Of a stretch of DNA of 64,000 bases, positions 1-64,000 are shown piece after piece. Position 1 is the stretch's first letter, and each line of letters begins with the position of its first letter. Made by a program: the position numbers and the translations under genes. The notes beneath the pieces were generated by a model, which saw only the letters and a program-made list of their open reading frames with translations, was not told where the DNA came from and did not search any database. This DNA comes from a virus (taxonomy: Duplodnaviria; Heunggongvirae; Uroviricota; Caudoviricetes), in the IMG/VR virus record IMGVR_UViG_3300014205_000201. The stretch is one strand, 5' to 3'.

Positions 1-3000
1 CTAAGATTGCCTGAAGTGTTAAGATGCGTTTCTTCCAGAAGAACCGAATTAGTATAAGACTTTTTGGATTGAGGCAGTTTAATATCGAACTCTGAAATTT
101 TAGCGCCCGGTACTTCCATACCAGTTTCAAACCTAAATTCTGTAACAGCGTTTTCAACGTTTGATTCTCCTGTTGAGATTTTAATAATACGCTTATTTGT
201 TCCAGCGCCGACTTCTTTGATGGCTTCAAAAGTGTTTCCTCTAGCTGCCTCCAAGTATGGATCAGCAATTCTTGTTTCTGAGAATTGTTCACCTAATTTT
301 TGCTCTAAGACAGCTTTGCGTAGAGCTTTAATATCATTGGTTGCAATTAAGCTAGTTACTTCAGAGGTTTTATTATCCCCAAATGGTCTGCCTAAGACTT
401 CGCCTAATGTTTCTGTACCTTCAAGGTTACTTCTACCGATTTCTATTTGTTGTTCAGTTAATTTCTGCGATGCAATCTTTTGTGCATAACTTAACTCGCC
501 TTTAAGATTGAAAGCTCCTGTTTTTTTTGGCTCAAATACTTTTATTTCATCAAATGAAAAGGCTCGATTACCACCACCAATTATTGCTGAGTCAGCTTCA
601 GGAGTTGAAAGAAAAGCCGCCTCAGTTTCCCGTATCTTCGCAGAAGATACCCGTTCAGTCATATCAATCAAGTTAGGTTTAGACTGAGTTCTAACTTCTG
701 GACTCTTAACTATACCAACTTCGGTTCCAACATCAACACGACCATAAGTAGTAACTTCGCCAGCTTCAGGACTAACATAACGAACATTAACACGACCTAT
801 TTCTTTAGGCAAAACATCTAATGATGTAACAACTTTACCATTTACTGTTTTTGTCGTTATAACAACATTATTATTTTCTGTCCATAAATGAAGTTTATTC
901 TGATTTTTTAGTTCACCTAACGCATAATCAACAGGAGAACCAGACAATTCAACATTTTCTCCGTAATTTGGTACTGTTAATTCTTCTCCAGTTTTAATAA
1001 TTCTATTAGTAACAAATTTTGTACGCATATTTTCAAGGTTAGCATCTGGCAAATATATTTTACGTACCGTATTTGGTTCGTTACTCCAATTCATACCACG
1101 CGCATTTTTAGATTCCACATTTTGAATGGGTGCTCTAACAATAGAACCTTCTGCTAAATTGGTCTTAGCGAAAATACCTATGCCATGTATTTCACTATCT
1201 TTGACAGCGCCAATATGATCTTTTGCCAATAAATTACCATAAGGATCGACTTCTGGAATTATTCTACCAGAAGCATCAACGCCAGCTTCAGTTTCAAACA
1301 TTGGCTTCTGATAAGTCGTAATCTTCTGTTCGCCCGATATATCCATAACTCTACCAAGCGCTAAATCATCTATACTTTTAAATTTCATAGCTTCAGCATA
1401 AGTAACCCGTTTATTAGCAACATCAACGGTAGTTAAGCGAACAGTTTTTTCGCGGCTAGCTCTAATATTAGATAAATTAGCTTCAGCCATAACATCAGTA
1501 ACAGAAGATGCGCCTTTTATTTTACCCTCATAAGGTACATCAACAATACCCTTTCTAGGTAAAATCTCAATGTTACCTTTATTAATTGGTATTTGTTCAA
1601 CTGGAGAACGCATAACAACTTCATTAAGTTCTAGCACATCACCTTTAACACCGCCAATATGAAATTTTTCTACAGCAAACTTTGGCATATGAGGCATTAA
1701 CTTTCCGCCAACTTCACCTAATCCACTAAATCCGGCGGCGAATAAAGCATTCTGCGCTACACCTTCAGGAGTAACCTGACCTGTTTGAATATATTCAAAT
1801 CCAGCACCCGCTGGAGTCATGGAAGCCGTTTGTGCACCAACTCTTCCTAAAGAGGCACCAATAACCTGTTTTGTAGATGAAGCTGCTAAATAGATTTTTT
1901 CTCCAGCAACCGCAGTTCTTACGCCTATCTGTTCTCCACCCTTAGCTATTGTAAAACCAGCAACTTTAGCGCCGGTTTGACCACCATACTTAGATAGACC
2001 CTGCAGTGTTGCTTCACCTAAACCAGCAAATATGACACCAGTTGCACCAGCCTCAATTGCTTCTTGAGGAGTTAACAGACTTTTAGAAATGTCGCCATTC
2101 CATTCCCCAGCATTGTAATAAGTGGTGCCAGTCTTCATAACTTGACCAAGACCAATACCAATAGTAGCACCTTTAGCTACCGCTGTGGCTCCCACAAATG
2201 GAGCAGTTATAGCGGCACCAAGAATTTCTAACGCTAATACTCTCTGCTCATTCGAGCGAATAACAGGTTTAACACCAAAAGGCCCCTCAATATTAATATT
2301 AGAAAACGTAAACGTACTATTCTTGTTTACTTCTTGCTGAGGAGTTGGTTTCAACGTAAACTCTAAAGCGGCACCACTTGATGATTTCGGAATATTAGTA
2401 TTAGGAATATAAGTAATATTTGGAACTTCCTTAATCGACTCAATCTGCTCCGGTTTAATACCAACAGGCACCGCATATTTACCAGAAAACCGCGTAAAAT
2501 CTTGACCTGACGCTTTAGAAGCAGCATTATAAAAACTGATGCTTTCTTTAAATGAAGAAACCTCAGATGGAGCCATATACTGAACCGTCTGAGTTTTAGG
2601 ATTATAACCAGTAACTAACGAACCTTGAGGAATCTGCTTAAGCAACTCAGGATTTTGCTGCTGAATCTGCTTAGTTAAAACATTAGACACCATTTCTTTA
2701 CGTTCATAAGTAGTATAATAAATCGTTTGACCCGCAGGTACAGTGCTTTTGTATTGTGCGGCGGCTTGCGCTGTTTTCTGTTGGATTTCTGGGCGAGTAT
2801 AATAGGGGGAGGGTTGAGGGGATTGCCTTATTGAAGCTTTATATTGTTCAGCGGCTTGCGCTGTTTTCTGTTGGATTTCTGGACGAGTATAATAGGGGGA
2901 GGGTTGCTGATTTCGTGCCTGTGCAGCAGCTATCAACTGATTTTGTCTCGCTATAGCTGCGTTATAATCCGCCAGGCTAATTTGCCCAGAAGCGTATGCT

Positions 3001-3044
3001 TGCTGAAACTGAGCCTTCTGTTGCTGTAACTGTTGGATGCTCAT
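1..3044 (-). CDS. 5'-truncated (runs off window start) large protein of more than 1000 aa: N-terminal Q/A-rich coiled coil (MSIQQLQQQKAQFQQ...), an internal tandem duplication, then a long Gly/Ala/Thr-rich region. Tape-measure-like or cell-surface structural protein.
   Basis: ATG at rc 3042-3044 read by hand. No stop and no competing ORF of 60 aa or more across 490-2755 on either strand. Composition is typical of tape-measure or fibrous surface proteins. Function uncertain. Confidence 0.55.
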   Translation of the reverse strand, partial: MSIQQLQQQKAQFQQAYASGQISLADYNAAIARQNQLIAAAQARNQQPSPYYTRPEIQQKTAQAAEQYKASIRQSPQPSPYYTRPEIQQKTAQAAAQYKSTVPAGQTIYYTTYERKEMVSNVLTKQIQQQNPELLKQIPQGSLVTGYNPKTQTVQYMAPSEVSSFKESISFYNAASKASGQDFTRFSGKYAVPVGIKPEQIESIKEVPNITYIPNTNIPKSSSGAALEFTLKPTPQQEVNKNSTFTFSNINIEGPFGVKPVIRSNEQRVLALEILGAAITAPFVGATAVAKGATIGIGLGQVMKTGTTYYNAGEWNGDISKSLLTPQEAIEAGATGVIFAGLGEATLQGLSKYGGQTGAKVAGFTIAKGGEQIGVRTAVAGEKIYLAASSTKQVIGASLGRVGAQTASMTPAGAGFEYIQTGQVTPEGVAQNALFAAGFSGLGEVGGKLMPHMPKFAVEKFHIGGVKGDVLELNEVVMRSPVEQIPINKGNIEILPRKGIVDVPYEGKIKGASSVTDVMAEANLSNIRASREKTVRLTTVDVANKRVTYAEAMKFKSIDDLALGRVMDISGEQKITTYQKPMFETEAGVDASGRIIPEVDPYGNLLAKDHIGAVKDSEIHGIGIFAKTNLAEGSIVRAPIQNVESKNARGMNWSNEPNTVRKIYLPDANLENMRTKFVTNRIIKTGEELTVPNYGENVELSGSPVDYALGELKNQNKLHLWTENNNVVITTKTVNGKVVTSLDVLPKEIGRVNVRYVSPEAGEVTTYGRVDVGTEVGIVKSPEVRTQSKPNLIDMTERVSSAKIRETEAAFLSTPEADSAIIGGGNRAFSFDEIKVFEPKKTGAFNLKGELSYAQKIASQKLTEQQIEIGRSNLEGTETLGEVLGRPFGDNKTSEVTSLIATNDIKALRKAVLEQKLGEQFSETRIADPYLEAARGNTFEAIKEVGAGTNKRIIKISTGESNVENAVTEFRFETGMEVPGAKISEFDIKLPQSKKSYTNSVLLEETHLNTSGNL
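2752..2906. repeat. Two near-identical 63-bp direct repeats with a 92-bp period inside the large CDS; each copy encodes about QPSPYYTRPEIQQKTAQAA
   Basis: ttg(t/t)(g/c)(c/a)gcggcttgcgctgttttctgttggatttctgg(g/a)cgagtataatagggggagggttg occurs at 2752-2814 and 2844-2906. Confidence 0.9.
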
Positions 3045-3079
3045 TAGTATCTAATAAGAAGTAAGCAAGCACTAGCCAT

Positions 3080-3685
3080 TTAACTTTTACCTTTGACATG
3101 CGCACATAATTTTAATATCAATTTCAAAGTACGCAATGCCTCCATTGGTGAAGCTTTGCTAACCCCTAATTTACGTGCCTCAAAAACAAAAGGATACTCC
3201 ACAACCGAACAGTATTTTTTACTACGAACAAGCAAGTCTAGCCCGAACTTAAACCCATAAACATCAATCGGATACAACAAAAACACCTGGCGCTTCACCA
3301 GGATAAAACCACTCATATTATCCTTAATCTCAAGACGAAATAATACTTGAGCAAATAAACAGTAAACTCGGCTTATCATTTCTCGACTAAAAGAATCCTG
3401 TGTGCCGCCGCCTTTGATATAGCGTGAACCAATAACAATGTCATGGCCATTCCTAGCTAACCATAACATTTCAGAGATATATTTTGGGTTGTGGCTTCCG
3501 TCTGAATCGCAAACTAAAATGTATTCGCCCTTAGATCTTTTAACCCCACACATAACAGCATACCCCAATCCTATCTCAGATTGAATCAATATCTCAAAAG
3601 GCTCAGAAACACATCGACTAATTTCAGCCATCAATGTCGGAAGAAAAGGCTCTGACCCGAAGCATGGAATAATAATAGAAAGCAT
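3080..3685 (-). CDS. family-2 glycosyltransferase (dolichyl-phosphate sugar transferase-like)
   Basis: N-term IIIPCFG..., DxD-like ILVCDSDGSH, GSRY; GT-A fold signature. Confidence 0.65.
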   Translation of the reverse strand: MLSIIIPCFGSEPFLPTLMAEISRCVSEPFEILIQSEIGLGYAVMCGVKRSKGEYILVCDSDGSHNPKYISEMLWLARNGHDIVIGSRYIKGGGTQDSFSREMISRVYCLFAQVLFRLEIKDNMSGFILVKRQVFLLYPIDVYGFKFGLDLLVRSKKYCSVVEYPFVFEARKLGVSKASPMEALRTLKLILKLCAHVKGKS

Positions 3686-3686
3686 T

Positions 3687-4640
3687 CTATGTCGCCTTAC
3701 CTACTGGAAGTAGAACTGGTAATAAAGAAAGCGCATTTTTTACTTTAGCCCAAACTTCATCAGGTTTTTTATATATGTCTTTCTCCCATAATCTTAGAAC
3801 TATGTATCCTTGCTTCCCAAGTGTATCGTTTACAATCGAATCTCTAATAAGCGCTTTAGGTTGGGTATGCCAATAGTTTCCATCAACAAATATACAAAGA
3901 TTAGGTGAAATAAAAATATCAGGAAGCCCAAACAAAGCAACATGTGTTTTAAAAATAATATTATTTGTTGTCAGAAGAGACTGCATTAATCTCTCAGGTT
4001 TGGTATTGTTACATGATGAAAACGTTTTTGCCCTTTGTTTTAATCCTTTTTCAGATTTACAATATTCAATTAATTTTTTACTAATTTTTTCGGCTTGTCC
4101 TTCAACAAATGGATGCGGTTTTCCTTTTAATGCATTGCTTATTTTCAATTTTCTTTCTGTTGAAAGAGGACTACATTTTCTGCCATTATATTTTGCTGGT
4201 TTTCTTTTTTTCCCATTAAGAGGTCTGTGCTTTCCACGCATACCATAATTTGGATATTCTTCTTCATTAAATTTTTTTCCAACATGAGCGGCGCTCAATT
4301 TTTGTTTTGTTTCCTGAGTTAAGTGCCTTCCTTTAAGTGTTTCGCCTATTTTTCTTCGCCATTCATCGTTTTTAACTAATCCTTTTACACCACTTGGTTT
4401 TCCCCTTTTCGATTCACTTAGTTTTCGCTTTGTATCTTCAGACATAGGCTTCCCCTTATTCCAACTTGGTTTTCCCATATGGGAAATTGAGAGTTTTTGC
4501 CTAGTTTCTAATGAAAATATTTTATCTTTTTTGATTCCAGCTTTATGTCCGCATATGTATTTGCATCGAGGATTTATTATTAACTGACCACAACCACAAG
4601 CGCAATATTTTTGCTTAGTTTTATCCAAGATAACAACCAC
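3687..4640 (-). CDS. homing-endonuclease-like protein: N-terminal Cys cluster, three NUMOD3 repeats, C-terminal Vsr/DUF559-like PD-(D/E)XK domain
   Basis: Repeats ETRQKLSISHMGKPSWNKG / DTKRKLSESKRGKPSGVKG / ETKQKLSAAHVGKK. C-terminal IFVDGNYWHTQPKALIRD resembles Vsr FVDGCFWH. Confidence 0.55.
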   Translation of the reverse strand: MVVILDKTKQKYCACGCGQLIINPRCKYICGHKAGIKKDKIFSLETRQKLSISHMGKPSWNKGKPMSEDTKRKLSESKRGKPSGVKGLVKNDEWRRKIGETLKGRHLTQETKQKLSAAHVGKKFNEEEYPNYGMRGKHRPLNGKKRKPAKYNGRKCSPLSTERKLKISNALKGKPHPFVEGQAEKISKKLIEYCKSEKGLKQRAKTFSSCNNTKPERLMQSLLTTNNIIFKTHVALFGLPDIFISPNLCIFVDGNYWHTQPKALIRDSIVNDTLGKQGYIVLRLWEKDIYKKPDEVWAKVKNALSLLPVLLPVGKAT

Positions 4641-4710
4641 TGAATTGCATTATATTATTACTTAAAGAAAAAATCATCTAAATATATAATTAATTGTTTA
4701 ACTGGAATTA

Positions 4711-4935
4711 TTATTGAGAGCAATATCGCTTAACCCCCAACAAAACAATAATTAAGGCAGATGGCAAAAGAACAGTTGCTTCAGCCAAATAACCATACTC
4801 CAATGCCACATCATCTAAACCAACACTAAAATAGAAGCTAGATTGATCACATAAGAAAACAAAATTAAAAATAGCTATAGCGAAAGTAACAAAAAGTGAT
4901 CCATAGAATAAATTAATCCATACTTGCTTATTCAC
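4711..4935 (-). CDS. small membrane protein (74 aa, 2 TM)
   Basis: hydrophobic ORF abutting the next gene. Confidence 0.4.
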   Translation of the reverse strand: MNKQVWINLFYGSLFVTFAIAIFNFVFLCDQSSFYFSVGLDDVALEYGYLAEATVLLPSALIIVLLGVKRYCSQ

Positions 4936-5484
4936 CTAGATTACTCCACGAATCAAAAAGAACTCCACTAACGCGGAAATCAATAATACCACTATACAAA
5001 CTATGAAAGTTACAGCAATGGTCTTCACAATTTCCGGATAAACCCCCGTAGTTTTTCGGGTAATGGTCTTTCCATCTAAATCCACAAAAACCGTTTTACG
5101 TTGCTTAAACAACTGCACCAACTTAATAGAACGCATAATAACATAAGCATAAACCGCTAACTCAACATATACAAATATGTTAATAAGACTCCACCACCAT
5201 GGCTGACCATAACTTGCAACCACAACTCCAGTATTCCACATAACATAACCAAGCCAAATCCATCCGGCACCAGGAATCATAGTTATACCAGCAACAACCA
5301 AATTATTATTAAAAATCGATGAGGGTGTGGCTACTTGAGATTTAGCATTATTATTTTCCATTATCGCTTGATTCTCGCTAGCCGTATGAACCGGTAAAAC
5401 ATTTGGTAATAATAATATAAAAAATAAAGCAATAAATATAATAGTGAATTGTTTAAAGCTGTGGAATCTTATATTATCAAACAT
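4936..5484 (-). CDS. polytopic membrane protein (182 aa)
   Basis: four or more hydrophobic helices; WWW motif. Confidence 0.5.
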   Translation of the reverse strand: MFDNIRFHSFKQFTIIFIALFFILLLPNVLPVHTASENQAIMENNNAKSQVATPSSIFNNNLVVAGITMIPGAGWIWLGYVMWNTGVVVASYGQPWWWSLINIFVYVELAVYAYVIMRSIKLVQLFKQRKTVFVDLDGKTITRKTTGVYPEIVKTIAVTFIVCIVVLLISALVEFFLIRGVI

Positions 5485-5878
5485 TAAGGCACCAACTTAC
5501 TTTGTGGAATACGCTGGAGACAACTACAATGCCGATTTTTCTTTCGGCCATGTTTAAGGCATTTATGTTTCTCGATATATTCTCTATTTAACCAAAACTG
5601 GTTTTTCTGACAGAAGTACCCGAAGTAATTAATAACTCTAGCCAACAGGACACCAATATATTATCTATCCCTAACTTGTTAAAAGCTTTGCCATCAACTA
5701 TCAGCATATAACAATGTGATAATACAGATACTTGAACCTACACAAACTAACCCAATGGAAAGCAAATTAATTGTTAAAAAAAGAATTATATCACAACCGC
5801 CAATAAATATCATAAGTAAACTAAAAAAGAGAATTATGTTAATGATTTGATTTTTAACGGCTTGCTGCATTCATATTT

Positions 5879-5902
5879 CACCAATTAGGATTAAACTGGC
5901 GG
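5879..5902. promoter_or_regulatory. IR motif variant (caccaattaggattaaactggcgg); the leftmost copy noticed
   Basis: CACCAATT-N8-AACTGGCGG. Confidence 0.4.
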
Positions 5903-5914
5903 ATTTTTGTATTC

Positions 5915-6319
5915 TTAGTCTTTTATTTTATTGTGTTGTGGAAGATTTTTATACCCTTTATTTTCAGCGAAACACTTTTGGGTACAATAAATTTGCTTTT
6001 TGCTATTAGGTATGAACAATTTTTTACAATTTAGGCAAACTTTTGGTGCCCATAGTTCACCATTCTTTCGCTCTCGGATGTGATGTATTATAGAATTTTT
6101 TTTACGATAATATTTCATTGTTCGTTCAATCTCTTTTTGTGGATTATCTATGTATTGAAAATGGGCTGCTTCTAACCTTTCCTTCTGATGCTTAATGTAA
6201 GAGCGGTGTGCAATATCTTTGCTTCTTTCTAAGTTTGCATAGTAATATTGTTTGCCACGTTCTCGCTCTGCTTCTTTTTGTTTCTCTGTCATTTTGGCGT
6301 ATCTTTCTGCGGTTGGCAT
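5915..6319 (-). CDS. basic zinc-ribbon protein, possibly a degenerate HNH (HHIRERKNG ... CLNCKK ... CTQKC)
   Basis: Lys/Arg-rich; Cys pairs CLNC and CTQKC. Confidence 0.4.
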   Translation of the reverse strand: MPTAERYAKMTEKQKEAERERGKQYYYANLERSKDIAHRSYIKHQKERLEAAHFQYIDNPQKEIERTMKYYRKKNSIIHHIRERKNGELWAPKVCLNCKKLFIPNSKKQIYCTQKCFAENKGYKNLPQHNKIKD

Positions 6320-6582
6320 TATTTATTATCATCCATTTGACGTTTACATAGTATTATCTGAATAACACGAAATCCTAACTTAGATAATTCATAATAAACA
6401 ATGTCGCCCTTTTTTAAAGAGATTATCAATGTTCTAGCTTTTGCGCGTTTAAGCGTTTCATTTAGGATTTTATTATTATTTGTTGCGAAATATTTTTCTG
6501 ACAACGGCGTTTGGTATAACAAAAAAAGAAGGTCTGTATCTTCTTTTGTAAGCCTTTTACATATTTCTAATACTTTCGTCAT
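6319..6582 (-). CDS. hypothetical protein (87 aa)
   Basis: ATGA stop/start overlap with the upstream gene. Confidence 0.4.
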   Translation of the reverse strand: MTKVLEICKRLTKEDTDLLFLLYQTPLSEKYFATNNNKILNETLKRAKARTLIISLKKGDIVYYELSKLGFRVIQIILCKRQMDDNK

Positions 6583-6588
6583 TTTATA

Positions 6589-6879
6589 TCACTGATTACT
6601 CCTCATACGTTGACTCTCAGAATTATATTCTGGTGGCGCACGAGAGATATTAGGTACTCTTAAATTTACCATATACACACCTCTATGAGGAATAAAAATA
6701 TCAGTAGTATAACTCATCAACAAACTTGCAAACGATGTCATACCATATCTTGGCTCTTTATGAATTAAAAGATATATCTCTTTATTTTCTTTTAACACCA
6801 ATTCAAGTTGTTCTATCAAGGATAAATGATTATAGTAGAACTTTGTTTTAATATCTTTTTTTATTATAGCATCGTTCAA
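6589..6879 (-). CDS. hypothetical protein (96 aa)
   Basis: co-directional packing. Confidence 0.4.
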   Translation of the reverse strand: MNDAIIKKDIKTKFYYNHLSLIEQLELVLKENKEIYLLIHKEPRYGMTSFASLLMSYTTDIFIPHRGVYMVNLRVPNISRAPPEYNSESQRMRSNQ

Positions 6880-6898
6880 TATATGTCACCCATTTTTA

Positions 6899-7363
6899 TT
6901 ATCTATCCAAACTGTCAGTATTACTTTTTCCATAATACAATTTATTTAAGAAATCATTTATTTGGTTAAATGCATCATAGGCTTGGTGTACTCTTAGTTC
7001 ATCATACTTGGCAATTATTTTTTGAATGGCGAGTATTGATTTGTTATTAGAAATATTCAATCCAGATAACAAATTATCCATCATACTAACTGCTGAAGCA
7101 TATTGTCCTTTATCAAAACATTGTGAGATATTATTTACTTGTTCAGCAACACGCACAGGCCAAAGGCTATTTTTCATTGTATGCCCACCATTGAATGTGG
7201 CAAATGGATAAAGTTGGATAAATGAAATAAATCCATCCTTTTCACTTTTCAAAATCTGGCTTGTCGGAACAACTATGTAATCACTACTAAAATATTTAAC
7301 TAAATCTTCAATCACTGTTTTGTTTGAGCAAGTTATTTTTATTGTTAGTTTTTCACTTTGCAT
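6899..7363 (-). CDS. hypothetical protein (154 aa)
   Basis: co-directional packing. Confidence 0.45.
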   Translation of the reverse strand: MQSEKLTIKITCSNKTVIEDLVKYFSSDYIVVPTSQILKSEKDGFISFIQLYPFATFNGGHTMKNSLWPVRVAEQVNNISQCFDKGQYASAVSMMDNLLSGLNISNNKSILAIQKIIAKYDELRVHQAYDAFNQINDFLNKLYYGKSNTDSLDR

Positions 7364-7513
7364 TTATTTAATCACCTATTACTTTTAATGCACTATTACA
7401 TTTTCAATTGTTTTACTATCGTAATTATCCCAATCGTGCAATTCAATATGCAATCTGTAATGACTATACACCGTAAATCTGCGCCTACAGCGCTTACATT
7501 TATAAATCACTCA

Positions 7514-7735
7514 TTATTCACCTTTCGCGATAGTTATGTCCTTTGCAAAGGCAGCCTGTTCGCCTAGTTTATAATAGCAATATTCACGGTCTGTTGTTTT
7601 ATTATGGTTAGTCACCAAATCGCCCAGTATCTTTTCCAACATATGAAACATCTCATATGCTTTTGGTTGAGAGAAATCCAAGCAAGCAAATGCATTGGCA
7701 AGTTTTCTTATCTGATTATCTGTTAAGGTTTTCAC
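7514..7735 (-). CDS. hypothetical protein (73 aa)
   Basis: overlaps the next gene start by 4 nt. Confidence 0.4.
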   Translation of the reverse strand: MKTLTDNQIRKLANAFACLDFSQPKAYEMFHMLEKILGDLVTNHNKTTDREYCYYKLGEQAAFAKDITIAKGE

Positions 7736-8025
7736 TTTTCGACACCAGCTACATTAGATTGATTTTTATTTGGACTTAAATAGAAAACATATATGGAAGC
7801 TTCATTTGGATATTCACAGAACATTAATTCTTCTAATTGACTCCTGAGAGTACATAACGCTTTGTATGCTAACTCAGCCTTTTTTTCTCCTGCTTTTGCT
7901 CTCGAATATTTATTATGGTTTTCATTATGTATATCACACATTCTTGAAACTAACTTATCATTTAACTCATACAAGTTTAACCCAATTTTCTTATAGTAAT
8001 CCATTGTAAACTTTCCTTTTTGCAT
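7732..8025 (-). CDS. hypothetical protein (97 aa)
   Basis: SD AAGGGAG 8 nt upstream; IR motif just upstream. Confidence 0.5.
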   Translation of the reverse strand: MQKGKFTMDYYKKIGLNLYELNDKLVSRMCDIHNENHNKYSRAKAGEKKAELAYKALCTLRSQLEELMFCEYPNEASIYVFYLSPNKNQSNVAGVEK

Positions 8026-8027
8026 TG

Positions 8028-8336
8028 TTATGACTCCCTTTGTTTGTCACCAGTTACAGCCAAACTGTCAGTTGTTGGCATGTGATCAATGAGATACTGA
8101 AATTTCTTACCCTCGCCCATTCCATACTGATAACCAATAAGGAATATTGTGTGTTCGCATAAAGCGCTCGAAGTAAGCAGTATCTTTCCAAAGTTTTCAC
8201 CTATCTTGATCTTGTCATCGTTTTCTGAAGATACAATTTTGAAAAAAGTATTTTGTAGTAAATCAAGTTTTGCTTTATCTGAACAAGCGTTTTTCTTGTT
8301 GTTATTGGCACAGCATTGGTCACACATTTTATTCAC
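8028..8336 (-). CDS. Cys-rich hypothetical protein (102 aa; CDQCC...C)
   Basis: co-directional packing. Confidence 0.45.
   Translation of the reverse strand: MNKMCDQCCANNNKKNACSDKAKLDLLQNTFFKIVSSENDDKIKIGENFGKILLTSSALCEHTIFLIGYQYGMGEGKKFQYLIDHMPTTDSLAVTGDKQRES
8047..8071. promoter_or_regulatory. IR motif copy (tcaccagttacagccaaactgtcag)
   Basis: then SD AAGGGAG and the ATG at 8025 on the minus strand. Confidence 0.55.
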
Positions 8337-8353
8337 CAGAATCTCGATAATTG

Positions 8354-8809
8354 TCAGATAGTTTCTGGCGCAGTTAATCCTTTAGTGCAGAATCCTTTGA
8401 CTATTCCAGTTGTTGTGTCTATAAGAGTAATTTTACCGAACACGGGCATGTAAGGTTTAAGACTATTAATAAATTGGCAGTAGCTAGAGTAATCCTTGTG
8501 GATAGTAATTAAAGTATGAAAATCGATTGCTTTTGCGACCATGAGGACAGCAGCATTATTTAGAAGAAATGTTTTAGCGTCTGGCACATCAGCGCGTGTA
8601 TTGGATATTTCTATGAATGCCATAAGGGGCAATCCAAGTTTTGCGAAGTTAGGTACACATTGAAAATCAAGAAGGCCCTCCTGCTCTATCTTTTCTCTTA
8701 TTCTTGTTACGGTAGGTTGTGATACGCCAGCTATTTTTGCTACTTGACGGTCACTACCTCTTGGGCATTTCATAAATGCATTATATACTTTTTGTTTGTT
8801 TCCAATCAT
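8354..8809 (-). CDS. Lrp/AsnC-family transcription regulator (HTH + RAM-like C-term)
   Basis: RGSDRQVAKIAGVSQPTVTRIREKIEQEGLL HTH; 151 aa is typical size. Confidence 0.65.
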   Translation of the reverse strand: MIGNKQKVYNAFMKCPRGSDRQVAKIAGVSQPTVTRIREKIEQEGLLDFQCVPNFAKLGLPLMAFIEISNTRADVPDAKTFLLNNAAVLMVAKAIDFHTLITIHKDYSSYCQFINSLKPYMPVFGKITLIDTTTGIVKGFCTKGLTAPETI

Positions 8810-8880
8810 TTCAGATACACCATTTGAATAGTTAGTAATGTAGTGCTAACTTGTATATATAATTAACGATAAAAAGAGAG

Positions 8881-9183
8881 TTATCGTTTAAAGAAACGAC
8901 TCTTATTCAATATTAAATACGTAACGGCAAAGGTAGCTATCGAACAACAAATAACCGATTCAACACCAACCCAAAGACCACCAACAGCAACCGTTCTAAA
9001 ATCGCTAAGTGCCACCGTCATATTATACGCAGAACCAAACGCCTGGTTGGTAATATCGAATATTGCAGTTTCAGTATAGAGAACTATAGCAAGTTGACCA
9101 ATACCCCAACCGTAACCATTTATGATTAGCAGCAGTAAACAAACGGCAACTAAATTATTCTTTAACTTAGAGTTCATCATCAT
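8881..9183 (-). CDS. small membrane protein (100 aa)
   Basis: N-terminal TM; ATGA overlap with the upstream gene. Confidence 0.45.
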   Translation of the reverse strand: MMMNSKLKNNLVAVCLLLLIINGYGWGIGQLAIVLYTETAIFDITNQAFGSAYNMTVALSDFRTVAVGGLWVGVESVICCSIATFAVTYLILNKSRFFKR

Positions 9184-9419
9184 TCACCAGTTTTGTTGTA
9201 ACTGTCAATCTTTCTTTCATGCCACCAAATATAGAAGCCTAAACTAATAGAAATAATTACAGCGCCAAAAATTATGTAAGGCAAAATTGATATAAGATTT
9301 AGTGGCCCAGGGCAACCTTGCCAAGTAGTACAGCTATACTTAGCTGGATTAAAGAAGCGGTCTATCTCTTCCCACCAAGTTAAGTTTGCTAAATGCTGAT
9401 GCCAAGCTTCACTCAACAT
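9180..9419 (-). CDS. small membrane protein (79 aa)
   Basis: TM helix; Trp-rich. Confidence 0.45.
   Translation of the reverse strand: MLSEAWHQHLANLTWWEEIDRFFNPAKYSCTTWQGCPGPLNLISILPYIIFGAVIISISLGFYIWWHERKIDSYNKTGE
9184..9208. promoter_or_regulatory. IR motif copy (tcaccagttttgttgtaactgtcaa)
   Basis: abuts the start codon at 9183. Confidence 0.5.
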
Positions 9420-10051
9420 ACATCACCAGTTTTATCATTTTGCAATCTAACAGATAGACAGTCTTTACGACCAGCAACAAAAGAATGTGTATGATAAGCT
9501 TTTACAAGACTAGTATTTTGTACACCTAATTTTAATTTACCAGGTGGATCAATCAACCATGGTTTTTCTTTTATTATTAAACCACGCATTTCATCTTCTA
9601 ATTGTAAATATAGTTTTTCCCTAAAGATCGGATCCTTGTTTTTCTGTGAACGATAATCAAGTAATTTCATCAAAACAATTGCCCTTTCTTTTTTCTGTAC
9701 TAAATAGGGAATGATCTTTGGCAAAATAATTCTTTGAGCATTAGGATAAAAACGTAAGTCATACCCGATTGCAGCAACTTCACCCTCTCGTTTAAAACGC
9801 ATTACAACAATATTTCCCAAACCACAAATCGAGTTTTTTATAAATTCAATATTATGTTTATTCATACTATTTATATTAACACGAGGCTCAAGTTCATAGC
9901 CACGATTACTGCCTTTCCATTTTTTTAGAAGCTTAGGGTTCTTATAATGTCTAAAGAGCATTATACATCCTTCACCATCGACCATTCCAGCGAGATACGC
10001 CCATGTCGTTTCTGGTATAGTTATATCGATTGCCATCACATATTCCACCAA
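9413..10051 (-). CDS. free-standing LAGLIDADG homing-endonuclease-like protein (paralog of 13729-14280)
   Basis: WAYLAGMVDGEGCIML matches the LAGLIDADG consensus; shares IILPKIIPYLVQKKE with the paralog. Confidence 0.65.
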   Translation of the reverse strand: MVEYVMAIDITIPETTWAYLAGMVDGEGCIMLFRHYKNPKLLKKWKGSNRGYELEPRVNINSMNKHNIEFIKNSICGLGNIVVMRFKREGEVAAIGYDLRFYPNAQRIILPKIIPYLVQKKERAIVLMKLLDYRSQKNKDPIFREKLYLQLEDEMRGLIIKEKPWLIDPPGKLKLGVQNTSLVKAYHTHSFVAGRKDCLSVRLQNDKTGDVC

Positions 10052-10448
10052 TTACAACTAATTGGTTATTTATGAATTAAAAGCTTGTGCTCACTAGCCA
10101 CATTATCATAACTGTCACTCATTCTAGAAATCTCTTCTCAGGATGTTTGCTATAATAATAGTAAATCCCTAAGAAAATAAAAGGCACAGCAATCATACAA
10201 ATATAGCCTATTGCTGATACAATAGGATTTGATACTAAATCTACCACTTGTTTGTAGCCTTGTAATGCTGACATAGTCACTTATTCTCCATCTTATCGTC
10301 TGCATTTAACGGTAAGGTCCAGTAGGCCAATAGCCAAATACCACCGCTATAACCATTATTGCAATACCAGACGCGAACATTAAAGTTAGGGGTACAAGAA
10401 CCACTCCGGCTGGACCTTGATATGCTTCTTTTATTTCATTCCAAAACT

Positions 10449-10721
10449 TCATTTTAATTCCTCCGATTTATCTGTATTACTTAACATTAGAAAAGTTAGG
10501 GGAAGTAAAGTACCAGAAAATATAATCCCCACAGTACATATTGGCATTAGGATAATAACCCATGCCCATTGAGTATTCATTATTTCTGGTTCTACCCAAC
10601 CAGGAGTAATGAAATTATTGTATTCGTTGAGGCCGATATAGCAATAAATTAAACCAATAATACAAAGGACTAGCCATATAGCTAGAAAGATTCTGGTGAT
10701 TGTTACTTTTCTATCTCTCAT
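10449..10721 (-). CDS. small membrane protein (90 aa, 3 TM)
   Basis: hydrophobic; SD GGAAGG. Confidence 0.45.
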   Translation of the reverse strand: MRDRKVTITRIFLAIWLVLCIIGLIYCYIGLNEYNNFITPGWVEPEIMNTQWAWVIILMPICTVGIIFSGTLLPLTFLMLSNTDKSEELK

Positions 10722-10821
10722 TGTTTATCCTTCCCTGTTGGTTTGTTTTTAAATAAATAATTATAGAAACATAAAATATCTCTATACCAGATATGAATTA
10801 ACTCCCAAAGAAATTCTTCCA

Positions 10822-11121
10822 TTAAGTTTCCCCTTCTGATTGTTTGTCTGAAACCGATAACAAACTTTTACGCAAAAACTTAGCTAAAGCCACTGGGGGA
10901 TTATACCATCTATAAGCGAGTTGGCTATGAGGTTCTAAATCTAATCCACCCCAAACTTGTTCATACCGTTCTGCTATCTGGATTTTTTTACATCTACGGC
11001 ATTGGCGTATTCCGTCTATGGAGTAATTAGTAAATGGTGTCTCATATTCAGTGTCTGGATATGTTATTGTTTGTGTATCGGTGCTTAATATATTCCAGTT
11101 TCTAAAGTGAAGGCAAAGCAT
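10822..11121 (-). CDS. zinc-ribbon protein (CRRCKK), C-terminus SVSDKQSEGET
   Basis: shares its 3' 20-bp repeat with the next gene. Confidence 0.45.
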   Translation of the reverse strand: MLCLHFRNWNILSTDTQTITYPDTEYETPFTNYSIDGIRQCRRCKKIQIAERYEQVWGGLDLEPHSQLAYRWYNPPVALAKFLRKSLLSVSDKQSEGET

Positions 11122-11123
11122 AG

Positions 11124-11399
11124 TTATTTTTCCTCTGTTTGTTTATCCGAAACCGATGGTGTTTTAAGAAGCCATAATCCTATACTCCCAAAGAACCCAA
11201 AAATGATCGGACCAAATACTAACAAGTTATGAATGTTCGTCATTGCTGTTTTGTATTCTGTCGGTGCATAGTCTGGTGCGGCTCCAAAGTTAGTTAAGTA
11301 AAGGGCGGTAAATAATACCGCTAATATCCAAGCTATTATCGTAGTAATTTTTATGGCTGTATGTTCTTCTCGTATTTTTGGTATGTTTAAAGTTTTCAT
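11124..11399 (-). CDS. small membrane protein; start taken at the internal Met (MKTLNIP). The track ORF extends to 11441.
   Basis: SD GGAGA and an IR motif precede the 11399 ATG; C-term SVSDKQTEEK. Confidence 0.45.
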   Translation of the reverse strand: MKTLNIPKIREEHTAIKITTIIAWILAVLFTALYLTNFGAAPDYAPTEYKTAMTNIHNLLVFGPIIFGFFGSIGLWLLKTPSVSDKQTEEK

Positions 11400-11749
11400 T
11401 ATCGTTTTGTCTCCATTTGTTCGTCGCCAGAATGGGTACAATTGTCAATTGTTTTTTTGCTAACTTCCTTACGAAAAGCCAACAAACAATAACATGCAAA
11501 GAAGCCCAACAAGAATGGTCGAGAAACAACATTCGTCATCAATACTAATAACCACACATTTGCCGGTTGAGTAACCGAAACAGGAGTTGTAGGAAAAGTA
11601 AAATAAGCATACAACCCAAATGCAGAGGGTATACTTATAATAACAATAGTAAAGACAAACATTCCAAGCCAAATATATTTCATATACGGTTGGATCTTTG
11701 CAAAGTTATTATCTTGCCATGCGCTTAACCGATTTTTAGAGACAGCCAT
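11399..11749 (-). CDS. small membrane protein (116 aa)
   Basis: 3 TM. Confidence 0.45.
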   Translation of the reverse strand: MAVSKNRLSAWQDNNFAKIQPYMKYIWLGMFVFTIVIISIPSAFGLYAYFTFPTTPVSVTQPANVWLLVLMTNVVSRPFLLGFFACYCLLAFRKEVSKKTIDNCTHSGDEQMETKR

Positions 11750-12042
11750 TATTTATTAACCTCATCGGTTTTTAGTTGCTGGCTAGCCGAATTAATCAGT
11801 AAATAAAGTGCTACACAAAACATGCAAACAGATAGCACAGGAACAGAAGCAGAAACGTAAATCAACATCACTAACTCTGTAGTTTCAACTGATGTACCTT
11901 GAACACCATTCCAAGTAACAATAAAGCTAGTAATCAGTATTATTGAGCATCCCAAAGCAATTGCAACTAAAATTAATTTGAGGAGATTCTTTTTATCCAA
12001 AGAAGCCATCTCCCAAAAATATATCTTGCAGATCTTTAGCAA
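11749..12042 (-). CDS. small membrane protein (97 aa)
   Basis: TM helices. Confidence 0.4.
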   Translation of the reverse strand: MLKICKIYFWEMASLDKKNLLKLILVAIALGCSIILITSFIVTWNGVQGTSVETTELVMLIYVSASVPVLSVCMFCVALYLLINSASQQLKTDEVNK

Positions 12043-12235
12043 ACTCTTTACCGGTACGTTTACCAGGTAATGTCTTCTGATATGCTAAGTCAGCTTGAGA
12101 ATTAAACAACTCAGGAAAATGTTTAGTGCCAAATGTAGAATTATATATAGCCACAATCTCTATGAAACTGTGGTCTTGTTTTTCCCAGAGTTTAATTGCT
12201 GTTATTCTAGCTTGCCGGTTAGTATCTTCACTCAT
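11993..12235 (-). CDS. hypothetical protein (80 aa)
   Basis: overlaps its neighbour; the start is uncertain. Confidence 0.35.
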   Translation of the reverse strand: MSEDTNRQARITAIKLWEKQDHSFIEIVAIYNSTFGTKHFPELFNSQADLAYQKTLPGKRTGKEFAKDLQDIFLGDGFFG

Positions 12236-12720
12236 TATTTTTCTTCCTCTTTATTACTGACTTTTGGGACACATTTGGCAGTTGATGTTACCCAAAGCTT
12301 ATTCTTGTTTTTATTCTTCATGAACTTTTCACGCATCGTAACAACAGCCTTCATATCTCGATGGATCTTAGCCCAAGACTCGTTATGGCATGCAGACGAA
12401 TTTGAACCGCTAATGTCATAATTCTTCTCATCACTAAAGCAATAGATAGAATGTTTACCCTCTGTTTCAGCCCAATGCAATGTTGCATCGCAGAACCATA
12501 TATCCCACTCAGGAAAAGTGTGGGCTTTATAATAATCTTTGAAAGGCATATTAACGAATACTTTACCACAGGTTTTGCAGAACACTAAATAGTGTTTACC
12601 CTCCATGGCTTGCTCAATTAGTTTTTCCATCTCAGGTTGCTTATTGCTAAGAATGAAAGCAGCCATCTCGTTTTGGTTAGCTCGTTTTAAGTCTGTGATT
12701 AGTTTATCTTTTGCGCTCAT
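12235..12720 (-). CDS. hypothetical protein with CxxC (161 aa)
   Basis: SD cctcc(rc) at 12731-12735 and an IR motif upstream. Confidence 0.5.
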   Translation of the reverse strand: MSAKDKLITDLKRANQNEMAAFILSNKQPEMEKLIEQAMEGKHYLVFCKTCGKVFVNMPFKDYYKAHTFPEWDIWFCDATLHWAETEGKHSIYCFSDEKNYDISGSNSSACHNESWAKIHRDMKAVVTMREKFMKNKNKNKLWVTSTAKCVPKVSNKEEEK

Positions 12721-12739
12721 TGTTTCTTTTCCTCCACAC

Positions 12740-12764
12740 TACCAGATGGATACAAACTGTCAAA
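12740..12764. promoter_or_regulatory. IR motif copy (taccagatggatacaaactgtcaaa)
   Basis: SD at 12731-12735, then the start at 12720. Confidence 0.5.
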
Positions 12765-12784
12765 TATTAAAAATGCTAAAATCA

Positions 12785-13033
12785 TTACCATTCAACCTCG
12801 ATTTTCTCAATTGTAGTAATAGCAGAAATAAAACATATTGCGCTAGGCAGAGTTAATATCAAAGCGGTTTGGTTCAATTTATCTGATAAACCTATAGAGG
12901 CTTTAGATTGAGTAAAGCCACTTCCGCTAATTGTATTATAGTCAGCAATCCAAACTGCCGAAATTGCAAGCGCTAACACTATCCCAAATAGTATCAGAGA
13001 GATACATAGTAATATCAAAGTTATTTTCTTCAT
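12785..13033 (-). CDS. small membrane protein (82 aa)
   Basis: TM; SD + IR motif upstream. Confidence 0.45.
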   Translation of the reverse strand: MKKITLILLCISLILFGIVLALAISAVWIADYNTISGSGFTQSKASIGLSDKLNQTALILTLPSAICFISAITTIEKIEVEW

Positions 13034-13347
13034 TCTTTTTTATCCTCCATACATACACTGCCAGATGTTGTGGAACTGGTGTCGTGAATGTTACTATATC
13101 TTCTATCGATGTCAGCTAATATCCAACCATATGTTTTATCAATATCACACATATTCAACGCGAAAGCTACAGTGATGCATAGGAGAGTTATAGCCAACCC
13201 AATAAAGATCAAAGTAGGTGGTGGTAGTATAACTATCGTTGGAATACTACATATCGATAATAGCCATCGGATGTTTCTACGCTTATCTAACTTTTTGGTA
13301 AGCGGATCATACAGATTGTGATATTCTTTTAATATCGTTTCAGTCAT
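13030..13347 (-). CDS. small membrane protein (105 aa)
   Basis: 2 TM. Confidence 0.45.
   Translation of the reverse strand: MTETILKEYHNLYDPLTKKLDKRRNIRWLLSICSIPTIVILPPPTLIFIGLAITLLCITVAFALNMCDIDKTYGWILADIDRRYSNIHDTSSTTSGSVCMEDKKE
13058..13084. promoter_or_regulatory. IR motif copy (ctgccagatgttgtggaactggtgtcg)
   Basis: SD at 13044-13048, then the start at 13033. Confidence 0.5.
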
Positions 13348-13351
13348 TTAT

Positions 13352-13729
13352 TTAAAACCCCCAGAAATAACTCGTTTTATATTCTAGTTCGTAGGCTAGC
13401 CCGTAGGTTTCGTTGAATATAGCGATGTATCCTTTGACGTTACTAATATATGCTTGATAAACTGGCATTTCAGTTGTAACTTGTCGTGTGAAGTAAACAT
13501 AATCGTCTGTGGTTTGAATAACTGTTGGGCTATTCACAACACCATCATAAACTGTATAGCCTTGAATTTGTAGATCGTGCTTTGCCTGAGCATTAACTGT
13601 ATCACGATTATTTGCAGTAGCATATATGCCGGCGAAAAGACCGCCGCATAATACAACAATAATAGTAATCATTGCGGCAAATATAACAAGTCCGCCGTAT
13701 TCATCCCAAAATCCCCATTCATGCCCCAT
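13352..13729 (-). CDS. small membrane protein (125 aa)
   Basis: TM helix after the N-terminal segment. Confidence 0.45.
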   Translation of the reverse strand: MGHEWGFWDEYGGLVIFAAMITIIVVLCGGLFAGIYATANNRDTVNAQAKHDLQIQGYTVYDGVVNSPTVIQTTDDYVYFTRQVTTEMPVYQAYISNVKGYIAIFNETYGLAYELEYKTSYFWGF

Positions 13730-14280
13730 TATTGTTTATCCTCCTTGCCAGTTAGCAGTATTGTTGGCACAGATTTTTTATACCATTTATAATGATTTGT
13801 TGAATGAGAAAATTTAGTACCATCCCAAATTGGTAAACGATAATATTTCCAGAATTGCTGTTTTTCTTGAGCCATCTCAAACAGAGCATAAAGTTCTTTT
13901 CTTCTCTGCTTTATATTTAAGTTATTAAGAACATGATTCGATTCTAAAAGATTAACCCATTCAAGATATATTTCAGCTATTTCCTTTTTCTGAATAAGAT
14001 AAGGAATAATATTAGGTAATATTATCTTTGCTTCATTTGAACGGAAACGTAGATAGTAAGTAAGAACTTTTCCGACTTCATGTTGCTCCTGTATCTTTCC
14101 CAACTTTAAAAGATATTGTAGGTCAAGCAAATTTTGTAGGTTCATATTTGAAATATTAAATTGACTCTCGCCACTTAAACGGTCTGTTCCGTTTATCTTG
14201 CGTTTACGTTGAGAGATATTAATACAACCCTCGCCATCAACAAAGCCAGCTAGATAAGCCCACACTGTTTCTGGTATCAT
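13729..14280 (-). CDS. free-standing LAGLIDADG homing-endonuclease-like protein (paralog of 9413-10051)
   Basis: WAYLAGFVDGEGCINIS; IILPNIIPYLIQKKE. Confidence 0.65.
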   Translation of the reverse strand: MIPETVWAYLAGFVDGEGCINISQRKRKINGTDRLSGESQFNISNMNLQNLLDLQYLLKLGKIQEQHEVGKVLTYYLRFRSNEAKIILPNIIPYLIQKKEIAEIYLEWVNLLESNHVLNNLNIKQRRKELYALFEMAQEKQQFWKYYRLPIWDGTKFSHSTNHYKWYKKSVPTILLTGKEDKQ

Positions 14281-14444
14281 TTTGTCAGCTTCCCTGAAAT
14301 AATTTGTATTTGGTCGCCAGTAATCTTTAGACTAACTTTTACACTCTTAGTCACTTTATCATAAACATAAACGAAGTGAGTATCAATTGTAGGTTCATAA
14401 TATGAGTGTAATCCTCTAAATCGTGCTTTAGTTTTGTCAGACAT
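14277..14444 (-). CDS. small protein; start taken at the ATG at 14442-14444 (MSDKTKAR). The track ORF uses a GTG at 14459.
   Basis: ATGA overlap with the LAGLIDADG gene. Confidence 0.35.
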   Translation of the reverse strand: MSDKTKARFRGLHSYYEPTIDTHFVYVYDKVTKSVKVSLKITGDQIQIISGKLTK

Positions 14445-14492
14445 TATTTGCACCCACACAATATTTGCTTATTAATGCTAATAAGGTTATCG

Positions 14493-14726
14493 CTACCTCG
14501 GCAGTGAATTGTCAGATTGTTTCGGATTAAGAAACTCTTGAGTAAAAATTCGTTTTATCGCTTCTGGCGCTTCGTGGTCTTTTACTATCGCGATATAAGC
14601 ATCAGTTAAAGCGTCTGCGGTAGCATGTGCATAAGTTGATCCATAGAAGCGATAAGCTGCTTTATAGGCTTGTTCTCGGAATTTCTCGGCTTCTTTATCA
14701 ACAAGTTTTTCCCAGTCGGCGCTCAT
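14493..14726 (-). CDS. hypothetical protein (77 aa)
   Basis: co-directional packing. Confidence 0.4.
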   Translation of the reverse strand: MSADWEKLVDKEAEKFREQAYKAAYRFYGSTYAHATADALTDAYIAIVKDHEAPEAIKRIFTQEFLNPKQSDNSLPR

Positions 14727-14998
14727 GATTCTACCTTCTTAATTGGTTTATCGTAATTGTTTAATGAATCAATAAGATCCCCAACTACGGTTGCAGCATA
14801 GACAGGGTTAGATGATATACGAACTAAGTATTCACGTTCTCCATTAAGCCACTCCACCATAGCCTCTTTGACTTCCGATTCAAAGAACAGCTTTTCTTTC
14901 TGTCTTCGTGTGAAGCATATATCTTCACTTCTGCGAAGTCGGCAGTATAGCCAACCCCTTCTATTTAGAATTGTCGTAAAGTTTGGTTCTTCGCTCAT
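14723..14998 (-). CDS. hypothetical protein (91 aa)
   Basis: 4-nt overlaps with both neighbours. Confidence 0.45.
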   Translation of the reverse strand: MSEEPNFTTILNRRGWLYCRLRRSEDICFTRRQKEKLFFESEVKEAMVEWLNGEREYLVRISSNPVYAATVVGDLIDSLNNYDKPIKKVES

Positions 14999-15462
14999 TG
15001 TGGTTTTCCCTCACCAGTTGGTGTAATTCTGTCAGTTGATGGAAATAGAGAATTGAATTGATCCTTCACTAATTCAAGTAACCCCTGGGCATGTTCGATA
15101 TTATACATCCCATCATCATTGAGCCATTTACGAAATGCCTCAACTTTATTGTCAGCCAGTTTGGGTTTCTCAAGATGATACTGCTTACTAAAGCGGTTTA
15201 CTATTTCATAACCATCTGCAAGCATCGCATCTAGATTAGGTTGCGCTCCTGTTGTTGTTAACTCATAAATGAAAACATTGCTAACTTGTTTAGGTGGAGT
15301 AACGGTAACTGGTTCGATAAACTCAGTGTATTCTTTTGATTGACAAAATGGGCAAACATAACTCTCTAATGTTGTTTCGCCTACTGCAAGACCTGAGCGA
15401 ATTTGTTTAGCTGTATGAACAAAGGTTTTCTTACATTCGTTATTTAGGCATTGATACTTCAT
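14995..15462 (-). CDS. zinc-ribbon protein (CLNNEC...CPFC), 155 aa
   Basis: two CxxC pairs; IR motif upstream. Confidence 0.5.
   Translation of the reverse strand: MKYQCLNNECKKTFVHTAKQIRSGLAVGETTLESYVCPFCQSKEYTEFIEPVTVTPPKQVSNVFIYELTTTGAQPNLDAMLADGYEIVNRFSKQYHLEKPKLADNKVEAFRKWLNDDGMYNIEHAQGLLELVKDQFNSLFPSTDRITPTGEGKPQ
15011..15036. promoter_or_regulatory. IR motif copy (tcaccagttggtgtaattctgtcagt)
   Basis: 13 nt upstream of the start at 14998. Confidence 0.55.
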
Positions 15463-15752
15463 TTCACTATCTCCTTAGCTTTATCACCAGTAAGTTCTGA
15501 ACTGTCGGTTACTACACCGTTTGAAGCAAAAACAGGATTATTCCTCTGAGAATAACCTACGATAGTAAAGATTATCCCAGCAAAGAGAAATATGCAGCCA
15601 CCGAGAAAAGATAGGTTCCCAATGTTCTGGAACCCGCTGCTAACTTGAGGATAGTCTAATGCTACCTGGAACGTTGCGAAGCTAGCGCCGAAAAGAAGCA
15701 AGCTACCAATCACCATTACGATTCCGCCAATCATTATATTATTTGTTTTCAT
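15459..15752 (-). CDS. small membrane protein (97 aa)
   Basis: 2 TM; SD GGAGG + IR motif. Confidence 0.45.
   Translation of the reverse strand: MKTNNIMIGGIVMVIGSLLLFGASFATFQVALDYPQVSSGFQNIGNLSFLGGCIFLFAGIIFTIVGYSQRNNPVFASNGVVTDSSELTGDKAKEIVK
15484..15508. promoter_or_regulatory. IR motif copy (tcaccagtaagttctgaactgtcgg)
   Basis: 22 nt upstream of the start at 15462. Confidence 0.5.
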
Positions 15753-16186
15753 TACTTTTGTTCCTCCACAGTTTTATTGCCAGTTGACAATGAAGTGGTG
15801 GCAGCATCTTTCTTTTCTTGTGCTAATGCATAAAGCTGCTTAGCGGCAGCAAAACAAGCTAATACCTGAACACCAGATAAATTAGCGTTATAACGTTTAT
15901 TAGGAACTACTCTGGCATCAGATGGACATGCTTGTTTAGCAACAGCCCATAAAAGATTCGCGGGCTTGGTTGGATCATGAATAACTGTGGTCTTATGAAT
16001 CTTCTCATTTAATCTATCCTCAACTTTCTTGTTTAAAGCCTTAAGATTCTTTTTAGGCAATTTTAGGAGTGCATCTACTTCTGGATTGCGAAGCTGTAAT
16101 CGCTTAACTAATGGGGCGATGATGTCTAGTTTTTCTTGTTGTTCGGCTTTAGATTGTTCACGGATAACTTCAAGGGCTTCAGTCAT
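15752..16186 (-). CDS. hypothetical protein (144 aa)
   Basis: co-directional packing. Confidence 0.45.
   Translation of the reverse strand: MTEALEVIREQSKAEQQEKLDIIAPLVKRLQLRNPEVDALLKLPKKNLKALNKKVEDRLNEKIHKTTVIHDPTKPANLLWAVAKQACPSDARVVPNKRYNANLSGVQVLACFAAAKQLYALAQEKKDAATTSLSTGNKTVEEQK
15778..15801. promoter_or_regulatory. IR motif variant (tgccagttgacaatgaagtggtgg)
   Basis: then SD GGAGG and the start at 15752. Confidence 0.45.
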
Positions 16187-16391
16187 TGTCGATTCTGTTC
16201 CTGTTTCTTTTTAGCTCGATAGACACGTTTGTCATCACGCCATTTTTGGCGTATTACTTGTTTAATTTGTTCAGGTGATAACTCCATATGTTAGCATCCT
16301 TTTTTGTCTAAGACCTTATTGTCCGAGACCGCATTTAAGGTTTGCTATCGCTTGCTTGATTTAAATATTAAAAACAATTATTACCATAAAA

Positions 16392-16595
16392 CTATAACTT
16401 CTTTGTAATCTTTACACGTTCACGCCATCGATGGATGTAATCCGCAAGCATATCATAAAGTTTTTTTGCAATGTTTGTGACGAATACTGTGAAGACAGTC
16501 ATGCATCCGAGAGTGGTGTAATCAATTGTTGACATGCTAATAGTATAGGACAAAATGTACTTAAAAAGATATTCAAATAAAAAAAGAGAAGTCAA
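16392..16595 (-). CDS. small membrane protein (67 aa)
   Basis: TM. Confidence 0.4.
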   Translation of the reverse strand: MTSLFLFEYLFKYILSYTISMSTIDYTTLGCMTVFTVFVTNIAKKLYDMLADYIHRWRERVKITKKL

Positions 16596-17128
16596 GGAGC
16601 TAACTGAACATCGTCAGTATGTGTAACAACAGTATCTCCGTTATCAGCATTTTTATAGTATTGGTAAGTAACAGTATAGTTTAGGCCAATAGCATAGTTA
16701 GCGTTGCCCTCAATTACAAAACTGTTACCATCTGAAAATAATATATGAGTATTAGATACTGATCCGCCATAGCCTGTTTGATCGTAAGTTATTACTGCTA
16801 GAGTACCTGTAAAATGACCTATTTGTATTGTAGGTGTAGGCTGTGCGGTTGGTAATCCTAAATCAATATTGTTTCCAGCACCAGAAATAAGTACAGTCCC
16901 TATGATAAGCGCTAAGGCAAAAATAGAGATAACCGCTATAATTGGAATAATGCTTATGCCAGAAGGACTAACTGAGCCGCTGTGATAGCTGTATTCTTTT
17001 GTTTCCTCTTCAATTGCTTCTTCTTCATTTTCTTGTTCTTCTTCTGGTTCTAAATCTTCTTTTGGTTTAGTAGGTTCTGGCTTCTGCTTTTGTTCTGGAT
17101 TTTTTCCAACTTTTCTTAAATCTCTCAT
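16592..17128 (-). CDS. membrane-anchored protein with an acidic N-terminus (178 aa)
   Basis: Glu-rich N-term, one TM, beta-rich C-term. Confidence 0.5.
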   Translation of the reverse strand: MRDLRKVGKNPEQKQKPEPTKPKEDLEPEEEQENEEEAIEEETKEYSYHSGSVSPSGISIIPIIAVISIFALALIIGTVLISGAGNNIDLGLPTAQPTPTIQIGHFTGTLAVITYDQTGYGGSVSNTHILFSDGNSFVIEGNANYAIGLNYTVTYQYYKNADNGDTVVTHTDDVQLAP

Positions 17129-17153
17129 AGATAAATCTCCATAAAATAAAAAA

Positions 17154-17309
17154 TTAGAGTTTATCGATAGTGACTCGAACTTTATCTTCAGCCTTAATTA
17201 AGCTTCTAGCTGCTTTAGGCACAGCTAAACGCCCATCATTACCAAAGATACCTTCAAGCACTATACGTTTCTCAGTCGCTTCAATGATTTTTACAGATTG
17301 TTTCGGCAT
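17154..17309 (-). CDS. AbrB/MazE-type swapped-hairpin DNA-binding mini-protein (51 aa)
   Basis: hand-translated: MPKQSVKIIEATEKRIVLEGIFGNDGRLAVPKAARSLIKAEDKVRVTIDKL. Confidence 0.5.
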   Translation of the reverse strand: MPKQSVKIIEATEKRIVLEGIFGNDGRLAVPKAARSLIKAEDKVRVTIDKL

Positions 17310-17554
17310 ATTTTAAACCTCAGTGTGATAAGATGTTCTCCTGTATCTTCCGCTAGCCTCCGCAAAGCCACACTTGACGGCCATGATAGGAGAGAATCAA
17401 GCTTGCATATCCAGACCTTGATGCAAGATTGGTCTTAGGCGTTGATTCCGTTTTGAGGCTGGATGCCTTTTGAATTAGCAAAGTGGACATGGGGTTCCGC
17501 CTTGCATATTTTAAGGCAACAATGTGGCAGATTGGAAGTTGTTGGAAGCATATC

Positions 17555-17812
17555 TCAGGACATCTTATCGAAGCGTTTGTATCTTTGTAGTATTCCGCGC
17601 ATGGTTTCCATTTGTCTTCTGGCTGCTTCTGGTTCAAGGAGAGGATCTTTTTGCGTGTCAACGATTTGTGTTAGTTCCAGGATTGTGAAGCATAGTTCTT
17701 CTATGGTTCTTTCAGGGGTGTTTAGTCCTGTGGTTTTTGCTAGATCCGTCAGGATAGATAAAGCTCTTGGGCTTAAATCGCCCAAGTTTATGGTTTTTTG
17801 GTTTGTAGACAT
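17555..17812 (-). CDS. hypothetical protein (85 aa)
   Basis: between the SPFH gene and the AbrB-like gene. Confidence 0.4.
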   Translation of the reverse strand: MSTNQKTINLGDLSPRALSILTDLAKTTGLNTPERTIEELCFTILELTQIVDTQKDPLLEPEAARRQMETMRGILQRYKRFDKMS

Positions 17813-17825
17813 TTGTTAGGTTCTC

Positions 17826-19250
17826 CTATACTATGTCTGAATCATATCCAGTGTTTGATCCTTTGGTTTCGGCTTTTGGTTTTTTGGTAACTGATGGGGC
17901 TGCGGTTGCAAGTTTTTCAACGGTGTCAGTTGCGTTAAGGATTGGGGATGTGTTCTTGCCAATGTTTTCTAGGATCTTGTTGATGTCTAATCCCATATCT
18001 TTTGCTACTTCGGACATTGTGCCAGCGCCAAATCCAGTTTGAGGATTAAGGATGCCACTATCTGCACCACTGTAGACTTTTATTTGCGCTTGTTTCATCG
18101 CTTCTGCCCATGCGTTTGCTTGTACTTTTTTGATTTCAACTGTTGCTTTGATTACTTCTAAGCCCATACCTGCATCGTTATATTTTTTCATTGCGTCGGC
18201 GCGTTTTTCGGTTGCGGCTGCTTCTGCAAATCCAGTGGCTTGAACTACTGCTGCGTTGGCTTCACCTTGTACTTGTTTGACTTTTGCTTCAGCTTGCCCT
18301 TTTTGATATGTTGCTGATGCTTCTCCTTCAGCCTTGGTGATTGTTGCTTGTCTGTCGATTTCGGCTTGGCCCACTGTTAATGCGCGTTCGGCTTCGATTT
18401 GTTTGGCGTTTGCTCTGGCGGTTGCTTCTTGTACTTGTAAGTCTTTTTCTTTAGCCTTTAGTTGTACTGCTTTGTCTTTTTCTTGTTCTTTGATACCGAT
18501 GGCTTCTTGTGTTGCGATTTGCGCTTCTCTGTAAGCTCTTTCGTTTGTTGCTTTGTTTACTTCTGATTCTTTTTTAGCTGTTGATTCTACGATTGTTGCT
18601 TCTTTTTCTTGTCCGGCGACTGCCTTTCGGGTTTCGGCGTTGATGATGCTTGATTGTCTTTCTTCTAAGTCATGGATGACTGTGTAGCCTTCGATATCTG
18701 AGAAGTGGATGACTTCTAATTCGATTACTTTCATGCCCCATTCGCCAAGTTCTTCGTTGACTGCTTTTTCTACGCTTTCGCTAAATTCTTTGCGTTTCTT
18801 CATAATGTCAATGATTGTGTAACCCATAGACATGTTTCGGGTGACTGCTTTGATTACGTTGCTTACATCACTGTCAACTTCTGTTAGGCTAACTTTTGTG
18901 CTGACTCTTTCTGATGCTTGAAGCGGATCGGTTATGTTTAGCCATGCTACCACATCGCCTGCGAACTTTGCCATGTTCATATCGCGTAGAGGGATGTTGT
19001 CTACTTTGATTTGTAAGTTTTCTAATGGTATCTTTGAGATTTGCTGTATGATTGGTATGCGCCAGTAGCTTGAGCCTGAATAGCCTGTGCCTTCGCGGGT
19101 ACAGTAGATGCGTCTACCTTTTGATCTGGTTACGACTACATGCGCTTCGTTAGGGGGTACTACGGTGTAGCTTGATTTTACTGCCAATAGTACGATGACT
19201 ATAGGGATTACTATTGCCAATAATGGCAAGATAATGTCTGTTTCGCTCAT
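17826..19250 (-). CDS. SPFH/band-7 (flotillin-like) membrane protein, 474 aa
   Basis: N-terminal TM, SPFH-like core, long E/A/Q-rich coiled-coil flotillin-type C-terminus. Confidence 0.65.
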   Translation of the reverse strand: MSETDIILPLLAIVIPIVIVLLAVKSSYTVVPPNEAHVVVTRSKGRRIYCTREGTGYSGSSYWRIPIIQQISKIPLENLQIKVDNIPLRDMNMAKFAGDVVAWLNITDPLQASERVSTKVSLTEVDSDVSNVIKAVTRNMSMGYTIIDIMKKRKEFSESVEKAVNEELGEWGMKVIELEVIHFSDIEGYTVIHDLEERQSSIINAETRKAVAGQEKEATIVESTAKKESEVNKATNERAYREAQIATQEAIGIKEQEKDKAVQLKAKEKDLQVQEATARANAKQIEAERALTVGQAEIDRQATITKAEGEASATYQKGQAEAKVKQVQGEANAAVVQATGFAEAAATEKRADAMKKYNDAGMGLEVIKATVEIKKVQANAWAEAMKQAQIKVYSGADSGILNPQTGFGAGTMSEVAKDMGLDINKILENIGKNTSPILNATDTVEKLATAAPSVTKKPKAETKGSNTGYDSDIV

Positions 19251-19382
19251 TTATTTTCTCTTCCGTTTATTAGGTGTAATTTAGGTATATGTACACCGCT
19301 TAAAAGGTTTTGGGTATAACAACTAAGGAATATAAAAGCAAAAGTTAAATGCATAAACCAACAAACGTTAACTTGATATATA

Positions 19383-19595
19383 ATGACCAAAGATAAATGG
19401 ATTCAATCAGTAGCCCCAACAAAAGGAGCACTCCATAAACAACTCGGCTACAGCCAAACAGAACCCATACCCAAAAAAGTATTACATGACATCGTAGGCA
19501 CCAACATAGGAAAACACAGCCATGGTCATACTGTAACGCCATTACTTAAACAACGGGCAAACTTCGCATTGAACGCACAGAAACGCCGGAAGTAA
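19383..19595 (+). CDS. hypothetical basic protein (70 aa)
   Basis: first gene of the plus-strand block. Confidence 0.4.
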   Translation: MTKDKWIQSVAPTKGALHKQLGYSQTEPIPKKVLHDIVGTNIGKHSHGHTVTPLLKQRANFALNAQKRRK

Positions 19596-19822
19596 TACCA
19601 TGTATAAGGAATACCGCTTTCCAATCCAAGACGAAACGAAAGCGCGGCGAAAACAAGAAGAACTCCAAAAAACCTACGGTGTAAAGATCCCCGCCTATAA
19701 GATTCAGACGGCTAGTGGCGACCAGTGGTTCTCGCTGGTGTATCCAGAGGGATTGCAACCAAAGGTTAAAAAACGTTGATTCACCAGTTTATTCTGATTT
19801 GTCAGTGCATGGAGAAATATAT

Positions 19823-19942
19823 ATGCAAAAACTAAATGATTTAGATGCTAAACAATATTACTGCATAAAATGCGGAACCAAAAAAGTATCTACCGAAAAT
19901 TCAGTCTGCGAAGACTGCTACCTAGATGGATACCAGAGGTGA
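19823..19942 (+). CDS. zinc-ribbon mini-protein (39 aa; CIKCG...CEDC). The track ORF 19715-19942 is probably N-extended.
   Basis: SD GGAGAA 7 nt upstream of the ATG at 19823. Confidence 0.4.
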   Translation: MQKLNDLDAKQYYCIKCGTKKVSTENSVCEDCYLDGYQR

Positions 19943-20135
19943 CACAAATACGCCGAAAACAGAAAAACCAAAAATTAGCCCCACTCAAATACGCATGGGA
20001 ACACAACACGAATTAGAACACACCAGCAGCCGAACCGTAGCTAAAAAAATTGCCATGGATCACCTAAATGAGCACCCAAAATATTACACCTACCTAAACA
20101 AGATGGAAAACCAAATGAAGCGAAAAGGTATATGA
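19926..20135 (+). CDS. hypothetical protein (69 aa)
   Basis: co-directional packing. Confidence 0.4.
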   Translation: MDTRGDTNTPKTEKPKISPTQIRMGTQHELEHTSSRTVAKKIAMDHLNEHPKYYTYLNKMENQMKRKGI

Positions 20136-20241
20136 ACGATTCAGGTTACCTAATTCTCGCAACAGTCACAGTCATCTCATGCATATTATGCTATATTGTT
20201 TGTCTACGATTATCCAAAAATAGCTTAGGTTCAAATGAATA

Positions 20242-20742
20242 ATGACATATTTTGATATTATTCGGCTAGCCGCCCTAATTGCAGTAATTGGGTATGCCGC
20301 CTGGCAAGATCACACAGTAACCATAAAGTTTGAACATAATGGTAAAATGGTTGAAGGTGGAGAAGTTAGAAATAAAACATGGCTTTATGCTCCTTTTGGG
20401 TTATGTTTAACATTTATTGCAATTTATCTTAATCCAGAAACCGCTTTAATGTCATTTCTCAGTATGGGTGCAACAATTGTTTTAGTATTAATTCTTGATC
20501 GCGTCGGCGGCATGGGAGGCGCTGATGGTAAAGCATTTCTTACAATAGCAGCCAGTATGCCACTTACACCCTTCAATATACAATTGCCAATAATGATGTA
20601 TCCGCTAGCCGTGATTTTAGTGTCAGCATTGCTGTCATTTGGGGTTTCATCAATAAAGCAGAAAAATGTGCCTATGCGTGATCGTCATGTACGATTTTTG
20701 CCTTACGTGTTTGTCAGTTTATTCATAGCATTGCTGATATGA
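20242..20742 (+). CDS. polytopic membrane protein; candidate A24-family prepilin/preflagellin peptidase (TadV/CpaA or FlaK-like)
   Basis: GGMGGADGKAFL resembles the GxGD/GGAD catalytic-Asp motif; an earlier Asp at WQDHT; size about 166 aa with 5 TM. Confidence 0.35.
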   Translation: MTYFDIIRLAALIAVIGYAAWQDHTVTIKFEHNGKMVEGGEVRNKTWLYAPFGLCLTFIAIYLNPETALMSFLSMGATIVLVLILDRVGGMGGADGKAFLTIAASMPLTPFNIQLPIMMYPLAVILVSALLSFGVSSIKQKNVPMRDRHVRFLPYVFVSLFIALLI

Positions 20743-21101
20743 TAAAACTTAAATGTAATAAGCGCCAATATGGTTGTTGAGTGATAATTAAGCCCGTGAT
20801 GTTAGCTACCAATCTCCGTTTTTGCAAGCCAATATTCTACCTTGAGTTATCTTCATTTTGGTTTTAACCTAGCTAATGGAGTGGGATATATCACTCACTT
20901 TTCACTTCTAAAAGTAACCTTTTTATGCATAAGCAAGCCATCTCTATTTTAGATAGATATGACCGGATTTAAAGAACAAGCCTCAGACATGACCAAACGC
21001 TACACAAAAGAAGTAATCGGCTCATCCAGCCCACATTTTGAACCAGCACAAGCAGCCATAAACAAAATCCCCGACATGTACGCTCCAGAAGAAAAACTCG
21101 C

Positions 21102-21112
21102 CAAACGGAGAC
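21102..21112 (+). promoter_or_regulatory. CAAACGGAGAC box, copy 1 of 3, 9 nt before the ATG at 21121
   Basis: identical 11-mer, including an SD-like GGAGA. Confidence 0.45.
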
Positions 21113-21120
21113 GCTAAACC

Positions 21121-21618
21121 ATGGGCGTAACCAGCTACCTAAAAGGCAAAGCAAAAGAAGCAATAATCAATGCAAAAGCAGAACACGCATACAACAAAGC
21201 TGAACGACTAGAACGCAGAGAACAATACAATAAAGGTTATCGTGAAGGACAATATAAACGCGGCCAAATTGAAGGCGCAGGCGGAATCACACCAGCAGGG
21301 CGACCAGCACAAGCAGGCAGAGCAAGCGGAGGCGGAACAAGAACGCCAGTAAAAGCAGCAGGAGACATCTTTGGCGGATTCGGCGGAGGCATCGGTGGCG
21401 GAATAGCATTCGGAGGATTTGGAGAAGAACCACGGCAACATGCAGCACCCCCAATGAGAGAACGAGTAATAAGCCCAAGTGGAAAAGTCACAATACGCGA
21501 ACCCTTCCAACCTAAACAAACAGCACAAAAAGCAGAAGATCCCTTCGGATCATTCTGGGGTGCAGCACCAGTTGGAAACAGTAAAAAAGAAGCAAAACAT
21601 CCGTACGATATTTTTTGA
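21121..21618 (+). CDS. Gly-rich protein (GGFGGGIGGGIAFGGFG) with a K/E-rich N-terminus, 165 aa
   Basis: preceded by a CAAACGGAGAC box; the antisense ORFs are compositional artefacts. Confidence 0.5.
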   Translation: MGVTSYLKGKAKEAIINAKAEHAYNKAERLERREQYNKGYREGQYKRGQIEGAGGITPAGRPAQAGRASGGGTRTPVKAAGDIFGGFGGGIGGGIAFGGFGEEPRQHAAPPMRERVISPSGKVTIREPFQPKQTAQKAEDPFGSFWGAAPVGNSKKEAKHPYDIF

Positions 21619-21753
21619 TTAAAAAAAGTATGCAAGCACAATACATTACTGTGCTTTACCATACTTGACTTCACTTTACATAATAATGCTTTACTTAATT
21701 ATTTAACAAATTGTAGCAAAACCTTTTAAATCTTTCTGAGCAATACTCTATCT

Positions 21754-22140
21754 ATGAGCACCTTTCAGAATGCATCACCAGAACCACGAAAAGTCTTCCT
21801 CGACCTACTCATGAAAAACGCAGACTTCTTAGGCCAATTAATGGCAATGAGCAAATACCCAGAAGCACTAGGACAAATGCTAAGAATTGCTACCGATGTA
21901 AGATTTTTGGCAACTAAAGAAAAAATTGAACCGCTATACAACAGATTAGAATATTGGGTTTATGTAAGCACCAAATATACAAATAGAGAACTGCAAGCAG
22001 CAAACCTAGAATTAAAAGGTATATTACAATCAGAGTTCTTCAGTGAACTACAACTAGGTATTATACCCACAAGTACACTAGCCACAGAGAAAAACGTACC
22101 ATCCCAAAAAGCATTAGGCGAATCAAGCAGCCATATCTAA
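21754..22140 (+). CDS. hypothetical protein (128 aa)
   Basis: BRE/TATA-like ccttttaaat about 25-35 nt upstream of the ATG. Confidence 0.5.
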   Translation: MSTFQNASPEPRKVFLDLLMKNADFLGQLMAMSKYPEALGQMLRIATDVRFLATKEKIEPLYNRLEYWVYVSTKYTNRELQAANLELKGILQSEFFSELQLGIIPTSTLATEKNVPSQKALGESSSHI

Positions 22141-22152
22141 TCCCAATCAGGC

Positions 22153-22947
22153 TTGTTATGGCAAGCCTTATATTTCTACTTTAACAAAACATATAATATG
22201 CCAATTATAAAAAATCAACGCATAGATGAAGTCCCAACAGAAGATTGGCTAACATACATAGACCTAGCGTCAAAAATAGATTATTCACAAGCCAAACAAA
22301 TACCTCCCTTTCAAAGATGGCTTTGTGCAGTATTAGCCATAGACTGGTTAACTGGAAAAAGAATAAATGAAATACTACGCTTAAAACGCAAAGACATTAC
22401 ATTCACAAAAAGCGATATAAAAATAAAATTTATGGTAGGAAAAAAACGAGCTAGAGGAAGCCCAATAGAATTACAACCTTACCAAAAAATAAGAACAATT
22501 GAACACAAAGCTATACCATACATAATCAGCTATTTAGATGATTATGACAAAAGATTAGAAAGCGATCCTGAAATAGCCCAATACATCAAAAATATGGGCA
22601 ACTATATTTTTCCCTGTCCATCTAAGCCCAGAACTAAAGTTGTTAAAACAAAATTTACAAATGGCAAAGGAGAACAAGAAGTTAGAGCTTATACCTATGA
22701 ACAGATAGGTGGATACATGAAAGAAGAAAACGCATTCTTCTGGCTACAAAAAATTAACAACCAGTTACCTCAAGAACGCCGGATTTACTTTCACTATGGG
22801 CGGCACTCAATTGGGTTACATATGGCATACCAAGGAAAAAGCCCGTACAAGATAGCGGAAATATTAGATGAAACAGTTGATGCTGCATTACAGTACACTA
22901 AGCATTCATCTGGTTACGATAATGATTGGCGAAATGAAAAGGAGTAA
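22153..22947 (+). CDS. tyrosine recombinase/integrase-like protein (264 aa)
   Basis: box I Arg (GKRINEILRLKRKDI); HYGRHS (HxxR); catalytic Tyr context LQYTKH. Confidence 0.55.
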   Translation: MLWQALYFYFNKTYNMPIIKNQRIDEVPTEDWLTYIDLASKIDYSQAKQIPPFQRWLCAVLAIDWLTGKRINEILRLKRKDITFTKSDIKIKFMVGKKRARGSPIELQPYQKIRTIEHKAIPYIISYLDDYDKRLESDPEIAQYIKNMGNYIFPCPSKPRTKVVKTKFTNGKGEQEVRAYTYEQIGGYMKEENAFFWLQKINNQLPQERRIYFHYGRHSIGLHMAYQGKSPYKIAEILDETVDAALQYTKHSSGYDNDWRNEKE

Positions 22948-22952
22948 AACTA

Positions 22953-23966
22953 ATGTCATCACCCATAAATGTCGATGTAAAAATACAAACTGAATTAAGA
23001 AAACAAAAAATTGCCAAATTACTAAAAACAGCAACACAAATGGGGGTAGTTCATACAGGATGGTCAGCTATAGATTATATGCGATATGCAGCATTGCACC
23101 ATGGGTGGGAATCAACCTGTATTTCAGGATCTAAAGGCACACTAAAATCAAACCTACTCTTACAACACGGATTAGCCTTATGGCAAGATTTCGATAAAGT
23201 CCTTGAACATTTTATTACAGATCAAGACAGACTCTTCGAGTTAATCCAATATGCCATAGATAACAAAAAATGTTTACCCTGGGTAGGCGTAGATGACATA
23301 GCAATGATTTTCCCAAAAAGCCTATACTTCAGTAAACGAAAACTATATAGCGAATTACAAAGCTGCTGGGAAGCAGTCCGCACAGTTTTCGCAAACTTCG
23401 AGTTTAGCTGCGTCATTAAAAGAAAAGTCGCTAGCTTTATACTAGAAGACATAACCTCCGACATAAGATGTTACAAACCTGTTTTCTTAGATCATGCAGA
23501 TGGAACTAGCGATTGCATAAAAAGTCACTATAGTTATAGACGCTGGCTCTGGTTAACAAACTATAAAGATCCAACCAGAGATTTAGCAAAATTAATCACA
23601 GTTGAAGAGATACCTTTTCCAGCTACTCCCGAAGCATTGATAATTGATCCTGAGTTAAAGTCAGGCACGTTCTATTCAGGAGGCAAAACTTACAAGGGTG
23701 AGGAGTTCTTTAGGGAACATGCATGTTTAGCGGGCATCGACACCACGCGCTTTAAAAAGTATTGGGAATCAAGATTAGATATAGCTGAGAAGGGCTTCAG
23801 TAGATTAACTGCTATCATGGCCGAAGATAAAGAGAAGATCAGTAAACAAACTAAACTATCTAAAGAAGATAAAGCGGAGATTAATAGAGTCAATGCTTTA
23901 AAACGATGGCACCCCGAAGAAGTACACATTCCAGAGTCTGAGTACGATAAACGTAAACCTGCATGA
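22953..23966 (+). CDS. hypothetical protein (337 aa)
   Basis: CLPWVGVDDIAMIF is Walker-B-like; no clear P-loop. Confidence 0.5.
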   Translation: MSSPINVDVKIQTELRKQKIAKLLKTATQMGVVHTGWSAIDYMRYAALHHGWESTCISGSKGTLKSNLLLQHGLALWQDFDKVLEHFITDQDRLFELIQYAIDNKKCLPWVGVDDIAMIFPKSLYFSKRKLYSELQSCWEAVRTVFANFEFSCVIKRKVASFILEDITSDIRCYKPVFLDHADGTSDCIKSHYSYRRWLWLTNYKDPTRDLAKLITVEEIPFPATPEALIIDPELKSGTFYSGGKTYKGEEFFREHACLAGIDTTRFKKYWESRLDIAEKGFSRLTAIMAEDKEKISKQTKLSKEDKAEINRVNALKRWHPEEVHIPESEYDKRKPA

Positions 23967-24020
23967 TCTCATTTTACGGATTTCGTTTTTAAAATGCGAA
24001 ATGCGAAACGACATATAGTG

Positions 24021-24044
24021 TAATTATATAATATATTATATATG
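24021..24044. repeat. AT-only tract taattatataatatattatatatg
   Basis: adjacent to the iteron hub. Confidence 0.6.
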
Positions 24045-24084
24045 TTAGCATCTGTTCGGCAGCCGTCCCGTCTGCATGTATGTC

Positions 24085-24106
24085 TTGTTAAACTATACTT
24101 TAACAA
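24085..24106. promoter_or_regulatory. perfect palindrome TTGTTAAA-N6-TTTAACAA
   Basis: the same 8-mer arms recur inverted at 24239-24255 and as TTGTTAAC at 24303. Confidence 0.55.
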
Positions 24107-24132
24107 AGGCTTAATGGGGTGTTTCCAACAAC

Positions 24133-24157
24133 TGCCAGTTCTGGGCAAACTGTCAGC
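24133..24157. promoter_or_regulatory. copy of the pervasive IR motif (ctgccagttctgggcaaactgtcag)
   Basis: CCAGTT-N8-AACTGTCAG. Confidence 0.5.
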
Positions 24158-24179
24158 GCATGGACTTATCCATACATAT

Positions 24180-24310
24180 GGGGTACTGACGGATACTGAA
24201 AAACCATAGCCCCCATGGGGTACTGGGGGATACTGTTTTTTAACAATTTGTTAAATAGGGGTACTTGCGGTTTAAAGATAATCCTTAAATCTATTCGGGG
24301 TACTTGTTAA
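24180..24310. repeat. four iterons GGGGTACT(G/T) at 24180, 24217, 24258 and 24297 (about 40-bp spacing); two carry GGATACTG
   Basis: candidate origin or regulatory hub. Confidence 0.6.
24239..24255. promoter_or_regulatory. perfect palindrome TTTAACAA-T-TTGTTAAA
   Basis: operator-like. Confidence 0.55.
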
Positions 24311-24313
24311 CAT

Positions 24314-24454
24314 ATGCCAACAAGTGACCCAGCCAAGCTAGCTGAAAAACGTAGGCGCAATAATGCGACTTATTACGCTAAGCATCATGGCGGCCAAGCT
24401 TCTCAATCGGAAGACTCGGAAGAAGATAGTGTTGCCGAGTTTTTCAGCAATTAA
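24314..24454 (+). CDS. 46-aa basic/acidic mini-protein (MPTSDPAKLAEKRRRNNATYYAKHHGG...)
   Basis: hand-translated; sits inside the iteron hub. Confidence 0.4.
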   Translation: MPTSDPAKLAEKRRRNNATYYAKHHGGQASQSEDSEEDSVAEFFSN

Positions 24455-24455
24455 A

Positions 24456-24496
24456 AACTTAGTAATTTATTGCTAAGTTTCCCCCCTATTTTTATC
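24456..24496 (+). terminator. 7-bp stem hairpin AACTTAG-N10-CTAAGTT followed by TCCCCCCTATTTTTATC
   Basis: intrinsic-terminator-like. Confidence 0.45.
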
Positions 24497-24651
24497 TTAA
24501 ATTTAGATAACGTGCTCTTAGGGTTATTGATGGTTAGCGCCGGTTTGTTTGTAGTTTTTACAATAGAGCTTTAACTTAGTTGTATTTTTTGGGCTGTTTA
24601 GGTAGCAAGGTTTTAAATACTCTATTGTACAATTTGTTCAATGTTAACAAG

Positions 24652-24662
24652 CAAACGGAGAC
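24652..24662 (+). promoter_or_regulatory. CAAACGGAGAC box, copy 2, before the ATG at 24672
   Basis: the extended GGAGACTAAAC also occurs at the hammerhead 2 cleavage product. Confidence 0.45.
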
Positions 24663-24671
24663 TAAACAATC

Positions 24672-24815
24672 ATGAACCAAAAAAGCAATATCGTAAAAAG
24701 CGAAACTCTCCCAATAAAATTATTCTATAACCCCAAGATGGTGACAGAAAAAGAATTAATCCGCGCCATTGAACACTTATATGGTGTCAGTGGTTGGGTC
24801 AAGGAGAGCGTTTAA
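24672..24815 (+). CDS. 47-aa protein (MNQKSNIVKSETLPIKLFYNPKMVTEKELIRAIEHLYGVSGWVKESV)
   Basis: CAAACGGAGACTAAAC box then ATG. Confidence 0.5.
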   Translation: MNQKSNIVKSETLPIKLFYNPKMVTEKELIRAIEHLYGVSGWVKESV

Positions 24816-24816
24816 A

Positions 24817-24990
24817 ATGGCGGTTATTGAATTTGCCAACATGGAAACGCAACGCGCCCTAGAACGATTCAGTCCATACCACAAAGAACCACCAACCCCA
24901 GTACAAAGACTCCCGAACCTCCCCGCAAAAATCGCCTATCAAAAAGTAGTCAACGGCAAACCCGTTATCACCATAATTACAAAGGAGTAA
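24817..24990 (+). CDS. 57-aa protein; the track ORF 24769-24990 is N-extended in frame
   Basis: SD AAGGAGAG precedes the ATG at 24817. Confidence 0.5.
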   Translation: MAVIEFANMETQRALERFSPYHKEPPTPVQRLPNLPAKIAYQKVVNGKPVITIITKE

Positions 24991-24997
24991 AAAGACA

Positions 24998-25132
24998 ATG
25001 ACTGAAAAAGCCTTCAAAGTTGTTTTCGAGGTTATGGTTTATTCCACCAATACTGATAACGCCATAACTATTGCCCGTAACCTAATCACAGAATATAACG
25101 AAGATGACGTAACCGCAACCCCAGAGGAATAA
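24998..25132 (+). CDS. 44-aa protein (MTEKAFKVVFEVMVYSTNTDNAITIARNLITEYNEDDVTATPEE)
   Basis: SD AAGGAG 8 nt upstream. Confidence 0.5.
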   Translation: MTEKAFKVVFEVMVYSTNTDNAITIARNLITEYNEDDVTATPEE

Positions 25133-25175
25133 CTGACAATTATCTAAGAACTGGCGAATAATGGAGAAATAAAAA

Positions 25176-25670
25176 ATGTCAACACAAATCTATCCAGAAA
25201 AAGACGCAAAAAAAGTTTGGCGATTTGAAGAATTAACGCTAAGTATCCAATGGGTAAGAGATCATTACTGTGGATATGTACGCTTTAAAGAACGTCCATT
25301 TAGAGAAAAGGGTTATGATGGTATCTTAACCTATGTGCCCGTTCATGGTGGCATAACATATGCCGATCAAGATAAGCAAGGCATGGTTTACGGCTTTAAT
25401 TGCGCACACTGTGGGGATTATACAGGCCCCGTCTATGAGCAAGCACCGGAAGGTTACAAAGTTTGGCAAGAAGACATGGTAATAGCAGAAACAGAAAAGC
25501 TAGCTAAGGGATTACTTGCTGCCGTCAAGTTTGAAAAGCGTTATTTAACTAATATCAGCAATAAAGGAAAAGCAAAGGTAATAGACGAATATCACAAAGA
25601 GTTAGGCGAGAAGTTCAATGTGGGCGATAACTTCGGGGCATCGCTTAAACTTCTAAGTGGGAGACTCTAA
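25176..25670 (+). CDS. hypothetical protein (164 aa; CAHCGDY)
   Basis: co-directional packing. Confidence 0.5.
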   Translation: MSTQIYPEKDAKKVWRFEELTLSIQWVRDHYCGYVRFKERPFREKGYDGILTYVPVHGGITYADQDKQGMVYGFNCAHCGDYTGPVYEQAPEGYKVWQEDMVIAETEKLAKGLLAAVKFEKRYLTNISNKGKAKVIDEYHKELGEKFNVGDNFGASLKLLSGRL

Positions 25671-25710
25671 CAGTAACTGCCGATTGAACATAAACCGCCA
25701 GGTGTTAAAA

Positions 25711-25803
25711 ATGAAATGTACATATTGCGGTAAAATAATGAAAAAAGAAAAAGGGAAAAATAAGTATATTTGCTCTTGTGGAACTTGGGGTGAAAAACTA
25801 TAA
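25711..25803 (+). CDS. 30-aa zinc-ribbon mini-protein (MKCTYCGKIMKKEKGKNKYICSCGTWGEKL)
   Basis: hand-translated; ends 23 nt before hammerhead 1. Confidence 0.4.
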   Translation: MKCTYCGKIMKKEKGKNKYICSCGTWGEKL

Positions 25804-25805
25804 TT

Positions 25806-25831
25806 TGCCAGTTAAGCTTAAACAGTCAATC
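25806..25831. promoter_or_regulatory. IR motif copy (ttgccagttaagcttaaacagtcaatc) overlapping the stem I 5' strand of hammerhead 1
   Basis: CCAGTT-N9-AACAGTCA. Confidence 0.5.
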
Positions 25832-25901
25832 ACCCCGATGAGCTAGCGCAAATCTAGCGAAACACGCCAAGATTATTTTATTGGTGTGTCGGTGACGTTG
25901 A
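25826..25901 (+). ncRNA. hammerhead ribozyme motif 1 (type I topology); the core has C at position 4 (CCGAUGA)
   Basis: Stem I 5' strand UCAAUCACC. Core CCGAUGA. Stem II GCUAG-CGCAAAU-CUAGC. GAAA. Stem III ACACGCCAA / UUGGUGUGU (9 bp including one G-U) with a 10-nt loop. Cleavage triplet GUC with C17 at 25890. Stem I 3' strand GGUGA-(CG bulge)-UUGA. Confidence 0.55.
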
Positions 25902-25943
25902 GATGTAAAGGACGCTAAACCCCCATTGAGGTGTAAAATAAAA

Positions 25944-26004
25944 CTCCACTGATGAGCTAGCGAGATCCTAGCGAAATACTGCACACCGTGGTATATGGAG
26001 ACTA
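25944..26004 (+). ncRNA. hammerhead ribozyme motif 2 (type I); canonical CUGAUGA core
   Basis: Stem I CUCCA / UGGAG. Stem II GCUAG-CGAGAUC-CUAGC (same helix as copy 1). GAAA. Stem III AUACUGC / GUGGUAU (7 bp, two G-U) with loop ACACC. Cleavage after UA, at 25995. Stems I and III covary completely with copy 1. Confidence 0.7.
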
Positions 26005-26011
26005 AACCGAA

Positions 26012-26344
26012 ATGATGCAAGGCGATAACATACCAAAACTCTATAAATGCGTTTATCCGCCGGAACTAGGCGGAAGGACATTAAAACAAGACAAGCTAGC
26101 AGTAGGTGAAAAATTTAATAAGGTTGGCTCATCCTTAGAAAAACATTTCCGAGATTTTGCAGAGAAAAACTTAGCGTTAATGCCTAATGCAAATTATTCG
26201 GCAGCGCGGTTTTTTAAACAAGAAATAAAGGGGAACGGTTGGGCTAGGGGAATGTATTGGAATAAGTCTTATCTATTTATCCCTATTAATGGGGCTAAGC
26301 CTAATGATTGGAGCGACTATTATTTAATTAGCTTTTTTTCTTAG
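26012..26344 (+). CDS. hypothetical protein (110 aa)
   Basis: ATG lies 16 nt downstream of the hammerhead 2 cleavage site; the post-cleavage 5' end UGGAGACUAAACC carries the SD. Confidence 0.5.
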   Translation: MMQGDNIPKLYKCVYPPELGGRTLKQDKLAVGEKFNKVGSSLEKHFRDFAEKNLALMPNANYSAARFFKQEIKGNGWARGMYWNKSYLFIPINGAKPNDWSDYYLISFFS

Positions 26345-26353
26345 GTGGCTAAT

Positions 26354-26548
26354 ATGAAAAATCTTAAAGTTGTTGGTTCGGCCTCAAGCAAAGAAGCATT
26401 AACCGCACTAATCAATAAAAAACTTTATTCGGTTAACTGGATTATAACGAAAGACAATAAACCATTTAATACCAAACTAAACAAATATCTAGAAGGTTGT
26501 TTTATTCGCCAAAAAAATAACCGTTGGCAATTACTAAAAGCAAATTAA
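26354..26548 (+). CDS. hypothetical protein (64 aa); the track start at 26345 is a GTG
   Basis: SD AGGTGG upstream of the ATG at 26354. Confidence 0.45.
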   Translation: MKNLKVVGSASSKEALTALINKKLYSVNWIITKDNKPFNTKLNKYLEGCFIRQKNNRWQLLKAN

Positions 26549-26566
26549 ATTAACAAGGTGCTAAAA

Positions 26567-26854
26567 ATGGAAACAAAAACAAAACTTCAATCTATAACAA
26601 GACAAGGCGATATTATCCTTTTAGACTTGTTATGTTTTGACCCCAATACTAAAGTATGGAATCTTGACGCAATAGCGACCCGACACGCTCAACAATATTT
26701 AGCAGCTAGAAGCCCCTTTTTAAAAGTTAAAAAGTGGGCAAAAATAGATGTACCCGGATTAGCGCAACCTTCCGACTGGCTTCAAAACTTACCAAATTTA
26801 GCACCGGCATATATCGCTAAGTTTGCCTATTGCCTACAAACTAATAAAATTTGA
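26567..26854 (+). CDS. hypothetical protein (95 aa); the track start at 26558 is a GTG
   Basis: SD AAGGTG. Confidence 0.45.
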   Translation: METKTKLQSITRQGDIILLDLLCFDPNTKVWNLDAIATRHAQQYLAARSPFLKVKKWAKIDVPGLAQPSDWLQNLPNLAPAYIAKFAYCLQTNKI

Positions 26855-27006
26855 AGAGTTAAAATACTGACTGTTAAACCTGAACTGTCAAGGCCAACGA
26901 TCAACCAATATTTTTTTATTTGTTTTTCTAAGTTTTTCCATTAAAAACATGTTGTACATTTTGTGCAAAGCTTTATTAGCAACCTTTAACACTATAAGAG
27001 TATAAC

Positions 27007-27017
27007 CAAACGGAGAC
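27007..27017 (+). promoter_or_regulatory. CAAACGGAGAC box, copy 3, before the ATG at 27027
   Basis: all three copies are followed by ATGAAC or ATGGGC. Confidence 0.45.
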
Positions 27018-27026
27018 AAACCAGAA

Positions 27027-27875
27027 ATGAACTACCGATATGAGAACGGATATGAAAACCATCAAGTAATTAATCCAACAAAAATTAACCTATCCGAATT
27101 AAAAACCGATAAAGACGTTATAGTAACATATGCAAAACTAAGTGAAGCTAGACATTTCCAAGACAGCAAAGCAACATACCCAGATCACAAACCTTATGAG
27201 AAAACACACGGCCAAATAGCCGCCGACTTAGAAGCGCAAATAGTAGATGATGTCAGACTTCGATTAGAAAAAGCTGGTTGGCATGTTCACATATTCGCTA
27301 ATGGTTCAGTACATGGCAACTGTAATGTTGAAATGTACCTTCATGCCTTCGCTGGAATGCCTGAAGTTTCAGAGGTTCCCTTTTCAAGTAATAGCAATTT
27401 AGAGCTAACAGAAACAGAGTTATTCAAAGAAGACGGTGCACTAAGAAGCAAAGAAGAAACATTAAGCCTTCTCAGAGAAAGAGTTGGAGAACCAACTCTA
27501 AATCTTAAAACGATGCTAGAGGAAAATGACATTGAAGAGGAAACCAAAAACATTATCGAGGGCATAATGGCAGCCGAAAACCTTACCGAACTGCATGAAC
27601 TAGATGAGGGAAACAGAACAATGCGAAGCGGTGAAAAGGAATTTACTTGGAGAAGAAACGATACAGAGGCACAAGAAGAAGCACAGCAATATTTAGATGA
27701 CGATGACGAACTTTGGAAAATGGCGGTTGAAGCGGGAAATACAACTTTAGGAAAAGATGACTGGAACAAAATGGTTATAGATAATGACGGTTGGGAATCT
27801 TTACTTTGCCACTATGATGGAACCTCTAACACATTAGACGATGAAAACGGAACGGTTTATTGGAGAACCAATTAA
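27027..27875 (+). CDS. acidic protein (282 aa, D/E-rich)
   Basis: CAAACGGAGACAAAC box upstream. Confidence 0.5.
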   Translation: MNYRYENGYENHQVINPTKINLSELKTDKDVIVTYAKLSEARHFQDSKATYPDHKPYEKTHGQIAADLEAQIVDDVRLRLEKAGWHVHIFANGSVHGNCNVEMYLHAFAGMPEVSEVPFSSNSNLELTETELFKEDGALRSKEETLSLLRERVGEPTLNLKTMLEENDIEEETKNIIEGIMAAENLTELHELDEGNRTMRSGEKEFTWRRNDTEAQEEAQQYLDDDDELWKMAVEAGNTTLGKDDWNKMVIDNDGWESLLCHYDGTSNTLDDENGTVYWRTN

Positions 27876-27891
27876 ACCCTTTTTCCATCAT

Positions 27892-27918
27892 TCACCAGTT
27901 ACGACTAAACAGTCAGAA
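27892..27918. promoter_or_regulatory. IR motif copy (tcaccagttacgactaaacagtcagaa)
   Basis: followed by SD AAAGGAAA and the ATG at 27931. Confidence 0.5.
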
Positions 27919-27930
27919 GGTAAAAGGAAA

Positions 27931-28095
27931 ATGAAAACAAAATTTAAACTGACAGAAGAAAAAGCAAAAAAACTAATCTCTGCTATAAACTGCGAAATAT
28001 CAGAATATAGCGGAGTTGTATCAATGGCTCCTTATGAAGAGCTAAAAGAAGAACTAGAAAACTGGATTAAATCAAGAGGTGGAAAACTTGACTAA
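27931..28095 (+). CDS. 54-aa protein (MKTKFKLTEEKAKKLISAINCE...); the track ORF 27841-28095 is N-extended
   Basis: IR motif + SD arrangement upstream. Confidence 0.45.
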   Translation: MKTKFKLTEEKAKKLISAINCEISEYSGVVSMAPYEELKEELENWIKSRGGKLD

Positions 28096-28330
28096 ATTAG
28101 AAGAGACACAAGCGCAGATAAAAGAGTTAATGGCTAACGCTCAAGAAGACATCTTAAAGAACTATGTTGAAAAAGCGTTAACCTCTGGAGCCTTAAGCGA
28201 AGACGTAACCAAAGAAGGCAATTATCTGCTAGCGAAGTTTATCATAACTGCATACTTTGACAAAGGCCCATATTCACCCCTAAACACCACACATAAAAAA
28301 GAACTAAAAAACTTAGAGTGTTTCATTTAA
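28079..28330 (+). CDS. hypothetical protein (83 aa); GTG start
   Basis: co-directional packing. Confidence 0.4.
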   Translation: MENLTKLEETQAQIKELMANAQEDILKNYVEKALTSGALSEDVTKEGNYLLAKFIITAYFDKGPYSPLNTTHKKELKNLECFI

Positions 28331-28336
28331 CATCAA

Positions 28337-28360
28337 TCGCCAGTTAAATCTTAATCGGTG
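28337..28360. promoter_or_regulatory. IR motif variant (tcgccagttaaatcttaatcggtg)
   Basis: 7 nt upstream of the ATG at 28368. Confidence 0.45.
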
Positions 28361-28367
28361 AAAAACT

Positions 28368-28583
28368 ATGATGCAAGATGAACTAATCGCACTTTACAAA
28401 AGAATTGTTGCAGAGTTGGAAAGTAACATATCCTACATGCAGACAATCAAAACCTCAAAAAATGAATGGGACTTACGGAAGGTAAACGAGTTATCAGCCG
28501 AAAACAGGGTGTTACTTCGAGAAAGAAATGACCTCGGAGAAATACTGTGGCATAGCGGAATAGATACCCGAACACTTCCATAA
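28368..28583 (+). CDS. hypothetical coiled-coil protein (71 aa)
   Basis: co-directional packing. Confidence 0.45.
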   Translation: MMQDELIALYKRIVAELESNISYMQTIKTSKNEWDLRKVNELSAENRVLLRERNDLGEILWHSGIDTRTLP

Positions 28584-28585
28584 TT

Positions 28586-28612
28586 CGCCAGTTTAAATCT
28601 AATAGTCAATCT
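28586..28612. promoter_or_regulatory. IR motif variant (tcgccagtttaaatctaatagtcaatc)
   Basis: upstream of SD GGAGA and the ATG at 28622. Confidence 0.45.
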
Positions 28613-28621
28613 ATGGAGATA

Positions 28622-28765
28622 ATGAAAAATGACAAAGAAAAAACAGATAGCTATCAAAGCAATAGAAGAATTAAAAGAATATTGCGAGGGGTATTTTCAT
28701 CCATCTTGGGTGAATACTTTAGAGCGATTAGAGAGCATGATAAAAGACTATAATGAACCACTATA
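28622..28765 (+). CDS. 47-aa protein (MKNDKEKQIAIKAIEELKEYCEGYFHPSW...)
   Basis: hand-translated. Confidence 0.4.
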
Positions 28766-28766
28766 A

Positions 28767-28790
28767 ACTGCCAGTATAACATCAGTGGTG
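28767..28790. promoter_or_regulatory. IR motif variant (ctgccagtataacatcagtggtgt)
   Basis: 6 nt upstream of the ATG at 28796. Confidence 0.45.
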
Positions 28791-29395
28791 TCTAACATGC
28801 AGAACCTAATCTTAGTCATAAAATATGACCCCGAAACAACCAACCAAGAAAAACTCAGAGACAACATAACCAACTTAGAAGGCGTGGAGTATGTCAACTA
28901 AAAAAATAAAAGAAAAAATGTTCAAAGAAATCTTGAACGCGGAAACCGGCGATTATATCACCCAGGCACAGACAGCATCCGCAATACATAAAGAAGGATG
29001 GTGATTAACATGCAGAAAGAAAAACCCAGCTTAGAAGAAATCTTAATACAAGAAGACTACCCAGAACAAGCAAAATACTTTGAAAATAAGAAAGCTAGTA
29101 AGAACTAAAAATCACCAAGTCGAACATGGTTTAATGTCTCCTAGCGTGAAACTGTGACATACCCCGAAACTTAGCGTTTGGGTACATAAAAGAATGAAAG
29201 AAAAAAGGAAATGTGAGGTGAAAAATATGGTAATGAAACAAGAGGAAAACCCCTTCTTTGACTTCGGAGAGGAAGATGTACAAGAAATAGATGACTGGAT
29301 TTGGAACGATTGGTAGGTTCCTGATGAGTTCCTGGAATGGAACGAAATACCCAAGTTATTTATTGGGTATAGAACCAAAATGGAGATAAAACCAA

Positions 29396-30244
29396 ATGCT
29401 ACAACTTAGCGTTAACCCAAGAGAAACATTAACGGCTAAAGTCTGGGAAACATGGCAAAAAGCCGGATACACAACCCAGCCCCACAGCCTAACCTGGATA
29501 GAACTAGACAACCTTACAGGCTTCTACCTAAAAACCTGCACAGCGAGAAACATAGATTACCAAGCCTTCGATTTTTTGAGCTTACTTGATTCTAAACTTA
29601 ACTACTATGAAAATCAATCCGCTATAGATGAAGCATTAGCTGGATCCTTAACTGAAGAAGAAGCCTATAAACGATATGAAGCAGACATGAATAACCAAGA
29701 ATTAAAAGAAGAAATAAAACAAATCAACGAAATCCAAGCAACAGTAATAAACAAAATAGAACAAATCCCAAACATAATACAGCTAATAGATGCCCTTAAT
29801 CAAAGCCAAAGTTTTCAATCACTCGGTAAAGCCTTATCTCCACTTATCAACCCATCAAGCACACCAATAAAAACAATGACTAATGATGGCGACCCCAATA
29901 AACCTGCACACTACACATACCATAATCAAGGGGCCGAATACTGCAAATATTGTGGAATAAAAATAGATGCCGATACCGTTAAATGTCCTAACTGTGGAGC
30001 ACCAATAAAAGAAGATAAGCCAGTAACTTTATCACAGTTAATACCAGAATGCTTCAAACCAAAAAAACCAGTAAGCTTCTTAGACGCATTCGCCGGTGCG
30101 ATGGTTACATTAATCTGGCTAGCCGTAACCTATGGAGCCTTAACCAGCGGCACAATAACATGGATAACAGTTGTTGCAGTAGCGTTTTGGTGGGCACTAT
30201 TCGTAGTAGTATTTAGAATAGTAGTTGGAGGCATACTGAATTGA
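29396..30244 (+). CDS. coiled-coil protein with a zinc ribbon (CKYCG...CPNCG) and a C-terminal TM anchor (282 aa)
   Basis: co-directional packing. Confidence 0.5.
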   Translation: MLQLSVNPRETLTAKVWETWQKAGYTTQPHSLTWIELDNLTGFYLKTCTARNIDYQAFDFLSLLDSKLNYYENQSAIDEALAGSLTEEEAYKRYEADMNNQELKEEIKQINEIQATVINKIEQIPNIIQLIDALNQSQSFQSLGKALSPLINPSSTPIKTMTNDGDPNKPAHYTYHNQGAEYCKYCGIKIDADTVKCPNCGAPIKEDKPVTLSQLIPECFKPKKPVSFLDAFAGAMVTLIWLAVTYGALTSGTITWITVVAVAFWWALFVVVFRIVVGGILN

Positions 30245-30517
30245 AGCTACTTCTTGTTGGTTTTAAGAAGATACCGCCTTTCGCCACCATCATAAAGTTG
30301 ATAGTGACCCCCTTGAGGACCAGTCTTAACAGCTTTATCGAGCAAGTACCGATCTCCAGCGCGGCTATGTTGGTATCTTCCCCCTTCAGGGCCTTTCTTA
30401 ATCGGATGATTAGGCATAACAGCAAATGTGCAGATTCAGGTTATAATATATTACCTTTAAACTGCCAAGTTATAGCAAGTCTTATTAACAAAAAGTACAG
30501 ATAAAAGAGAGAGTATT

Positions 30518-30817
30518 ATGACAGAACAACCTCAACCCCAAGAAAAACAATACAAACAAACGCCCAAGCAAAGAGCTTATTTTCGAGATAGAAGACGCAG
30601 AAATCTTATGGCTAATAAGAAATGCGATGTCTGTGGGGGACAAGCTACAACAAGATTATTAATAACTCAAAAACTATACTGCGATAAAGATTTACCGGTA
30701 GTCTCTGAAATAACTAAATTACCGCGAATAGAACAACAAATATTAGCACTTAAGGCAAGTGTAGCCTTTAAAGACTTAGGAGAATCTTTAAACAAATTAT
30801 TAGGAGTCACCCAATGA
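30518..30817 (+). CDS. zinc-ribbon protein (99 aa; CDVCGG...C)
   Basis: co-directional packing. Confidence 0.45.
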   Translation: MTEQPQPQEKQYKQTPKQRAYFRDRRRRNLMANKKCDVCGGQATTRLLITQKLYCDKDLPVVSEITKLPRIEQQILALKASVAFKDLGESLNKLLGVTQ

Positions 30818-30818
30818 T

Positions 30819-31188
30819 ATGGACAAAGTGCACTGTGTAGTTTGTGGAGAAACCAAGGGCGAAGCATGGTGTCTAGATTGCAGAATGATAAGAAACCGTG
30901 CAATCAAACAAGCAAAAACCAAAATAAAAGAGGAACAATTAAATGACAAGTTACTCTAAATGCAAATCAGGAGCACCATGCGCTTGGCATGGCGGCAAAG
31001 TAAAATTCACCAGCCATATAAGGGCTGAATACAAAATAAAACAATTAATGGAGAAAACAGCAAATGAATAATCCAAAATATCGAAAAATAATAATGTGCA
31101 AAAAAGAGGGTTTTGCAGGAACCTGCCCATGTCCTTTGGAAGAATCTTGTAAAGAATATATCCGTGAGGTGCAAAACCGTGAACGATA
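30819..31188 (+). other. cluster of at least three tiny (about 40-46 aa) overlapping Cys-rich ORFs (MDKVHCVVCGETKGEAWCLDC...; MTSYSKCKSGAPCAWHGG...; MNNPKYRKIIMCKKEGFAGTCPCP...)
   Basis: hand-translated; overlapping TAATG/ATGA junctions. Confidence 0.35.
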
Positions 31189-31260
31189 GAAGAATGATCT
31201 ATGACTCAACACATCACACATGGATAGATACATATGCAGATTACAAGGCAGATAAAAAAA

Positions 31261-31287
31261 CTGCCACTTAATTAGAAAAAGTCAGTG
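31261..31287. promoter_or_regulatory. IR motif variant (ctgccacttaattagaaaaagtcagtg)
   Basis: followed by SD GGAGAGAGAGGG and the ATG at 31307. Confidence 0.45.
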
Positions 31288-31306
31288 TAATGGAGAGAGA
31301 GGGAAT

Positions 31307-32188
31307 ATGTCAGAACAAACTTGGATAGGCTACAAAGATTTAGAACCCATCAGAAGACTCCGAAATGAGGGTAGAGAACTTATAGGAAAAACCCTAACCC
31401 TTACAGAGAAAAGAGATGGTGAAAACGTATCAACTCGTTTAGTAAACGCAAGCATCCCCATAGGTATGGTAAACCTACAAATTAGTTCACACAATCAAGA
31501 AGAAGCAGCACCCGACATAATCAACCGATTCAAAGCGACCAAAGAATACAACAAAGTCAAAACATTACTCGAAACTGAACTAACATTTCATCACAACTAT
31601 ATTCTCTATGGAGAACTTCTAAAAGAAGTAGGCCCAACACGGATAGAACCCAGACGAAAAAAACTTCAATGGATATTATTCGATGCTTGGGATTGCGAAC
31701 TAAAACGTTACATCAGCTACACACAGTTATACCAGCTAGCATACCATTACAAGATTCCAATCGTCAAAGCAGTAGACTTCTTTATTCCTACCAGTGAAGA
31801 GGAGCTAGCTAGCAAAATCGCGGCCTTAATGAAATGGTGCAAACGCCACCGGCGAGAAGGCATTGTAGGTAAAGACTATGAGAACCAAGTGTTCTTTAAA
31901 GAAAAGATAGACTTACCAAAACTGCCCAAGCTACCCAGAGATCCACAAATCCAATTACCATCAATGACACAGGAAAAGATAATTCGAGCGCTACAACATG
32001 CATACGATGAAGTGGGAGAAACTAACTGGAAAAACGTAAAAGTAGCTATGCCAATCGTAGCAAAGCATTTCTCGATAGAAGCAAAAGAACATAACTTTAG
32101 CACACCCAAAAACATGTTCCAACTATGGATGAACACCCCAACAGAACAAATTAAACCGTTGCCAGTTGAATCAGAAAAGTCAACATAA
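31307..32188 (+). CDS. ATP-dependent polynucleotide ligase (RNA or minimal DNA ligase; covalent nucleotidyltransferase superfamily)
   Basis: motif I TEKRDGENV (KxDG); motif III-like ILYGELL; motif IV EGIVGK; motif V-like KEK; 293 aa. Confidence 0.55.
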   Translation: MSEQTWIGYKDLEPIRRLRNEGRELIGKTLTLTEKRDGENVSTRLVNASIPIGMVNLQISSHNQEEAAPDIINRFKATKEYNKVKTLLETELTFHHNYILYGELLKEVGPTRIEPRRKKLQWILFDAWDCELKRYISYTQLYQLAYHYKIPIVKAVDFFIPTSEEELASKIAALMKWCKRHRREGIVGKDYENQVFFKEKIDLPKLPKLPRDPQIQLPSMTQEKIIRALQHAYDEVGETNWKNVKVAMPIVAKHFSIEAKEHNFSTPKNMFQLWMNTPTEQIKPLPVESEKST

Positions 32189-32199
32189 GGAGAAATACG

Positions 32200-32562
32200 A
32201 TGAACCTCAAAACTCAAGCTAAAACCACGTTAGATATACTCAACGAAAACTGCCAAGGCGAACAGAAACTAAAAGGCGGCAACAAAATAGACGAACAATG
32301 GATACGACTCGATATTGCACAAAGGGAACTGGATAGAGCTAAAACAGCTTACCGAGTAAAGTATGACCAAAGAAATGAATTATATTCCAAGATCACTGAA
32401 GCAAACAAAAAGGTGAGTGAGTTACTGAAACCATTACCTAAAGGGCTGAAAGATTCCACTGTTATTATGCCGATTAAAGACCTTGAAGAGTTAAGATATA
32501 TTCTTAGCGATAAAGTCCATGCGCCGACTTTTGTTAATAAATTGTCAGAGGGAAAAGTATGA
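32200..32562 (+). CDS. hypothetical protein, tandem paralog A (120 aa; ends LSEGKV)
   Basis: SD AAGGAG. Confidence 0.5.
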   Translation: MNLKTQAKTTLDILNENCQGEQKLKGGNKIDEQWIRLDIAQRELDRAKTAYRVKYDQRNELYSKITEANKKVSELLKPLPKGLKDSTVIMPIKDLEELRYILSDKVHAPTFVNKLSEGKV

Positions 32563-32903
32563 GTTTAGAATTACAGGTAAAAACAACACGGCAAGTTATA
32601 GATTCGGCGCTTGGGACAGAGAATTGGGACTTGAAAGGTTTGGGTATCACTGAGGCTAAATTTGACTTTGAAAAGCCGATGTGGATTACTCTCGATGAAG
32701 CACAGAAAAGAGAGTTTGCCCTACTAGACCAAATAATTATAGTGACAAAATTAAACGATGATAAGTTCCTAAAGATTGCAGAAGCCAACAAAGCGTTAGA
32801 TGCTTTTGAAAGTGTCTGGGGAAAGACCGCTATGTTTGGGCGGTTGCGACAAATACTTTTGACTGATGGAAATAGTTTAACAGAGGGAAAAGTCCATGAG
32901 TAA
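32559..32903 (+). CDS. hypothetical protein, tandem paralog B (114 aa; ends LTEGKVHE)
   Basis: ATGA overlap; similar to 32200-32562. Confidence 0.5.
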   Translation: MSLELQVKTTRQVIDSALGTENWDLKGLGITEAKFDFEKPMWITLDEAQKREFALLDQIIIVTKLNDDKFLKIAEANKALDAFESVWGKTAMFGRLRQILLTDGNSLTEGKVHE

Positions 32904-33000
32904 AAATCCAAACTATAAAAAGAAATGCCCTAAGTGTGGAAAGGAAGGAATTTTAGACGGTACTTTCTTTTGCGATTGCGGGTATTATGAGGAAGATTGA
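32896..33000 (+). CDS. 34-aa zinc-ribbon mini-protein (CPKCG...CDCG)
   Basis: hand-translated. Confidence 0.4.
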   Translation: MSKNPNYKKKCPKCGKEGILDGTFFCDCGYYEED

Positions 33001-33012
33001 GGGAAAACAAGA

Positions 33013-33294
33013 ATGAACACAGGTATAGATAACTTTCCAAATATAGAGAGCTTCGAGGAAAATGGCGTAGATGCTTCTGAAATCGTTAGAGAATGCAAAC
33101 GATGGCGCGAAGCTTTCCTAGCCGAGCTAACTGCTAAGTTAGCAACTGCCGACGTAAACTACTCTTACAATCCTAATCTCTATACCAAAGGACGTATCGA
33201 GGTTTTATTGGATGTGTTGGGTAGATTCAAAACGGCACTAAATAATAATCCGACTAATGCCAAAAAACAATCATTGGAGGCTAAAAAGGAATGA
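33013..33294 (+). CDS. hypothetical protein (93 aa)
   Basis: co-directional packing. Confidence 0.45.
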   Translation: MNTGIDNFPNIESFEENGVDASEIVRECKRWREAFLAELTAKLATADVNYSYNPNLYTKGRIEVLLDVLGRFKTALNNNPTNAKKQSLEAKKE

Positions 33295-33458
33295 ATCTAA
33301 AAGAGCTACAAACTAAGTTTCCCTGTTTTGGTAGAAAATTCGGGGAATTGGCTGATTGCAAAATGTGCCCAAATCCATCTTTATGCCGAGATATAAAAGA
33401 ACATCCCGAAAAATACGGGGTGCAGACTAATGCTAAAGAACCAACTGGAGGTAAATAA
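33291..33458 (+). CDS. 55-aa Cys-rich mini-protein
   Basis: ATGA overlap with the upstream gene. Confidence 0.4.
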   Translation: MNLKELQTKFPCFGRKFGELADCKMCPNPSLCRDIKEHPEKYGVQTNAKEPTGGK

Positions 33459-33459
33459 T

Positions 33460-33690
33460 ATGAAGTTCTGGAAAGTTTTTGGGTTAACGACAACAGTATC
33501 AGCAGTCTTAATGAGTGCCCTTACAGTGATATTTTATTCACAGGTTGACTTAACCTTAACATGGTATGCTATTATTTTTCCTGTTTTTACGGGTTTTATG
33601 ATTGCATTTCTATCTGATTTTGAGGAAGTTCTTGAGTGGGTGGGTAATAAACTATCGGATGTCAACAACAAATCGGAGGATCGCCCATGA
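33460..33690 (+). CDS. small membrane protein (76 aa, 2 TM)
   Basis: SD GGAGGT. Confidence 0.45.
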   Translation: MKFWKVFGLTTTVSAVLMSALTVIFYSQVDLTLTWYAIIFPVFTGFMIAFLSDFEEVLEWVGNKLSDVNNKSEDRP

Positions 33691-34019
33691 TGCCTAACAC
33701 CTATGTTAAAGTTATCCGTGATTGGAAAGCATCCGGTGGTCCTGATGTCTATTGTCCTGTTGATGTAGCCACTGGTAAAATGTATGTGGGTTTAAGTCTT
33801 ATCGGTTTTGTTCCTAAAGGTGGGATAATTGTGGGGGAGTTTGATGAAAAGACCGATACGCTCACGTTAAATAAACCAAAAGAAACAGTGGCGGGGGTAG
33901 TTGAGAAGAGGGACAACACCCTAAGTCAAAGGGAAGGCGTGGGTTCGACTCCCATCCCCCGACCATCTTCGATTAACAATCAGAAACCAACAGTTAGTCA
34001 ACGACCACAAAATATATAA
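33687..34019 (+). CDS. hypothetical protein (110 aa); its 3' third overlaps a tRNA-like element
   Basis: SD GGAGGAT. Confidence 0.4.
   Translation: MMPNTYVKVIRDWKASGGPDVYCPVDVATGKMYVGLSLIGFVPKGGIIVGEFDEKTDTLTLNKPKETVAGVVEKRDNTLSQREGVGSTPIPRPSSINNQKPTVSQRPQNI
33891..33963 (+). tRNA. tRNA-Asp(GUC)-like 73-nt element (degenerate): full cloverleaf by standard numbering but with G1-A72 and A27-A43 mismatches and A33 instead of U33
   Basis: Acceptor GCGGGGG / CCCCCGA. D arm GTTG-AGAAGAGGGA-CAAC. Anticodon arm CCCT-AAGTCAA-AGGG. T arm GTGGG-TTCGACT-CCCAT. Discriminator C then CA. Confidence 0.3.
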
Positions 34020-34042
34020 GTAGTCAACGACTATAAGGGATA

Positions 34043-34297
34043 GTGAGGAAAACAAAAATGACTGACCTAAAAGTAAACAAAATAGATCAACAAACCTTAA
34101 CATATTGCTTAACTGAAAAAGCACAATACTCTGATGAAGAGTTTCATGACTATTTCGAAGTAACCGTACAAAGAGGCAAAGTTACCACCATAAAATTTGA
34201 TGGTAAAGAAGTTCATGCACGGCATCTCTACATGTTAAGAAATCTCTTCTTAAAACTAGACGAAGAAGCCCTCACACTAAGTTATGGGGGAAGCTAA
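34043..34297 (+). CDS. hypothetical protein (84 aa)
   Basis: co-directional packing. Confidence 0.45.
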   Translation: MRKTKMTDLKVNKIDQQTLTYCLTEKAQYSDEEFHDYFEVTVQRGKVTTIKFDGKEVHARHLYMLRNLFLKLDEEALTLSYGGS

Positions 34298-34463
34298 ACA
34301 AATTGAGTGATGAGTGGACACCTGATGATGAAGCAACCTTTAGACCTCTCAAACGGAAATATGATCGCATCCACAAACGGGGCAACCGTGACAAGAAGCG
34401 GGTGCGGCCTTACAAGCCCCGAAGAGTATCGGATGGTAAAAATACGATAGGAGATGAGAAAAA

Positions 34464-34706
34464 ATGTTGGTGATATACGGATGGCGAGGAAGAAGTCCAC
34501 AAGGGTTAATGTGGCTATACAGAAATATGCACCAACAATTCTTTGGCTTCGATGTACTACCCTATCAAGAGTTCTGCAAAATGCTAAATAATGCAGCATG
34601 TGAAAACCGAACCAAACACCAGCATTCATGGCGGCTAAAATATACTGGTGAATCACTGACGGATGAATCACGTTTAACAGGAGATAATGGAAATGCAGAC
34701 AAATGA
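34464..34706 (+). CDS. hypothetical protein (80 aa)
   Basis: co-directional packing. Confidence 0.4.
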   Translation: MLVIYGWRGRSPQGLMWLYRNMHQQFFGFDVLPYQEFCKMLNNAACENRTKHQHSWRLKYTGESLTDESRLTGDNGNADK

Positions 34707-35211
34707 ACAGGTAAGAAAAAAGCATCGAGAAAACTATGCTTTAAGTAATGGTGCGTATCTGCAAGCAAATAAAAAATGGAAGGTTGAACATCCAGGTAAA
34801 GAATATGAGGCAGGTATTAACTGGATTGTTAGAAATCGGCATAAGAAAAGAGCGCAAATGATTGCTCATCGATTGATTCCCCTAAAACCCGTTTGCGAAA
34901 TATGTGGAGGAATTGATAGATTACAAAGACACCACAAAGACTATGGCAAACCCTTAGAGGTTTTAACCCTATGTAATCCTTGCCATAATGCTTTGGAAGT
35001 AATTGAGCCAGCAAAGTATAGTAATCTACCTCAATTAAGATTCTATAATGGAGTCATTCCAGTTGAAATCTTAGATAGTACCTGTGTTGGGACTGGTAAA
35101 AAGTGGCCTTGTAAAATACTTGCAACAGGAGAAGTAAAGGCGTTGCATGTTGGGCGACTTTGTTATTTACCCAAAAGACGGCTAGAAAGACAAAAGACAA
35201 CGGAGCCTTAA
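34687..35211 (+). CDS. HNH endonuclease (paralog group of three)
   Basis: CEICGG...RHHKDYGKPLEVLTLCNPCHNALE. Confidence 0.6.
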   Translation: MEMQTNEQVRKKHRENYALSNGAYLQANKKWKVEHPGKEYEAGINWIVRNRHKKRAQMIAHRLIPLKPVCEICGGIDRLQRHHKDYGKPLEVLTLCNPCHNALEVIEPAKYSNLPQLRFYNGVIPVEILDSTCVGTGKKWPCKILATGEVKALHVGRLCYLPKRRLERQKTTEP

Positions 35212-35213
35212 CT

Positions 35214-35387
35214 ATGTGGATCTGTGACGATTGCCTACAAGACGGCGATAGAGTGTTCATATTCAAAAGCCACGGGCGCTGTGAAATCTGCGGGGAAACT
35301 AAGGACTGTTGGGATGTTAACATTCACTCTGATGCTGGCATTCCGATTAGTAAATCGAAACCGATAGGAGAAAAAGACCATGAGTGA
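35214..35387 (+). CDS. 57-aa zinc-ribbon protein (MWICDDC...CEICGETKDC); the track ORF 35160-35387 is N-extended
   Basis: in-frame ATG right after the HNH gene's stop. Confidence 0.4.
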   Translation: MWICDDCLQDGDRVFIFKSHGRCEICGETKDCWDVNIHSDAGIPISKSKPIGEKDHE

Positions 35388-35562
35388 AAAGCAAAAAACT
35401 GCCGAGGAAATACGGCAAGAACTCATTAAGATTCACTGTGAAAACCAAGACTGCGATGGCTGTCCTAAAGAGTATGAGTGTGAAGAGGAAGGATTACAAC
35501 AAGAAGCTAGAGATGAAGATGCAGCTTACGAGGCGTATGACGGTGATAGCTTTGACTATTAG
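35380..35562 (+). CDS. acidic Cys-containing protein (60 aa)
   Basis: SD AGGAGA. Confidence 0.45.
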   Translation: MSEKQKTAEEIRQELIKIHCENQDCDGCPKEYECEEEGLQQEARDEDAAYEAYDGDSFDY

Positions 35563-35579
35563 TGGGAAAGCGATAAAAA

Positions 35580-35912
35580 ATGAGTGAAAGAATAATCCGT
35601 GTTAAGTCTTGTACTGAATGCCCTCATTTTGGCACCCGTTGGCACTCTAAGGAACCTACCTATTACTGCGAATATAATGTGACAGGCCAAAAGCAAGAGG
35701 ATTACGGTGAGGAATTAAACATCTTAGACTTAATCCCTCTGTTCTGTCCACTTGAAAAAGCATCACTTTGTGCTGAGCCAAAGCTTTTTGATATGCCTAT
35801 AAAGATTGACCCTTCATTAAAGAATGATGAATTTGCTTTTGAAACTGCTAAAGGTAGGCAAGTATTCAAAATTAAGTCGGATTGCGTTGAAAAGTCGGAG
35901 GGTTCCAAGTGA
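35580..35912 (+). CDS. hypothetical protein (110 aa; CTECPHFG...C)
   Basis: co-directional packing. Confidence 0.45.
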   Translation: MSERIIRVKSCTECPHFGTRWHSKEPTYYCEYNVTGQKQEDYGEELNILDLIPLFCPLEKASLCAEPKLFDMPIKIDPSLKNDEFAFETAKGRQVFKIKSDCVEKSEGSK

Positions 35913-36202
35913 GTGACTTAGAAATAGAAAAACTTGAAAGAAAATACGAGTATGAGAGACGAAAAAAAGCAGAAGAACAATACGACATAATCAACCAAGC
36001 ATACCAACAATTATTAGATAATCTATCAATCTTTGAAGCTGAAGAAATAAACCCAACAGTGGATTATTTTCACCTATTAGGCAGACATCAAGATGCTGAA
36101 AGAATCAAAGAACGCTGGATAGAACTGTTTTCACAAAGAATCAAGGAAGCCCCGTTTATTTCATCGGATGCGAACCAACAATCAAAGGAGCCAACAAAAT
36201 GA
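35909..36202 (+). CDS. hypothetical coiled-coil protein (97 aa); GTG start
   Basis: SD GGAGGG. Confidence 0.45.
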   Translation: MSDLEIEKLERKYEYERRKKAEEQYDIINQAYQQLLDNLSIFEAEEINPTVDYFHLLGRHQDAERIKERWIELFSQRIKEAPFISSDANQQSKEPTK

Positions 36203-36297
36203 GGTGCCCAACATGGTTAATTCTAGTTGGTAAGTGTTGGTTCTGTGAAAATAAACCTGAATGTAAAGCATGGTTGAATCGTAATAAAAGAGATTGA
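36199..36297 (+). CDS. 32-aa Cys-rich mini-protein (MRCPTWLILVGKCWFCENKPECKAW...)
   Basis: hand-translated. Confidence 0.35.
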   Translation: MRCPTWLILVGKCWFCENKPECKAWLNRNKRD

Positions 36298-36413
36298 AAA
36301 ATATGGTGACTTACTTTTTAGATATTCTTGCCGGACTCGGTTTAGCTTTGATTATTAGAACTGTAATTTATTATTTATTTCAAGACGAATCGGAATAGTC
36401 TGTCGGTGACAAG

Positions 36414-37160
36414 ATGAAAAATTTGTACTATTGTCTTGATTGTTTCGCTAAAATTCCTAAAGATAGTATTTTAAAAGAAGGCCAAGTATACCGATTAAGA
36501 CAGCCTACAAAATGCTATATTTGCCACAAGACATTTAATCGTCCTATTAAGTTAATGAAGTTTTCAAAAGATAGTATTAGACAAGATTATTTTAGAAAAT
36601 GTTTAACATGTGGTTTTGAAGCCAAAACACTCGATGACCTTAAACTGTTTAAACCCCGAAAAGGAAAATACTTTGCTTATGGTGTTGATGCTATCTGCCT
36701 AAATTGTCATACTGCAAAAAACATTGAATATATGAAACGCCAAAGAGAAGTTAATCCCCAAAAAAGTAGAGAGGCAGTAATGAAAAATTATTATAAAGAC
36801 CCTTCAAAACAGAGGGCAAGGGATTATTCATGGCGATTTATACAACCTGATACAAAATGTGCCGCTTGTGGCGCTACAGGTGTTCCATTACAAAAACATC
36901 ATCCTGATTATTCGCAATGGGATTTAGTGATAACACTATGTCGTAAGTGTCATGCAAAGCTTCGTAAGACTCCTAAAAAAATTAAGCCTAAATTTTCTCT
37001 TTGTAGCCAATGCCAAAATAAAACTTATCCTCCTGGTTATGTGATAACTTGGAGATGTTTAGGTCATAATGCTGATGTAAGCCCTATCCGCGAACGGTGG
37101 TTTACCTGTTCTACTTTTAAGCCTATTAATACAATCCGAAATGGGGTTCAATCAACATGA
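36414..37160 (+). CDS. HNH endonuclease with N-terminal zinc fingers (248 aa)
   Basis: CAACGATGVPLQKHHPDYSQWDLVITLCRKCHAKL. Confidence 0.6.
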   Translation: MKNLYYCLDCFAKIPKDSILKEGQVYRLRQPTKCYICHKTFNRPIKLMKFSKDSIRQDYFRKCLTCGFEAKTLDDLKLFKPRKGKYFAYGVDAICLNCHTAKNIEYMKRQREVNPQKSREAVMKNYYKDPSKQRARDYSWRFIQPDTKCAACGATGVPLQKHHPDYSQWDLVITLCRKCHAKLRKTPKKIKPKFSLCSQCQNKTYPPGYVITWRCLGHNADVSPIRERWFTCSTFKPINTIRNGVQST

Positions 37161-37303
37161 GTGAAGAAGCACCTTGGGAAAAGGCAGAAAAAAGAATAAG
37201 AAGAAAATGGTTAATTGACCAAAGTAACCGCTTCAAAAAGCAAGGCGGCGGTATAAGCATAATATCGTTTACACAACATCAATCTAAGGAGGAAAAAACT
37301 TGA
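37157..37303 (+). CDS. 48-aa basic mini-protein
   Basis: ATGA overlap with the upstream gene. Confidence 0.35.
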   Translation: MSEEAPWEKAEKRIRRKWLIDQSNRFKKQGGGISIISFTQHQSKEEKT

Positions 37304-37686
37304 GTGATGAAGCTAGAGGCGGCGTTTGGACATGGTGGTATGATTGGAGATTTTTAGCGGTCTTGGTCGCTATCGCTATTCTTATTTGTAGCATAGCTAC
37401 TGCCACAAATTATTATAATATACAATCTTTAGAAGAACACTCTCGACCTGGGGATTACTGGTATAATGCGCCAGATGGAATCTATTGGGCTTACACTGGT
37501 AATATTTTTGTTAATCAAACAGCGCGCACCGCTTATTTTACGCCCTGCCCATCTTCATCTACACAATTACATTGTGGCCCCTTTGGGTGGAATGTCACTG
37601 AAACATATGATAATCCTTACAATAATTCTGTTAAGGTAAAACTAGCCGTAATAGACAATACGATTGTTACAGTTATTCTATACTAG
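37300..37686 (+). CDS. secreted or membrane protein (128 aa; N-terminal TM)
   Basis: SD AAGGAGG; TTG/GTG/ATG starts within 10 nt. Confidence 0.45.
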   Translation: MSDEARGGVWTWWYDWRFLAVLVAIAILICSIATATNYYNIQSLEEHSRPGDYWYNAPDGIYWAYTGNIFVNQTARTAYFTPCPSSSTQLHCGPFGWNVTETYDNPYNNSVKVKLAVIDNTIVTVILY

Positions 37687-37700
37687 TGACACTGAATAAT

Positions 37701-37720
37701 TTCTGCCATTTCAGGCAGAA
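37701..37720. terminator. hairpin TTCTGCC-ATTTCA-GGCAGAA, 15 nt after the last plus-block stop, at the convergent block junction
   Basis: perfect 7-bp inverted repeat. Confidence 0.4.
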
Positions 37721-37850
37721 CCGGCAGCAAATGAACTTGTTAAATTAATCCTAATCCTTTAAACAAAAGATAAAGTCCTACCCAGAGCATAACTAAGGGT
37801 AGTATCCGGTGAAGTTTTTCTTTAGTTTCTTCTTTCATTTCTCCATACTC

Positions 37851-37879
37851 CGTCAGTTAGTGTGAAACTGGTGAATTTA
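37851..37879. promoter_or_regulatory. IR motif copy (cgtcagttagtgtgaaactggtgaattt)
   Basis: CAGTT-N8-AACTGGTGA. Confidence 0.5.
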
Positions 37880-38027
37880 TCTTGTCAGCGTCTTCAGCAA
37901 AATTCAAACCAACTTCTAACAATACAGCGGCTTTTTCTTCAATAGTCATATCATCTTGGTTGTGATCTATCAATTCGCTAATTCTTTGAATTACTCTTGC
38001 GCTTACTTCAAGTTGTAGCTTTATCAT
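37857..38027 (-). CDS. 56-aa acidic mini-protein (MIKLQLEVSARVIQRISELIDHNQDD...)
   Basis: hand-translated; IR motif just upstream. Confidence 0.35.
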   Translation of the reverse strand: MIKLQLEVSARVIQRISELIDHNQDDMTIEEKAAVLLEVGLNFAEDADKINSPVSH

Positions 38028-38029
38028 TT

Positions 38030-38437
38030 TTATGTCACCGGTTTGTTAGGAACTGGTGAATAATCAGTACAGTTAGCGCAGCAATCATGCTCAGCCATAT
38101 ACAACCCTTTGTTGCACTCTATCCATGTGCTTAATCCCTCATCTTCTTCTCGTTTGATCCTGTGTATGCAATCTCTTTTTACTGATGGAAAGAACTCTGG
38201 GTGTGTTTTAGCCCATGTGCCAAACCATTTTTCATACCATTCATAAGCAGCTTTGCCATCAACAATTATTTCGCCGTCTGTAGCAAAACTTACTGGAAAC
38301 TCTTGCTCTGCCATATCAAGTACACACCAAAGACCGGCAGTGTTAACAGATAAAGAGTGTATTTGGCCGTCATTTTCACAGCTATCTTCATGTTGTTTCC
38401 TAATATCTTTGTATAGTTTACCATCATTTTGTCGCAT
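38030..38437 (-). CDS. hypothetical protein (135 aa)
   Basis: SD GGAGG + IR motif upstream. Confidence 0.5.
   Translation of the reverse strand: MRQNDGKLYKDIRKQHEDSCENDGQIHSLSVNTAGLWCVLDMAEQEFPVSFATDGEIIVDGKAAYEWYEKWFGTWAKTHPEFFPSVKRDCIHRIKREEDEGLSTWIECNKGLYMAEHDCCANCTDYSPVPNKPVT
38035..38060. promoter_or_regulatory. IR motif copy (tcaccggtttgttaggaactggtgaa)
   Basis: CACCGGTT-N7-AACTGGTGA. Confidence 0.5.
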
Positions 38438-38439
38438 TA

Positions 38440-38694
38440 TTATTTTCCTCCATGAGTTGCCAGTTCATTGGGAACTGGTGGATAACTTAGGTTAGATCGT
38501 TCTTTTCCCTGTTCTTCAGAATAGATATTTACGTAACCTTCATCAAAGACAGCTAGTATGTAGGTTGCTTGCGATTCCGTTATGGCTTTGTTCATGTTTT
38601 CATTTAAGAGTTTTATTAGGGCTTCTCTTGATTTGTCTGCAAATTCTTTGGTGCTGAATGCCCGTATTACTCCTGCGTTAAAGGTCATTGCCAT
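38440..38694 (-). CDS. hypothetical protein (84 aa)
   Basis: its C-terminal codons contain an IR motif. Confidence 0.45.
   Translation of the reverse strand: MAMTFNAGVIRAFSTKEFADKSREALIKLLNENMNKAITESQATYILAVFDEGYVNIYSEEQGKERSNLSYPPVPNELATHGGK
38458..38481. promoter_or_regulatory. IR motif copy, near-perfect palindrome (ttgccagttcattgggaactggtgg)
   Basis: CCAGTT-N7-AACTGG. Confidence 0.55.
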
Positions 38695-38914
38695 TTATGG
38701 TTCTCCTTGTTTGGCTAAATCATAATCCAATGAAGTTATCATTCTTTTGACAGTTTCACCATTATTATCTATTCCTTTTTGTGCTGCGTTTCTAAGAATT
38801 TTTGTAAATTCATCGTAATTGTTTTCTGTTTCTTTACATGGTTTAAATTGTATTGACATAGTTCTCAAGTCAGCGTTAATTACTTATAAGATTTTATGTC
38901 AGTAACATAACATG

Positions 38915-39310
38915 CTACGGTATATGTTTTGGCGGTAGCTGTGGGATGACTGGTTTGATGCTTCTTTTGAGTTGCGCTCCAAATTTTAGGTATAGTGTGC
39001 TGCCTGGATGCGGTTCTACTTCTATGGTTGGGGCATACTGGTTAATGAGCGCAATTAAGTCTTTAACTTGTAAGGTTTTGTCTGCTAGCTCGAATCGTGC
39101 TTCAGCTAAAGTTATTCTGCCTACATTATTGATGGCGTTATCTTTGGCCATGTCTATTAGTTTTTGTGCCAAGTTGTGTGGGGTGTCTTCTGTTTCATAG
39201 ACTTTTTTGGGTTGGATGCGTTTTACCGGTTCTAGCTGTTTCTTTGCTAAATGTTTTAGGGCATCTAGCGGTGATGGTTCTAGTTCTGTCCGACAATATT
39301 TTTCACTCAT
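38915..39310 (-). CDS. hypothetical protein (131 aa)
   Basis: co-directional packing. Confidence 0.45.
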   Translation of the reverse strand: MSEKYCRTELEPSPLDALKHLAKKQLEPVKRIQPKKVYETEDTPHNLAQKLIDMAKDNAINNVGRITLAEARFELADKTLQVKDLIALINQYAPTIEVEPHPGSTLYLKFGAQLKRSIKPVIPQLPPKHIP

Positions 39311-39660
39311 GTATTGACCTTCTTAAGTAGTTTATAGAATGGAATTTCGTCTAAGGTATGGTATCTTGAATTTATTTCTCCAAAGTTTTCTGCTAGAAGT
39401 TCTTTAATTTGTTGGTGTGATAATTTGTGATAAACTTCTTTTAGATTTAATTCTCTTATTACATATGCCCCTTCATTACATGTTGGGCAACGATAGAGAT
39501 TTCTATCTTTGTTAAGACATAGGCAAGCACCATGTTCTTTGCAAGTTACTTTATTATTTTCTGTCCAGAAGATTTTGCCAGTTGAAACTGATGTTAGGCC
39601 ATTTTTCACTATTGGATTGAATTTTGGCATGTCTTTTATATCAATTAGTTTATAGTTCAT
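39307..39660 (-). CDS. zinc-ribbon protein (CKEHGACLCL...CPTC); start at the internal Met MNYKLID with SD GGAGAG
   Basis: the track ORF 39307-39723 would overlap the HNH gene by 74 nt. Confidence 0.45.
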   Translation of the reverse strand: MNYKLIDIKDMPKFNPIVKNGLTSVSTGKIFWTENNKVTCKEHGACLCLNKDRNLYRCPTCNEGAYVIRELNLKEVYHKLSHQQIKELLAENFGEINSRYHTLDEIPFYKLLKKVNT

Positions 39661-40231
39661 TTTTATTCTCTCCTGCCAAATTATTTTTATCAGTATGTTC
39701 CCATCTATTACATGACCGCCCATTTATGGATACTTTGAATCTACCACAAGATGGCCAAATCTTTTTACAGCTATCACAATGCCTATTTGCGAAGTAGGAT
39801 ACAACATCTTTTGGGGTTCCCTTTGGTATATTATCTCTATGCCATAAACCATGGCACTTTCTACAAAGGGTTGTTACTGTGAGTGGTTTGGTATAGTCAT
39901 CATGATGCCTAACTAGGTTCTCTGTTGCACCACATTTTTCGCATTTATCTTTTAGTGATGTAAATGTATAGGCATATCTTTGTGCTTTAAAATGATCCAT
40001 GTTGTTTGATCGCCATTTATAATATGATTTGGCGTAAGCGTCAGCGTGCTCTTGTCTGTATTGTCTTGCTTTCTTATGGTCTGCTTCTTTTTGGTCGGGA
40101 GTTTTTGCATCATTTTTTGCTCTTCTTTTTAAATTTCGCTTATGATTATAATCTGGATCTATCAGCATTTGTTTATGGCGATATTTTGTTGAGGCGCTGG
40201 TCATTATGTTAATGCCTCGCATTTTAAGCAT
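39650..40231 (-). CDS. HNH endonuclease (third paralog)
   Basis: CEKCGATENLVRHHDDYTKPLTVTTLCRKCHGLWH. Confidence 0.6.
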   Translation of the reverse strand: MLKMRGINIMTSASTKYRHKQMLIDPDYNHKRNLKRRAKNDAKTPDQKEADHKKARQYRQEHADAYAKSYYKWRSNNMDHFKAQRYAYTFTSLKDKCEKCGATENLVRHHDDYTKPLTVTTLCRKCHGLWHRDNIPKGTPKDVVSYFANRHCDSCKKIWPSCGRFKVSINGRSCNRWEHTDKNNLAGENKNEL

Positions 40232-40440
40232 TTGAAATTGTCTTCATACTTTTCTTGGATAGTTAAGACTTCGCAATGTTGGCATCGTCGGATAACTTGA
40301 TTAGAATTTTTTATTACTGACCGTGCAAGTGTTTGGTACACTCTACAATAAGCCTTTTGTTTTTCTTTGTTTTTGTAGGGCAACTTATTGTTTACTCCTT
40401 ATTAGTATAGTAAACCATTACCCTGATATAAAAGGGTTTA

Positions 40441-40875
40441 CTAAACCTTGTCGTGGGATGCCGAAATATCACTAACTGTCAGTTCATCAAGGGATACTAT
40501 GCCTTCTACTTCTGAGCTAATTAGCAAAGTTTTAACATTTGCTTTTTTGGCACGTTCAAGCATATCTTTGGTTCCTTTGCTGTGTTCAAGGTCGTTATGA
40601 AAAGCAACAACTAAGATAGGCTTGTGTTTATCCAGCATCATTTGGTTGCGAATTGGTCCCGCAGCTTTACCATACTTGAACCAATCAGCCTTTTCCTCAA
40701 TAACATTCATCCCTAAATCTTTAGCAAGCCAACCGCTAATTTTATCAGCGCCTCGACAGCCCCCCTCTATAATTGTTATCTGTTTAGGGTAGGTATTTAG
40801 TGTTAAAGATTGAAGGTAATGCTTTATCAATTCTACATGGTTCCAGTTTCTATCACCACAGATTAAAATTTTCAT
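40441..40875 (-). CDS. SLOG-superfamily protein (DUF2493/YspA-like)
   Basis: GGCRGADKISGWLAKDLG ... GKAAGPIRNQMML. Confidence 0.5.
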   Translation of the reverse strand: MKILICGDRNWNHVELIKHYLQSLTLNTYPKQITIIEGGCRGADKISGWLAKDLGMNVIEEKADWFKYGKAAGPIRNQMMLDKHKPILVVAFHNDLEHSKGTKDMLERAKKANVKTLLISSEVEGIVSLDELTVSDISASHDKV

Positions 40876-41474
40876 TTAATTACCTCAGTAAATTGTGTAA
40901 TAGATTGTTGTTGTCGTTGAAATAAAAGTTTTCGAGCTAACGAGTTTGCTTTAGATGATACAACTGTTGCTTTTTTCATACCAGTATTTCTTAAGAACTT
41001 ATCATAAAGACGATCATGCTCAGATTTAACTGGTGTTTGCAATTTTGGTTCATCAAGAACAGAAATGCCCTTCGCATCAGGGTAGTATGTTCCTACGCCT
41101 AAATCTTGAAAAGCTTTCCGATTTTTTATTAATTCTTTAAAGTCACAAATAAAAGCGCAAGAATAATCAAAGTAACGTGCGTAATTCTGAGTTTGTAGAA
41201 TAGCAGTTTTAACTTTATCACCTATATGTTTGACTTCAAAAGCCCAGAGTTTTCCATCTTTCCAAGCGGCAACATCTACCAATCCATAAAGGTCATGTTG
41301 GTCTAGTGATGCTACTTCTTCACAGTCATCATATCTGTTCCAGTAAAGGAATGGCATATTGTTAACATGTACTGAAGGACACCAAAACTCCATTGGATAA
41401 ACCCTGTAGCCATTACTGCTTAACCATTGGGCTAAGGCTGGGTAATCTCCAACGTAATGTTTTGGGTAAGGCAA
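40872..41474 (-). CDS. PD-(D/E)XK-family nuclease-like protein (Hjc-like core), 200 aa
   Basis: GLVDVAAWKDGKLWAFEVKH (D...EVK); ATGA-overlapped with the SLOG gene. Confidence 0.45.
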   Translation of the reverse strand: MPYPKHYVGDYPALAQWLSSNGYRVYPMEFWCPSVHVNNMPFLYWNRYDDCEEVASLDQHDLYGLVDVAAWKDGKLWAFEVKHIGDKVKTAILQTQNYARYFDYSCAFICDFKELIKNRKAFQDLGVGTYYPDAKGISVLDEPKLQTPVKSEHDRLYDKFLRNTGMKKATVVSSKANSLARKLLFQRQQQSITQFTEVIK

Positions 41475-41476
41475 AT

Positions 41477-41869
41477 CTATTTTACACCATTCTCTGACAC
41501 TTTGCCGTTAACTGTCGGTTTAGGATTTTCAATACCTGCCATAATTCTGAGGCATTCATTAGGATCATCTCTAACTGAACAATCATCTATGTCGCAAAGT
41601 TTACACCGCATTTTAGCTAAACTATATCTGAATAATCTGGAGAGCACATCCTCGTTCCAAAGCATATCCAAGAATGTTTCTACATCGTTAAGTTGAATTC
41701 TGAGTCGATGTAGTTCTTCGCTGTTCTCAAAGTAATCGACTTCCATAGCTTCGCATTCTTTTGGAATGCGCCAACTGCTGAGCATCGCGTCTCTTGAGGT
41801 TAGGGCTAAGACTTCTGGTTTGTCGCCTTTTACTGTAACAACAAATTTCTTTTCATAAGGGTAAGTCAT
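41477..41869 (-). CDS. hypothetical protein (130 aa)
   Basis: co-directional packing. Confidence 0.45.
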   Translation of the reverse strand: MTYPYEKKFVVTVKGDKPEVLALTSRDAMLSSWRIPKECEAMEVDYFENSEELHRLRIQLNDVETFLDMLWNEDVLSRLFRYSLAKMRCKLCDIDDCSVRDDPNECLRIMAGIENPKPTVNGKVSENGVK

Positions 41870-42093
41870 TGTTTTTTCTCTCCTTGTGATTTAAGTGCAG
41901 TGATTTCAGCCATGAGTTCAGACTTTTCACACAGATCAACTTGTGCCTTGAAAACAAGTTTTCCAGGAACTAACGGTATAAGCATATATGCGTATTCAGG
42001 AAATACGTGTTCTATTTGAATAATAGCGGCTGAGTGTAGTTTATGGATTTCTTTGAATACCGTGCCGTTTACTTGTTCTGTAATTAAAGTCAT
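41866..42093 (-). CDS. hypothetical protein (75 aa)
   Basis: ATGA overlap. Confidence 0.4.
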   Translation of the reverse strand: MTLITEQVNGTVFKEIHKLHSAAIIQIEHVFPEYAYMLIPLVPGKLVFKAQVDLCEKSELMAEITALKSQGEKKQ

Positions 42094-42253
42094 TTTTGTT
42101 CATTCTCCCATAATTTCTTTTTCCAACAGGCAAAACATTGTTCTTTGGTTCCATCTCTGCCAACTGTTTCATTCCATTCGAGATAAGCACTTATTGATAG
42201 CGGGTTATCGTCAAGTATTAGTAGGTCTTGAGAGTGACCGCATTTGTATTGAG

Positions 42254-42574
42254 TCATTTTTTGTCTTCTCCATGCGCCGTCAGTTTACCGATAACTGGTG
42301 GTGCCTTCGCTTTTGTTTCGAGTTTATACAATTCTACTTTAAATGGTGCTAGCTCCTTTTTTGTCCGTAGTTTTCTAAGTATTGTTTGTGCCTGTACTTG
42401 TTTGAATACTTTAGCTTCGTTTTGGAAACAGAATGCTATATTGTTGCGGTAACAACTTAATCCCTTATGGCCGCCTTTGTTAGCTAACTCTTCAGTGGCA
42501 TAACCATAACAAAGAGTATATCCCTTTTTTAATAATTCAATAATTTCTTTTACTTGTTCTTCAACAGTTCTCAA
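42254..42574 (-). CDS. hypothetical protein (106 aa)
   Basis: IR motif upstream. Confidence 0.45.
   Translation of the reverse strand: MRTVEEQVKEIIELLKKGYTLCYGYATEELANKGGHKGLSCYRNNIAFCFQNEAKVFKQVQAQTILRKLRTKKELAPFKVELYKLETKAKAPPVIGKLTAHGEDKK
42278..42302. promoter_or_regulatory. IR motif copy (ccgtcagtttaccgataactggtggtg)
   Basis: CAGTT-N8-AACTGGTG. Confidence 0.5.
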
Positions 42575-42772
42575 TTAAGAATCCTCCTTCTTTTGTTCAC
42601 CATTTATTGACTGTTTATTATCTATAGTCGGTTTGACTCGGAGGCAGCTTACGCAGTTATGCCATTCAACACCGTTGCGTACCTCTGGGGTTTTAGCGGG
42701 ATCTCGGACGTAGGGGCGGCATTGGCCTAAGCCAACATTCTTTTTGAAAGGACAAACAAGCGGCTCACTCAT
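42575..42772 (-). CDS. Cys-rich protein (65 aa)
   Basis: co-directional packing. Confidence 0.4.
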   Translation of the reverse strand: MSEPLVCPFKKNVGLGQCRPYVRDPAKTPEVRNGVEWHNCVSCLRVKPTIDNKQSINGEQKKEDS

Positions 42773-42919
42773 GTTATAACCACCTTAATTTTTCCTTCGT
42801 TCACCATTTGAACTAGGAGTTTAAAGCCCTCGTCTGGGTGATGGCGCTCTGTTTCTTCTAGGTGATCCATGAATACTAAACCGTCTGTGAATTCGGCTTT
42901 GCATTTAGGGCATATTATT

Positions 42920-43069
42920 TTACTCACTGGATTTAGCCCCCTCTGTTAAATCGGGAACATCTGATACAACCTCAACTAATGGAATGCCCTTTATATTCAG
43001 CCAAACTCTAATGTGAACTTGCTCTCCGCAACTTCGACATTGAAGCCATCTATCAAATTTATCAGACAT
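42920..43069 (-). CDS. 49-aa zinc-ribbon mini-protein (MSDKFDRWLQCRSCGEQ...). A C2H2-like GTG-start ORF (CPKCKAEFTDGLVFMDHLEETERHH) may follow it.
   Basis: hand-translated. Confidence 0.3.
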   Translation of the reverse strand: MSDKFDRWLQCRSCGEQVHIRVWLNIKGIPLVEVVSDVPDLTEGAKSSE

Positions 43070-43241
43070 TACTTTTTGTCCTCCGTTATCGGTTCATCTA
43101 CAAGTGATGCTTGATAGTCTGGGCAATCTTCACCACAAAAACGCAGATATTTTGAGCATTTATGAAAGGTTTTTCCATCATGTTCAGCTTCTGTATGTTT
43201 TGGGCAATGTAAGCGAAATAGAAGATAAGTAAAATTCACCA

Positions 43242-43640
43242 TTACTTAGAGTCCTCCGACTTGTTGGATACATCCGATTCGTAAACGTCGCCTAACTGGA
43301 ATGCTAAACAGGTAGGTGTGTTTACGTCTTGTTTGCCTTGCTCACTGAAATATTCGGGGGTTGGGCAACGTACTATTTTTCTACAGTAGCGAACGTGTTT
43401 TCGTTTACCACAGATAAAGACAGCGATAGCTAAGTTGTAATCTCCGATTGTTCGGAAAAGGTTAGAGCTATCAAAGACTTCACAGCCTAAGTAAGGAACC
43501 GCGTTTTTTATTCGAGTTTGCCAAAAGGCAGTATCTCGGCGGTACTCTACCGTTTTTGTGCCTGCCACTATTTTGTCAAAATATCGTTGGCGAATGCGAA
43601 AGACAAATTTTTTAAGGGGAGTACATGCTTGGTCGCTCAT
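43242..43640 (-). CDS. ASCH (PUA-like) domain protein
   Basis: N-term FVFRIRQRYFDKIVAGTKTVEYRR is typical of ASCH. Confidence 0.4.
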   Translation of the reverse strand: MSDQACTPLKKFVFRIRQRYFDKIVAGTKTVEYRRDTAFWQTRIKNAVPYLGCEVFDSSNLFRTIGDYNLAIAVFICGKRKHVRYCRKIVRCPTPEYFSEQGKQDVNTPTCLAFQLGDVYESDVSNKSEDSK

Positions 43641-43888
43641 TGGGTGGCCTCCGTCTTTTCTTGTACAACCGATAGTTTTAAGAAATTAGGCGACCATTTT
43701 TCGCGGTAATATTTACCTCTTCTACTTTGCCTTTCTACTGCTACAACAACACCATAAGCGTATTCGTCACCACTAAGTATTTTTAATACCTTCCAAGGCA
43801 ACACAATATCTTTAGGAAACTTGAACATCTTTCTTGCAAGTAGATTAGGCTCAACTAGAGTGCCAGGTGTGATTTGTTTAATGTTCAT
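43637..43888 (-). CDS. hypothetical protein (83 aa)
   Basis: ATGA overlap. Confidence 0.4.
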   Translation of the reverse strand: MNIKQITPGTLVEPNLLARKMFKFPKDIVLPWKVLKILSGDEYAYGVVVAVERQSRRGKYYREKWSPNFLKLSVVQEKTEATQ

Positions 43889-44238
43889 TGTTTGGCCTCT
43901 TTATCGTTTTGAACACATTTAACACTCAGTTCAATCTTGAGAACATTAAGCCACATTCGAGCATCTTTTAATGAGGAGATTTGACCCTTGAAATATGCCT
44001 GCCGAAATGTTACAGAACCATCGCCAAACGTGAAGCCTTCACCTAACTCTAACTCTGCGAAACTGTCAATAGCCCATTTGAGGCGATCTTTTGCGCTCCA
44101 TGTGGATGAATTAAGTATTTCACAGCTAAACGGATTCATCAGGGTATCTTTTTTATGGATGAGGTTGTTTATGCGTTGTAAGTGAAAGTCATTATATGAG
44201 CCTTTGAAACGGGATGTTGTAACATTCCAACTTCGCAC
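43885..44238 (-). CDS. hypothetical protein (117 aa)
   Basis: co-directional packing. Confidence 0.45.
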   Translation of the reverse strand: MRSWNVTTSRFKGSYNDFHLQRINNLIHKKDTLMNPFSCEILNSSTWSAKDRLKWAIDSFAELELGEGFTFGDGSVTFRQAYFKGQISSLKDARMWLNVLKIELSVKCVQNDKEAKQ

Positions 44239-44468
44239 ATCTAAGCCTCCTTTTTCTTTTCACGGTAAAATCTGATTAGCATATCTATTGTGTCGGACAT
44301 CGTGAATGGTTGACCAAGTGAAGCTTGAAATTCCCCGCCGAGTTTGATTAATTCGGTTTTTACTTTGTCCTCAATTCTTATGGATTCGGTCACTTTCATA
44401 CACCTTAATTCTTTATTCCCACACTTAATGCTTTGTGGTACAATACCACAGTGTGGTGTATGTAGTAT

Positions 44469-44777
44469 TTAAGATTTGGGGTTAGTTGTTAAATCAGCGC
44501 CATCCGTTTCGAATTTGCCAGACTTCCCCGATTCATCAAAAACAAAGCCATCGCGCTTTACCCATATTCTAAAACAATTTTCTACAGTGTGAGCAACTTG
44601 ATACAGCATACAGTGGTGATAGTGGCCTTTCGCTTGGTAGATGTCTGTCTCTCTTATGACTTCATCACAGGTGCATTGTAAGTCAGGGTCTAACAGTAGT
44701 ATATCCCATATGTCTTGTTCGATTGAAGCTTGAAGATACTCTTTCTCTATTTTTGTAGATATTTCTTTTAAATTCAT
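44469..44777 (-). CDS. hypothetical protein (102 aa)
   Basis: co-directional packing. Confidence 0.45.
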   Translation of the reverse strand: MNLKEISTKIEKEYLQASIEQDIWDILLLDPDLQCTCDEVIRETDIYQAKGHYHHCMLYQVAHTVENCFRIWVKRDGFVFDESGKSGKFETDGADLTTNPKS

Positions 44778-45442
44778 AATTTTGCCTCGCTTATCGGTTG
44801 TGCATGAAGCAACGAATTAGGGGCTAATTCCTGAACTAACCATCTTTTGGTTTGATTGGTCAATGTCTCTGCTATTTGTCTGTAGCAACTATCAACTACC
44901 CAATCCTCAATACGGTTAAACCTTGCATTACGGCTAACTTTTATACCATGTAAGTGAAACCCTTGATTTTCCATAGTTACATAGTGGGGATATTCCACCA
45001 ATAAATTGTCTAAATCGACTTCGATTATGCCAACACTTGAAGAAACTTCTGAGTGTTCGATAAGACCTTTAGGAATTAGGAGATAGTTATAATTGCATCC
45101 TGTGTGGATGAAGCCGTTTTTAAAGTCTGACCGTGAAACCTTTATTTCAAATCCACGTAAAATGTTATTGAATTTTATTTTCTGGTCATACTCTACTTCA
45201 CCATACTTGACCTTCTCATTTTTTTGCTCCTTATAGGGAATATATTTTTTGGATACCCCAAGAACGTCGATAATATAATGTTTGTCAGCATCGTGTAATA
45301 GGTGGTCACGCATGGTTAGTTTTATCTCTGTTGAAATAGCATAACAACCCATCTTTTTCAACATAAGAAAACCAACCTTTGTTAGTAGCGCAGTTGTTTG
45401 CCTATCAGTAAGTTTAGCTTTTTCCAGACAAGTAACGCTCAT
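44774..45442 (-). CDS. PD-(D/E)XK nuclease-like protein (222 aa)
   Basis: IIDVLGV ... GFEIKVSRSD (D...E-x-K). Confidence 0.4.
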   Translation of the reverse strand: MSVTCLEKAKLTDRQTTALLTKVGFLMLKKMGCYAISTEIKLTMRDHLLHDADKHYIIDVLGVSKKYIPYKEQKNEKVKYGEVEYDQKIKFNNILRGFEIKVSRSDFKNGFIHTGCNYNYLLIPKGLIEHSEVSSSVGIIEVDLDNLLVEYPHYVTMENQGFHLHGIKVSRNARFNRIEDWVVDSCYRQIAETLTNQTKRWLVQELAPNSLLHAQPISEAKL

Positions 45443-45951
45443 TAGTTTGTAACTCCTTTAGGTCTTTCAAAATAGAACCAAGACGTAACACTGCGCGGTT
45501 CTGTGCTGCCCTTGCGCTTTACTCCATTAGAAAAACGTACTTGGCTGCCGAACTTGGGCTTAAATGGGAAGCAAGCTAAGAAGCGCCCGTTAGAAATATG
45601 GTTGTCATTCCATTTTAATTGCAAGTTTCCTAATGGTTCAAGCACCCGCATAAATTCGTCAAATGCTTGTCTTAAATCACGCTGCCACGTTTCAGGTTCA
45701 AGTAGGCCGTATTTTTCTGCGAAGTTAAAGCCCATTGGCTTACCCTTTGAGACATAGAGCATATGCGGGAAGTCTGCAACTACTGTTCTAAATTTGCCTT
45801 CAACAAAGGGGAGGTTTTGCCAGACACAGATAATATCTGGCTTAACTTCACGGCGCTTATCCATATAGACTGTATCGGGGTCCTTCTTGTCAATCCACAT
45901 GGCGCGGAAACTTGCGGTAGCATCAAGGATGTGGGGTTGGTTAGAACTCAT
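45442..45951 (-). CDS. hypothetical protein with weak methyltransferase-like motifs (ILDATASF; VADFPHM)
   Basis: 169 aa; the motifs are only suggestive. Confidence 0.3.
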   Translation of the reverse strand: MSSNQPHILDATASFRAMWIDKKDPDTVYMDKRREVKPDIICVWQNLPFVEGKFRTVVADFPHMLYVSKGKPMGFNFAEKYGLLEPETWQRDLRQAFDEFMRVLEPLGNLQLKWNDNHISNGRFLACFPFKPKFGSQVRFSNGVKRKGSTEPRSVTSWFYFERPKGVTN

Positions 45952-46134
45952 TAGTCAATTCACACCCCGCTAAGGGATGCTTTTATTTTTTGAAAATAAG
46001 CATCCGTTAACTCTACGCTTTCCTGTAACAAAGATTCGTATTCTTGAAGTAGCTGTTGTTGCTTGCTTAGATTCTCGTTAAGTTTCTTATGAACTGGTGC
46101 TAATTGCTTTTTTAATTCTTCCATACTCATCGAT

Positions 46135-46575
46135 CTAAAACCTCCGATCTGGTTTACCTTTTAATACAAAAAGCGTAATCGGTGAAGGTGAAGTACAGGG
46201 CTTTTGAGTTCTTGCATCTATCCATCTGATTCGGCCCATTGACCTGAGTTCTGCACCGGCTTCTAACATTAGGTTAACATAGCTTTGTGTTGGCAGAACC
46301 ATTACGCTTGTTTTTCCCTTTTTGCTTTCCTCGATAGCTTTCCGCACAAACGCCGTAGGTCCATGGTTATTGAGTGCGTCTTTCTTTCGGAAAGGTGGGT
46401 TTATCCAGTTAACATTGCCCCAGGTTGCTTCTATACCGTCTTGCTTGTATGGGTAGGGGCATGGGTCAAAATCAAAATGGAACTCTGAATTTAATGGCTC
46501 GAAGATGTCTTTAGGGATTAGCCAGTATTGAGCATCATTGGAGTATTTGATTGGTGTGAGTAATTGCTGTATCAC
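46135..46575 (-). CDS. DNA N6-adenine methyltransferase, phage Dam family (PF05869-like)
   Basis: FDFDPCP ... WINPPF (NPPF motif IV); 146 aa. Confidence 0.6.
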   Translation of the reverse strand: MIQQLLTPIKYSNDAQYWLIPKDIFEPLNSEFHFDFDPCPYPYKQDGIEATWGNVNWINPPFRKKDALNNHGPTAFVRKAIEESKKGKTSVMVLPTQSYVNLMLEAGAELRSMGRIRWIDARTQKPCTSPSPITLFVLKGKPDRRF

Positions 46576-46656
46576 TGTTTACCCTCCACTGTTGGATTAG
46601 TTTCTTTTAACATTTTATTCCCGCCACTTCTACCACAACTGGTAGGGCATGGAGAG

Positions 46657-46974
46657 TTATACACCAAGATAGTACCCCACGTACACGTTTGGATCTTCAC
46701 AAAGAAGCCTACCGACAGCAAAAATCTTTCCATCAGTATCAATAGTTGTAACATTCCAACTATGAGCCTTAACTACAAAAGCATCATAACTTAAACGCTC
46801 AGTAATAGTGAACATATCAGGCGACACAGTTCTAATATCAAAGCCCTCCGCTAATAATTTTGCTTTTACGCTATCGTATGTTTGTTGGTTAGCGCTAAAT
46901 AAAAATAACGAACCACCAATTAAACATACAAAAAATATTGTCACTATTATCTTGATCATAGTAGGTTTATTCAT
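46657..46974 (-). CDS. membrane-anchored protein; start taken at the internal Met MNKPTMIKII
   Basis: avoids a 47-nt overlap with the upstream gene. Confidence 0.4.
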   Translation of the reverse strand: MNKPTMIKIIVTIFFVCLIGGSLFLFSANQQTYDSVKAKLLAEGFDIRTVSPDMFTITERLSYDAFVVKAHSWNVTTIDTDGKIFAVGRLLCEDPNVYVGYYLGV

Positions 46975-46975
46975 T

Positions 46976-47389
46976 TTAGTTCTCTCCGACTTTTTTGCCG
47001 TAACTATCAGATTGTAACCCAATGTTTAATCCTGGCGCAAACTCTAAAGGTACATCCGTGTTACACCATGAACCTGTGCTGTATGAGTATGGGTAAGGAT
47101 TTCTTTCAGCTTCTACTTTTTGAAAGTGCCATACGAAGAGGTGCGTTTTGCCGTTTGCGTAAACGTCTAAAAAGTCATTTGCCATATGGAAGTGATTAAA
47201 CTTCTTTAGGTCTTCTACTTTCATGCACCAGCAATCCGCTAGCTCAGCATAACCTATTACTTTACCTTCGCATCCAATGGCGATCTTGCCACGGATAAAG
47301 GTTTTTTGTCGCCGGATTTCCCAGACTTTTAATCTTAAAACTATTTTGCTAGCCCACGGCTCTTTTACTTTAAGGCACTTCATTATCAT
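46976..47389 (-). CDS. ASCH-like domain protein (137 aa)
   Basis: LKVKEPWASKIVLRLKVWEIRRQ. Confidence 0.4.
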   Translation of the reverse strand: MIMKCLKVKEPWASKIVLRLKVWEIRRQKTFIRGKIAIGCEGKVIGYAELADCWCMKVEDLKKFNHFHMANDFLDVYANGKTHLFVWHFQKVEAERNPYPYSYSTGSWCNTDVPLEFAPGLNIGLQSDSYGKKVGEN

Positions 47390-47733
47390 TCACCGCCAGA
47401 TTTTGTTAAACCATCAGCGACTGCTCTATCCCCCCATTTTAATGGGACATCAGATTCATCGATGTATCTTTCATAATATGGATTAAGCGCCCACCAGTAA
47501 ACCTTCTTGCGAATATCATGAGGCACAATCGACCTACCTATAGTAGATAAAGCCAAATTAGATAGCCAAAGACCGAACCCATGAATGCTTGTTTCAGGAT
47601 GACGCAAAGCTACTTCGCTTAAGCGTTCACCCGTAAGAACCAAATCTTGAAGCACCTTTGGAAAAACACCTTCACGTTTACTTGAGGCAATAAGAAGCTG
47701 CATTAGTTCCTCATCGGTCAATAGTTTTCTCAT
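47386..47733 (-). CDS. hypothetical protein (115 aa)
   Basis: ATGA overlap. Confidence 0.45.
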   Translation of the reverse strand: MRKLLTDEELMQLLIASSKREGVFPKVLQDLVLTGERLSEVALRHPETSIHGFGLWLSNLALSTIGRSIVPHDIRKKVYWWALNPYYERYIDESDVPLKWGDRAVADGLTKSGGE

Positions 47734-48032
47734 TATAGAACCACCTTCATAGTGCCAAACTTGCCAACATTAAGTTGCATTTCTCCTTTGAAGCTAGTTA
47801 CATAACCGTTTTCAATCTGTATCCAATCTCCATTCTGAACAAGATCTATTTGTTCATTCCAAAGAGTTAATTTCATTGAGTCGCCATTGCCATCTATTAT
47901 TGTGGCATCACATATCCGATAGGTTTCGTCTTTAAACCGTGACTTAACTTCTCTAATGCTACTTTTTTCTCCGATTTGAGCTTTCAAACTAACTCTTTTA
48001 GATCCATCTTGAAGTTCTTTAATTTGAGTCAT
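47733..48032 (-). CDS. hypothetical protein (99 aa)
   Basis: co-directional packing. Confidence 0.45.
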   Translation of the reverse strand: MTQIKELQDGSKRVSLKAQIGEKSSIREVKSRFKDETYRICDATIIDGNGDSMKLTLWNEQIDLVQNGDWIQIENGYVTSFKGEMQLNVGKFGTMKVVL

Positions 48033-48280
48033 TGTATTTTCTCCTTACCAGATGAGCACAAACTGGTGTCTGATGTAGCCGGTTGCCAGTTACTCCAGTT
48101 ACCTCTGGTAAAAACACATGATACACATGGTTCTTGATCTAACGGTGCAAAGTAACCGTTGCAGGAATCACAATCTTTTTCAGTCATGCTTTCGCCCCTA
48201 CTGGTTTTTGACAACGAGGGCATTTCTTTGGGTTGGGATTTCTTGCTAACCACTCGTAGCCACAAGAACATGTTTTCCAT
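48029..48280 (-). CDS. Cys-rich protein (83 aa; CDSCNGY...CVSC)
   Basis: IR motif copies at 48046 and 48083. Confidence 0.4.
   Translation of the reverse strand: MENMFLWLRVVSKKSQPKEMPSLSKTSRGESMTEKDCDSCNGYFAPLDQEPCVSCVFTRGNWSNWQPATSDTSLCSSGKEKIQ
48046..48070. promoter_or_regulatory. IR motif copy (taccagatgagcacaaactggtgtc)
   Basis: CCAGAT-N8-AACTGGTG. Confidence 0.45.
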
Positions 48281-48737
48281 CTCTCTTTAATTGAACCTGT
48301 TACCATTTTAAATCACATTACATCACTAAGTAAGGTATTTGAATATAAGCTTTGGGGTAATATGGTTGCCGCAAGTTAACCATGAACTGTCATTCAAAAT
48401 AGGAGAAGGTTGTGGCAAACGTGTAGCTTGCCACCGCAAGAACCGCAACACATACAAGGGATCTCCGACTGGTAGCTTCGCCAACCCAAGGCAATAATCA
48501 AGTCAGCGCTAAATATATAAATAATTTTCGGTACATGATAAAACTTAAATGCAATAACAACCCATGAATAGTTATGGCTGAGTCGGCAAATTACATAATG
48601 TGTTGCCCATGGAAATCTTGGGCAGGCGTTTTAGCTTCCTATTTTCAGATTCTCTTTTTTAGGAAGTTTTTCAGCCCATGAAGTATATAGAGCACATACT
48701 CATACACCTGTATGCGCTTGCAGTTTGCCGCTCAGCC

Positions 48738-49259
48738 TCAAAACATTAACCGCTTATAAACACCATACTTCTTAAACAACTTCGACAAAGCCAATAAACC
48801 ATTTAACAAACCAACATAAACACCGATAACAAATATAGATAAAACTACAGCGGGATTACTTTGAAACGATAACAAAGCTTCTGTTACACCAATAGCTTGA
48901 CTAGTTGACATGTTAGGAATAAGTTGCAGGATACCTGGATTAAAAGTTGATTGCATCACACTAAACCCATGAAACGCTGAATCTGTTGAAACCGTTGACT
49001 GAGCTATTGTTATTATGGAATTATAATAACTGGGCCACTGCTCATAAAACATAAGATAAAAAGGAATATCCTGAACCATAGAAACAGAGAGCAAAACAAC
49101 AACAATTTTTACGCAATTTAGTTTACCAAAGTAGGGCATAAACAAAGCAGTAACAATCACGTACAAAGCATAGTTGGTTACTGGTATGGGGTTGAAGAGT
49201 TTGCCTACAAAAAAAGAAGAGATAATAATTGAAAGATAAAGGATAGTTTTAGTCTTCAA
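48738..49259 (-). CDS. polytopic membrane protein (173 aa)
   Basis: five or more TM helices. Confidence 0.5.
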   Translation of the reverse strand: MKTKTILYLSIIISSFFVGKLFNPIPVTNYALYVIVTALFMPYFGKLNCVKIVVVLLSVSMVQDIPFYLMFYEQWPSYYNSIITIAQSTVSTDSAFHGFSVMQSTFNPGILQLIPNMSTSQAIGVTEALLSFQSNPAVVLSIFVIGVYVGLLNGLLALSKLFKKYGVYKRLMF

Positions 49260-49271
49260 ATTAGCCGCGCT

Positions 49272-50171
49272 CTAATATCGCCTTGGCTTAAAGAGATTTC
49301 CAATATATGCGCCCCAGTTCTGATAAATCCCACCGTATCGTGCAATCATTGTATTTGCACCTCTAGCTGGTGCCCAACCGATAAAGCTGCAAAGCGCCAA
49401 AGTATCTTTAATTTCGTAGAACTCGTTAAGCTCCTTAGTACGCACATGCCGCAGACCATGAAGTTTGAAACTATGGTCATGTTGTGGAGTTGTATCATAT
49501 TGTGCTATATCATCTGATTTTTTGAGTTTTTTATATTCTCGGTATATAATACCATTTGTTGGAGATTTTAATTGTGTATTTTCAGGTATAATTGCCAATT
49601 TACCCAACACTATTCTTACAGTATAGCGTTCTACAGGATAAGAAAATTGTTTGAAGCATCCTCTGGTTTCAATGAAGTCTAAGTAATGCTTACGGTTAGA
49701 TGGGAATAATGGTTCATTGCCTCTTTGTTGATAGTAGTTATAGATTTCCTCTGCCCATGGTTCAAACTTTTTATCAAATGGTATTGCAGCATGTCGATAA
49801 GGAACTGTTTCACCTTGCAATAAATGTTTTTTAGCTATAGGAATTTTGAAAACGGCCACTTTTTTGGGAGAGGGAGGCATCATCATCAAGGCCATAACTT
49901 GCCCCATTGACATGTTAGGGTTTGAATTAATTTGGTTTAAACGTTCGGTTTGTTCTTCTGTAGATACTGCGGCTGGGTGATATTCATCTATCCAAGCATA
50001 TCCTTTGCCAATTGTGCCATACGCTTTTTCGCCATTACAAGGTTTATTAGCAAACTCTACGGATCTACCTCCAAAAGTTAAGGCACATTTTGTGAACATG
50101 CGTACTTCAGGATCTTTTATCTGTTCAATTGCCTCTCGTATTAATTGTGGAGTTGGTTCAATAAGTTCCAT
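49272..50171 (-). CDS. tyrosine recombinase/integrase (299 aa); paralog of 55801-56979
   Basis: KLHGLRHVRTKE (HxxR) ... ARYGGIY. Shares FKIPIAKKH ... VPYRHAAIPF ... FEPW with the paralog. Confidence 0.6.
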   Translation of the reverse strand: MELIEPTPQLIREAIEQIKDPEVRMFTKCALTFGGRSVEFANKPCNGEKAYGTIGKGYAWIDEYHPAAVSTEEQTERLNQINSNPNMSMGQVMALMMMPPSPKKVAVFKIPIAKKHLLQGETVPYRHAAIPFDKKFEPWAEEIYNYYQQRGNEPLFPSNRKHYLDFIETRGCFKQFSYPVERYTVRIVLGKLAIIPENTQLKSPTNGIIYREYKKLKKSDDIAQYDTTPQHDHSFKLHGLRHVRTKELNEFYEIKDTLALCSFIGWAPARGANTMIARYGGIYQNWGAYIGNLFKPRRY

Positions 50172-50349
50172 TGTTAAGTTTTCTCCGGTTCTTCTTTTTG
50201 GAATAAAGTTAGCATTAAAAGAAATGCGTTAAAGGCCACACCGACTAATTGACCATATATTTGTGATGCTGGGTCAATGAATGCGACAAAGAAGTATCCT
50301 AAGAATATAATCAATGCAAACCCAGTTGATACGGCTAGGGCGCTATGTA

Positions 50350-50562
50350 TCATGTAATGCGTTTGGGTTTGCGCTCCTTCTTCTTTTCAATAGGTTGCGA
50401 TTTAGCGGGATATCGTTTAGCAAAACAGTCTTTATTATTAGCTACCAGAATAAGTCGGTATAAGCACCCACATGTTTTGCATCTGTAAAGAGTTCCAGAT
50501 TTAGAGTTAATTTCCTCTTTTAGTTTTGCTCCATCATGATCGCAAATTAGGCTAGCCATCAA
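50350..50562 (-). CDS. zinc-ribbon protein (70 aa; CDHDG...CKTCG)
   Basis: adjacent to the integrase. Confidence 0.4.
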   Translation of the reverse strand: MMASLICDHDGAKLKEEINSKSGTLYRCKTCGCLYRLILVANNKDCFAKRYPAKSQPIEKKKERKPKRIT

Positions 50563-50714
50563 ATCGTGTATCTTCTTTGATTCGGTTTTTTACATCTTCA
50601 GGGATAGATTGGTCGAATAATACACTACATAAAACTGACCGCTGATTTGTATTCAAATGGTTATGTCTCCTATATTTATAATCTACAATATGGCGGTAAC
50701 TTGTATAAAAAATA

Positions 50715-50741
50715 TACTGACAGTTGAAAAAGAAGTGTCAC
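50715..50741. promoter_or_regulatory. IR motif variant (actgacagttgaaaaagaagtgtcacc) in the divergent region
   Basis: CTGACAGTT half-site. Confidence 0.4.
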
Positions 50742-50814
50742 CGCATGGATGGCAAAGCTTTTAAGCTGTAACCGCTGAATATTGTATAATCTCGGAAGAG
50801 AGAGGATTGAAAGA

Positions 50815-51318
50815 ATGAACGATACAGTGTTTAGACAAAAAAGAATAGAATCTATCTATATTGATGAAGACGGAATGTATGTCAAAGCAGAAGGAAGAGA
50901 AGTCGAATACGTTGGCTTCTGGCTCCGGCTATATGGCGAACATTTCAGACCCTGTTTAAAATGCCAAACAGAACTAATAGAACTGCTAAATAACGCAGAG
51001 CTAAGTTTTAAACCAAATACCATGGCAGTCTATTTCCATCAACGAGTGGACGAAAAGAAAGACGAAATCTATTACGCCTTTGGATTACCATTCATAAATC
51101 AACTAATCAGTTATGAATGGAAACCATGTGCTACCGACCAAAAAGTTCTCAGAAACATAATCATCAAATGCAAACACTTCAGAATAGGCAACAAAGAATA
51201 CACAGACCCCGTAGAGTTCTATCGAGAGTTTGAAGTAGATGACAAGTCTTGGAAAGAACTAGAACACCGAAAACCCACCAAAGAAGAGATTGAACTAAAT
51301 AACAAAGGTGAACTATAA
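50815..51318 (+). CDS. hypothetical protein (167 aa)
   Basis: SD GAGAGAGGA; TGTATAAT -10-like box 25 nt upstream. Confidence 0.5.
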   Translation: MNDTVFRQKRIESIYIDEDGMYVKAEGREVEYVGFWLRLYGEHFRPCLKCQTELIELLNNAELSFKPNTMAVYFHQRVDEKKDEIYYAFGLPFINQLISYEWKPCATDQKVLRNIIIKCKHFRIGNKEYTDPVEFYREFEVDDKSWKELEHRKPTKEEIELNNKGEL

Positions 51319-51434
51319 TGGACAAATGCAATACAGCGCAACTGAGAGAACGCAAAATTCTGGAACATAGTTGGGCTAAAGGAATTTCTTATACTGAAGC
51401 AAAGCAGCTTATTGAAAACTTTCTAAACTACTGA
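51318..51434 (+). CDS. 38-aa mini-protein (MDKCNTAQLRERKILEHSWAKG...)
   Basis: TAATG overlap. Confidence 0.35.
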   Translation: MDKCNTAQLRERKILEHSWAKGISYTEAKQLIENFLNY

Positions 51435-51626
51435 GGGATAACTTTTGTCAGAAAAGAAATCCAAAATACAAGAGAACATCGATAGACAGGCCAAAGAATG
51501 GAAAGAAGCACATAAAGATAAACCAATTTCTAAAGGCGCTCAAGAATTTGCAGATTGGTTCGAGAAATGGGAAAACCACATCAAAACCGGTAAATTCAAA
51601 AAACCAGAAGCAAAAGAGGAATAACA

Positions 51627-52013
51627 ATGGCTGATTACATTATCGAAACCAAAGACGATAGAGTAATGATCAGCGTACTAAACAATCAAGATAAAAATCA
51701 AGAACGCATGGCAGCCTTCGCTAAATACTTCTTAGACATAATCGAAGAAAAAATAAGCCTTGACAAAATCGGCAACATCATACTACTGCACTACCCAGGC
51801 GACAACAACCAAAACAATTGGTATCCATTTAGAGTTGTACCGTTACTCTGGAAAATGAATATTATAGGAACATCCATGGCACTAGATAATCTGGTGGAAT
51901 GTTTAGGCGGAACTAGAAAACAAGCTAAGAAGATGCTTAAAGATTGCGCTGACAAAGACGCTGACTTAATTCCATTGATTGAAGAATTAAAGCTAGCTGA
52001 AATAGAGGCATAG
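51627..52013 (+). CDS. hypothetical protein (128 aa)
   Basis: SD AAGAGGAA. Confidence 0.5.
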   Translation: MADYIIETKDDRVMISVLNNQDKNQERMAAFAKYFLDIIEEKISLDKIGNIILLHYPGDNNQNNWYPFRVVPLLWKMNIIGTSMALDNLVECLGGTRKQAKKMLKDCADKDADLIPLIEELKLAEIEA

Positions 52014-52032
52014 CCCCTCTTTTTATTTTTAC

Positions 52033-52056
52033 TGCCAGTTCCAGACAAACTGGCGG
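52033..52056. promoter_or_regulatory. IR motif copy (tgccagttccagacaaactggcgg)
   Basis: CCAGTT-N7-AACTGG. Confidence 0.55.
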
Positions 52057-52257
52057 CTAGCAGTAATCGTAGGGATTACCCATCTCTATAACCTTATGCA
52101 AATACTCAAAATGTTTCCTGTGATCAACCTCATTTATCGCAGTGGCATTACATGGTGCTGGCTTACGGACACCAGCATTCAAATGAGCATCCAAATCATG
52201 CTGAGAAAAGAAAAAGACATCTTTACAATACGGGCAGCGATAAATCGTGCCAGTCAC
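52057..52257 (-). CDS. C2H2-like zinc-finger mini-protein (66 aa)
   Basis: YRCPYCKDVFFFSQHDLDAHLNA (C-x2-C ... H-x4-H). Confidence 0.45.
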   Translation of the reverse strand: MTGTIYRCPYCKDVFFFSQHDLDAHLNAGVRKPAPCNATAINEVDHRKHFEYLHKVIEMGNPYDYC

Positions 52258-52460
52258 ATAGGCACCCCCAGAATTTTAGCCACAATTTCTTCAGCGCTAT
52301 AACCGATAGCAAACATATAATCACTAAACTGTGTCTTCCACATATTATTGAAACGTTCACGATCACGCTTACTCATCCAACGAGGAATATCTATAACTTC
52401 AAAATAACCAGATGCCTTATCGACTTTTATCAAATATGCATTTGGGTACATAACAATCAC
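52254..52460 (-). CDS. hypothetical protein (68 aa)
   Basis: ATGA overlap. Confidence 0.4.
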   Translation of the reverse strand: MIVMYPNAYLIKVDKASGYFEVIDIPRWMSKRDRERFNNMWKTQFSDYMFAIGYSAEEIVAKILGVPM

Positions 52461-52587
52461 CTAAGAAATGTTAAAGGTAGACAGGGCGCTCGCCATCTTA
52501 GAATGGACTTGAGAGTGAAAGTGAAACGGGCGGCCACCCCTAACGCCTACACTAAAAAATCTAAGCAACATAACATATAACCGTTTC

Positions 52588-53547
52588 TTACTCATACAAA
52601 CTACCCAACTGCTTCAAATCACTTTTAGGTTTAGATAACTCCGCAAGATAACTGTTAAATCCCTGGATAGCTAACGTGTTTTGCTCTAAGATTTTAGCCA
52701 TACCAGCCTTCTCAAGCTCACTCTGAGTAAACGCTTTATTCACAGCATCAACTAACCTTTCAAACTTTGTAACAATATCCGGTTTAATAACATGAACCTC
52801 TAAACCTCTTTTATGACTAATATCACCCGTAACTATAACAGGCATACCAAGTTCCTTATAAGTGGTAATCATCTTATACGGCAAAGGGCGATCATAATTA
52901 TAAACATCATGAGCATCATACCAAACCACATCGTTCAAAAAAGTCTGACTTATAACTAAATCCGCAATTAACCCAGAAGCAATAAACGCATTATACAATA
53001 ATTGCTTAACTAACCCTATCGGTTCAGTAGCTTTATTTGGATTAACTAAATGAACCCGAACTCTACCATTCACCCACCACTGAATCCTACCCACCGTGTA
53101 CTGCTCTTTATCCCAAATCAAATTATGATTAACATTCTTACTCAACCGCCAACCAACCTCAACAGCCAACCCCGTAACCTCACCATAAAACTTCACCCTA
53201 CTCAAACAATCAGGAACACCAACCTCCGCAAACACCGCATGCTGACTATCAGGCTTTGAACAAACACGATTATATGAGCCTCGCCCATTTTGAGGTAAGG
53301 AACGGATGTCGGTTTTAAATTCGCTAGCATACCGCCATAATAGTTCTTTCTTTTCTTTATAAGGGATCTTTAATTCGACTGCTGCTTTCTTGAGGTATCC
53401 ACGTTTCCGTATGGTAGGATTGTCACGTAGCCATGCAAAAAGTTGGTACTTTAAAGGTTCATCAGAAAGTTTTCCTACCTTGCCCAGAACCTTACCTTCC
53501 TTACCTAGAACCTTACCTGAACTATTGGGATTTGGGTTGATAGCCAT
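52588..53547 (-). CDS. hypothetical protein (319 aa), possibly replication-associated; no motif recognised
   Basis: largest ORF of the module bounded by the two paralogous integrases. Confidence 0.45.
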   Translation of the reverse strand: MAINPNPNSSGKVLGKEGKVLGKVGKLSDEPLKYQLFAWLRDNPTIRKRGYLKKAAVELKIPYKEKKELLWRYASEFKTDIRSLPQNGRGSYNRVCSKPDSQHAVFAEVGVPDCLSRVKFYGEVTGLAVEVGWRLSKNVNHNLIWDKEQYTVGRIQWWVNGRVRVHLVNPNKATEPIGLVKQLLYNAFIASGLIADLVISQTFLNDVVWYDAHDVYNYDRPLPYKMITTYKELGMPVIVTGDISHKRGLEVHVIKPDIVTKFERLVDAVNKAFTQSELEKAGMAKILEQNTLAIQGFNSYLAELSKPKSDLKQLGSLYE

Positions 53548-53814
53548 ACGGAGACACAGCCAAGGGATTGCTTAGGGATAGTTACTTAGACATAAAGTGT
53601 TAATAAGATTTGCCATAGAATTATTTAGCGGCACTGCTAGGAATTATATCATAGCAACTCTGAAAAGAAGCAACCAATGCAGGTTTACAATCATTAGAAT
53701 ACACTTGTTTAAAATTATTATGACCTACACAAGTTCTACACCAAATAATCTTCGCTTGGCAACAATTACAGAAACCATCACTATCAGAACGACGCATATC
53801 TACATCTCCAACAG

Positions 53815-54141
53815 TTATGTTCCTTCAACATGATGCCATTCAAGAACAGGGCGATTATGACAAGTCGATCTTGAACTAGATACATAATTGCCTTTCTTCA
53901 GAAATCCTTGATGAGCTAATTCCTTAAGAATTGCACCATAAACTCGCCGATCACGCCCTAACCGAAATACACTTTCATCTAATTGATGAAGATCATCTGA
54001 AGTTATAGTTTTACGCTTTCGAGCAATAGCTCTAACGGCTAGTTTTAGATTTTCGTCTGAGGGGCACCATTCCATTAATGTTTTAAAGTTTTCTTTAGAT
54101 GGTTCCGCTTTTAATTTAATATTGATTCCTCCTGGGCGCAC
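53815..54141 (-). CDS. hypothetical protein, possibly DNA-binding (108 aa)
   Basis: co-directional packing. Confidence 0.4.
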   Translation of the reverse strand: MRPGGINIKLKAEPSKENFKTLMEWCPSDENLKLAVRAIARKRKTITSDDLHQLDESVFRLGRDRRVYGAILKELAHQGFLKKGNYVSSSRSTCHNRPVLEWHHVEGT

Positions 54142-54305
54142 TTTTTTAGTTCCACTTTTTGTTTAGCGTAATAGAATATTGGCCAAGCGATAATTGAGAG
54201 AACAGCCATAAACGGAATACAAAGTAAAGTAACGGCGGCAACTATTTGTTTTAACAGTAAACATTTAATCAACAAGATAGCGATCTCCCGTGGGGCAATA
54301 AACAA
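54111..54305 (-). CDS. small membrane protein (64 aa)
   Basis: TM helices. Confidence 0.35.
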   Translation of the reverse strand: MFIAPREIAILLIKCLLLKQIVAAVTLLCIPFMAVLSIIAWPIFYYAKQKVELKKCAQEESILN

Positions 54306-54383
54306 ATTCCCCTTTGCCTACTTGCGCGAAACGTTTTTTATAATCCCACATTTGACCGCAACCTTCGCAACATTTGCTTAACA

Positions 54384-54581
54384 TCAATAGCGCCTCGTTC
54401 GTTTAGATTCAAAAGTACAACTAGCCACATACTTACATTTACCGCAAGTTTCATGAATCTTCTTACAATATTCACCGAGGGCTTGCTTAAAATAGAAACA
54501 ACCAGAAAAATCGCGGCTAGCACAATTCATCTTAGTTAAACCATTACAATTATTAATTATAGAACAAACATTCTGAGTCAT
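54384..54581 (-). CDS. Cys-rich mini-protein (65 aa, about 10 Cys)
   Basis: CxxC-rich. Confidence 0.4.
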   Translation of the reverse strand: MTQNVCSIINNCNGLTKMNCASRDFSGCFYFKQALGEYCKKIHETCGKCKYVASCTFESKRTRRY

Positions 54582-54732
54582 AATTCTATTCCTCTAGCGC
54601 GTTCTTTAGCTTTAAATGTCCCACAATAAGTTCCTCCCATATGGTTGCAAGTGTAGCTTGTTTTAGAATACGCTTTACATGTAACTTTGTATATACATGA
54701 TTCACGCATATAATTCATACAGCCACCATCCA

Positions 54733-54975
54733 TTATGATATCCCATCCTTGTTCTTCTTCAAAGATTCATTTTCAACTCGTAAAGCTGTAACTTCTTTGC
54801 CAAGCTTTCCGTTTTCTTTAAGTAAAAGCTGGTTAGCATCAAGCACTTCTTTTAATTTTGAATTAGCCAACACCAAAGGAACCATCATTGTGTTACCACT
54901 AAAACCAGCAGCGCCTACACTGCGGATATCAGAAACTTTAACAGCTAAATTTTCAATACCTAACATATTATTCAA
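54733..54975 (-). CDS. hypothetical coiled-coil protein (80 aa)
   Basis: co-directional packing. Confidence 0.4.
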   Translation of the reverse strand: MNNMLGIENLAVKVSDIRSVGAAGFSGNTMMVPLVLANSKLKEVLDANQLLLKENGKLGKEVTALRVENESLKKNKDGIS

Positions 54976-55089
54976 CTCTCAATCTTGGACATCCAATACA
55001 TTCAGAATCAGCTATACCACTTTTGAAAAAACAAGCCTCTGGGTCAGCACAGATAAAACGACGGTTTTGTTTGATATCTTGAGATGTCA

Positions 55090-55299
55090 TTATGGTTTTC
55101 CTCCAGCAGCCCAAGCTGACAACTTAGCACAGCCATTTACATCACAGGGTTTTTCAGTTAAGCTTTTAGAGCAAACCATACATGGAACTTCAGCTAACAC
55201 ATCATCCAAATTGGGTAATTCAGTTTGAACATTTTTATATACTATTTTTGGGTAATTATCAATTAATGATTTCTGCGTATAATTAAACCTCCACTCCAT
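55090..55299 (-). CDS. Cys-containing mini-protein (69 aa)
   Basis: CMVC...C. Confidence 0.4.
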   Translation of the reverse strand: MEWRFNYTQKSLIDNYPKIVYKNVQTELPNLDDVLAEVPCMVCSKSLTEKPCDVNGCAKLSAWAAGGKP

Positions 55300-55574
55300 T
55301 TACTTTTATTACCTCAAATGTTATTTCATCACCACCCTTCAGAGATAGCAAATCAGTAACATATTTTGGGTATTGCATTCTTTTTCTTGAATCAATTTTA
55401 ATTGTAAATATATGTTTCTTAGGGTTTGTTTCGGTCATCCAAGTTACCTCTCGCTCACCCCATATTACCCCAAGTAGTATAAAAGATTTGTCATAAGTTA
55501 CTGCACTATGACTACCACAACATATTATATACTACCTATCATAAACCGAGTTAACGATAAAGAAGTGTTTTAAA

Positions 55575-55766
55575 ATGCAAGCAGAATCATATATATACAA
55601 AGGGCAAACAGCCCACCTATTCTGGTTAGCACAAAAACTAGCAACCCCAACAATCACAGAACAAGAAGCAACCGAAATAATAGAGGCCGTAAGAAAAACT
55701 AACCCAACAAGAGCCGACCAACTAATAGAGTTTAGAAACAAAAAATTGGAAGCTAGACACACCTAG
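55575..55766 (+). CDS. hypothetical protein (63 aa)
   Basis: the only plus-strand ORF in this segment. Confidence 0.4.
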   Translation: MQAESYIYKGQTAHLFWLAQKLATPTITEQEATEIIEAVRKTNPTRADQLIEFRNKKLEARHT

Positions 55767-55778
55767 CTTTCTCCATGC

Positions 55779-55805
55779 ACCGACAGTTACGATGAAACTG
55801 TCAAC
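55779..55805. promoter_or_regulatory. IR motif copy (caccgacagttacgatgaaactgtcaac); the rightmost copy noticed
   Basis: GACAGTT-N8-AACTGTCA. Confidence 0.5.
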
Positions 55806-56979
55806 AACTAAACTCCACACATAACTTCTTAATATACCGATGCCAACACTCACGAAGCTCCGCATAATTACCAGCTTGATTAGGCAACGCAACACCCCTA
55901 CCAGACCATCCAACATAGGCAACTAAATCTACACCATCAAATCCCCGATACTTCACTAATTCATCAGTACGAATATGCCGTAAACCATGAATCTTCAAAG
56001 GCTTAGGATGTGAAAGTACCTTGTATATTTGGCGGCGATAAATTTTACCATAATAATCCATTCGGTATTCAAACTCGTCAATAGATATGACCTTTAAACC
56101 TATCTTGTTTGGTGAAGTTTCAATAAGTTCATTGTATAACCCTTTCTTAATGCCCTCAAGATCTTCTTTAGATAGTAATTCATCACTCGCATCATTATAT
56201 GTATATTTTTTAATACGATAGGTTAACCCCTTAAACACAGGATCTTTACGACTAATATAATCCCAAATTTCAGCCCTACTAAAAGGAAAAACAGGTTTAC
56301 CCTTATGCATCTGAAAATATTTATAAATTATTTTTGTCCATGGCTCAAAGTCCTCTGATAAAGGTAAAGCCACTAGCCGATAAGGAGCTTCTTCACCTTT
56401 AACTAACCCATGTGTCTTCGCAATTTTGATTTTAAAAACCACAACTGGAATCCGTGTCTTCGCCTTAGTAATAGCATCTTTTATAGAGATGCTACCCTGT
56501 TGTATTGATAGCAACATTTCCAATACATCAAGCCATTGTGGATCAGGAGGCTCAGTATTATCCAACCAAGCATCATCACCGTATGGTCCATAGTTCATGG
56601 TGTACCCACTAGATTTATCAGCAGAAGAACGATTGAAAGCAATTTCACATGCCCTAGCAGCGCCACATAAATAAACAGTCATCAAATAAACACGATAACA
56701 TTCAACCTTCACGCTTTCAATAGCATGACGAACAGCCATAACTGAAGGCAAACTATGACAAGAGGAAACCACAACATCAATCTTCACTCTATCTTGCTTT
56801 CTGCAAAAAACACGGGGAATTTTAATGCGAAATAAACAAGGATACTTATACTCAGATAAAGAAGGATTAAAATTTTTACAGTTGCCACAAAGTAAAGGCA
56901 CATATTTTTTGAGGCTTGGTTTACGTCTTGGCGTATTGGACACCAAAACTAAAGTTAACGCTAACTGACTTAAATACAT
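55801..56979 (-). CDS. tyrosine recombinase/integrase (paralog of 49272-50171). An N-terminal extension of about 120 aa that is Cys-rich may be a mis-start; the Met at MNYGPYGDDAWLD is a plausible true start.
   Basis: KIHGLRHIRTDE (HxxR) ... AELRECWHRY; FKIKIAKTHG ... APYRLVALPL ... FEPW. Confidence 0.6.
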   Translation of the reverse strand: MYLSQLALTLVLVSNTPRRKPSLKKYVPLLCGNCKNFNPSLSEYKYPCLFRIKIPRVFCRKQDRVKIDVVVSSCHSLPSVMAVRHAIESVKVECYRVYLMTVYLCGAARACEIAFNRSSADKSSGYTMNYGPYGDDAWLDNTEPPDPQWLDVLEMLLSIQQGSISIKDAITKAKTRIPVVVFKIKIAKTHGLVKGEEAPYRLVALPLSEDFEPWTKIIYKYFQMHKGKPVFPFSRAEIWDYISRKDPVFKGLTYRIKKYTYNDASDELLSKEDLEGIKKGLYNELIETSPNKIGLKVISIDEFEYRMDYYGKIYRRQIYKVLSHPKPLKIHGLRHIRTDELVKYRGFDGVDLVAYVGWSGRGVALPNQAGNYAELRECWHRYIKKLCVEFSC

Positions 56980-57075
56980 ATTACAAAAATGGATATATGT
57001 CTAATTTAAAATAAAAAAAGGGAAGCCAAGTATGTACCTGAACGTTCCAAGCCATGAAGATTGTACTTAATCATA

Positions 57076-57094
57076 GGGATGCATTTTGCATCCC
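57076..57094. terminator. perfect 8-bp hairpin GGGATGCA-TTT-TGCATCCC, 15 nt downstream of the 57109-59460 stop
   Basis: no adjacent U-tract. Confidence 0.35.
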
Positions 57095-57108
57095 AAAACG
57101 ATTATTCC

Positions 57109-59460
57109 TTATTGAGGGACTCCATTAATGTATGCTACCTGATTAAATGATACGCCGTTAATTTTTGCGATTCTATCAATAGGAACACCACAAATAGTTC
57201 CGCTAAATTCCCAGTAAATAGTTACATTTTGGCTATTACTTGTAGATAAACTAAGAATATGCGTAACTTCTGTATAACTCCATGCTGTAGCACCTATAAC
57301 GGCAAGGGGAGATGATTTGGTACCTATATACACTTGAAATGTGGCTATACCGCTATTGTTTGTATAAAATGTTAGTTCTTTGACAGAGTAGCCTATATCA
57401 GTTATGTTGTTTGTGTTGTCTGAAGTTCCAAAGATTCCAAATATTTCATTATCAAGAATAGTGTAAGATATTGCGTCATATCCCCTTAATGTACTATAAA
57501 TACGTTGATCATTAAGAGTTATTTCTTCAGTGGGTGCATTTAATGAAATATAATTATCGCTAACTTGATAGGTGACATTTACATAATTTCCAGAAAATTT
57601 TAAAGGATCAAAAGTTATGTCTAATCCGTCTATACTTGTTGAGTACGCTACAGTTGTTGTCAAATTAGCGGGGTCACAATATATAGGTTGCGATTGAACC
57701 ATAGAAACCAAACTATTATTAGCCACCCAACATTGTATAGCATCAAAGTAGCTTGTTTGAGTTGCGTTTCCAACATTCAAACCTACATAGTAAACATCTT
57801 TTGTTGCTGTTCTCGTGCATGTAAAAGGTGTCCATAAAGTGTTTGTATCTGTAATAGTGACAGTTGGTGTATAATCACTTGAGCCATCTGTATAGAAGAT
57901 TTTAGCATTTATAGGTATTTGTACACTTGAGTTTGTTTTTATTCTACCCATTACTAAAATAGTGTCACCAGTCATAATTGGGTCTGAACTATTTCCCCCA
58001 AAAGTGGTATTAGTTGTTATGAATAGGTTACCCGCGCTTTCTCTTGATGCTTGTAAACAGTATTCACCTTGATAAGCTTCGGTGGTTACTATTGAATGCG
58101 TAGTGCCAGCTGGGTAATATATTCCACCGTCTGTACCTGTTTCAAAAATATAATTACCCTTGTAAGTTAGAAAAGGATTAACTATGTCAGCGCCAGTTAT
58201 GGATATTGAGGCATCGGGACTAAATCTTGATACCGTCACGGTTTGTGGATAATTTTCAGCTAAAATCACACTACTTGTTTGCTCTCCATTTATTGAAGAT
58301 AAATATGGAATTTCTTGATCAGTAGGTTCCCGTAACCGCATTATTGACATATCGGCGTTATCAAGTGAATTATCATTGAAATTAATGTATATCCAACCGT
58401 TATATATGGTTAGCCAATAGAACCCAAAAGTATCTGATGCATTTGCAATTAACGTGTACCAATTATCGTTATAAAGCAAATAAACGCCTGTTGCTCCTTG
58501 ATGCCCTACACCTCGACGGGTCGAAACAACTTGTAAATTATAATTATTATCTGAGGCAAAACCATAAAATAACTCACTTGTTGATAATTCTAAGCCTAAA
58601 GTATCATTAACGAATGAAAGTGTACTTGATGTTTGCGTTGTCATATTATATTTTATTACTTTTTCTACTTGCCCCGTTGCACCATAAACTGCGTTTTCCA
58701 TCCAGTAATATACTGAGTCACCAACAACGTTGCTTGCAGTAAAAATATTAATATCCGTTATCAACGATGAAACGTTGGATGCTAAATCTAATGAATAAAC
58801 ACCTTTAGGTGAGTCACCGCAGTTTATGAGTAACGCATTGTTTACAAAGTCGTAATTAATTGTATGCACATGGTCTACGTTATTGGAAAGGCTATAATTG
58901 TATATTTGATTAAAATTTGTGCCATTGTCTGAGCTTTGAAATACCAAAGCGTTTTTTCCAGGTAACGCACTATAGCAACCAAACCAAATGTTTAATCCGT
59001 TGTCACATACACTGGTTGGCTGCCACCATCTTAAACTGTAATCTGTAGTTAAAGCAACATTCCAAGAGACGGCGTTATCATGTGATGTGAGCAAATAGTA
59101 AGATGTAGATGTATTAGAAGTAATCATAATTACATTATTTGATGTAATATACAGATTAGTTGCTACCCCATATAATGTTGGTACTGTACCAACGGAATTA
59201 AAGGATAATCCATCTGTTGATTTATAAATTGAGTTAGTGTTAAGTAACCAAATTCCTGTAGATGTTGCCATAAAGATTCTGCTTGTAGTTGCAATATCAC
59301 CCCAACTGGAAGTTACATTTTCATAAGTTAAGAATGATGGCGGCGATTTTGGAGTTATAGCTGTTGCGGTAGGGATAAAGTTTGGAAACAATGCTATACA
59401 ACTTAATAAGATAATAAGAGTTAAACCCATAGCCAAGGCTTTTGTTTTTATTGTGTTCAT
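57109..59460 (-). CDS. large secreted Asn/Thr/Ser/Tyr-rich surface protein (783 aa) with an N-terminal signal peptide and many N-x-S/T sequons
   Basis: MNTIKTKALAMGLTLIILLSCIALF signal; beta-rich; low-complexity NxT/S. Confidence 0.55.
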   Translation of the reverse strand: MNTIKTKALAMGLTLIILLSCIALFPNFIPTATAITPKSPPSFLTYENVTSSWGDIATTSRIFMATSTGIWLLNTNSIYKSTDGLSFNSVGTVPTLYGVATNLYITSNNVIMITSNTSTSYYLLTSHDNAVSWNVALTTDYSLRWWQPTSVCDNGLNIWFGCYSALPGKNALVFQSSDNGTNFNQIYNYSLSNNVDHVHTINYDFVNNALLINCGDSPKGVYSLDLASNVSSLITDINIFTASNVVGDSVYYWMENAVYGATGQVEKVIKYNMTTQTSSTLSFVNDTLGLELSTSELFYGFASDNNYNLQVVSTRRGVGHQGATGVYLLYNDNWYTLIANASDTFGFYWLTIYNGWIYINFNDNSLDNADMSIMRLREPTDQEIPYLSSINGEQTSSVILAENYPQTVTVSRFSPDASISITGADIVNPFLTYKGNYIFETGTDGGIYYPAGTTHSIVTTEAYQGEYCLQASRESAGNLFITTNTTFGGNSSDPIMTGDTILVMGRIKTNSSVQIPINAKIFYTDGSSDYTPTVTITDTNTLWTPFTCTRTATKDVYYVGLNVGNATQTSYFDAIQCWVANNSLVSMVQSQPIYCDPANLTTTVAYSTSIDGLDITFDPLKFSGNYVNVTYQVSDNYISLNAPTEEITLNDQRIYSTLRGYDAISYTILDNEIFGIFGTSDNTNNITDIGYSVKELTFYTNNSGIATFQVYIGTKSSPLAVIGATAWSYTEVTHILSLSTSNSQNVTIYWEFSGTICGVPIDRIAKINGVSFNQVAYINGVPQ

Positions 59461-59472
59461 TCTTAACTCCTC

Positions 59473-60753
59473 CTAATATATTTCTATTAGTTGTATTGAA
59501 GATTGGAAGTGAATTGATGTGGCAATTAATGCTTCACCTACCTGTAGAACTTGATTGCCGCTTAAAGAGGGGAAATCAGCAACAAGTAAACCACTGGTTG
59601 AAGCACTAACATATAATGTGTCGCCTGCTGTCCAAGTCCATGCAGAATTTGTAATTACACCATTTTCAAGAAGTAAAACTTTGCCATCTTCAACATTGCT
59701 GTTCATTGCGAGATAAACGTAACCTTTACCCATCGTCGTTGATGTATCTGCTTTTCCAAGAGCCATTTTATTTGTTGATGAATCGTAAAAAACAACTTGC
59801 CCGACAGTTATTATTACTCCCGCTGTTTGAACAGTTAGAAGAGCGTCTGAGTCGAAAGTAAAGGTTACATAAGTTACGCCGTGTTTTACGGATACAATGT
59901 CACCGTTTGAGCAAACCGTAGAAACATCATCAATTAAAGATGTACTGTTAGTTGATGTAAAACAGATACGCCCCTGTGCATCCTCACCAGTATAATAGCC
60001 ACCATTCAAACCCTGACCAACAGACACAGTATAAGGAGAACCAACACTAGAAGAAGGATTAATATAAGCATACTCCTGACTACCATAAGAGCAAACTACT
60101 GTAACATTAACGGGGATGCTATCCATTAAGGCTAAGTTGAAGGCCACGTTTTTAAGTAGAACTTTACCGCCGCCAGACATAGCTTGCAGAGTTAGTTCCT
60201 CGATCTTTGTATAGTTAGTTGTGTAAGATGACCAAACAGTAGAACCAATACCACCAACTAGGTTATCCCAGTTAGAGCCGTTGATAGCATAGATGTTGCC
60301 ATTACTGTAATTGCCGATTAAATAATCAAAATCCGAAACAGGAGTATCAAGAATATAACCAGTAGTAGCAGTATTCATAGCACGACTAGTAGGCAAACCA
60401 ACAATAACAAAACAACTAACAGCGACAGCGGCGATTAACACCCAACTCGAAAGATGTAAAGTTTGCTTCCGTGTTCTTCCCCAATCCACACGATAACGAG
60501 CCCTAATAAAACGTGAAACAGTAAAAGCTAATAATACCCCGCCAATCACTGGTGGCACAGCATTAAGCCAAACCATATTACTCATAGCATTAGCATAGAA
60601 CAGTAAATCCATATTCTTACCAAAGGCGAAAACAAAGAGGCTAAAAATGCCCTGAGCAAGCGCAGGGATACAGATTAAAGATAAACCGAGAACTAAAGTT
60701 GAAAGGCTGCCTAACGCAAAAGGCTTCTTAACTGATAAAGACTGAGGAAGCAT
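59473..60753 (-). CDS. membrane-anchored surface protein (426 aa): N-terminal multi-TM region plus an extracellular N/S/T-rich domain
   Basis: four hydrophobic helices, then NxS/T-rich. Confidence 0.5.
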   Translation of the reverse strand: MLPQSLSVKKPFALGSLSTLVLGLSLICIPALAQGIFSLFVFAFGKNMDLLFYANAMSNMVWLNAVPPVIGGVLLAFTVSRFIRARYRVDWGRTRKQTLHLSSWVLIAAVAVSCFVIVGLPTSRAMNTATTGYILDTPVSDFDYLIGNYSNGNIYAINGSNWDNLVGGIGSTVWSSYTTNYTKIEELTLQAMSGGGKVLLKNVAFNLALMDSIPVNVTVVCSYGSQEYAYINPSSSVGSPYTVSVGQGLNGGYYTGEDAQGRICFTSTNSTSLIDDVSTVCSNGDIVSVKHGVTYVTFTFDSDALLTVQTAGVIITVGQVVFYDSSTNKMALGKADTSTTMGKGYVYLAMNSNVEDGKVLLLENGVITNSAWTWTAGDTLYVSASTSGLLVADFPSLSGNQVLQVGEALIATSIHFQSSIQLIEIY

Positions 60754-60850
60754 AGTTACCGATGAAAACTTAGCATCTATAACGATTTAAGGTTTGCTTT
60801 TAATCTGCAATTAAATATAAAACAAATATACCCCAACAATTAAAGAATTA

Positions 60851-61450
60851 GTGGTTACTTACTTGAATCCTAAATTAACCATAGTGTTGCTGGTACTAAT
60901 AGCAGCGGGTATGTTACCCTTAGCTTCAGCACAAACCATAACAACCAACCCTCAAGAAGTAACCGCAAAACAATATACTACCTACACATTCAACGACGCA
61001 TTCCTGCAATTAAACACCACTGGAACCTACCTATGGAACTGGGGAGACAACACAGACAACACCACCACCACAACCCCTCAAGCAAACCACGCATACAATA
61101 GAGAAGGAACATATACAATAACAATAGATGTAACAGCTACAATAGATTTAGGAGACAACTGGAATACATCAACTAACTGGCAACAATACATCGGCACCTA
61201 CACAAACCAAGTAATCATTCACCCCACACAAGCACAAACAATCAACCTAACAATAATCAACGATATAGGAATCTTTGCCGTACTCCCAACCATCATAGGA
61301 GCATCCGTTGTTATAATTTCTTTAGCAGCATTCCGAAACCAAAATAACCCACAAACCATCATAGCCGCAATATGCTCAGGTATAGTGGCAGTTTTCATAA
61401 CAGAAATCTGCGCCTACATCATAGTAACAGTCGCAAACATACTCAGTTAA
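60851..61450 (+). CDS. PKD-domain surface protein with signal peptide and C-terminal TM anchor (199 aa)
   Basis: YLWNWGDNTDNTTTTTPQANHAYNREGTYTITIDVTAT matches the PKD consensus (WdFGDG...H.Y...GtYtvtLtV). Confidence 0.55.
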   Translation: MVTYLNPKLTIVLLVLIAAGMLPLASAQTITTNPQEVTAKQYTTYTFNDAFLQLNTTGTYLWNWGDNTDNTTTTTPQANHAYNREGTYTITIDVTATIDLGDNWNTSTNWQQYIGTYTNQVIIHPTQAQTINLTIINDIGIFAVLPTIIGASVVIISLAAFRNQNNPQTIIAAICSGIVAVFITEICAYIIVTVANILS

Positions 61451-61480
61451 ACTTTCATCAGACCAATAACAACCGGCAGT

Positions 61481-62257
61481 CTATTTGTCGCTGATATAAG
61501 AACTACCAACGGTGTTCATTTCCATATGTATGCCGAAACTAAGTAGCGCCGCATTGTCAGTGTATGTATCCGAAGGCGAAGTTGCATTACGGTATAATCT
61601 AAAAGCGATCTGGCTACCAATCGTTAATCCTGTTCCGCTAATAGTTGGGAAGTTTGTTAAGATATGAGTCCAAGACGTACCCGTAGTTGCCGCCGAAACG
61701 CTGATAGTTACGGGGGCGCTATAGACACCTGTAACTTTTACAACGCTGTATTCAAGATACCAAGTAACGTTGCCTGCTCCCGTTGTGGTGGCCATCCAAT
61801 GAACATGAGGATGTAAATCGCTTCCTTCCATGTAACTATGCAACACTTCGCCTGACCCATAGACCTCGTTAACTTGAGTGGCACCATTAAATAGTAACCC
61901 TTCAATAGCCCCAGAAGCAAATATGACCCCCTGCGTTGGAGCAAGGTTTGCACTTTTCGCTAAACTTAAAGCTGGAAAGTTTAAGTCATCCCAACGAGTT
62001 GGAACCAAAGAACCATTAGATGCGCCAATAGGAACCGCTGAGTTTATCCAGTAAGTGCCGTTATAAACTAAAACCTGATTATTACTCGGTGAAACAATAA
62101 CAGTATCGTTCAAATCATTCAAACCTAAATCAACAGCAATATCGCTAGCTTGAGGAAGAACCGCACCAACAGCTAAAGCAATAATAGAAATAGCAACCGC
62201 AATAAGAAGCAACGGATTCAACTGACTCTGATTATCCTGACTCAAATGGATACACAC
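61481..62257 (-). CDS. N-terminally anchored extracellular protein (258 aa)
   Basis: signal/TM LLLIAVAISIIALAVGAV; beta-rich. Confidence 0.45.
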   Translation of the reverse strand: MCIHLSQDNQSQLNPLLLIAVAISIIALAVGAVLPQASDIAVDLGLNDLNDTVIVSPSNNQVLVYNGTYWINSAVPIGASNGSLVPTRWDDLNFPALSLAKSANLAPTQGVIFASGAIEGLLFNGATQVNEVYGSGEVLHSYMEGSDLHPHVHWMATTTGAGNVTWYLEYSVVKVTGVYSAPVTISVSAATTGTSWTHILTNFPTISGTGLTIGSQIAFRLYRNATSPSDTYTDNAALLSFGIHMEMNTVGSSYISDK

Positions 62258-62282
62258 CTAACACTAACCTAATAGCACTAAG

Positions 62283-62930
62283 TTAGCATTTAACCTTATG
62301 CTTATCAGACACTTCAACACTAACTGGTGGAGCATGGAGAAGTTTAGTGAGCACTTCTTTGTATGGTCCGCGATGGTTGATCTTGCCTTTTTTAATTATC
62401 CATTCTGGATGTGCCTCTAGAACGATACCTTGTCTAACCCAATCATTGGCGATAATTAAAGCCGCTTTTGCATCGGTATTGTAACATAACCAATCTAACC
62501 CGTTAGTAGGAAACTCATGATAAGATTTCAAGCGAAAATCCTGTGGCACTTTTACTTGCTTCTGCCCTAAAGGTCTATGCCAAACAATTTGGCCGAGTAA
62601 ACGTTCTGTTCCATGAATCGTGTAATACTCAACTGATTTTGTAGAAACTTGTTCAAGTTGTGCCAATTCTTCTTCAGGATTATTTACAACATGTAAACCT
62701 ATCTCATGCTGAGAACCACTTAACAATGCAAGCATTTCATCATCTGGAAGCGCATGAATGTTAAAGAACCACATTGCTTTCACTTCAGGTATAGAATTAT
62801 TAATTAAATCAGCAAGCATTTTAGCATAAGCCAAATAACCACGTTTAGTTCTCCAACCTAGATAAGTGTAAAGAAAACTTTTAGCCCTAGACGGATAAGG
62901 ATAATCTACATCAATACGCAATTTAATCAT
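62283..62930 (-). CDS. hypothetical protein, possibly a carbohydrate-modifying enzyme (215 aa)
   Basis: ATGA-overlapped with GT2; His-rich motifs HEIGLH and IHGTERL. Confidence 0.35.
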   Translation of the reverse strand: MIKLRIDVDYPYPSRAKSFLYTYLGWRTKRGYLAYAKMLADLINNSIPEVKAMWFFNIHALPDDEMLALLSGSQHEIGLHVVNNPEEELAQLEQVSTKSVEYYTIHGTERLLGQIVWHRPLGQKQVKVPQDFRLKSYHEFPTNGLDWLCYNTDAKAALIIANDWVRQGIVLEAHPEWIIKKGKINHRGPYKEVLTKLLHAPPVSVEVSDKHKVKC

Positions 62931-63742
62931 TAAGCCATTACCTTATGATAAAGCTTCGATACCAATCGGCGGGGATACCAAGGATATGCATGACGGCAAC
63001 TCTTCTTATAAGCCTCATTAATTAATTGATGAGGTACATCAAGCGCTTGTAATCTTAAACGGAGATAACGCCAAAGCAATTCAAACTCTTCACGCTTCTG
63101 AGTAAAAGAACCCGCCTTATTATGAATCCGATAAAATAGCAAAGGCTCATCTACAAGCCTCCATTGCAACCCAGCTATAACCGTATCCAATAAAAAGATA
63201 AGATCTTCTCCATGACGAAGCGATCCCTCAAATGTAACTTTATCAAATATCCATATAGGCAATATAATGCTGCTAAAATTTACATACATATTCTTTTCAA
63301 GCGCCCATTTAATTATAGAAGTTCGACTAAAATCTGGTGGTCTAAAGACATGTTGAGATTCTAACAGACTATTGCATTGATAATAACTTGTATATGTTGC
63401 AGTATTGGGTTTAACTAAAGCTAAGGAATGCTCAATAAAAGTAGGCGCATAACAATCATCAGCACTCAAATAAGCGATATAACTAGTCCTAGCGATATTC
63501 ACGCCTTTTTGACGCGCCATTCCAATTCCGCCATTAAATTTTGATTTATGAATTTTAATGATGGAATAACCAGTTTTATTAATATAATCTTCAACAACCT
63601 GAACCGTGTTATCTGTACTACCATCATCTATGATAATAACTTCGCCAGGTTGAACAGTTTGATTTCTAATACTCTCTAATGTTTCAACAATATATTTCTC
63701 AGCATTATATGCCGGAATGACAACGCTTATTTTAATTGACAT
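62930..63742 (-). CDS. family-2 glycosyltransferase
   Basis: VVIPAYNAEKYI ... IIIDDGSTDNT (classic GT2 N-terminus and DxD). Confidence 0.75.
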   Translation of the reverse strand: MSIKISVVIPAYNAEKYIVETLESIRNQTVQPGEVIIIDDGSTDNTVQVVEDYINKTGYSIIKIHKSKFNGGIGMARQKGVNIARTSYIAYLSADDCYAPTFIEHSLALVKPNTATYTSYYQCNSLLESQHVFRPPDFSRTSIIKWALEKNMYVNFSSIILPIWIFDKVTFEGSLRHGEDLIFLLDTVIAGLQWRLVDEPLLFYRIHNKAGSFTQKREEFELLWRYLRLRLQALDVPHQLINEAYKKSCRHAYPWYPRRLVSKLYHKVMA

Positions 63743-63915
63743 AAAACTTCCCTACTTGTCTTCTCTATAGTTCTAGATAATTTAGTCTTCAGCCCTCTCA
63801 CTATCTTTAATGGAATATCATAATTAACAGTTCTGAAACTATTATTGAAATTAATAAGAAAATGCTGAAGCTCCAAATCATGACATGGAACTATAGAACC
63901 CTTATCAAAAATCAA
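63727..63915 (-). CDS. hypothetical protein; possibly the 3' part of a longer gene that starts beyond the window end
   Basis: overlaps the GT2 start. Confidence 0.3.
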   Translation of the reverse strand: MIFDKGSIVPCHDLELQHFLINFNNSFRTVNYDIPLKIVRGLKTKLSRTIEKTSREVLCQLK

Positions 63916-64000
63916 AAGATTTCTATCAAAATTTATAGTAGCACAATCTTGATCTGAATATCCTAACCGTGATAACCATACTTGTGTCTCTAACCAACGT

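Follow-up and report, generated by a model that had tools for sequence, protein, structure and literature searches.

Six homing-endonuclease-like genes of three known families in an otherwise unrecognisable virus-like element

Introduction

Some virus-like genomes carry several genes for DNA-cutting enzymes of the selfish type. A virus-like metagenomic element of 87 kb, otherwise unrecognisable, contains six such genes from three known families, comprising three divergent HNH genes, two LAGLIDADG genes and one EDxHD gene. The locus raises the question of what the three HNH proteins are, how they came to lie within 5.5 kb of each other, and how the endonuclease load of the element compares with that of known phages. 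The window, i.e., the whole stretch of DNA that was analysed, is 64,000 nucleotides long and includes the following genes:

3687..4640, minus strand: EDxHD-family (Vsr-like) homing-type endonuclease, 317 aa
9413..10051, minus strand: second single-motif LAGLIDADG endonuclease, 212 aa, motif LAGMVDGEG
13729..14280, minus strand: single-motif LAGLIDADG endonuclease, 183 aa, motif LAGFVDGEG
34687..35211, plus strand: HNH-1, 174 aa, short form
36414..37160, plus strand: HNH-2, 248 aa, long form
39650..40231, minus strand: HNH-3, 193-aa ORF

The Three HNH Genes

The coordinates and strands of the three HNH reading frames agree with the initial annotation, and within the window their motif is found nowhere else. 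A six-frame regular-expression scan of the 64 kb detected HH-x-DY exactly three times, always within C-x2-C…HH…LC-x2-CH. The core common to the three proteins, C-x2-C-G…HH-x-DY…V-x-TLC-x2-CH, is invariant, and the three-way alignment conserves C70, C73, G74, L79, H82, H83, D85, Y86, V92, T94, L95, C96, C99 and H100 (HNH-1 numbering). The pairwise BLASTP E-values of 9e-16 (HNH-1 vs HNH-3), 1e-11 (HNH-2 vs HNH-3) and 4e-9 (HNH-1 vs HNH-2) exclude a chance resemblance, and thus the three proteins are true homologues. They had been described as paralogous; the homology stands, but with an identity of only 34-39% among themselves they are not recent paralogs. Each of them is closer (57-61% identity) to proteins of unrelated contigs than to its siblings, which argues against local duplication, and no similarity at the DNA level and no shared flanking repeats beyond chance were found among the three genes. 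These comparisons indicate that the genes are old, separately diverged lineages, and that recent or local duplication is not their origin.

Two gene blocks converge in this region, and the three genes lie at their ends, amid small accessory genes. They run in the same orientation as their own blocks, so the minus-strand member carries no special meaning. Their base composition does not mark them as foreign. Promoter and terminator scans gave background levels, and such scans are inapplicable if the host is archaeal.

HNH Fold and Conserved Residues

No Pfam or NCBIfam HNH profile matches any of the three proteins or the family profiles A2 and A3. With these profiles, searches of PDB sequences detected no HNH protein below E≈0.9, and single-sequence PDB searches led to no HNH assignment either. 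Among curated or labelled sequence families, only the PHROG families named "endonuclease" or "HNH endonuclease" reach them. The fold was assigned from a structure model of the core alone, as full-length fold searches were dominated by an SH3-like barrel and were uninformative on the core. The predicted fold of all three proteins is of the HNH type (ββα-Me), in which a β-hairpin is followed by an α-helix and the catalytic His ends the first strand. The closest structural neighbour of the core is the nicking endonuclease SciA of phage T5, and other top neighbours, GVE2 HNH and Gme HNH, are nickases as well. The proteins are thereby predicted to be HNH-type enzymes that keep the catalytic and metal positions, and the HH and C-x2-C-H motifs, which the first reading had taken as catalytic, are present on alignment in all three.

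The superfamily to which these proteins belong comprises 25,582 clusters (50% identity) at E≤1e-3, and relatives in deposited phages are labelled "hnhc nuclease", "endonuclease VII" or "endonuclease". PF01844 is touched by 6 of 65 sampled members, all below threshold (best E 0.0018). In this sample C70, C73, H82, H83, Y86, C96 and C99 are invariant, and H100, which is invariant in the trio, is found in 64 of the 65. The second helix His (H104, CH-x3-H), present in 53 of 65 members, is retained only in HNH-3; it is replaced by E in HNH-1 and by R in HNH-2, so that activity could be reduced or lost in some copies. The canonical Asn, five residues before C96, is not conserved. The three proteins have E, L and T there (HNH-1, HNH-2 and HNH-3, respectively), and 47 of the 65 members have E or D. 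His-Me finger enzymes without the Asn are known, and its absence therefore does not exclude an HNH fold.

Individual Features of the HNH Proteins

HNH-1, for which metagenome gene callers place the start at 34693, consists of three N-terminal helices (residues 6-63), the Cys4-zinc HNH core (residues 70-100, 34894-34986) and a C-terminal SH3/Tudor-like beta-barrel (residues ~117-155, 35035-35151). Its subfamily keeps E at position 104 and a very highly conserved core (RHHKDYGKPLEVLTLC in about 18 members).

HNH-2 begins with an extension that bears four extra C-x2-C pairs (residues 7-98). Helical repeats come next, then the HNH core at 36858-36953, and the C-terminal module is rich in Cys. Its nearest relatives are P0021/P0022 (57% identity) and P0144 of locus L032 (38% over 256 aa), and it matches PHROG 2340 (E=7e-4) and PHROG 8048, "HNH endonuclease" (E=7e-4).

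In HNH-3, helical repeats precede an HNH core (39851-39943) with the full CH-x3-H, and a Cys4-like module (HCDSC…WPSC…RSC) forms the C-terminus. The gene callers start it at 40204 or 40168, giving 184 or 172 aa. The nearest relatives are P0064 (60%) and P0083 (48%), and PHROG 2340 is matched with E=1.6e-9. A further reading frame abuts HNH-3 in a different frame:

40204..40383, minus strand: 59-aa ORF

It encodes a family-typical N-terminus (PYKNKEKQKAY…) and a C-x2-C…C-x2-C cluster, and ends in a double stop. It aligns weakly with the N-terminal end of P0161 over 22 aa (50%; E=3.6e-4, small database), and alignments to homologues grew no longer when it was fused in translation to HNH-3. The ORF may be the detached N-terminus of a long-form HNH-3 whose frame has been disrupted.

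Distribution of the HNH Genes

The 26 related loci compared (L002-L007, L015-L034) share with the window the HNH gene and little or nothing else; two of them, L007 and L032, have two HNH copies each. The neighbours of the relatives examined are heterogeneous. The one hint of presence and absence comes from the window gene at 33687-34019, a homologue of which has an HNH gene directly behind it in L003 and L004 but not in L015. The distribution is thus patchy, multi-copy and with varied neighbours, i.e., independent of the genomic background. No syntenic relatives devoid of the HNH genes were found by searching the flanking genes against IMG/VR, by exact-protein look-ups or by one metagenome scan; all that these searches recovered was the same genome, assembled again, or loci that are very distant, and all public copies of this genome have an identical gene order. 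As the related loci have little except the HNH gene in common with the window, the label of homing is plausible for the three genes.

Possible Roles of the HNH Proteins

The three proteins are probably small HNH-type DNA endonucleases from three long-separated lineages, of the selfish homing type and independently acquired. They belong to a very large superfamily, frequent both in phages and in virus-like contigs from metagenomes. In each protein a basic, Tyr-rich N-terminal part, helical by prediction, precedes a predicted catalytic core of ~35 residues, which a structural Cys4 zinc site (C70/C73/C96/C99) holds together, and a C-terminal module that is lineage-specific, an SH3-like barrel in HNH-1 and a Cys-rich module in HNH-2 and HNH-3. 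The flanking modules may provide DNA binding and specificity. The general base would be His83, which ends strand β1, and His82 and His100, together with His104 in HNH-3, would hold the catalytic divalent metal, so that the enzyme may nick or cut DNA at a specific site. As free-standing selfish genes, the three would have entered the genome independently of each other; counted with the I-MsoI-like LAGLIDADG pair and the EDxHD gene of the I-Bth0305I type, they would bring the element to a T4-like gene count.

Such a scheme can be compared with the free-standing phage HNH enzymes (T4 mobA-E, I-HmuI) and with the small nickases T5 SciA, GVE2 HNH and Gme HNH. These, too, are small and modular, with DNA binding in a region of its own and a ββα-metal core, predicted in the present case, in which HH ends β1 and the structural Cys4 zinc site reads C-x2-C…C-x2-C-H. 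The intergenic-type positions and the neighbours in the same orientation also recall the free-standing genes of T4 (PMC2988022). In contrast to the known enzymes, the canonical Asn is substituted, the HH-x-DY signature with its shortened β-hairpin escapes the Pfam and NCBIfam models, and the core is located in the middle of the protein, between N-terminal helices and an SH3-like or Cys-rich C-terminal module.

Alternatively, the HNH proteins might be parts of the DNA metabolism of the virus. T5 SciA introduces nicks in the genome, and proteins of the HK97 gp74 type are HNH cofactors of the terminase in packaging. The nickases nearest in structure favour a role of this kind, as do many IMG/VR relatives that are minimal proteins of ~115 aa, two of which adjoin major head protein genes. 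However, no terminase or portal gene was recognised in the window or next to the relatives examined, and three divergent copies so close together, in shifting contexts and with no conserved partner gene, are the wrong pattern for a packaging factor. Packaging was therefore rejected as the main explanation, and a function in DNA metabolism is on the whole unlikely. It is distinctly improbable that one or more copies are catalytically dead, either as domesticated DNA binders or as decaying pseudogenes late in the life cycle of a homing endonuclease. The missing second helix His of HNH-1 and HNH-2, the lack of an acidic residue at the Asn position of HNH-2 and HNH-3, and the N-terminus upstream of HNH-3 in another frame would be expected of such copies, but all three proteins retain the general-base His, the adjacent His, the His of C-x2-C-H and the four zinc cysteines. 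In addition, the E104 and the conserved core of the HNH-1 subfamily suggest selection on a functional core. Two metal ligands suffice in many active HNH enzymes, such as Cas9 and those with T4 endonuclease VII-type sites.

Another view is that the endonucleases are chiefly weapons, aimed at co-infecting viruses or at host DNA, and do not serve for self-copying. The presence of six nucleases from three families in one element, where two or three DNA methyltransferase genes could protect its own DNA, agrees with this idea, but no defence or anti-defence model matches them, and it is very improbable as the main function. The two roles are not exclusive, since cutting a competitor is the first step of homing, and the weapon role is thus compatible with the homing-type origin preferred here. 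A defence-system function of the HNH proteins was rejected, as PADLOC models matched none of the three.

The EDxHD and LAGLIDADG Genes

The protein encoded at 3687-4640 joins NUMOD3 repeats to a Vsr-type domain, as first proposed. NUMOD3 is found in four stretches (residues ~42-148, 4197-4517; Pfam E=2.7e-18), and the Vsr-like catalytic domain occupies the C-terminal part (residues ~204-305, 3726-4031; PF03852 E=7.3e-8, above the Pfam cutoff; TIGR00632 vsr E=3.9e-10). The top PDB match is I-Bth0305I (3r3p, E=8.4e-5), and PADLOC assigns the protein to "HEase" (E=1.2e-7). The residues of the EDxHD motif are all present in the HMMER alignment to 3r3p, as E216, D241, D253 (x position), H257 and D267, with D241 displaced by two columns, beside a gap, in the alignment as printed. 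In I-Bth0305I the motif is formed by E170, D196, N208, H213 and D222, with roles described previously (PMC3239194). The family has a strongly conserved extra acidic position (E206 of I-Bth0305I), at which the window protein has Phe (F251), as does Vsr (F62).

The initial annotation regarded this combination as an uncommon chimera, which is not the case. An N-terminal NUMOD region with a C-terminal Vsr-like nuclease defines the EDxHD family, the "Vsr-like" homing endonucleases of Dassa et al. 2009 (PMC2677866, PMC3239194), and about two dozen of the best 120 database relatives have the NUMOD and Vsr-like architecture. Like the family, the protein has N-terminal NUMOD repeats, in the reverse order of GIY-YIG and HNH enzymes, and a nuclease of the Vsr fold without the zinc site of Vsr. 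It differs from the prototype in having four NUMOD3 repeats in place of two NUMOD2-like motifs, and the window gene shows no sign of an intron, an intein or a fractured host gene. Stand-alone copies outside introns are known (PMC2677866). By its sequence, the protein matches the published EDxHD family of homing endonucleases.

By their profile and database matches, both LAGLIDADG genes are genuine and I-MsoI-like, with I-MsoI as the best match. The gene at 13729-14280 matches PF00961 above the cutoff (E=3.9e-10, 41 bits), I-MsoI (E=4e-10) and PADLOC HEase (E=1.9e-8). For 9413-10051, the PF00961 match is below the cutoff (E=0.006, 17.8 bits), with E=2e-6 to I-MsoI and E=6.8e-5 to PADLOC HEase. 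The pair are paralogs (39% identity, E=2e-21). They resemble the I-CreI/I-MsoI type in having one LAGLIDADG motif with a catalytic acidic residue and a size of about 180-210 aa. Whereas the known enzymes are intron-encoded in organellar or archaeal rRNA genes, those of the window are free-standing in a virus-like element, as two diverged copies 3.7 kb apart.

Endonuclease Load of the Element

With both LAGLIDADG genes and the EDxHD gene verified by profile, PDB and PADLOC matches, the initial count of six homing-endonuclease-like genes is right. Scans of the remaining window ORFs of at least 70 aa, apart from a few short hydrophobic ones, gave no further homing-endonuclease family, so the total of six holds. 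The endonuclease load of the element is high, and every gene is an ordinary representative of a known family. T4 has 15 homing-endonuclease genes, or 11% of its coding potential, and is an outlier that is not approached by other T-even-like phages (PMC2988022). The density had been called typical of T4-like phages. In genes per kb the window is close to T4 (6 per 64 kb vs 15 per 169 kb), but "typical" is imprecise, as T4 itself is the outlier. [quoted passage not shown] A megablast of 15 kb of the window against deposited phages gave no match.

No concept is changed by these results, since high homing-endonuclease loads, as in T4, and all three families are well known. A bolder view is that the HH-x-DY clade (about 25,600 clusters at 50% identity) missed by curated profiles has evolved new solutions to target recognition in its SH3-like barrels and Zn-ribbon arrays, and that the orphan, possibly archaeal, element is a hotspot of three unrelated families, which perhaps act jointly as an arsenal in competition between viruses and are more than parasites; this is distinctly improbable. 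For annotation, the point is that small HNH proteins of one very large family are missed by Pfam and NCBIfam and carry the label "hypothetical" across metagenomes; core-only structure prediction restores their HNH assignment. The element is a compact natural set of six candidate site-specific nucleases from three families, and may be mined for new specificities, e.g., from the EDxHD enzyme with NUMOD3 repeats or from the HNH enzymes, whose recognition module is SH3-like or a Zn ribbon.

Endonuclease genes in the window

The initial annotation had proposed at least six homing-endonuclease-like genes. Exactly six were counted, as follows.

3687-4640, minus strand: protein with NUMOD3 repeats and a Vsr-like domain, referred to here as the EDxHD protein
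9413-10051, minus strand: LAGLIDADG protein
13729-14280, minus strand: LAGLIDADG protein
34687-35211, plus strand: HNH-1, 174 aa
36414-37160, plus strand: HNH-2, 248 aa
39650-40231, minus strand: HNH-3, 193 aa

Pfam and PHROGs scans, from which a few short hydrophobic ORFs were excluded, revealed no further homing-endonuclease families in the remaining ORFs of 70 aa or more. Together the six cover 3,999 bp (6.2% of the window), at about one gene per 10.7 kb. Phage T4 carries 15 such genes in 169 kb, a count density close to that of the window, although they account for 11% of its coding potential against 6.2% of the window here. The homing-endonuclease load of T4 makes it an outlier in its own group of relatives (PMC2988022), and the load of the window is therefore high but not, as had been proposed, typical of T4-like phages. 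Every endonuclease gene described here belongs to an already known family. The interest is modest, and comes from how large the unmodelled HNH clade is and from the occurrence of three endonuclease families together in one orphan element.

The HNH proteins

The three HNH ORFs were confirmed at the positions and on the strands first described. In their alignment, C70, C73, G74, L79, H82, H83, D85, Y86, V92, T94, L95, C96, C99, and H100 (HNH-1 numbering) are invariant. A six-frame scan of the 64 kb detected HH-x-DY at three sites only, all in the HNH ORFs and each embedded in C-x2-C…HH…LC-x2-CH. Pairwise BLASTP E-values range from 9e-16 to 4e-9, so the three proteins are truly homologous.

No HNH match was obtained for them in Pfam or NCBIfam, and PDB sequences gave no match with either the single proteins or family profiles as query. 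The sole library matches are PHROG 2340, "endonuclease" (E=2e-11, 7e-4, and 1.6e-9 for HNH-1, HNH-2, and HNH-3), and PHROG 8048, "HNH endonuclease". A word-indexed search of 5.8 billion proteins returned only 24 close relatives, none of which has a name or a Pfam domain. Detectable relatives in deposited phage genomes are few and are labeled "putative hnhc nuclease", "endonuclease VII", "endonuclease", or "hypothetical". Exhaustive HMMER searching placed the N-terminal helices and core in a very large superfamily of 25,582 representative clusters at E≤1e-3 (2,819 at E≤1e-10), whose members are mostly 100-200 aa long. A 65-member sample yielded the signature C-x2-C-G-S-T…L-E-R-HH-P-DY-S-K-P-L-E-V-x-T-L-C-x2-C-H-x3-H, with C70, C73, H82, H83, Y86, C96, and C99 invariant, H100 present in 64 of the 65, and H104 in 53. 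Pfam HNH touches only six of these 65 proteins, always below threshold.

The fold of the HNH core was settled by structure prediction. The full-length model of HNH-1 (pLDDT 86) comprises three N-terminal helices, a β-β-α unit (residues 80-106), and a C-terminal five-stranded barrel. In a fold search with this model, SH3/Tudor/PWWP/KOW barrels dominate, and Hpy99I, a ββα-Me enzyme, ranks second. The catalytic motifs, whose absence on profile alignment would have spoken against the annotation, are present in all three proteins, with E, L, and T at the canonical Asn position of HNH-1, HNH-2, and HNH-3, respectively. Of the three, only HNH-3 retains the second helix His, the residue there being E in HNH-1 and R in HNH-2. 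Support for the HNH assignment comes from the predicted fold and motif conservation, not from any curated sequence model.

Lineages and mobility of the HNH genes

HNH-1 is 52-61% identical to P0004-P0019, HNH-2 57% to P0021 and P0022, and HNH-3 60% to P0064, all proteins of other contigs, whereas the three share only 34-39% identity with each other, in the core region alone. Neither DNA-level similarity nor common flanking repeats were found among the three genes. The description of these genes as paralogous thus holds as to homology but not as to duplication in place, each being far nearer to proteins of other contigs than to its siblings. The three genes represent old lineages that differ in their accessory modules: a short form with an SH3-like barrel, a long form with clusters of Cys in its N-terminal part, and a form carrying a Cys4 module at the C-terminus. 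A plus-strand block (about 20.2-37.7 kb) has HNH-1 and HNH-2 near its end, and the minus-strand block that converges with it (about 38.0-50.2 kb) has HNH-3 near its end. Each gene runs in the direction of its surroundings, so the location of one of them on the minus strand has no special meaning.

The 26 related loci fetched (L002-L007, L015-L034) have little or nothing beyond the HNH gene in common with the window; two of them, L007 and L032, contain two family members apiece. The genes neighboring relatives are varied, among them those for a major head protein, PAPS reductase, DNA methyltransferases, a UvsX-like recombinase, and a further protein of the HNH/EndoVII type; no terminase was present among those examined. 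In L003 and L004, a homologue of the ORF at 33687-34019 is followed directly by a long-form HNH gene, and in L015 neither the 5 kb upstream of the homologue nor the 418 bp downstream contains an HNH gene. Such a distribution is that produced by free-standing selfish endonuclease genes, although it is not proof. Public copies of this genome all show one gene order, and no collinear relative without the HNH genes was found in the public data searched. The base composition of the endonuclease genes is uninformative, and anti-phage defence models gave no match to HNH-1, HNH-2, or HNH-3. We infer homing as the best-supported biology for these genes.

Another viral contig, of 39.6 kb and from the same JGI sample as the contig of the window (L016, IMGVR_UViG_3300037067_021357) carries a short-form HNH gene with 53% identity and no further gene in common with the window, which is consistent with exchange of endonuclease genes between co-occurring viruses.

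Several features lie beside the HNH genes or resemble parts of them.

5915-6319, minus strand: 134-aa ORF with K/R/Y-rich helical repeats
33891-33964, plus strand: tRNA-Asp (GTC), the one tRNA-Asp of the window, in the 3' third of the 110-aa ORF 33687-34019
40204-40383, minus strand: 59-aa ORF abutting HNH-3 in another frame
40441-41474, minus strand: YAcAr/SLOG-family protein (PF10686, E=1.7e-10) and a coupled 200-aa protein

The tRNA-Asp is located about 700 bp upstream of HNH-1; T4 segB likewise lies among tRNA genes. Since conservation of the surrounding ORF in L003 and L015 is limited to the N-terminal ~63-72 residues, the gene itself is probably shorter than the ORF and stops short of the tRNA. 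The 59-aa ORF opens with the typical N-terminus of the HNH superfamily, PYKNKEKQKAYCRVYQ (compare MPYKDKEKHKEH… in P0161), continues with C-x2-C…C-x2-C, and closes with a double stop exactly at the start of the HNH-3 body. This ORF and HNH-3 could be one long-form gene whose frame has been disrupted, they could be linked by programmed frameshifting, or they could be distinct genes. The SLOG gene and the gene of the 200-aa protein are translationally coupled and lie directly upstream of HNH-3, beyond a 15-nt inverted repeat at 40405-40446. The 200-aa protein has a PD-(D/E)XK-like motif (…VDVAAWKDGKLWAFEVK…); only the SLOG gene is conserved in the IMG/VR relatives L008-L011. The repeats of the 134-aa ORF (…YYYANLERSK…YIKHQKERL…YYRKKN…) resemble the N-terminal region of the HNH family and are followed by C-x2-C…C-x3-C, the HH core being absent. 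This protein may be related to the DNA-binding module while having no nuclease part.

LAGLIDADG and EDxHD proteins

The LAGLIDADG protein at 13729-14280 exceeds the threshold of Pfam LAGLIDADG_1 (E=3.9e-10). That at 9413-10051 is sub-threshold (E=0.006) and shares 39% identity with the former (E=2e-21). I-MsoI, a single-motif homodimeric enzyme, is the best match of both (E=4e-10 and 2e-6). Both also match PHROGs families 5046 and 12980, annotated as "HNH endonuclease". The label is wrong and would make HNH counts too high when phages are annotated automatically.

The EDxHD family was named with the characterization of I-Bth0305I by Taylor et al. 2011 (PMC3239194), Vsr-like homing endonucleases having been described earlier by Dassa et al. 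2009 (PMC2677866). In this family, a C-terminal Vsr-fold nuclease follows N-terminal NUMOD motifs, the reverse of the GIY-YIG/HNH order (PMC3239194). The protein at 3687-4640 matches NUMOD3 four times (E=2.7e-18), Vsr above cutoff (E=7.3e-8), and TIGR00632 (E=3.9e-10), which bears out its annotation as a NUMOD3-Vsr chimera; the architecture, considered uncommon, is of the known EDxHD kind. Its best match in the whole PDB is the I-Bth0305I catalytic domain (3r3p, E=8.4e-5), and a 266-position PADLOC "homing endonuclease" model matches as well. E216, D241, H257, and D267 fill the E, D, H, and D positions (residue roles from PMC3239194), and the extra conserved acidic residue of the family corresponds to Phe251, as in Vsr itself. 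From these sequence matches, the protein is assigned to the EDxHD family. Two differences set it apart from the prototype: its NUMOD3 repeats number four, where the prototype has two NUMOD2-like motifs, and no intron, intein, or split host gene can be seen. Among its 120 best relatives in the 5.8-billion-protein database, about two dozen have NUMOD3 together with Vsr, DUF559, or MTES_1575, and no single protein in deposited phage genomes matches both halves; the architecture is thus rare among cultured phages but established.

The element and its host

The window comes from a metagenomic contig of 87 kb that several datasets yielded by independent assembly, and no close relative was found among deposited phages. 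Very few genes are recognizable: a tyrosine integrase, an RNA ligase, an SPFH protein, two or three DNA methyltransferases, the YAcAr/SLOG protein, an Ssb-like OB fold, and glycosyltransferases at both ends. No capsid, portal, or terminase was recognized within the window, and the large proteins at 55801-60753 (392, 783, and 426 aa) gave no match. [quoted passage not shown]

20242-20742, plus strand: Peptidase_A24 (prepilin/preflagellin peptidase)-like protein
44774-45442, minus strand: protein matching "DNA repair protein" PHROGs
44774-46575, minus strand: DNA methyltransferase-like cluster of two or three small genes (PHROG 954, 6151, 111)
47733-48032, minus strand: Ssb-like OB fold (PF21473)

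The free-standing LAGLIDADG genes, PF21473, the Peptidase_A24-like protein, and one relative of the EDxHD protein labeled Nanoarchaeota hint at an archaeal host. The methyltransferase-like cluster could protect the DNA of the element from its own nucleases or from host restriction.

Follow-up and report, generated by a model that had tools for sequence, protein, structure and literature searches.

Two anciently diverged tyrosine recombinases of an unannotated family on either side of a conserved gene module in a virus-like archaeal genome

Two related tyrosine recombinase genes, here called A and B, read in the same direction and stand on either side of a run of small genes, which raises the question of whether those genes arrived with a mobile element or belong to the genome itself. 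The DNA analysed here, a stretch of 64,000 nucleotides (the window), is part of an extrachromosomal, virus-like archaeal genome of about 87.0 kb. Two independent assemblies of this genome (87,147 and 87,133 bp) are permuted relative to each other by 6.6 kb, and each comes down to 87,006 bp if their terminal overlaps are 141 and 127 nt, of which the first is taken from the k141 contig name and the second is an assumption. The genome is thus probably circular, by size arithmetic with assumed overlaps rather than by observed terminal overlaps. Since no capsid gene was recognised within the window, it may belong to either a virus or a plasmid, and contigs of two Bathyarchaeia MAGs carry B-type genes, so that solely through these related recombinase genes the genome may be associated with Bathyarchaeia.

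A preliminary description of this DNA had placed both recombinase ORFs, correctly, on the minus strand (Table 1) and had called them paralogous because of long collinear motifs. In fact, A and B align over about 310 residues with 28% identity (BLASTP, E=1e-28), and the motifs FKIPIAKKH/FKIKIAKTHG, FEPW and HGLRH line up in each case, so the paralogy holds; the distance of 6.5 kb given at that time has to be corrected to a gap of 5.6 kb, or 6.8 kb from start to start. Both proteins have the catalytic-domain fold of tyrosine recombinases and the series R...K...HxxR...[H/W]...Y in canonical order, with R36, K114, H238, R241, W266 and Y279 as the candidate catalytic residues of A and R109, K188, H331, R334, W358 and Y372 as those of B, assigned from alignment order and secondary-structure position rather than from superposed active sites. 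The spacings from the second arginine to the tryptophan (24-25 residues) and from there to the tyrosine (13-14) are similar to those of Flp.

A and B belong to a large tyrosine recombinase family that is invisible to current annotation, with 474 clusters at E<=1e-3 and 313 at E<=1e-10. The six residues R-K-H-R-W-Y are kept in about 73-94% of 247 aligned members, a denominator that includes gapped fragments, and two family-specific insertions fall at about residues 45-100 and 176-235 of A. Neither A nor B has a match in Pfam at E<=0.1 or in NCBIfam at E<=0.05 (PF00589, PF16795 and the Xer/integrase models), or in PHROGs; a search of PDB sequences with the family profile returned nothing, and tblastn against 50,697 phage and archaeal-virus records gave no match at E<=1. 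Two distant members (P0205 and P0242) have sub-threshold PF00589 matches (E~0.002-0.004).

The N-terminal core-binding (SAM-like) domain is absent from A and B, neither of which matches PF02899 or PF13495. Since the first catalytic arginine of A is residue 36, there is no room for such a domain in A, and most B-type proteins (260-300 aa) begin about 30 residues ahead of this arginine. In L005, L007, L009, L034, L038 and L040, the gene immediately upstream of the A-type gene encodes a homologue of the zinc-ribbon protein (47-73% identity), and this 70-aa protein is the conserved upstream partner of clade-A recombinases; we doubt that the 59-aa ORF next to it is a real gene. B carries an N-terminal extension relative to A, which the preliminary description put at about 120 codons and attributed to a fusion or a mis-start. 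Its length is about 72 codons (B residue 78 pairs with A residue 6), the remaining difference being due to internal insertions in B, with one of about 50 aa, and each of the two attributions seems to apply to a part of it. The first approximately 12 codons are probably a mis-start, as homologues start at a point corresponding to residue 16-17 and codons 12 and 13 are TTG and GTG in the same frame, from which the true B would have about 380 aa. The extension beyond that is for the most part a genuine fused domain, with four cysteines (C31, C34, C49 and C60) kept in P0044-P0047.

Orthologues in other genomes are 60-79% identical for A and 48-71% for B, and A and B are anciently diverged paralogues from old, separate clades. 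The recombinase duplication that had also been considered can therefore be maintained in an ancient sense only. A recent tandem duplication of one gene in this genome, with which the shared strand and the close spacing would agree, is extremely improbable and is rejected by the clade structure; identity is only 28%, the domain architectures differ, and the orthologues elsewhere are much closer.

Table 1. Positions of the features discussed, numbered from the first letter of the window
Feature	Position	Strand	Remarks
Integrase C, canonical tyrosine integrase, 264 aa	22153..22947	+	PF00589 E=8.6e-8, above gathering score; PHROG integrase families
DnaA-like ATPase gene	22953-23966		Directly after integrase C; PHROG DnaA-like E=5.4e-9
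Recombinase A, 299 aa	49272..50171	-	Clade A, unannotated tyrosine recombinase family
Hydrophobic ORF, 59 aa	50174..50353	-	Between zinc-ribbon gene and A; not kept in relatives
Zinc-ribbon protein, 70 aa	50350..50562	-	CxH...CxxC and basic tail; no Pfam match
Divergent intergenic region	50563..50781		Imperfect operator at 50721-50737; indel point
Plus-strand cluster, 4 genes (178, 38, 59, 128 aa)	50782..52013	+	No Pfam match
Palindrome CAGTTCCAGACAAACTG	52036..52052		Between convergent gene ends, at operon end
Operon, 12 genes listed	52057..55438	-	Conserved, collinear in L044
Variable segment, ~4.5 kb	55497..59952		Fibre C-terminus, 783-aa gene, B, ~270 bp with 63-aa plus-strand ORF
Operator palindrome CAGTTACGATGAAACTG	55784..55800		Abuts B stop codon; upstream of operon (operon promoter)
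Recombinase B, 392 aa as called	55801..56979	-	Clade B; fused four-Cys N-terminal extension
783-aa Asn/Thr-rich protein	57109..59460	-	N-terminal hydrophobic stretch (read from sequence); absent from closest relative
Fibre-like protein, 426 aa	59473..60753	-	N-terminal ~270 aa kept in L011, L012, L044, L045; C-terminus variable

The gene content between A and B is as it had been described, with a C2H2-like protein, cysteine-rich mini-proteins, a 319-aa protein and short plus-strand genes. In order of transcription, the operon encodes an AbrB-like protein of 51 aa (55283-55438; TIGR01439 E=3.7e-4, under the cut-off), proteins of 69 and 48 aa and an 80-aa coiled coil, then cysteine-rich proteins of 51, 65 and 40 aa and a 108-aa protein (PHROG 27658, unknown function), and finally a 58-aa cysteine-rich protein, the 319-aa protein (52588-53547; a family of 21 clusters, none annotated), a 65-aa protein and the C2H2-like protein of 66 aa (52057-52257), with sub-threshold zf-C2H2 matches and 70-85% conservation in L034 and L044. 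With its AbrB-like protein and zinc-binding mini-proteins, we read this as a conserved regulatory operon.

The closest relative is represented by L044 and L009, which come from one sample and adjoin each other without gap or overlap when placed on the window. As a pair they follow the window collinearly from 60171 to about 46900 and show the module in full, the zinc-ribbon gene and A arranged as in the window, without B and the 783-aa gene within the 13.4 kb covered of that genome, so that B could lie elsewhere in it. The operon genes are collinear in L044 at 53-90% amino acid identity, several of the cysteine-rich mini-ORFs being kept, and the 178-, 38- and 128-aa cluster genes share 87-97% protein identity with L009, in which the 59-aa cluster gene has no match. 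Moreover, parts of the operon are also found in L007, L034, L021 and L045, module genes lying next to A-only loci (L007, L034) as well as next to a locus with only a B-type gene (L021). The genes between A and B are ordinary genome backbone, not an inserted element or its cargo.

The opposite had been proposed earlier, namely that a related mobile element of small size, with one recombinase inside it or at its boundary, was inserted beside or inside the larger element in a nested or tandem manner, with the module at 50-57 kb as its cargo. Paralogous recombinases on the same strand 5.6 kb apart would fit such an element, as would a Logan contig break at about 50.8 kb and an indel there, where L009 has an additional 200-aa gene in the divergent intergenic region. 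However, no direct or inverted repeats above chance were found at 50.2-50.8, 55.7-55.8 or 56.98-57.1 kb, where att repeats had been expected, the region does not stand out in GC or GC3 and composition is uniform, and the module is under a genome-wide operator. In addition, relatives without the module had been anticipated, and the closest relative instead has the module and A, without B, so that the two recombinases are not always carried as a fixed unit either. Given this, and the module genes beside A-only and B-only loci elsewhere, the mobile-element model is highly improbable and close to refuted.

The operator in question is the palindrome CAGTT-N7-AACTG, of which there are 8 copies against 0.78 expected. 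At the head of the operon, CAGTTACGATGAAACTG is followed on the minus strand by gcATGGAGAA, and a copy with one mismatch at 50721 lies in the promoter of the plus-strand cluster; the operon and the cluster thus both carry the genome-wide operator. The L044 counterpart of the site at 55784 is found directly after the fibre gene, and the palindrome is also present in the A-type relatives L005, L007 and L009. One could imagine that, as with SPbeta MrpR or phi3T SroF, the recombinase fold of A (or B) mainly serves regulation through DNA binding, here to this palindrome at promoters. We consider this very unlikely, since the family as a whole keeps the six catalytic residues, with the tyrosine among them, the co-occurrence may reflect just the kinship of A-bearing genomes, and conventional regulators are present, such as the AbrB-like protein directly downstream of the operator and wHTH proteins.

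B stands in different surroundings. Homology between L044 and the window (blastn) stops at 59953 and restarts at 55496, and the closest relative has 1.2 kb in place of the variable segment between these points. B-clade genes lie directly 3' of mosaic fibre-like genes of 600-800 aa in L011, L012, L046, L047, L048 and the window, a linkage found for 6/6 insert-bearing B-clade genes seen with their context. In the window, the gene in question encodes the 783-aa protein, which looks fibre- or surface-like and has weak similarity to a 732-aa protein of L011. We conclude that B is an accessory part, located in a variable segment at the 3' end of mosaic fibre-like genes. Most likely, it was gained here, or lost in the relative, through modular exchange, with the constant/variable boundary of the fibre gene as the left junction.

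It is tempting to speculate that B itself drives this variation as a recombinase of the fibre module, which would act on the neighbouring fibre-like genes by inverting or exchanging their C-terminal receptor-binding cassettes, much like phiCh1/phiH1 Int1 or the Rci shufflon, in the latter of which a tyrosine recombinase gene lies among fibre or adhesin genes with variable C-termini. Beyond the 6/6 linkage, the left edge of the B-bearing segment falls where the 426-aa fibre gene passes from its constant to its variable part, and L046 and L047 have an identical recombinase and 99.8% identity over 4.5 kb, followed by abrupt divergence inside the next fibre-like gene, past which L046 has a beta-helix gene on the reverse strand. 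In-frame short inverted repeats join opposite-strand surface-protein genes in the window (59947-59959/61165-61177 and 57405-57421/61045-61061) and in L046 (1330-1356/5189-5215). There is also a precedent, as the XerD-type Int1 of phiCh1/phiH1 lies between two fibre genes that face in opposite directions and have many repeats (PMC6210493), and its gene, like those of clade B, is embedded in fibre/adhesin genes with variable C-termini. In contrast to that system, the window has neither an oppositely oriented alternative fibre C-terminus nor conserved repeats next to B. Moreover, the short repeats encode Asn/Thr-rich sequon peptides and are themselves not kept in L045, the ends of L046 and L047 are without overlap, so that an inversion is not shown, no conserved DNA site was found next to B-type genes, and all three assemblies of the window genome have a single orientation over their common stretch of 44.5-60.2 kb. 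Overall, we consider this function of B rather unlikely.

A is among the first genes of a long operon that runs leftward, its downstream neighbour being different in every lineage, and we regard it as the resident recombinase of this virus lineage. Two paralogues on one circular replicon could also form a heteromeric pair like XerC/XerD that resolves genome multimers at one site, and the B-type gene of L013 overlaps a ParB_N gene, suggesting a maintenance context. Such a pair is quite unlikely, since B is missing beside A at this locus in the closest relative, A occurs alone in L005 and L007 (within 13-21 kb) and B-type genes alone in L011, L012, L013 and L021, and no dif-like site was found.

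The third, divergent integrase noted at 22153 was confirmed as a canonical enzyme; it also has a sub-threshold match to NCBIfam XerA. An A/B profile did not match it in hhalign, and by sequence integrase C is unrelated to A and B.

Taken together, we consider it rather probable that the module is backbone, A is resident, B is accessory, and both come from the unannotated family. Since we identified no recombination site for A or B and saw neither an integrated copy nor an alternative junction, we infer their reaction and role indirectly. Each would perform conservative site-specific recombination on the viral genome, possibly with a zinc module that aids DNA recognition, which would be the separate 70-aa zinc-ribbon protein in clade A and the fused four-Cys extension in the subclade of B. 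Integration would most simply be assigned to integrase C, next to its replication-initiator-like gene, which would leave A with multimer resolution or with a second specificity of integration, and B with a role linked to the fibre module.

A and B differ from the recombinases with which they might be compared. Archaeal XerA (Pyrococcus abyssi, PDB 4a8e; Thermoplasma XerA, 5hxy) has a core-binding domain and matches PF02899/PF00589, neither of which is true of A and B; the latter are marked by their two large insertions and W, not H, at the fifth position, and no dif-like site accompanies them. The 'suicidal' SSV1-type integrases of archaeal viruses (PDB 3vcf; PF16795), whose gene contains attP and is split when the virus integrates, have an N-terminal domain of about 170 aa (the solved catalytic domain is 174-335 of 335), of which A has none, and A and B do not match PF16795. 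The recombinase families of a 2021 review also have no Pfam domain, yet according to the review are recognised by NCBI cd00397 (PMC8371274), whereas none of the sequence models applied here picked up A or B.

A joint reading, which we put forward tentatively and consider improbable as a whole, is that A and B form a new architectural class consisting of the catalytic domain only, with recognition by the zinc-ribbon protein in clade A or by the fused Cys4 domain in clade B, the latter clade being specialised to move receptor-binding fibre cassettes, or to invert them, within an archaeal virus or from one to another. The bacterial, Pfam-recognisable FimB and FimE are likewise small, have little beyond the catalytic domain and need separate DNA-binding proteins, with IHF and Lrp as host partners. 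The zinc-ribbon partner of A may be analogous to these, but it is encoded by a dedicated adjacent gene and is not a host protein.

Our results indicate that the two minus-strand open reading frames pointed out in the preliminary description, here called A and B, encode tyrosine recombinases that are catalytically plausible and form part of a new family. The two proteins align over about 310 residues with 28% identity (BLASTP, E=1e-28), and the sequence motifs that had been quoted from both fall in register. In the alignments, A presents R36, K114, H238, R241, W266 and Y279 in canonical order, equivalent to R109, K188, H331, R334, W358 and Y372 in B, and these six positions are kept in roughly 73-94% of 247 aligned family members, a range in which fragments with gaps are counted in the denominator. 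Since the first catalytic arginine is already residue 36 of A, there is no N-terminal core-binding domain, and two family-specific insertions occupy A residues ~45-100 and ~176-235. A core-binding domain and detection by a family HMM are two defining traits of the common two-domain recombinases that A and B lack.

Neither protein found a match in Pfam, PHROGs, NCBIfam or the PDB (phmmer), the family profile likewise matched nothing in the PDB (hmmsearch), tblastn against 50,697 phage and archaeal-virus records returned nothing, and scans of IMG/VR gave no relatives; among distant family members, matches to PF00589 stay below threshold. The known homologues are unannotated metagenomic proteins only (42 clusters for A and 59 for B), and a profile search of 1.84 billion representative proteins gathers 474 family clusters, defined at 50% identity, at E<=1e-3 and 313 at E<=1e-10. 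Archaeal tyrosine recombinases comprise 17 families, all within the NCBI cd00397 superfamily and two of them without Pfam hits (Badel et al. 2021, PMC8371274). Whereas those families are recognised by cd00397, the A/B family went undetected by any sequence model that we ran, and our literature search found no description of it. On fold and catalytic signature we place A and B in the tyrosine recombinase superfamily, though outside any described family, and they are best called a new, architecturally reduced family inside it. Tyrosine recombinases are the standard markers for locating mobile elements and their boundaries in archaeal genomes, and because this family is missed by Pfam, NCBIfam and PHROGs, elements that carry it get annotated as integrase-free. 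Some family members, P0135 (961 aa), P0224 (514 aa) and P0147 (378 aa), are fused to other domains; the fusion domains seen in the family are an nSTAND3 NTPase, an AAA_5 ATPase and, weakly, HNH, and these proteins may be defence-like fusions or gene-calling artefacts.

Table. Recombinases, neighbouring genes, homing-endonuclease-like genes and operator copies in the window
Feature	Position	Strand	Remarks
Recombinase A	49272-50171	-	299 aa
Recombinase B	55801-56979	-	392 aa as called
Canonical integrase C	22153-22947	+	PF00589 E=8.6e-8, over gathering score; PHROG integrase families
337-aa protein	22953-23966		Immediately downstream of C; match to PHROG 'DnaA-like replication initiation protein'
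Zinc-ribbon protein	50350-50562		70 aa; CxH...CxxC; directly upstream of A
Free-standing homing-endonuclease-like gene	3687-4640		NUMOD3 + Vsr/DUF559
Free-standing homing-endonuclease-like gene	9413-10051		LAGLIDADG, under Pfam cut-off
Free-standing homing-endonuclease-like gene	13729-14280		LAGLIDADG
Operator copies	8051, 9188, 24136, 37854, 38461, 42281, 52036, 55784		17 nt each
Imperfect operator copies, e.g.	19785, 50721, 62310

The genes between A and B are as the preliminary description had them, and the gap is 5.6 kb, not 6.5 kb. That observation is confirmed and its interpretation partly supported, but the idea that the two recombinases bracket a small element, nested in or in tandem with a larger one, fails. 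What decides this is the comparison with the closest relative of this genome, represented by L044 and L009, two contigs from the same JGI sample whose ends abut exactly on the window sequence and which together are collinear with it from 60171 down to ~46900. In the gene order that they share with the window, the N-terminus of a fibre gene is followed by the complete operon, which begins with the AbrB-like gene and ends with the 319-aa, 65-aa and C2H2 genes (53-90% amino acid identity), by the plus-strand cluster (three of four genes matched, 87-97%), and then by the zinc-ribbon gene, A (79%), a 173-aa gene and onwards. Missing from these two contigs is window 55497-59952, which covers the 426-aa fibre-like gene's C-terminus, the 783-aa gene, B and ~270 bp; 1.2 kb encoding another fibre C-terminus takes its place, and homology restarts at the operator that follows the B stop codon. 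The comparison proposed in the preliminary description, with related genomes that lack the module at 50-57 kb, led instead to one that keeps the module and A and lacks B at this locus.

Other loci are consistent with this: in L007 and L034 the gene downstream of A is a 319-like one in convergent orientation, L045 places the operon between a PKD gene and a fibre gene with no recombinase within 11 kb, and L021 pairs a B-type gene with a 319-like gene 4 kb further on. Taken with L044 and L009, these gene orders identify the module as genome backbone, its position among its neighbours having been fluid over evolutionary time, and B as an accessory gene. Recombinase duplication, the other origin that had been proposed, holds as far as paralogy goes, but orthologues in other genomes are far closer to each protein (A, 60-79%; B, 48-71%), which by this comparison makes the duplication old. 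The convergent arrangement in L034 and L007 prompted us to consider an inversion of the block from the C2H2 gene to A, but the implied junctions carry no inverted repeats and the arrangement is treated as an old rearrangement. The end of the L034 contig (3405-3591) encodes the peptides MTGVQTCALPI and STRLNSSH, which we take to be a recurrent assembly artefact that leaves its last ~150 nt untrustworthy.

Composition and repeats give no sign of a separate element either, as module GC and GC3 are unremarkable and the search for att-type direct or inverted repeats, flanking the module and at all module/gene boundaries, returned chance-level matches only. The pair 52015-52029/57008-57022 was rejected as att; it resembles a T-rich stretch where two genes end and may be a terminator. 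A 40-nt inverted match (5656-5695/50748-50787) with a 17-nt exact core in promoter-like sequence is borderline on a rough count. Moreover, the palindrome CAGTT-N7-AACTG, always with a 7-nt spacer, occurs eight times in the window against 0.78 expected, and gcATGGAG stands 7 nt after four of these copies, while a fifth has a near-match to it. We rejected these palindromes as recombination sites because all eight 7-bp spacers differ and the gcATGGAG element suggests a position upstream of gene starts; they are probably the promoter operator of a genome-wide regulon. One copy (55784) touches the B stop codon ahead of the module operon, another (52036) marks the end of that operon, and a copy with one mismatch (50721) precedes the plus-strand cluster, which ties the module into the regulation of the genome itself. 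The operator is also present in the A-type loci L005, L007 and L009 and absent from B-only loci. As a caution, a paralogous recombinase pair in one replicon does not alone define a nested element.

Both recombinases come with accessory zinc modules. In L005, L007, L009, L034, L038 and L040, homologues of the zinc-ribbon gene occupy the place directly upstream of the A-type gene, sometimes overlapping the start of the recombinase, and this upstream neighbour is constant whereas the downstream gene differs in every lineage examined. B extends N-terminally beyond A by ~72 codons, not the ~120 first estimated, and of the two origins then suggested, fusion or mis-start, conservation favours the first: four cysteines of the extension are conserved in the closest relatives (P0044-P0047), marking it as a genuine fused module and no artefact, while comparison of the start regions suggests a mis-start for the first ~12 codons only. 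The absence of a core-binding domain, the two large insertions and the zinc-ribbon partner or fused Cys4 module raise the question of how such an enzyme clamps and synapses DNA.

Every insert-bearing B-clade gene seen in context (in the window, L011, L012, L046, L047 and L048) sits immediately 3' of a same-strand fibre-like gene of 600-800 aa, and these fibre-like genes show a mosaic relationship among loci. As far as gene order speaks, B is shown to be a member of a variable, fibre-linked segment, and the fact that clade B is consistently found at the 3' end of mosaic fibre-like genes offers a lead on how host-recognition genes diversify in uncultivated archaeal viruses. The most interesting alternative is that B might work as a fibre switch like Int1 of phiCh1/phiH1, a precedent for such systems (PMC6210493). 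The fibre linkage speaks for it, as does a sharp strain-level breakpoint between L046 and L047, which come from two samples and share an identical B-clade recombinase within 4.5 kb at 99.8% identity, then diverge abruptly ~400 nt downstream of that gene, within the next fibre-like gene (L046 ~4505-4528, L047 ~5116-5139). Past the breakpoint, L046 carries reverse-strand genes including one for a beta-helix protein. The breakpoint could be an inversion or a cassette replacement, but L046 and L047 could not be joined as inversion isomers. In the window, two short inverted repeats, 59947-59959/61165-61177 (13 nt, perfect) and 57405-57421/61045-61061 (17 nt, 94%), connect the 426-aa and 783-aa minus-strand genes, in the same reading frame, with a 199-aa PKD gene on the plus strand, and the 13-nt repeat sits exactly where DNA homology to L044 and L045 stops, at the junction of constant and variable fibre sequence. 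Against a switch, neither repeat is conserved in L045, nor is the 13-nt one in L044, and both repeats encode Asn/Thr-rich peptides, of which they may be a mere reflection. The A/B enzymes themselves form an unannotated family, unusual in build and suggestively linked to the variability of fibre genes. In L013, a contig of a Bathyarchaeia MAG, a ParB_N gene (10813-11535) overlaps the stop codon of a short B-type recombinase, which hints at a maintenance or partition context.

Both A and B would carry out conservative site-specific recombination. The most economical assignment would give integration to C, the third integrase of the preliminary description, which is canonical and adjoins a replication-initiator-like gene; this would leave A with multimer resolution or a second specificity, and B with a role tied to the fibre module. 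Our search of the window for repeats at module and gene boundaries identified no candidate recombination site for A or B. The A/B family profile did not match C in hhalign, a weak test with a single sequence as target. C and the DnaA-like gene lie near a strand-switch region at 19-20 kb, whose surroundings may be an origin and integration module.

The genome, of which the window makes up 64 kb, was assembled independently twice, at 87,133 bp (JGI, Ga0378408_0000526) and 87,147 bp (ENA, k141_2474516), as circular permutations offset by 6.6 kb. Its source samples are JGI 3300037067, ENA ERZ27247358, SRR6484325 and SRR18595300. Both reduce to 87,006 bp once terminal overlaps of 127 nt (assumed) and 141 nt (taken from the k141 contig name) are removed, so that, from these lengths, the genome is likely complete and circular. 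Its recognisable genes encode glycosyltransferases, an SSB-like OB-fold protein, a Dam-like methyltransferase, an RNA ligase, a prepilin-peptidase-like protein, fibre-like proteins, and LAGLIDADG and NUMOD3/Vsr homing endonucleases; no gene for a capsid was recognised in the window, so the replicon may be either a virus or a plasmid. The sole clue to the host is that two Bathyarchaeia MAGs include contigs with B-type genes. The genome contains an internal tRNA-Asp gene (33891-33964; Rfam, 31 bits), and the B-type relative L012 carries an array of five tRNA genes (18547-18982); these elements therefore encode their own tRNAs, and a tRNA gene here is no evidence of an integration border. Near the start of the window, a 69-nt direct repeat with 94% identity occurs at 2748-2816 and 2838-2906, its copies 90 nt apart.
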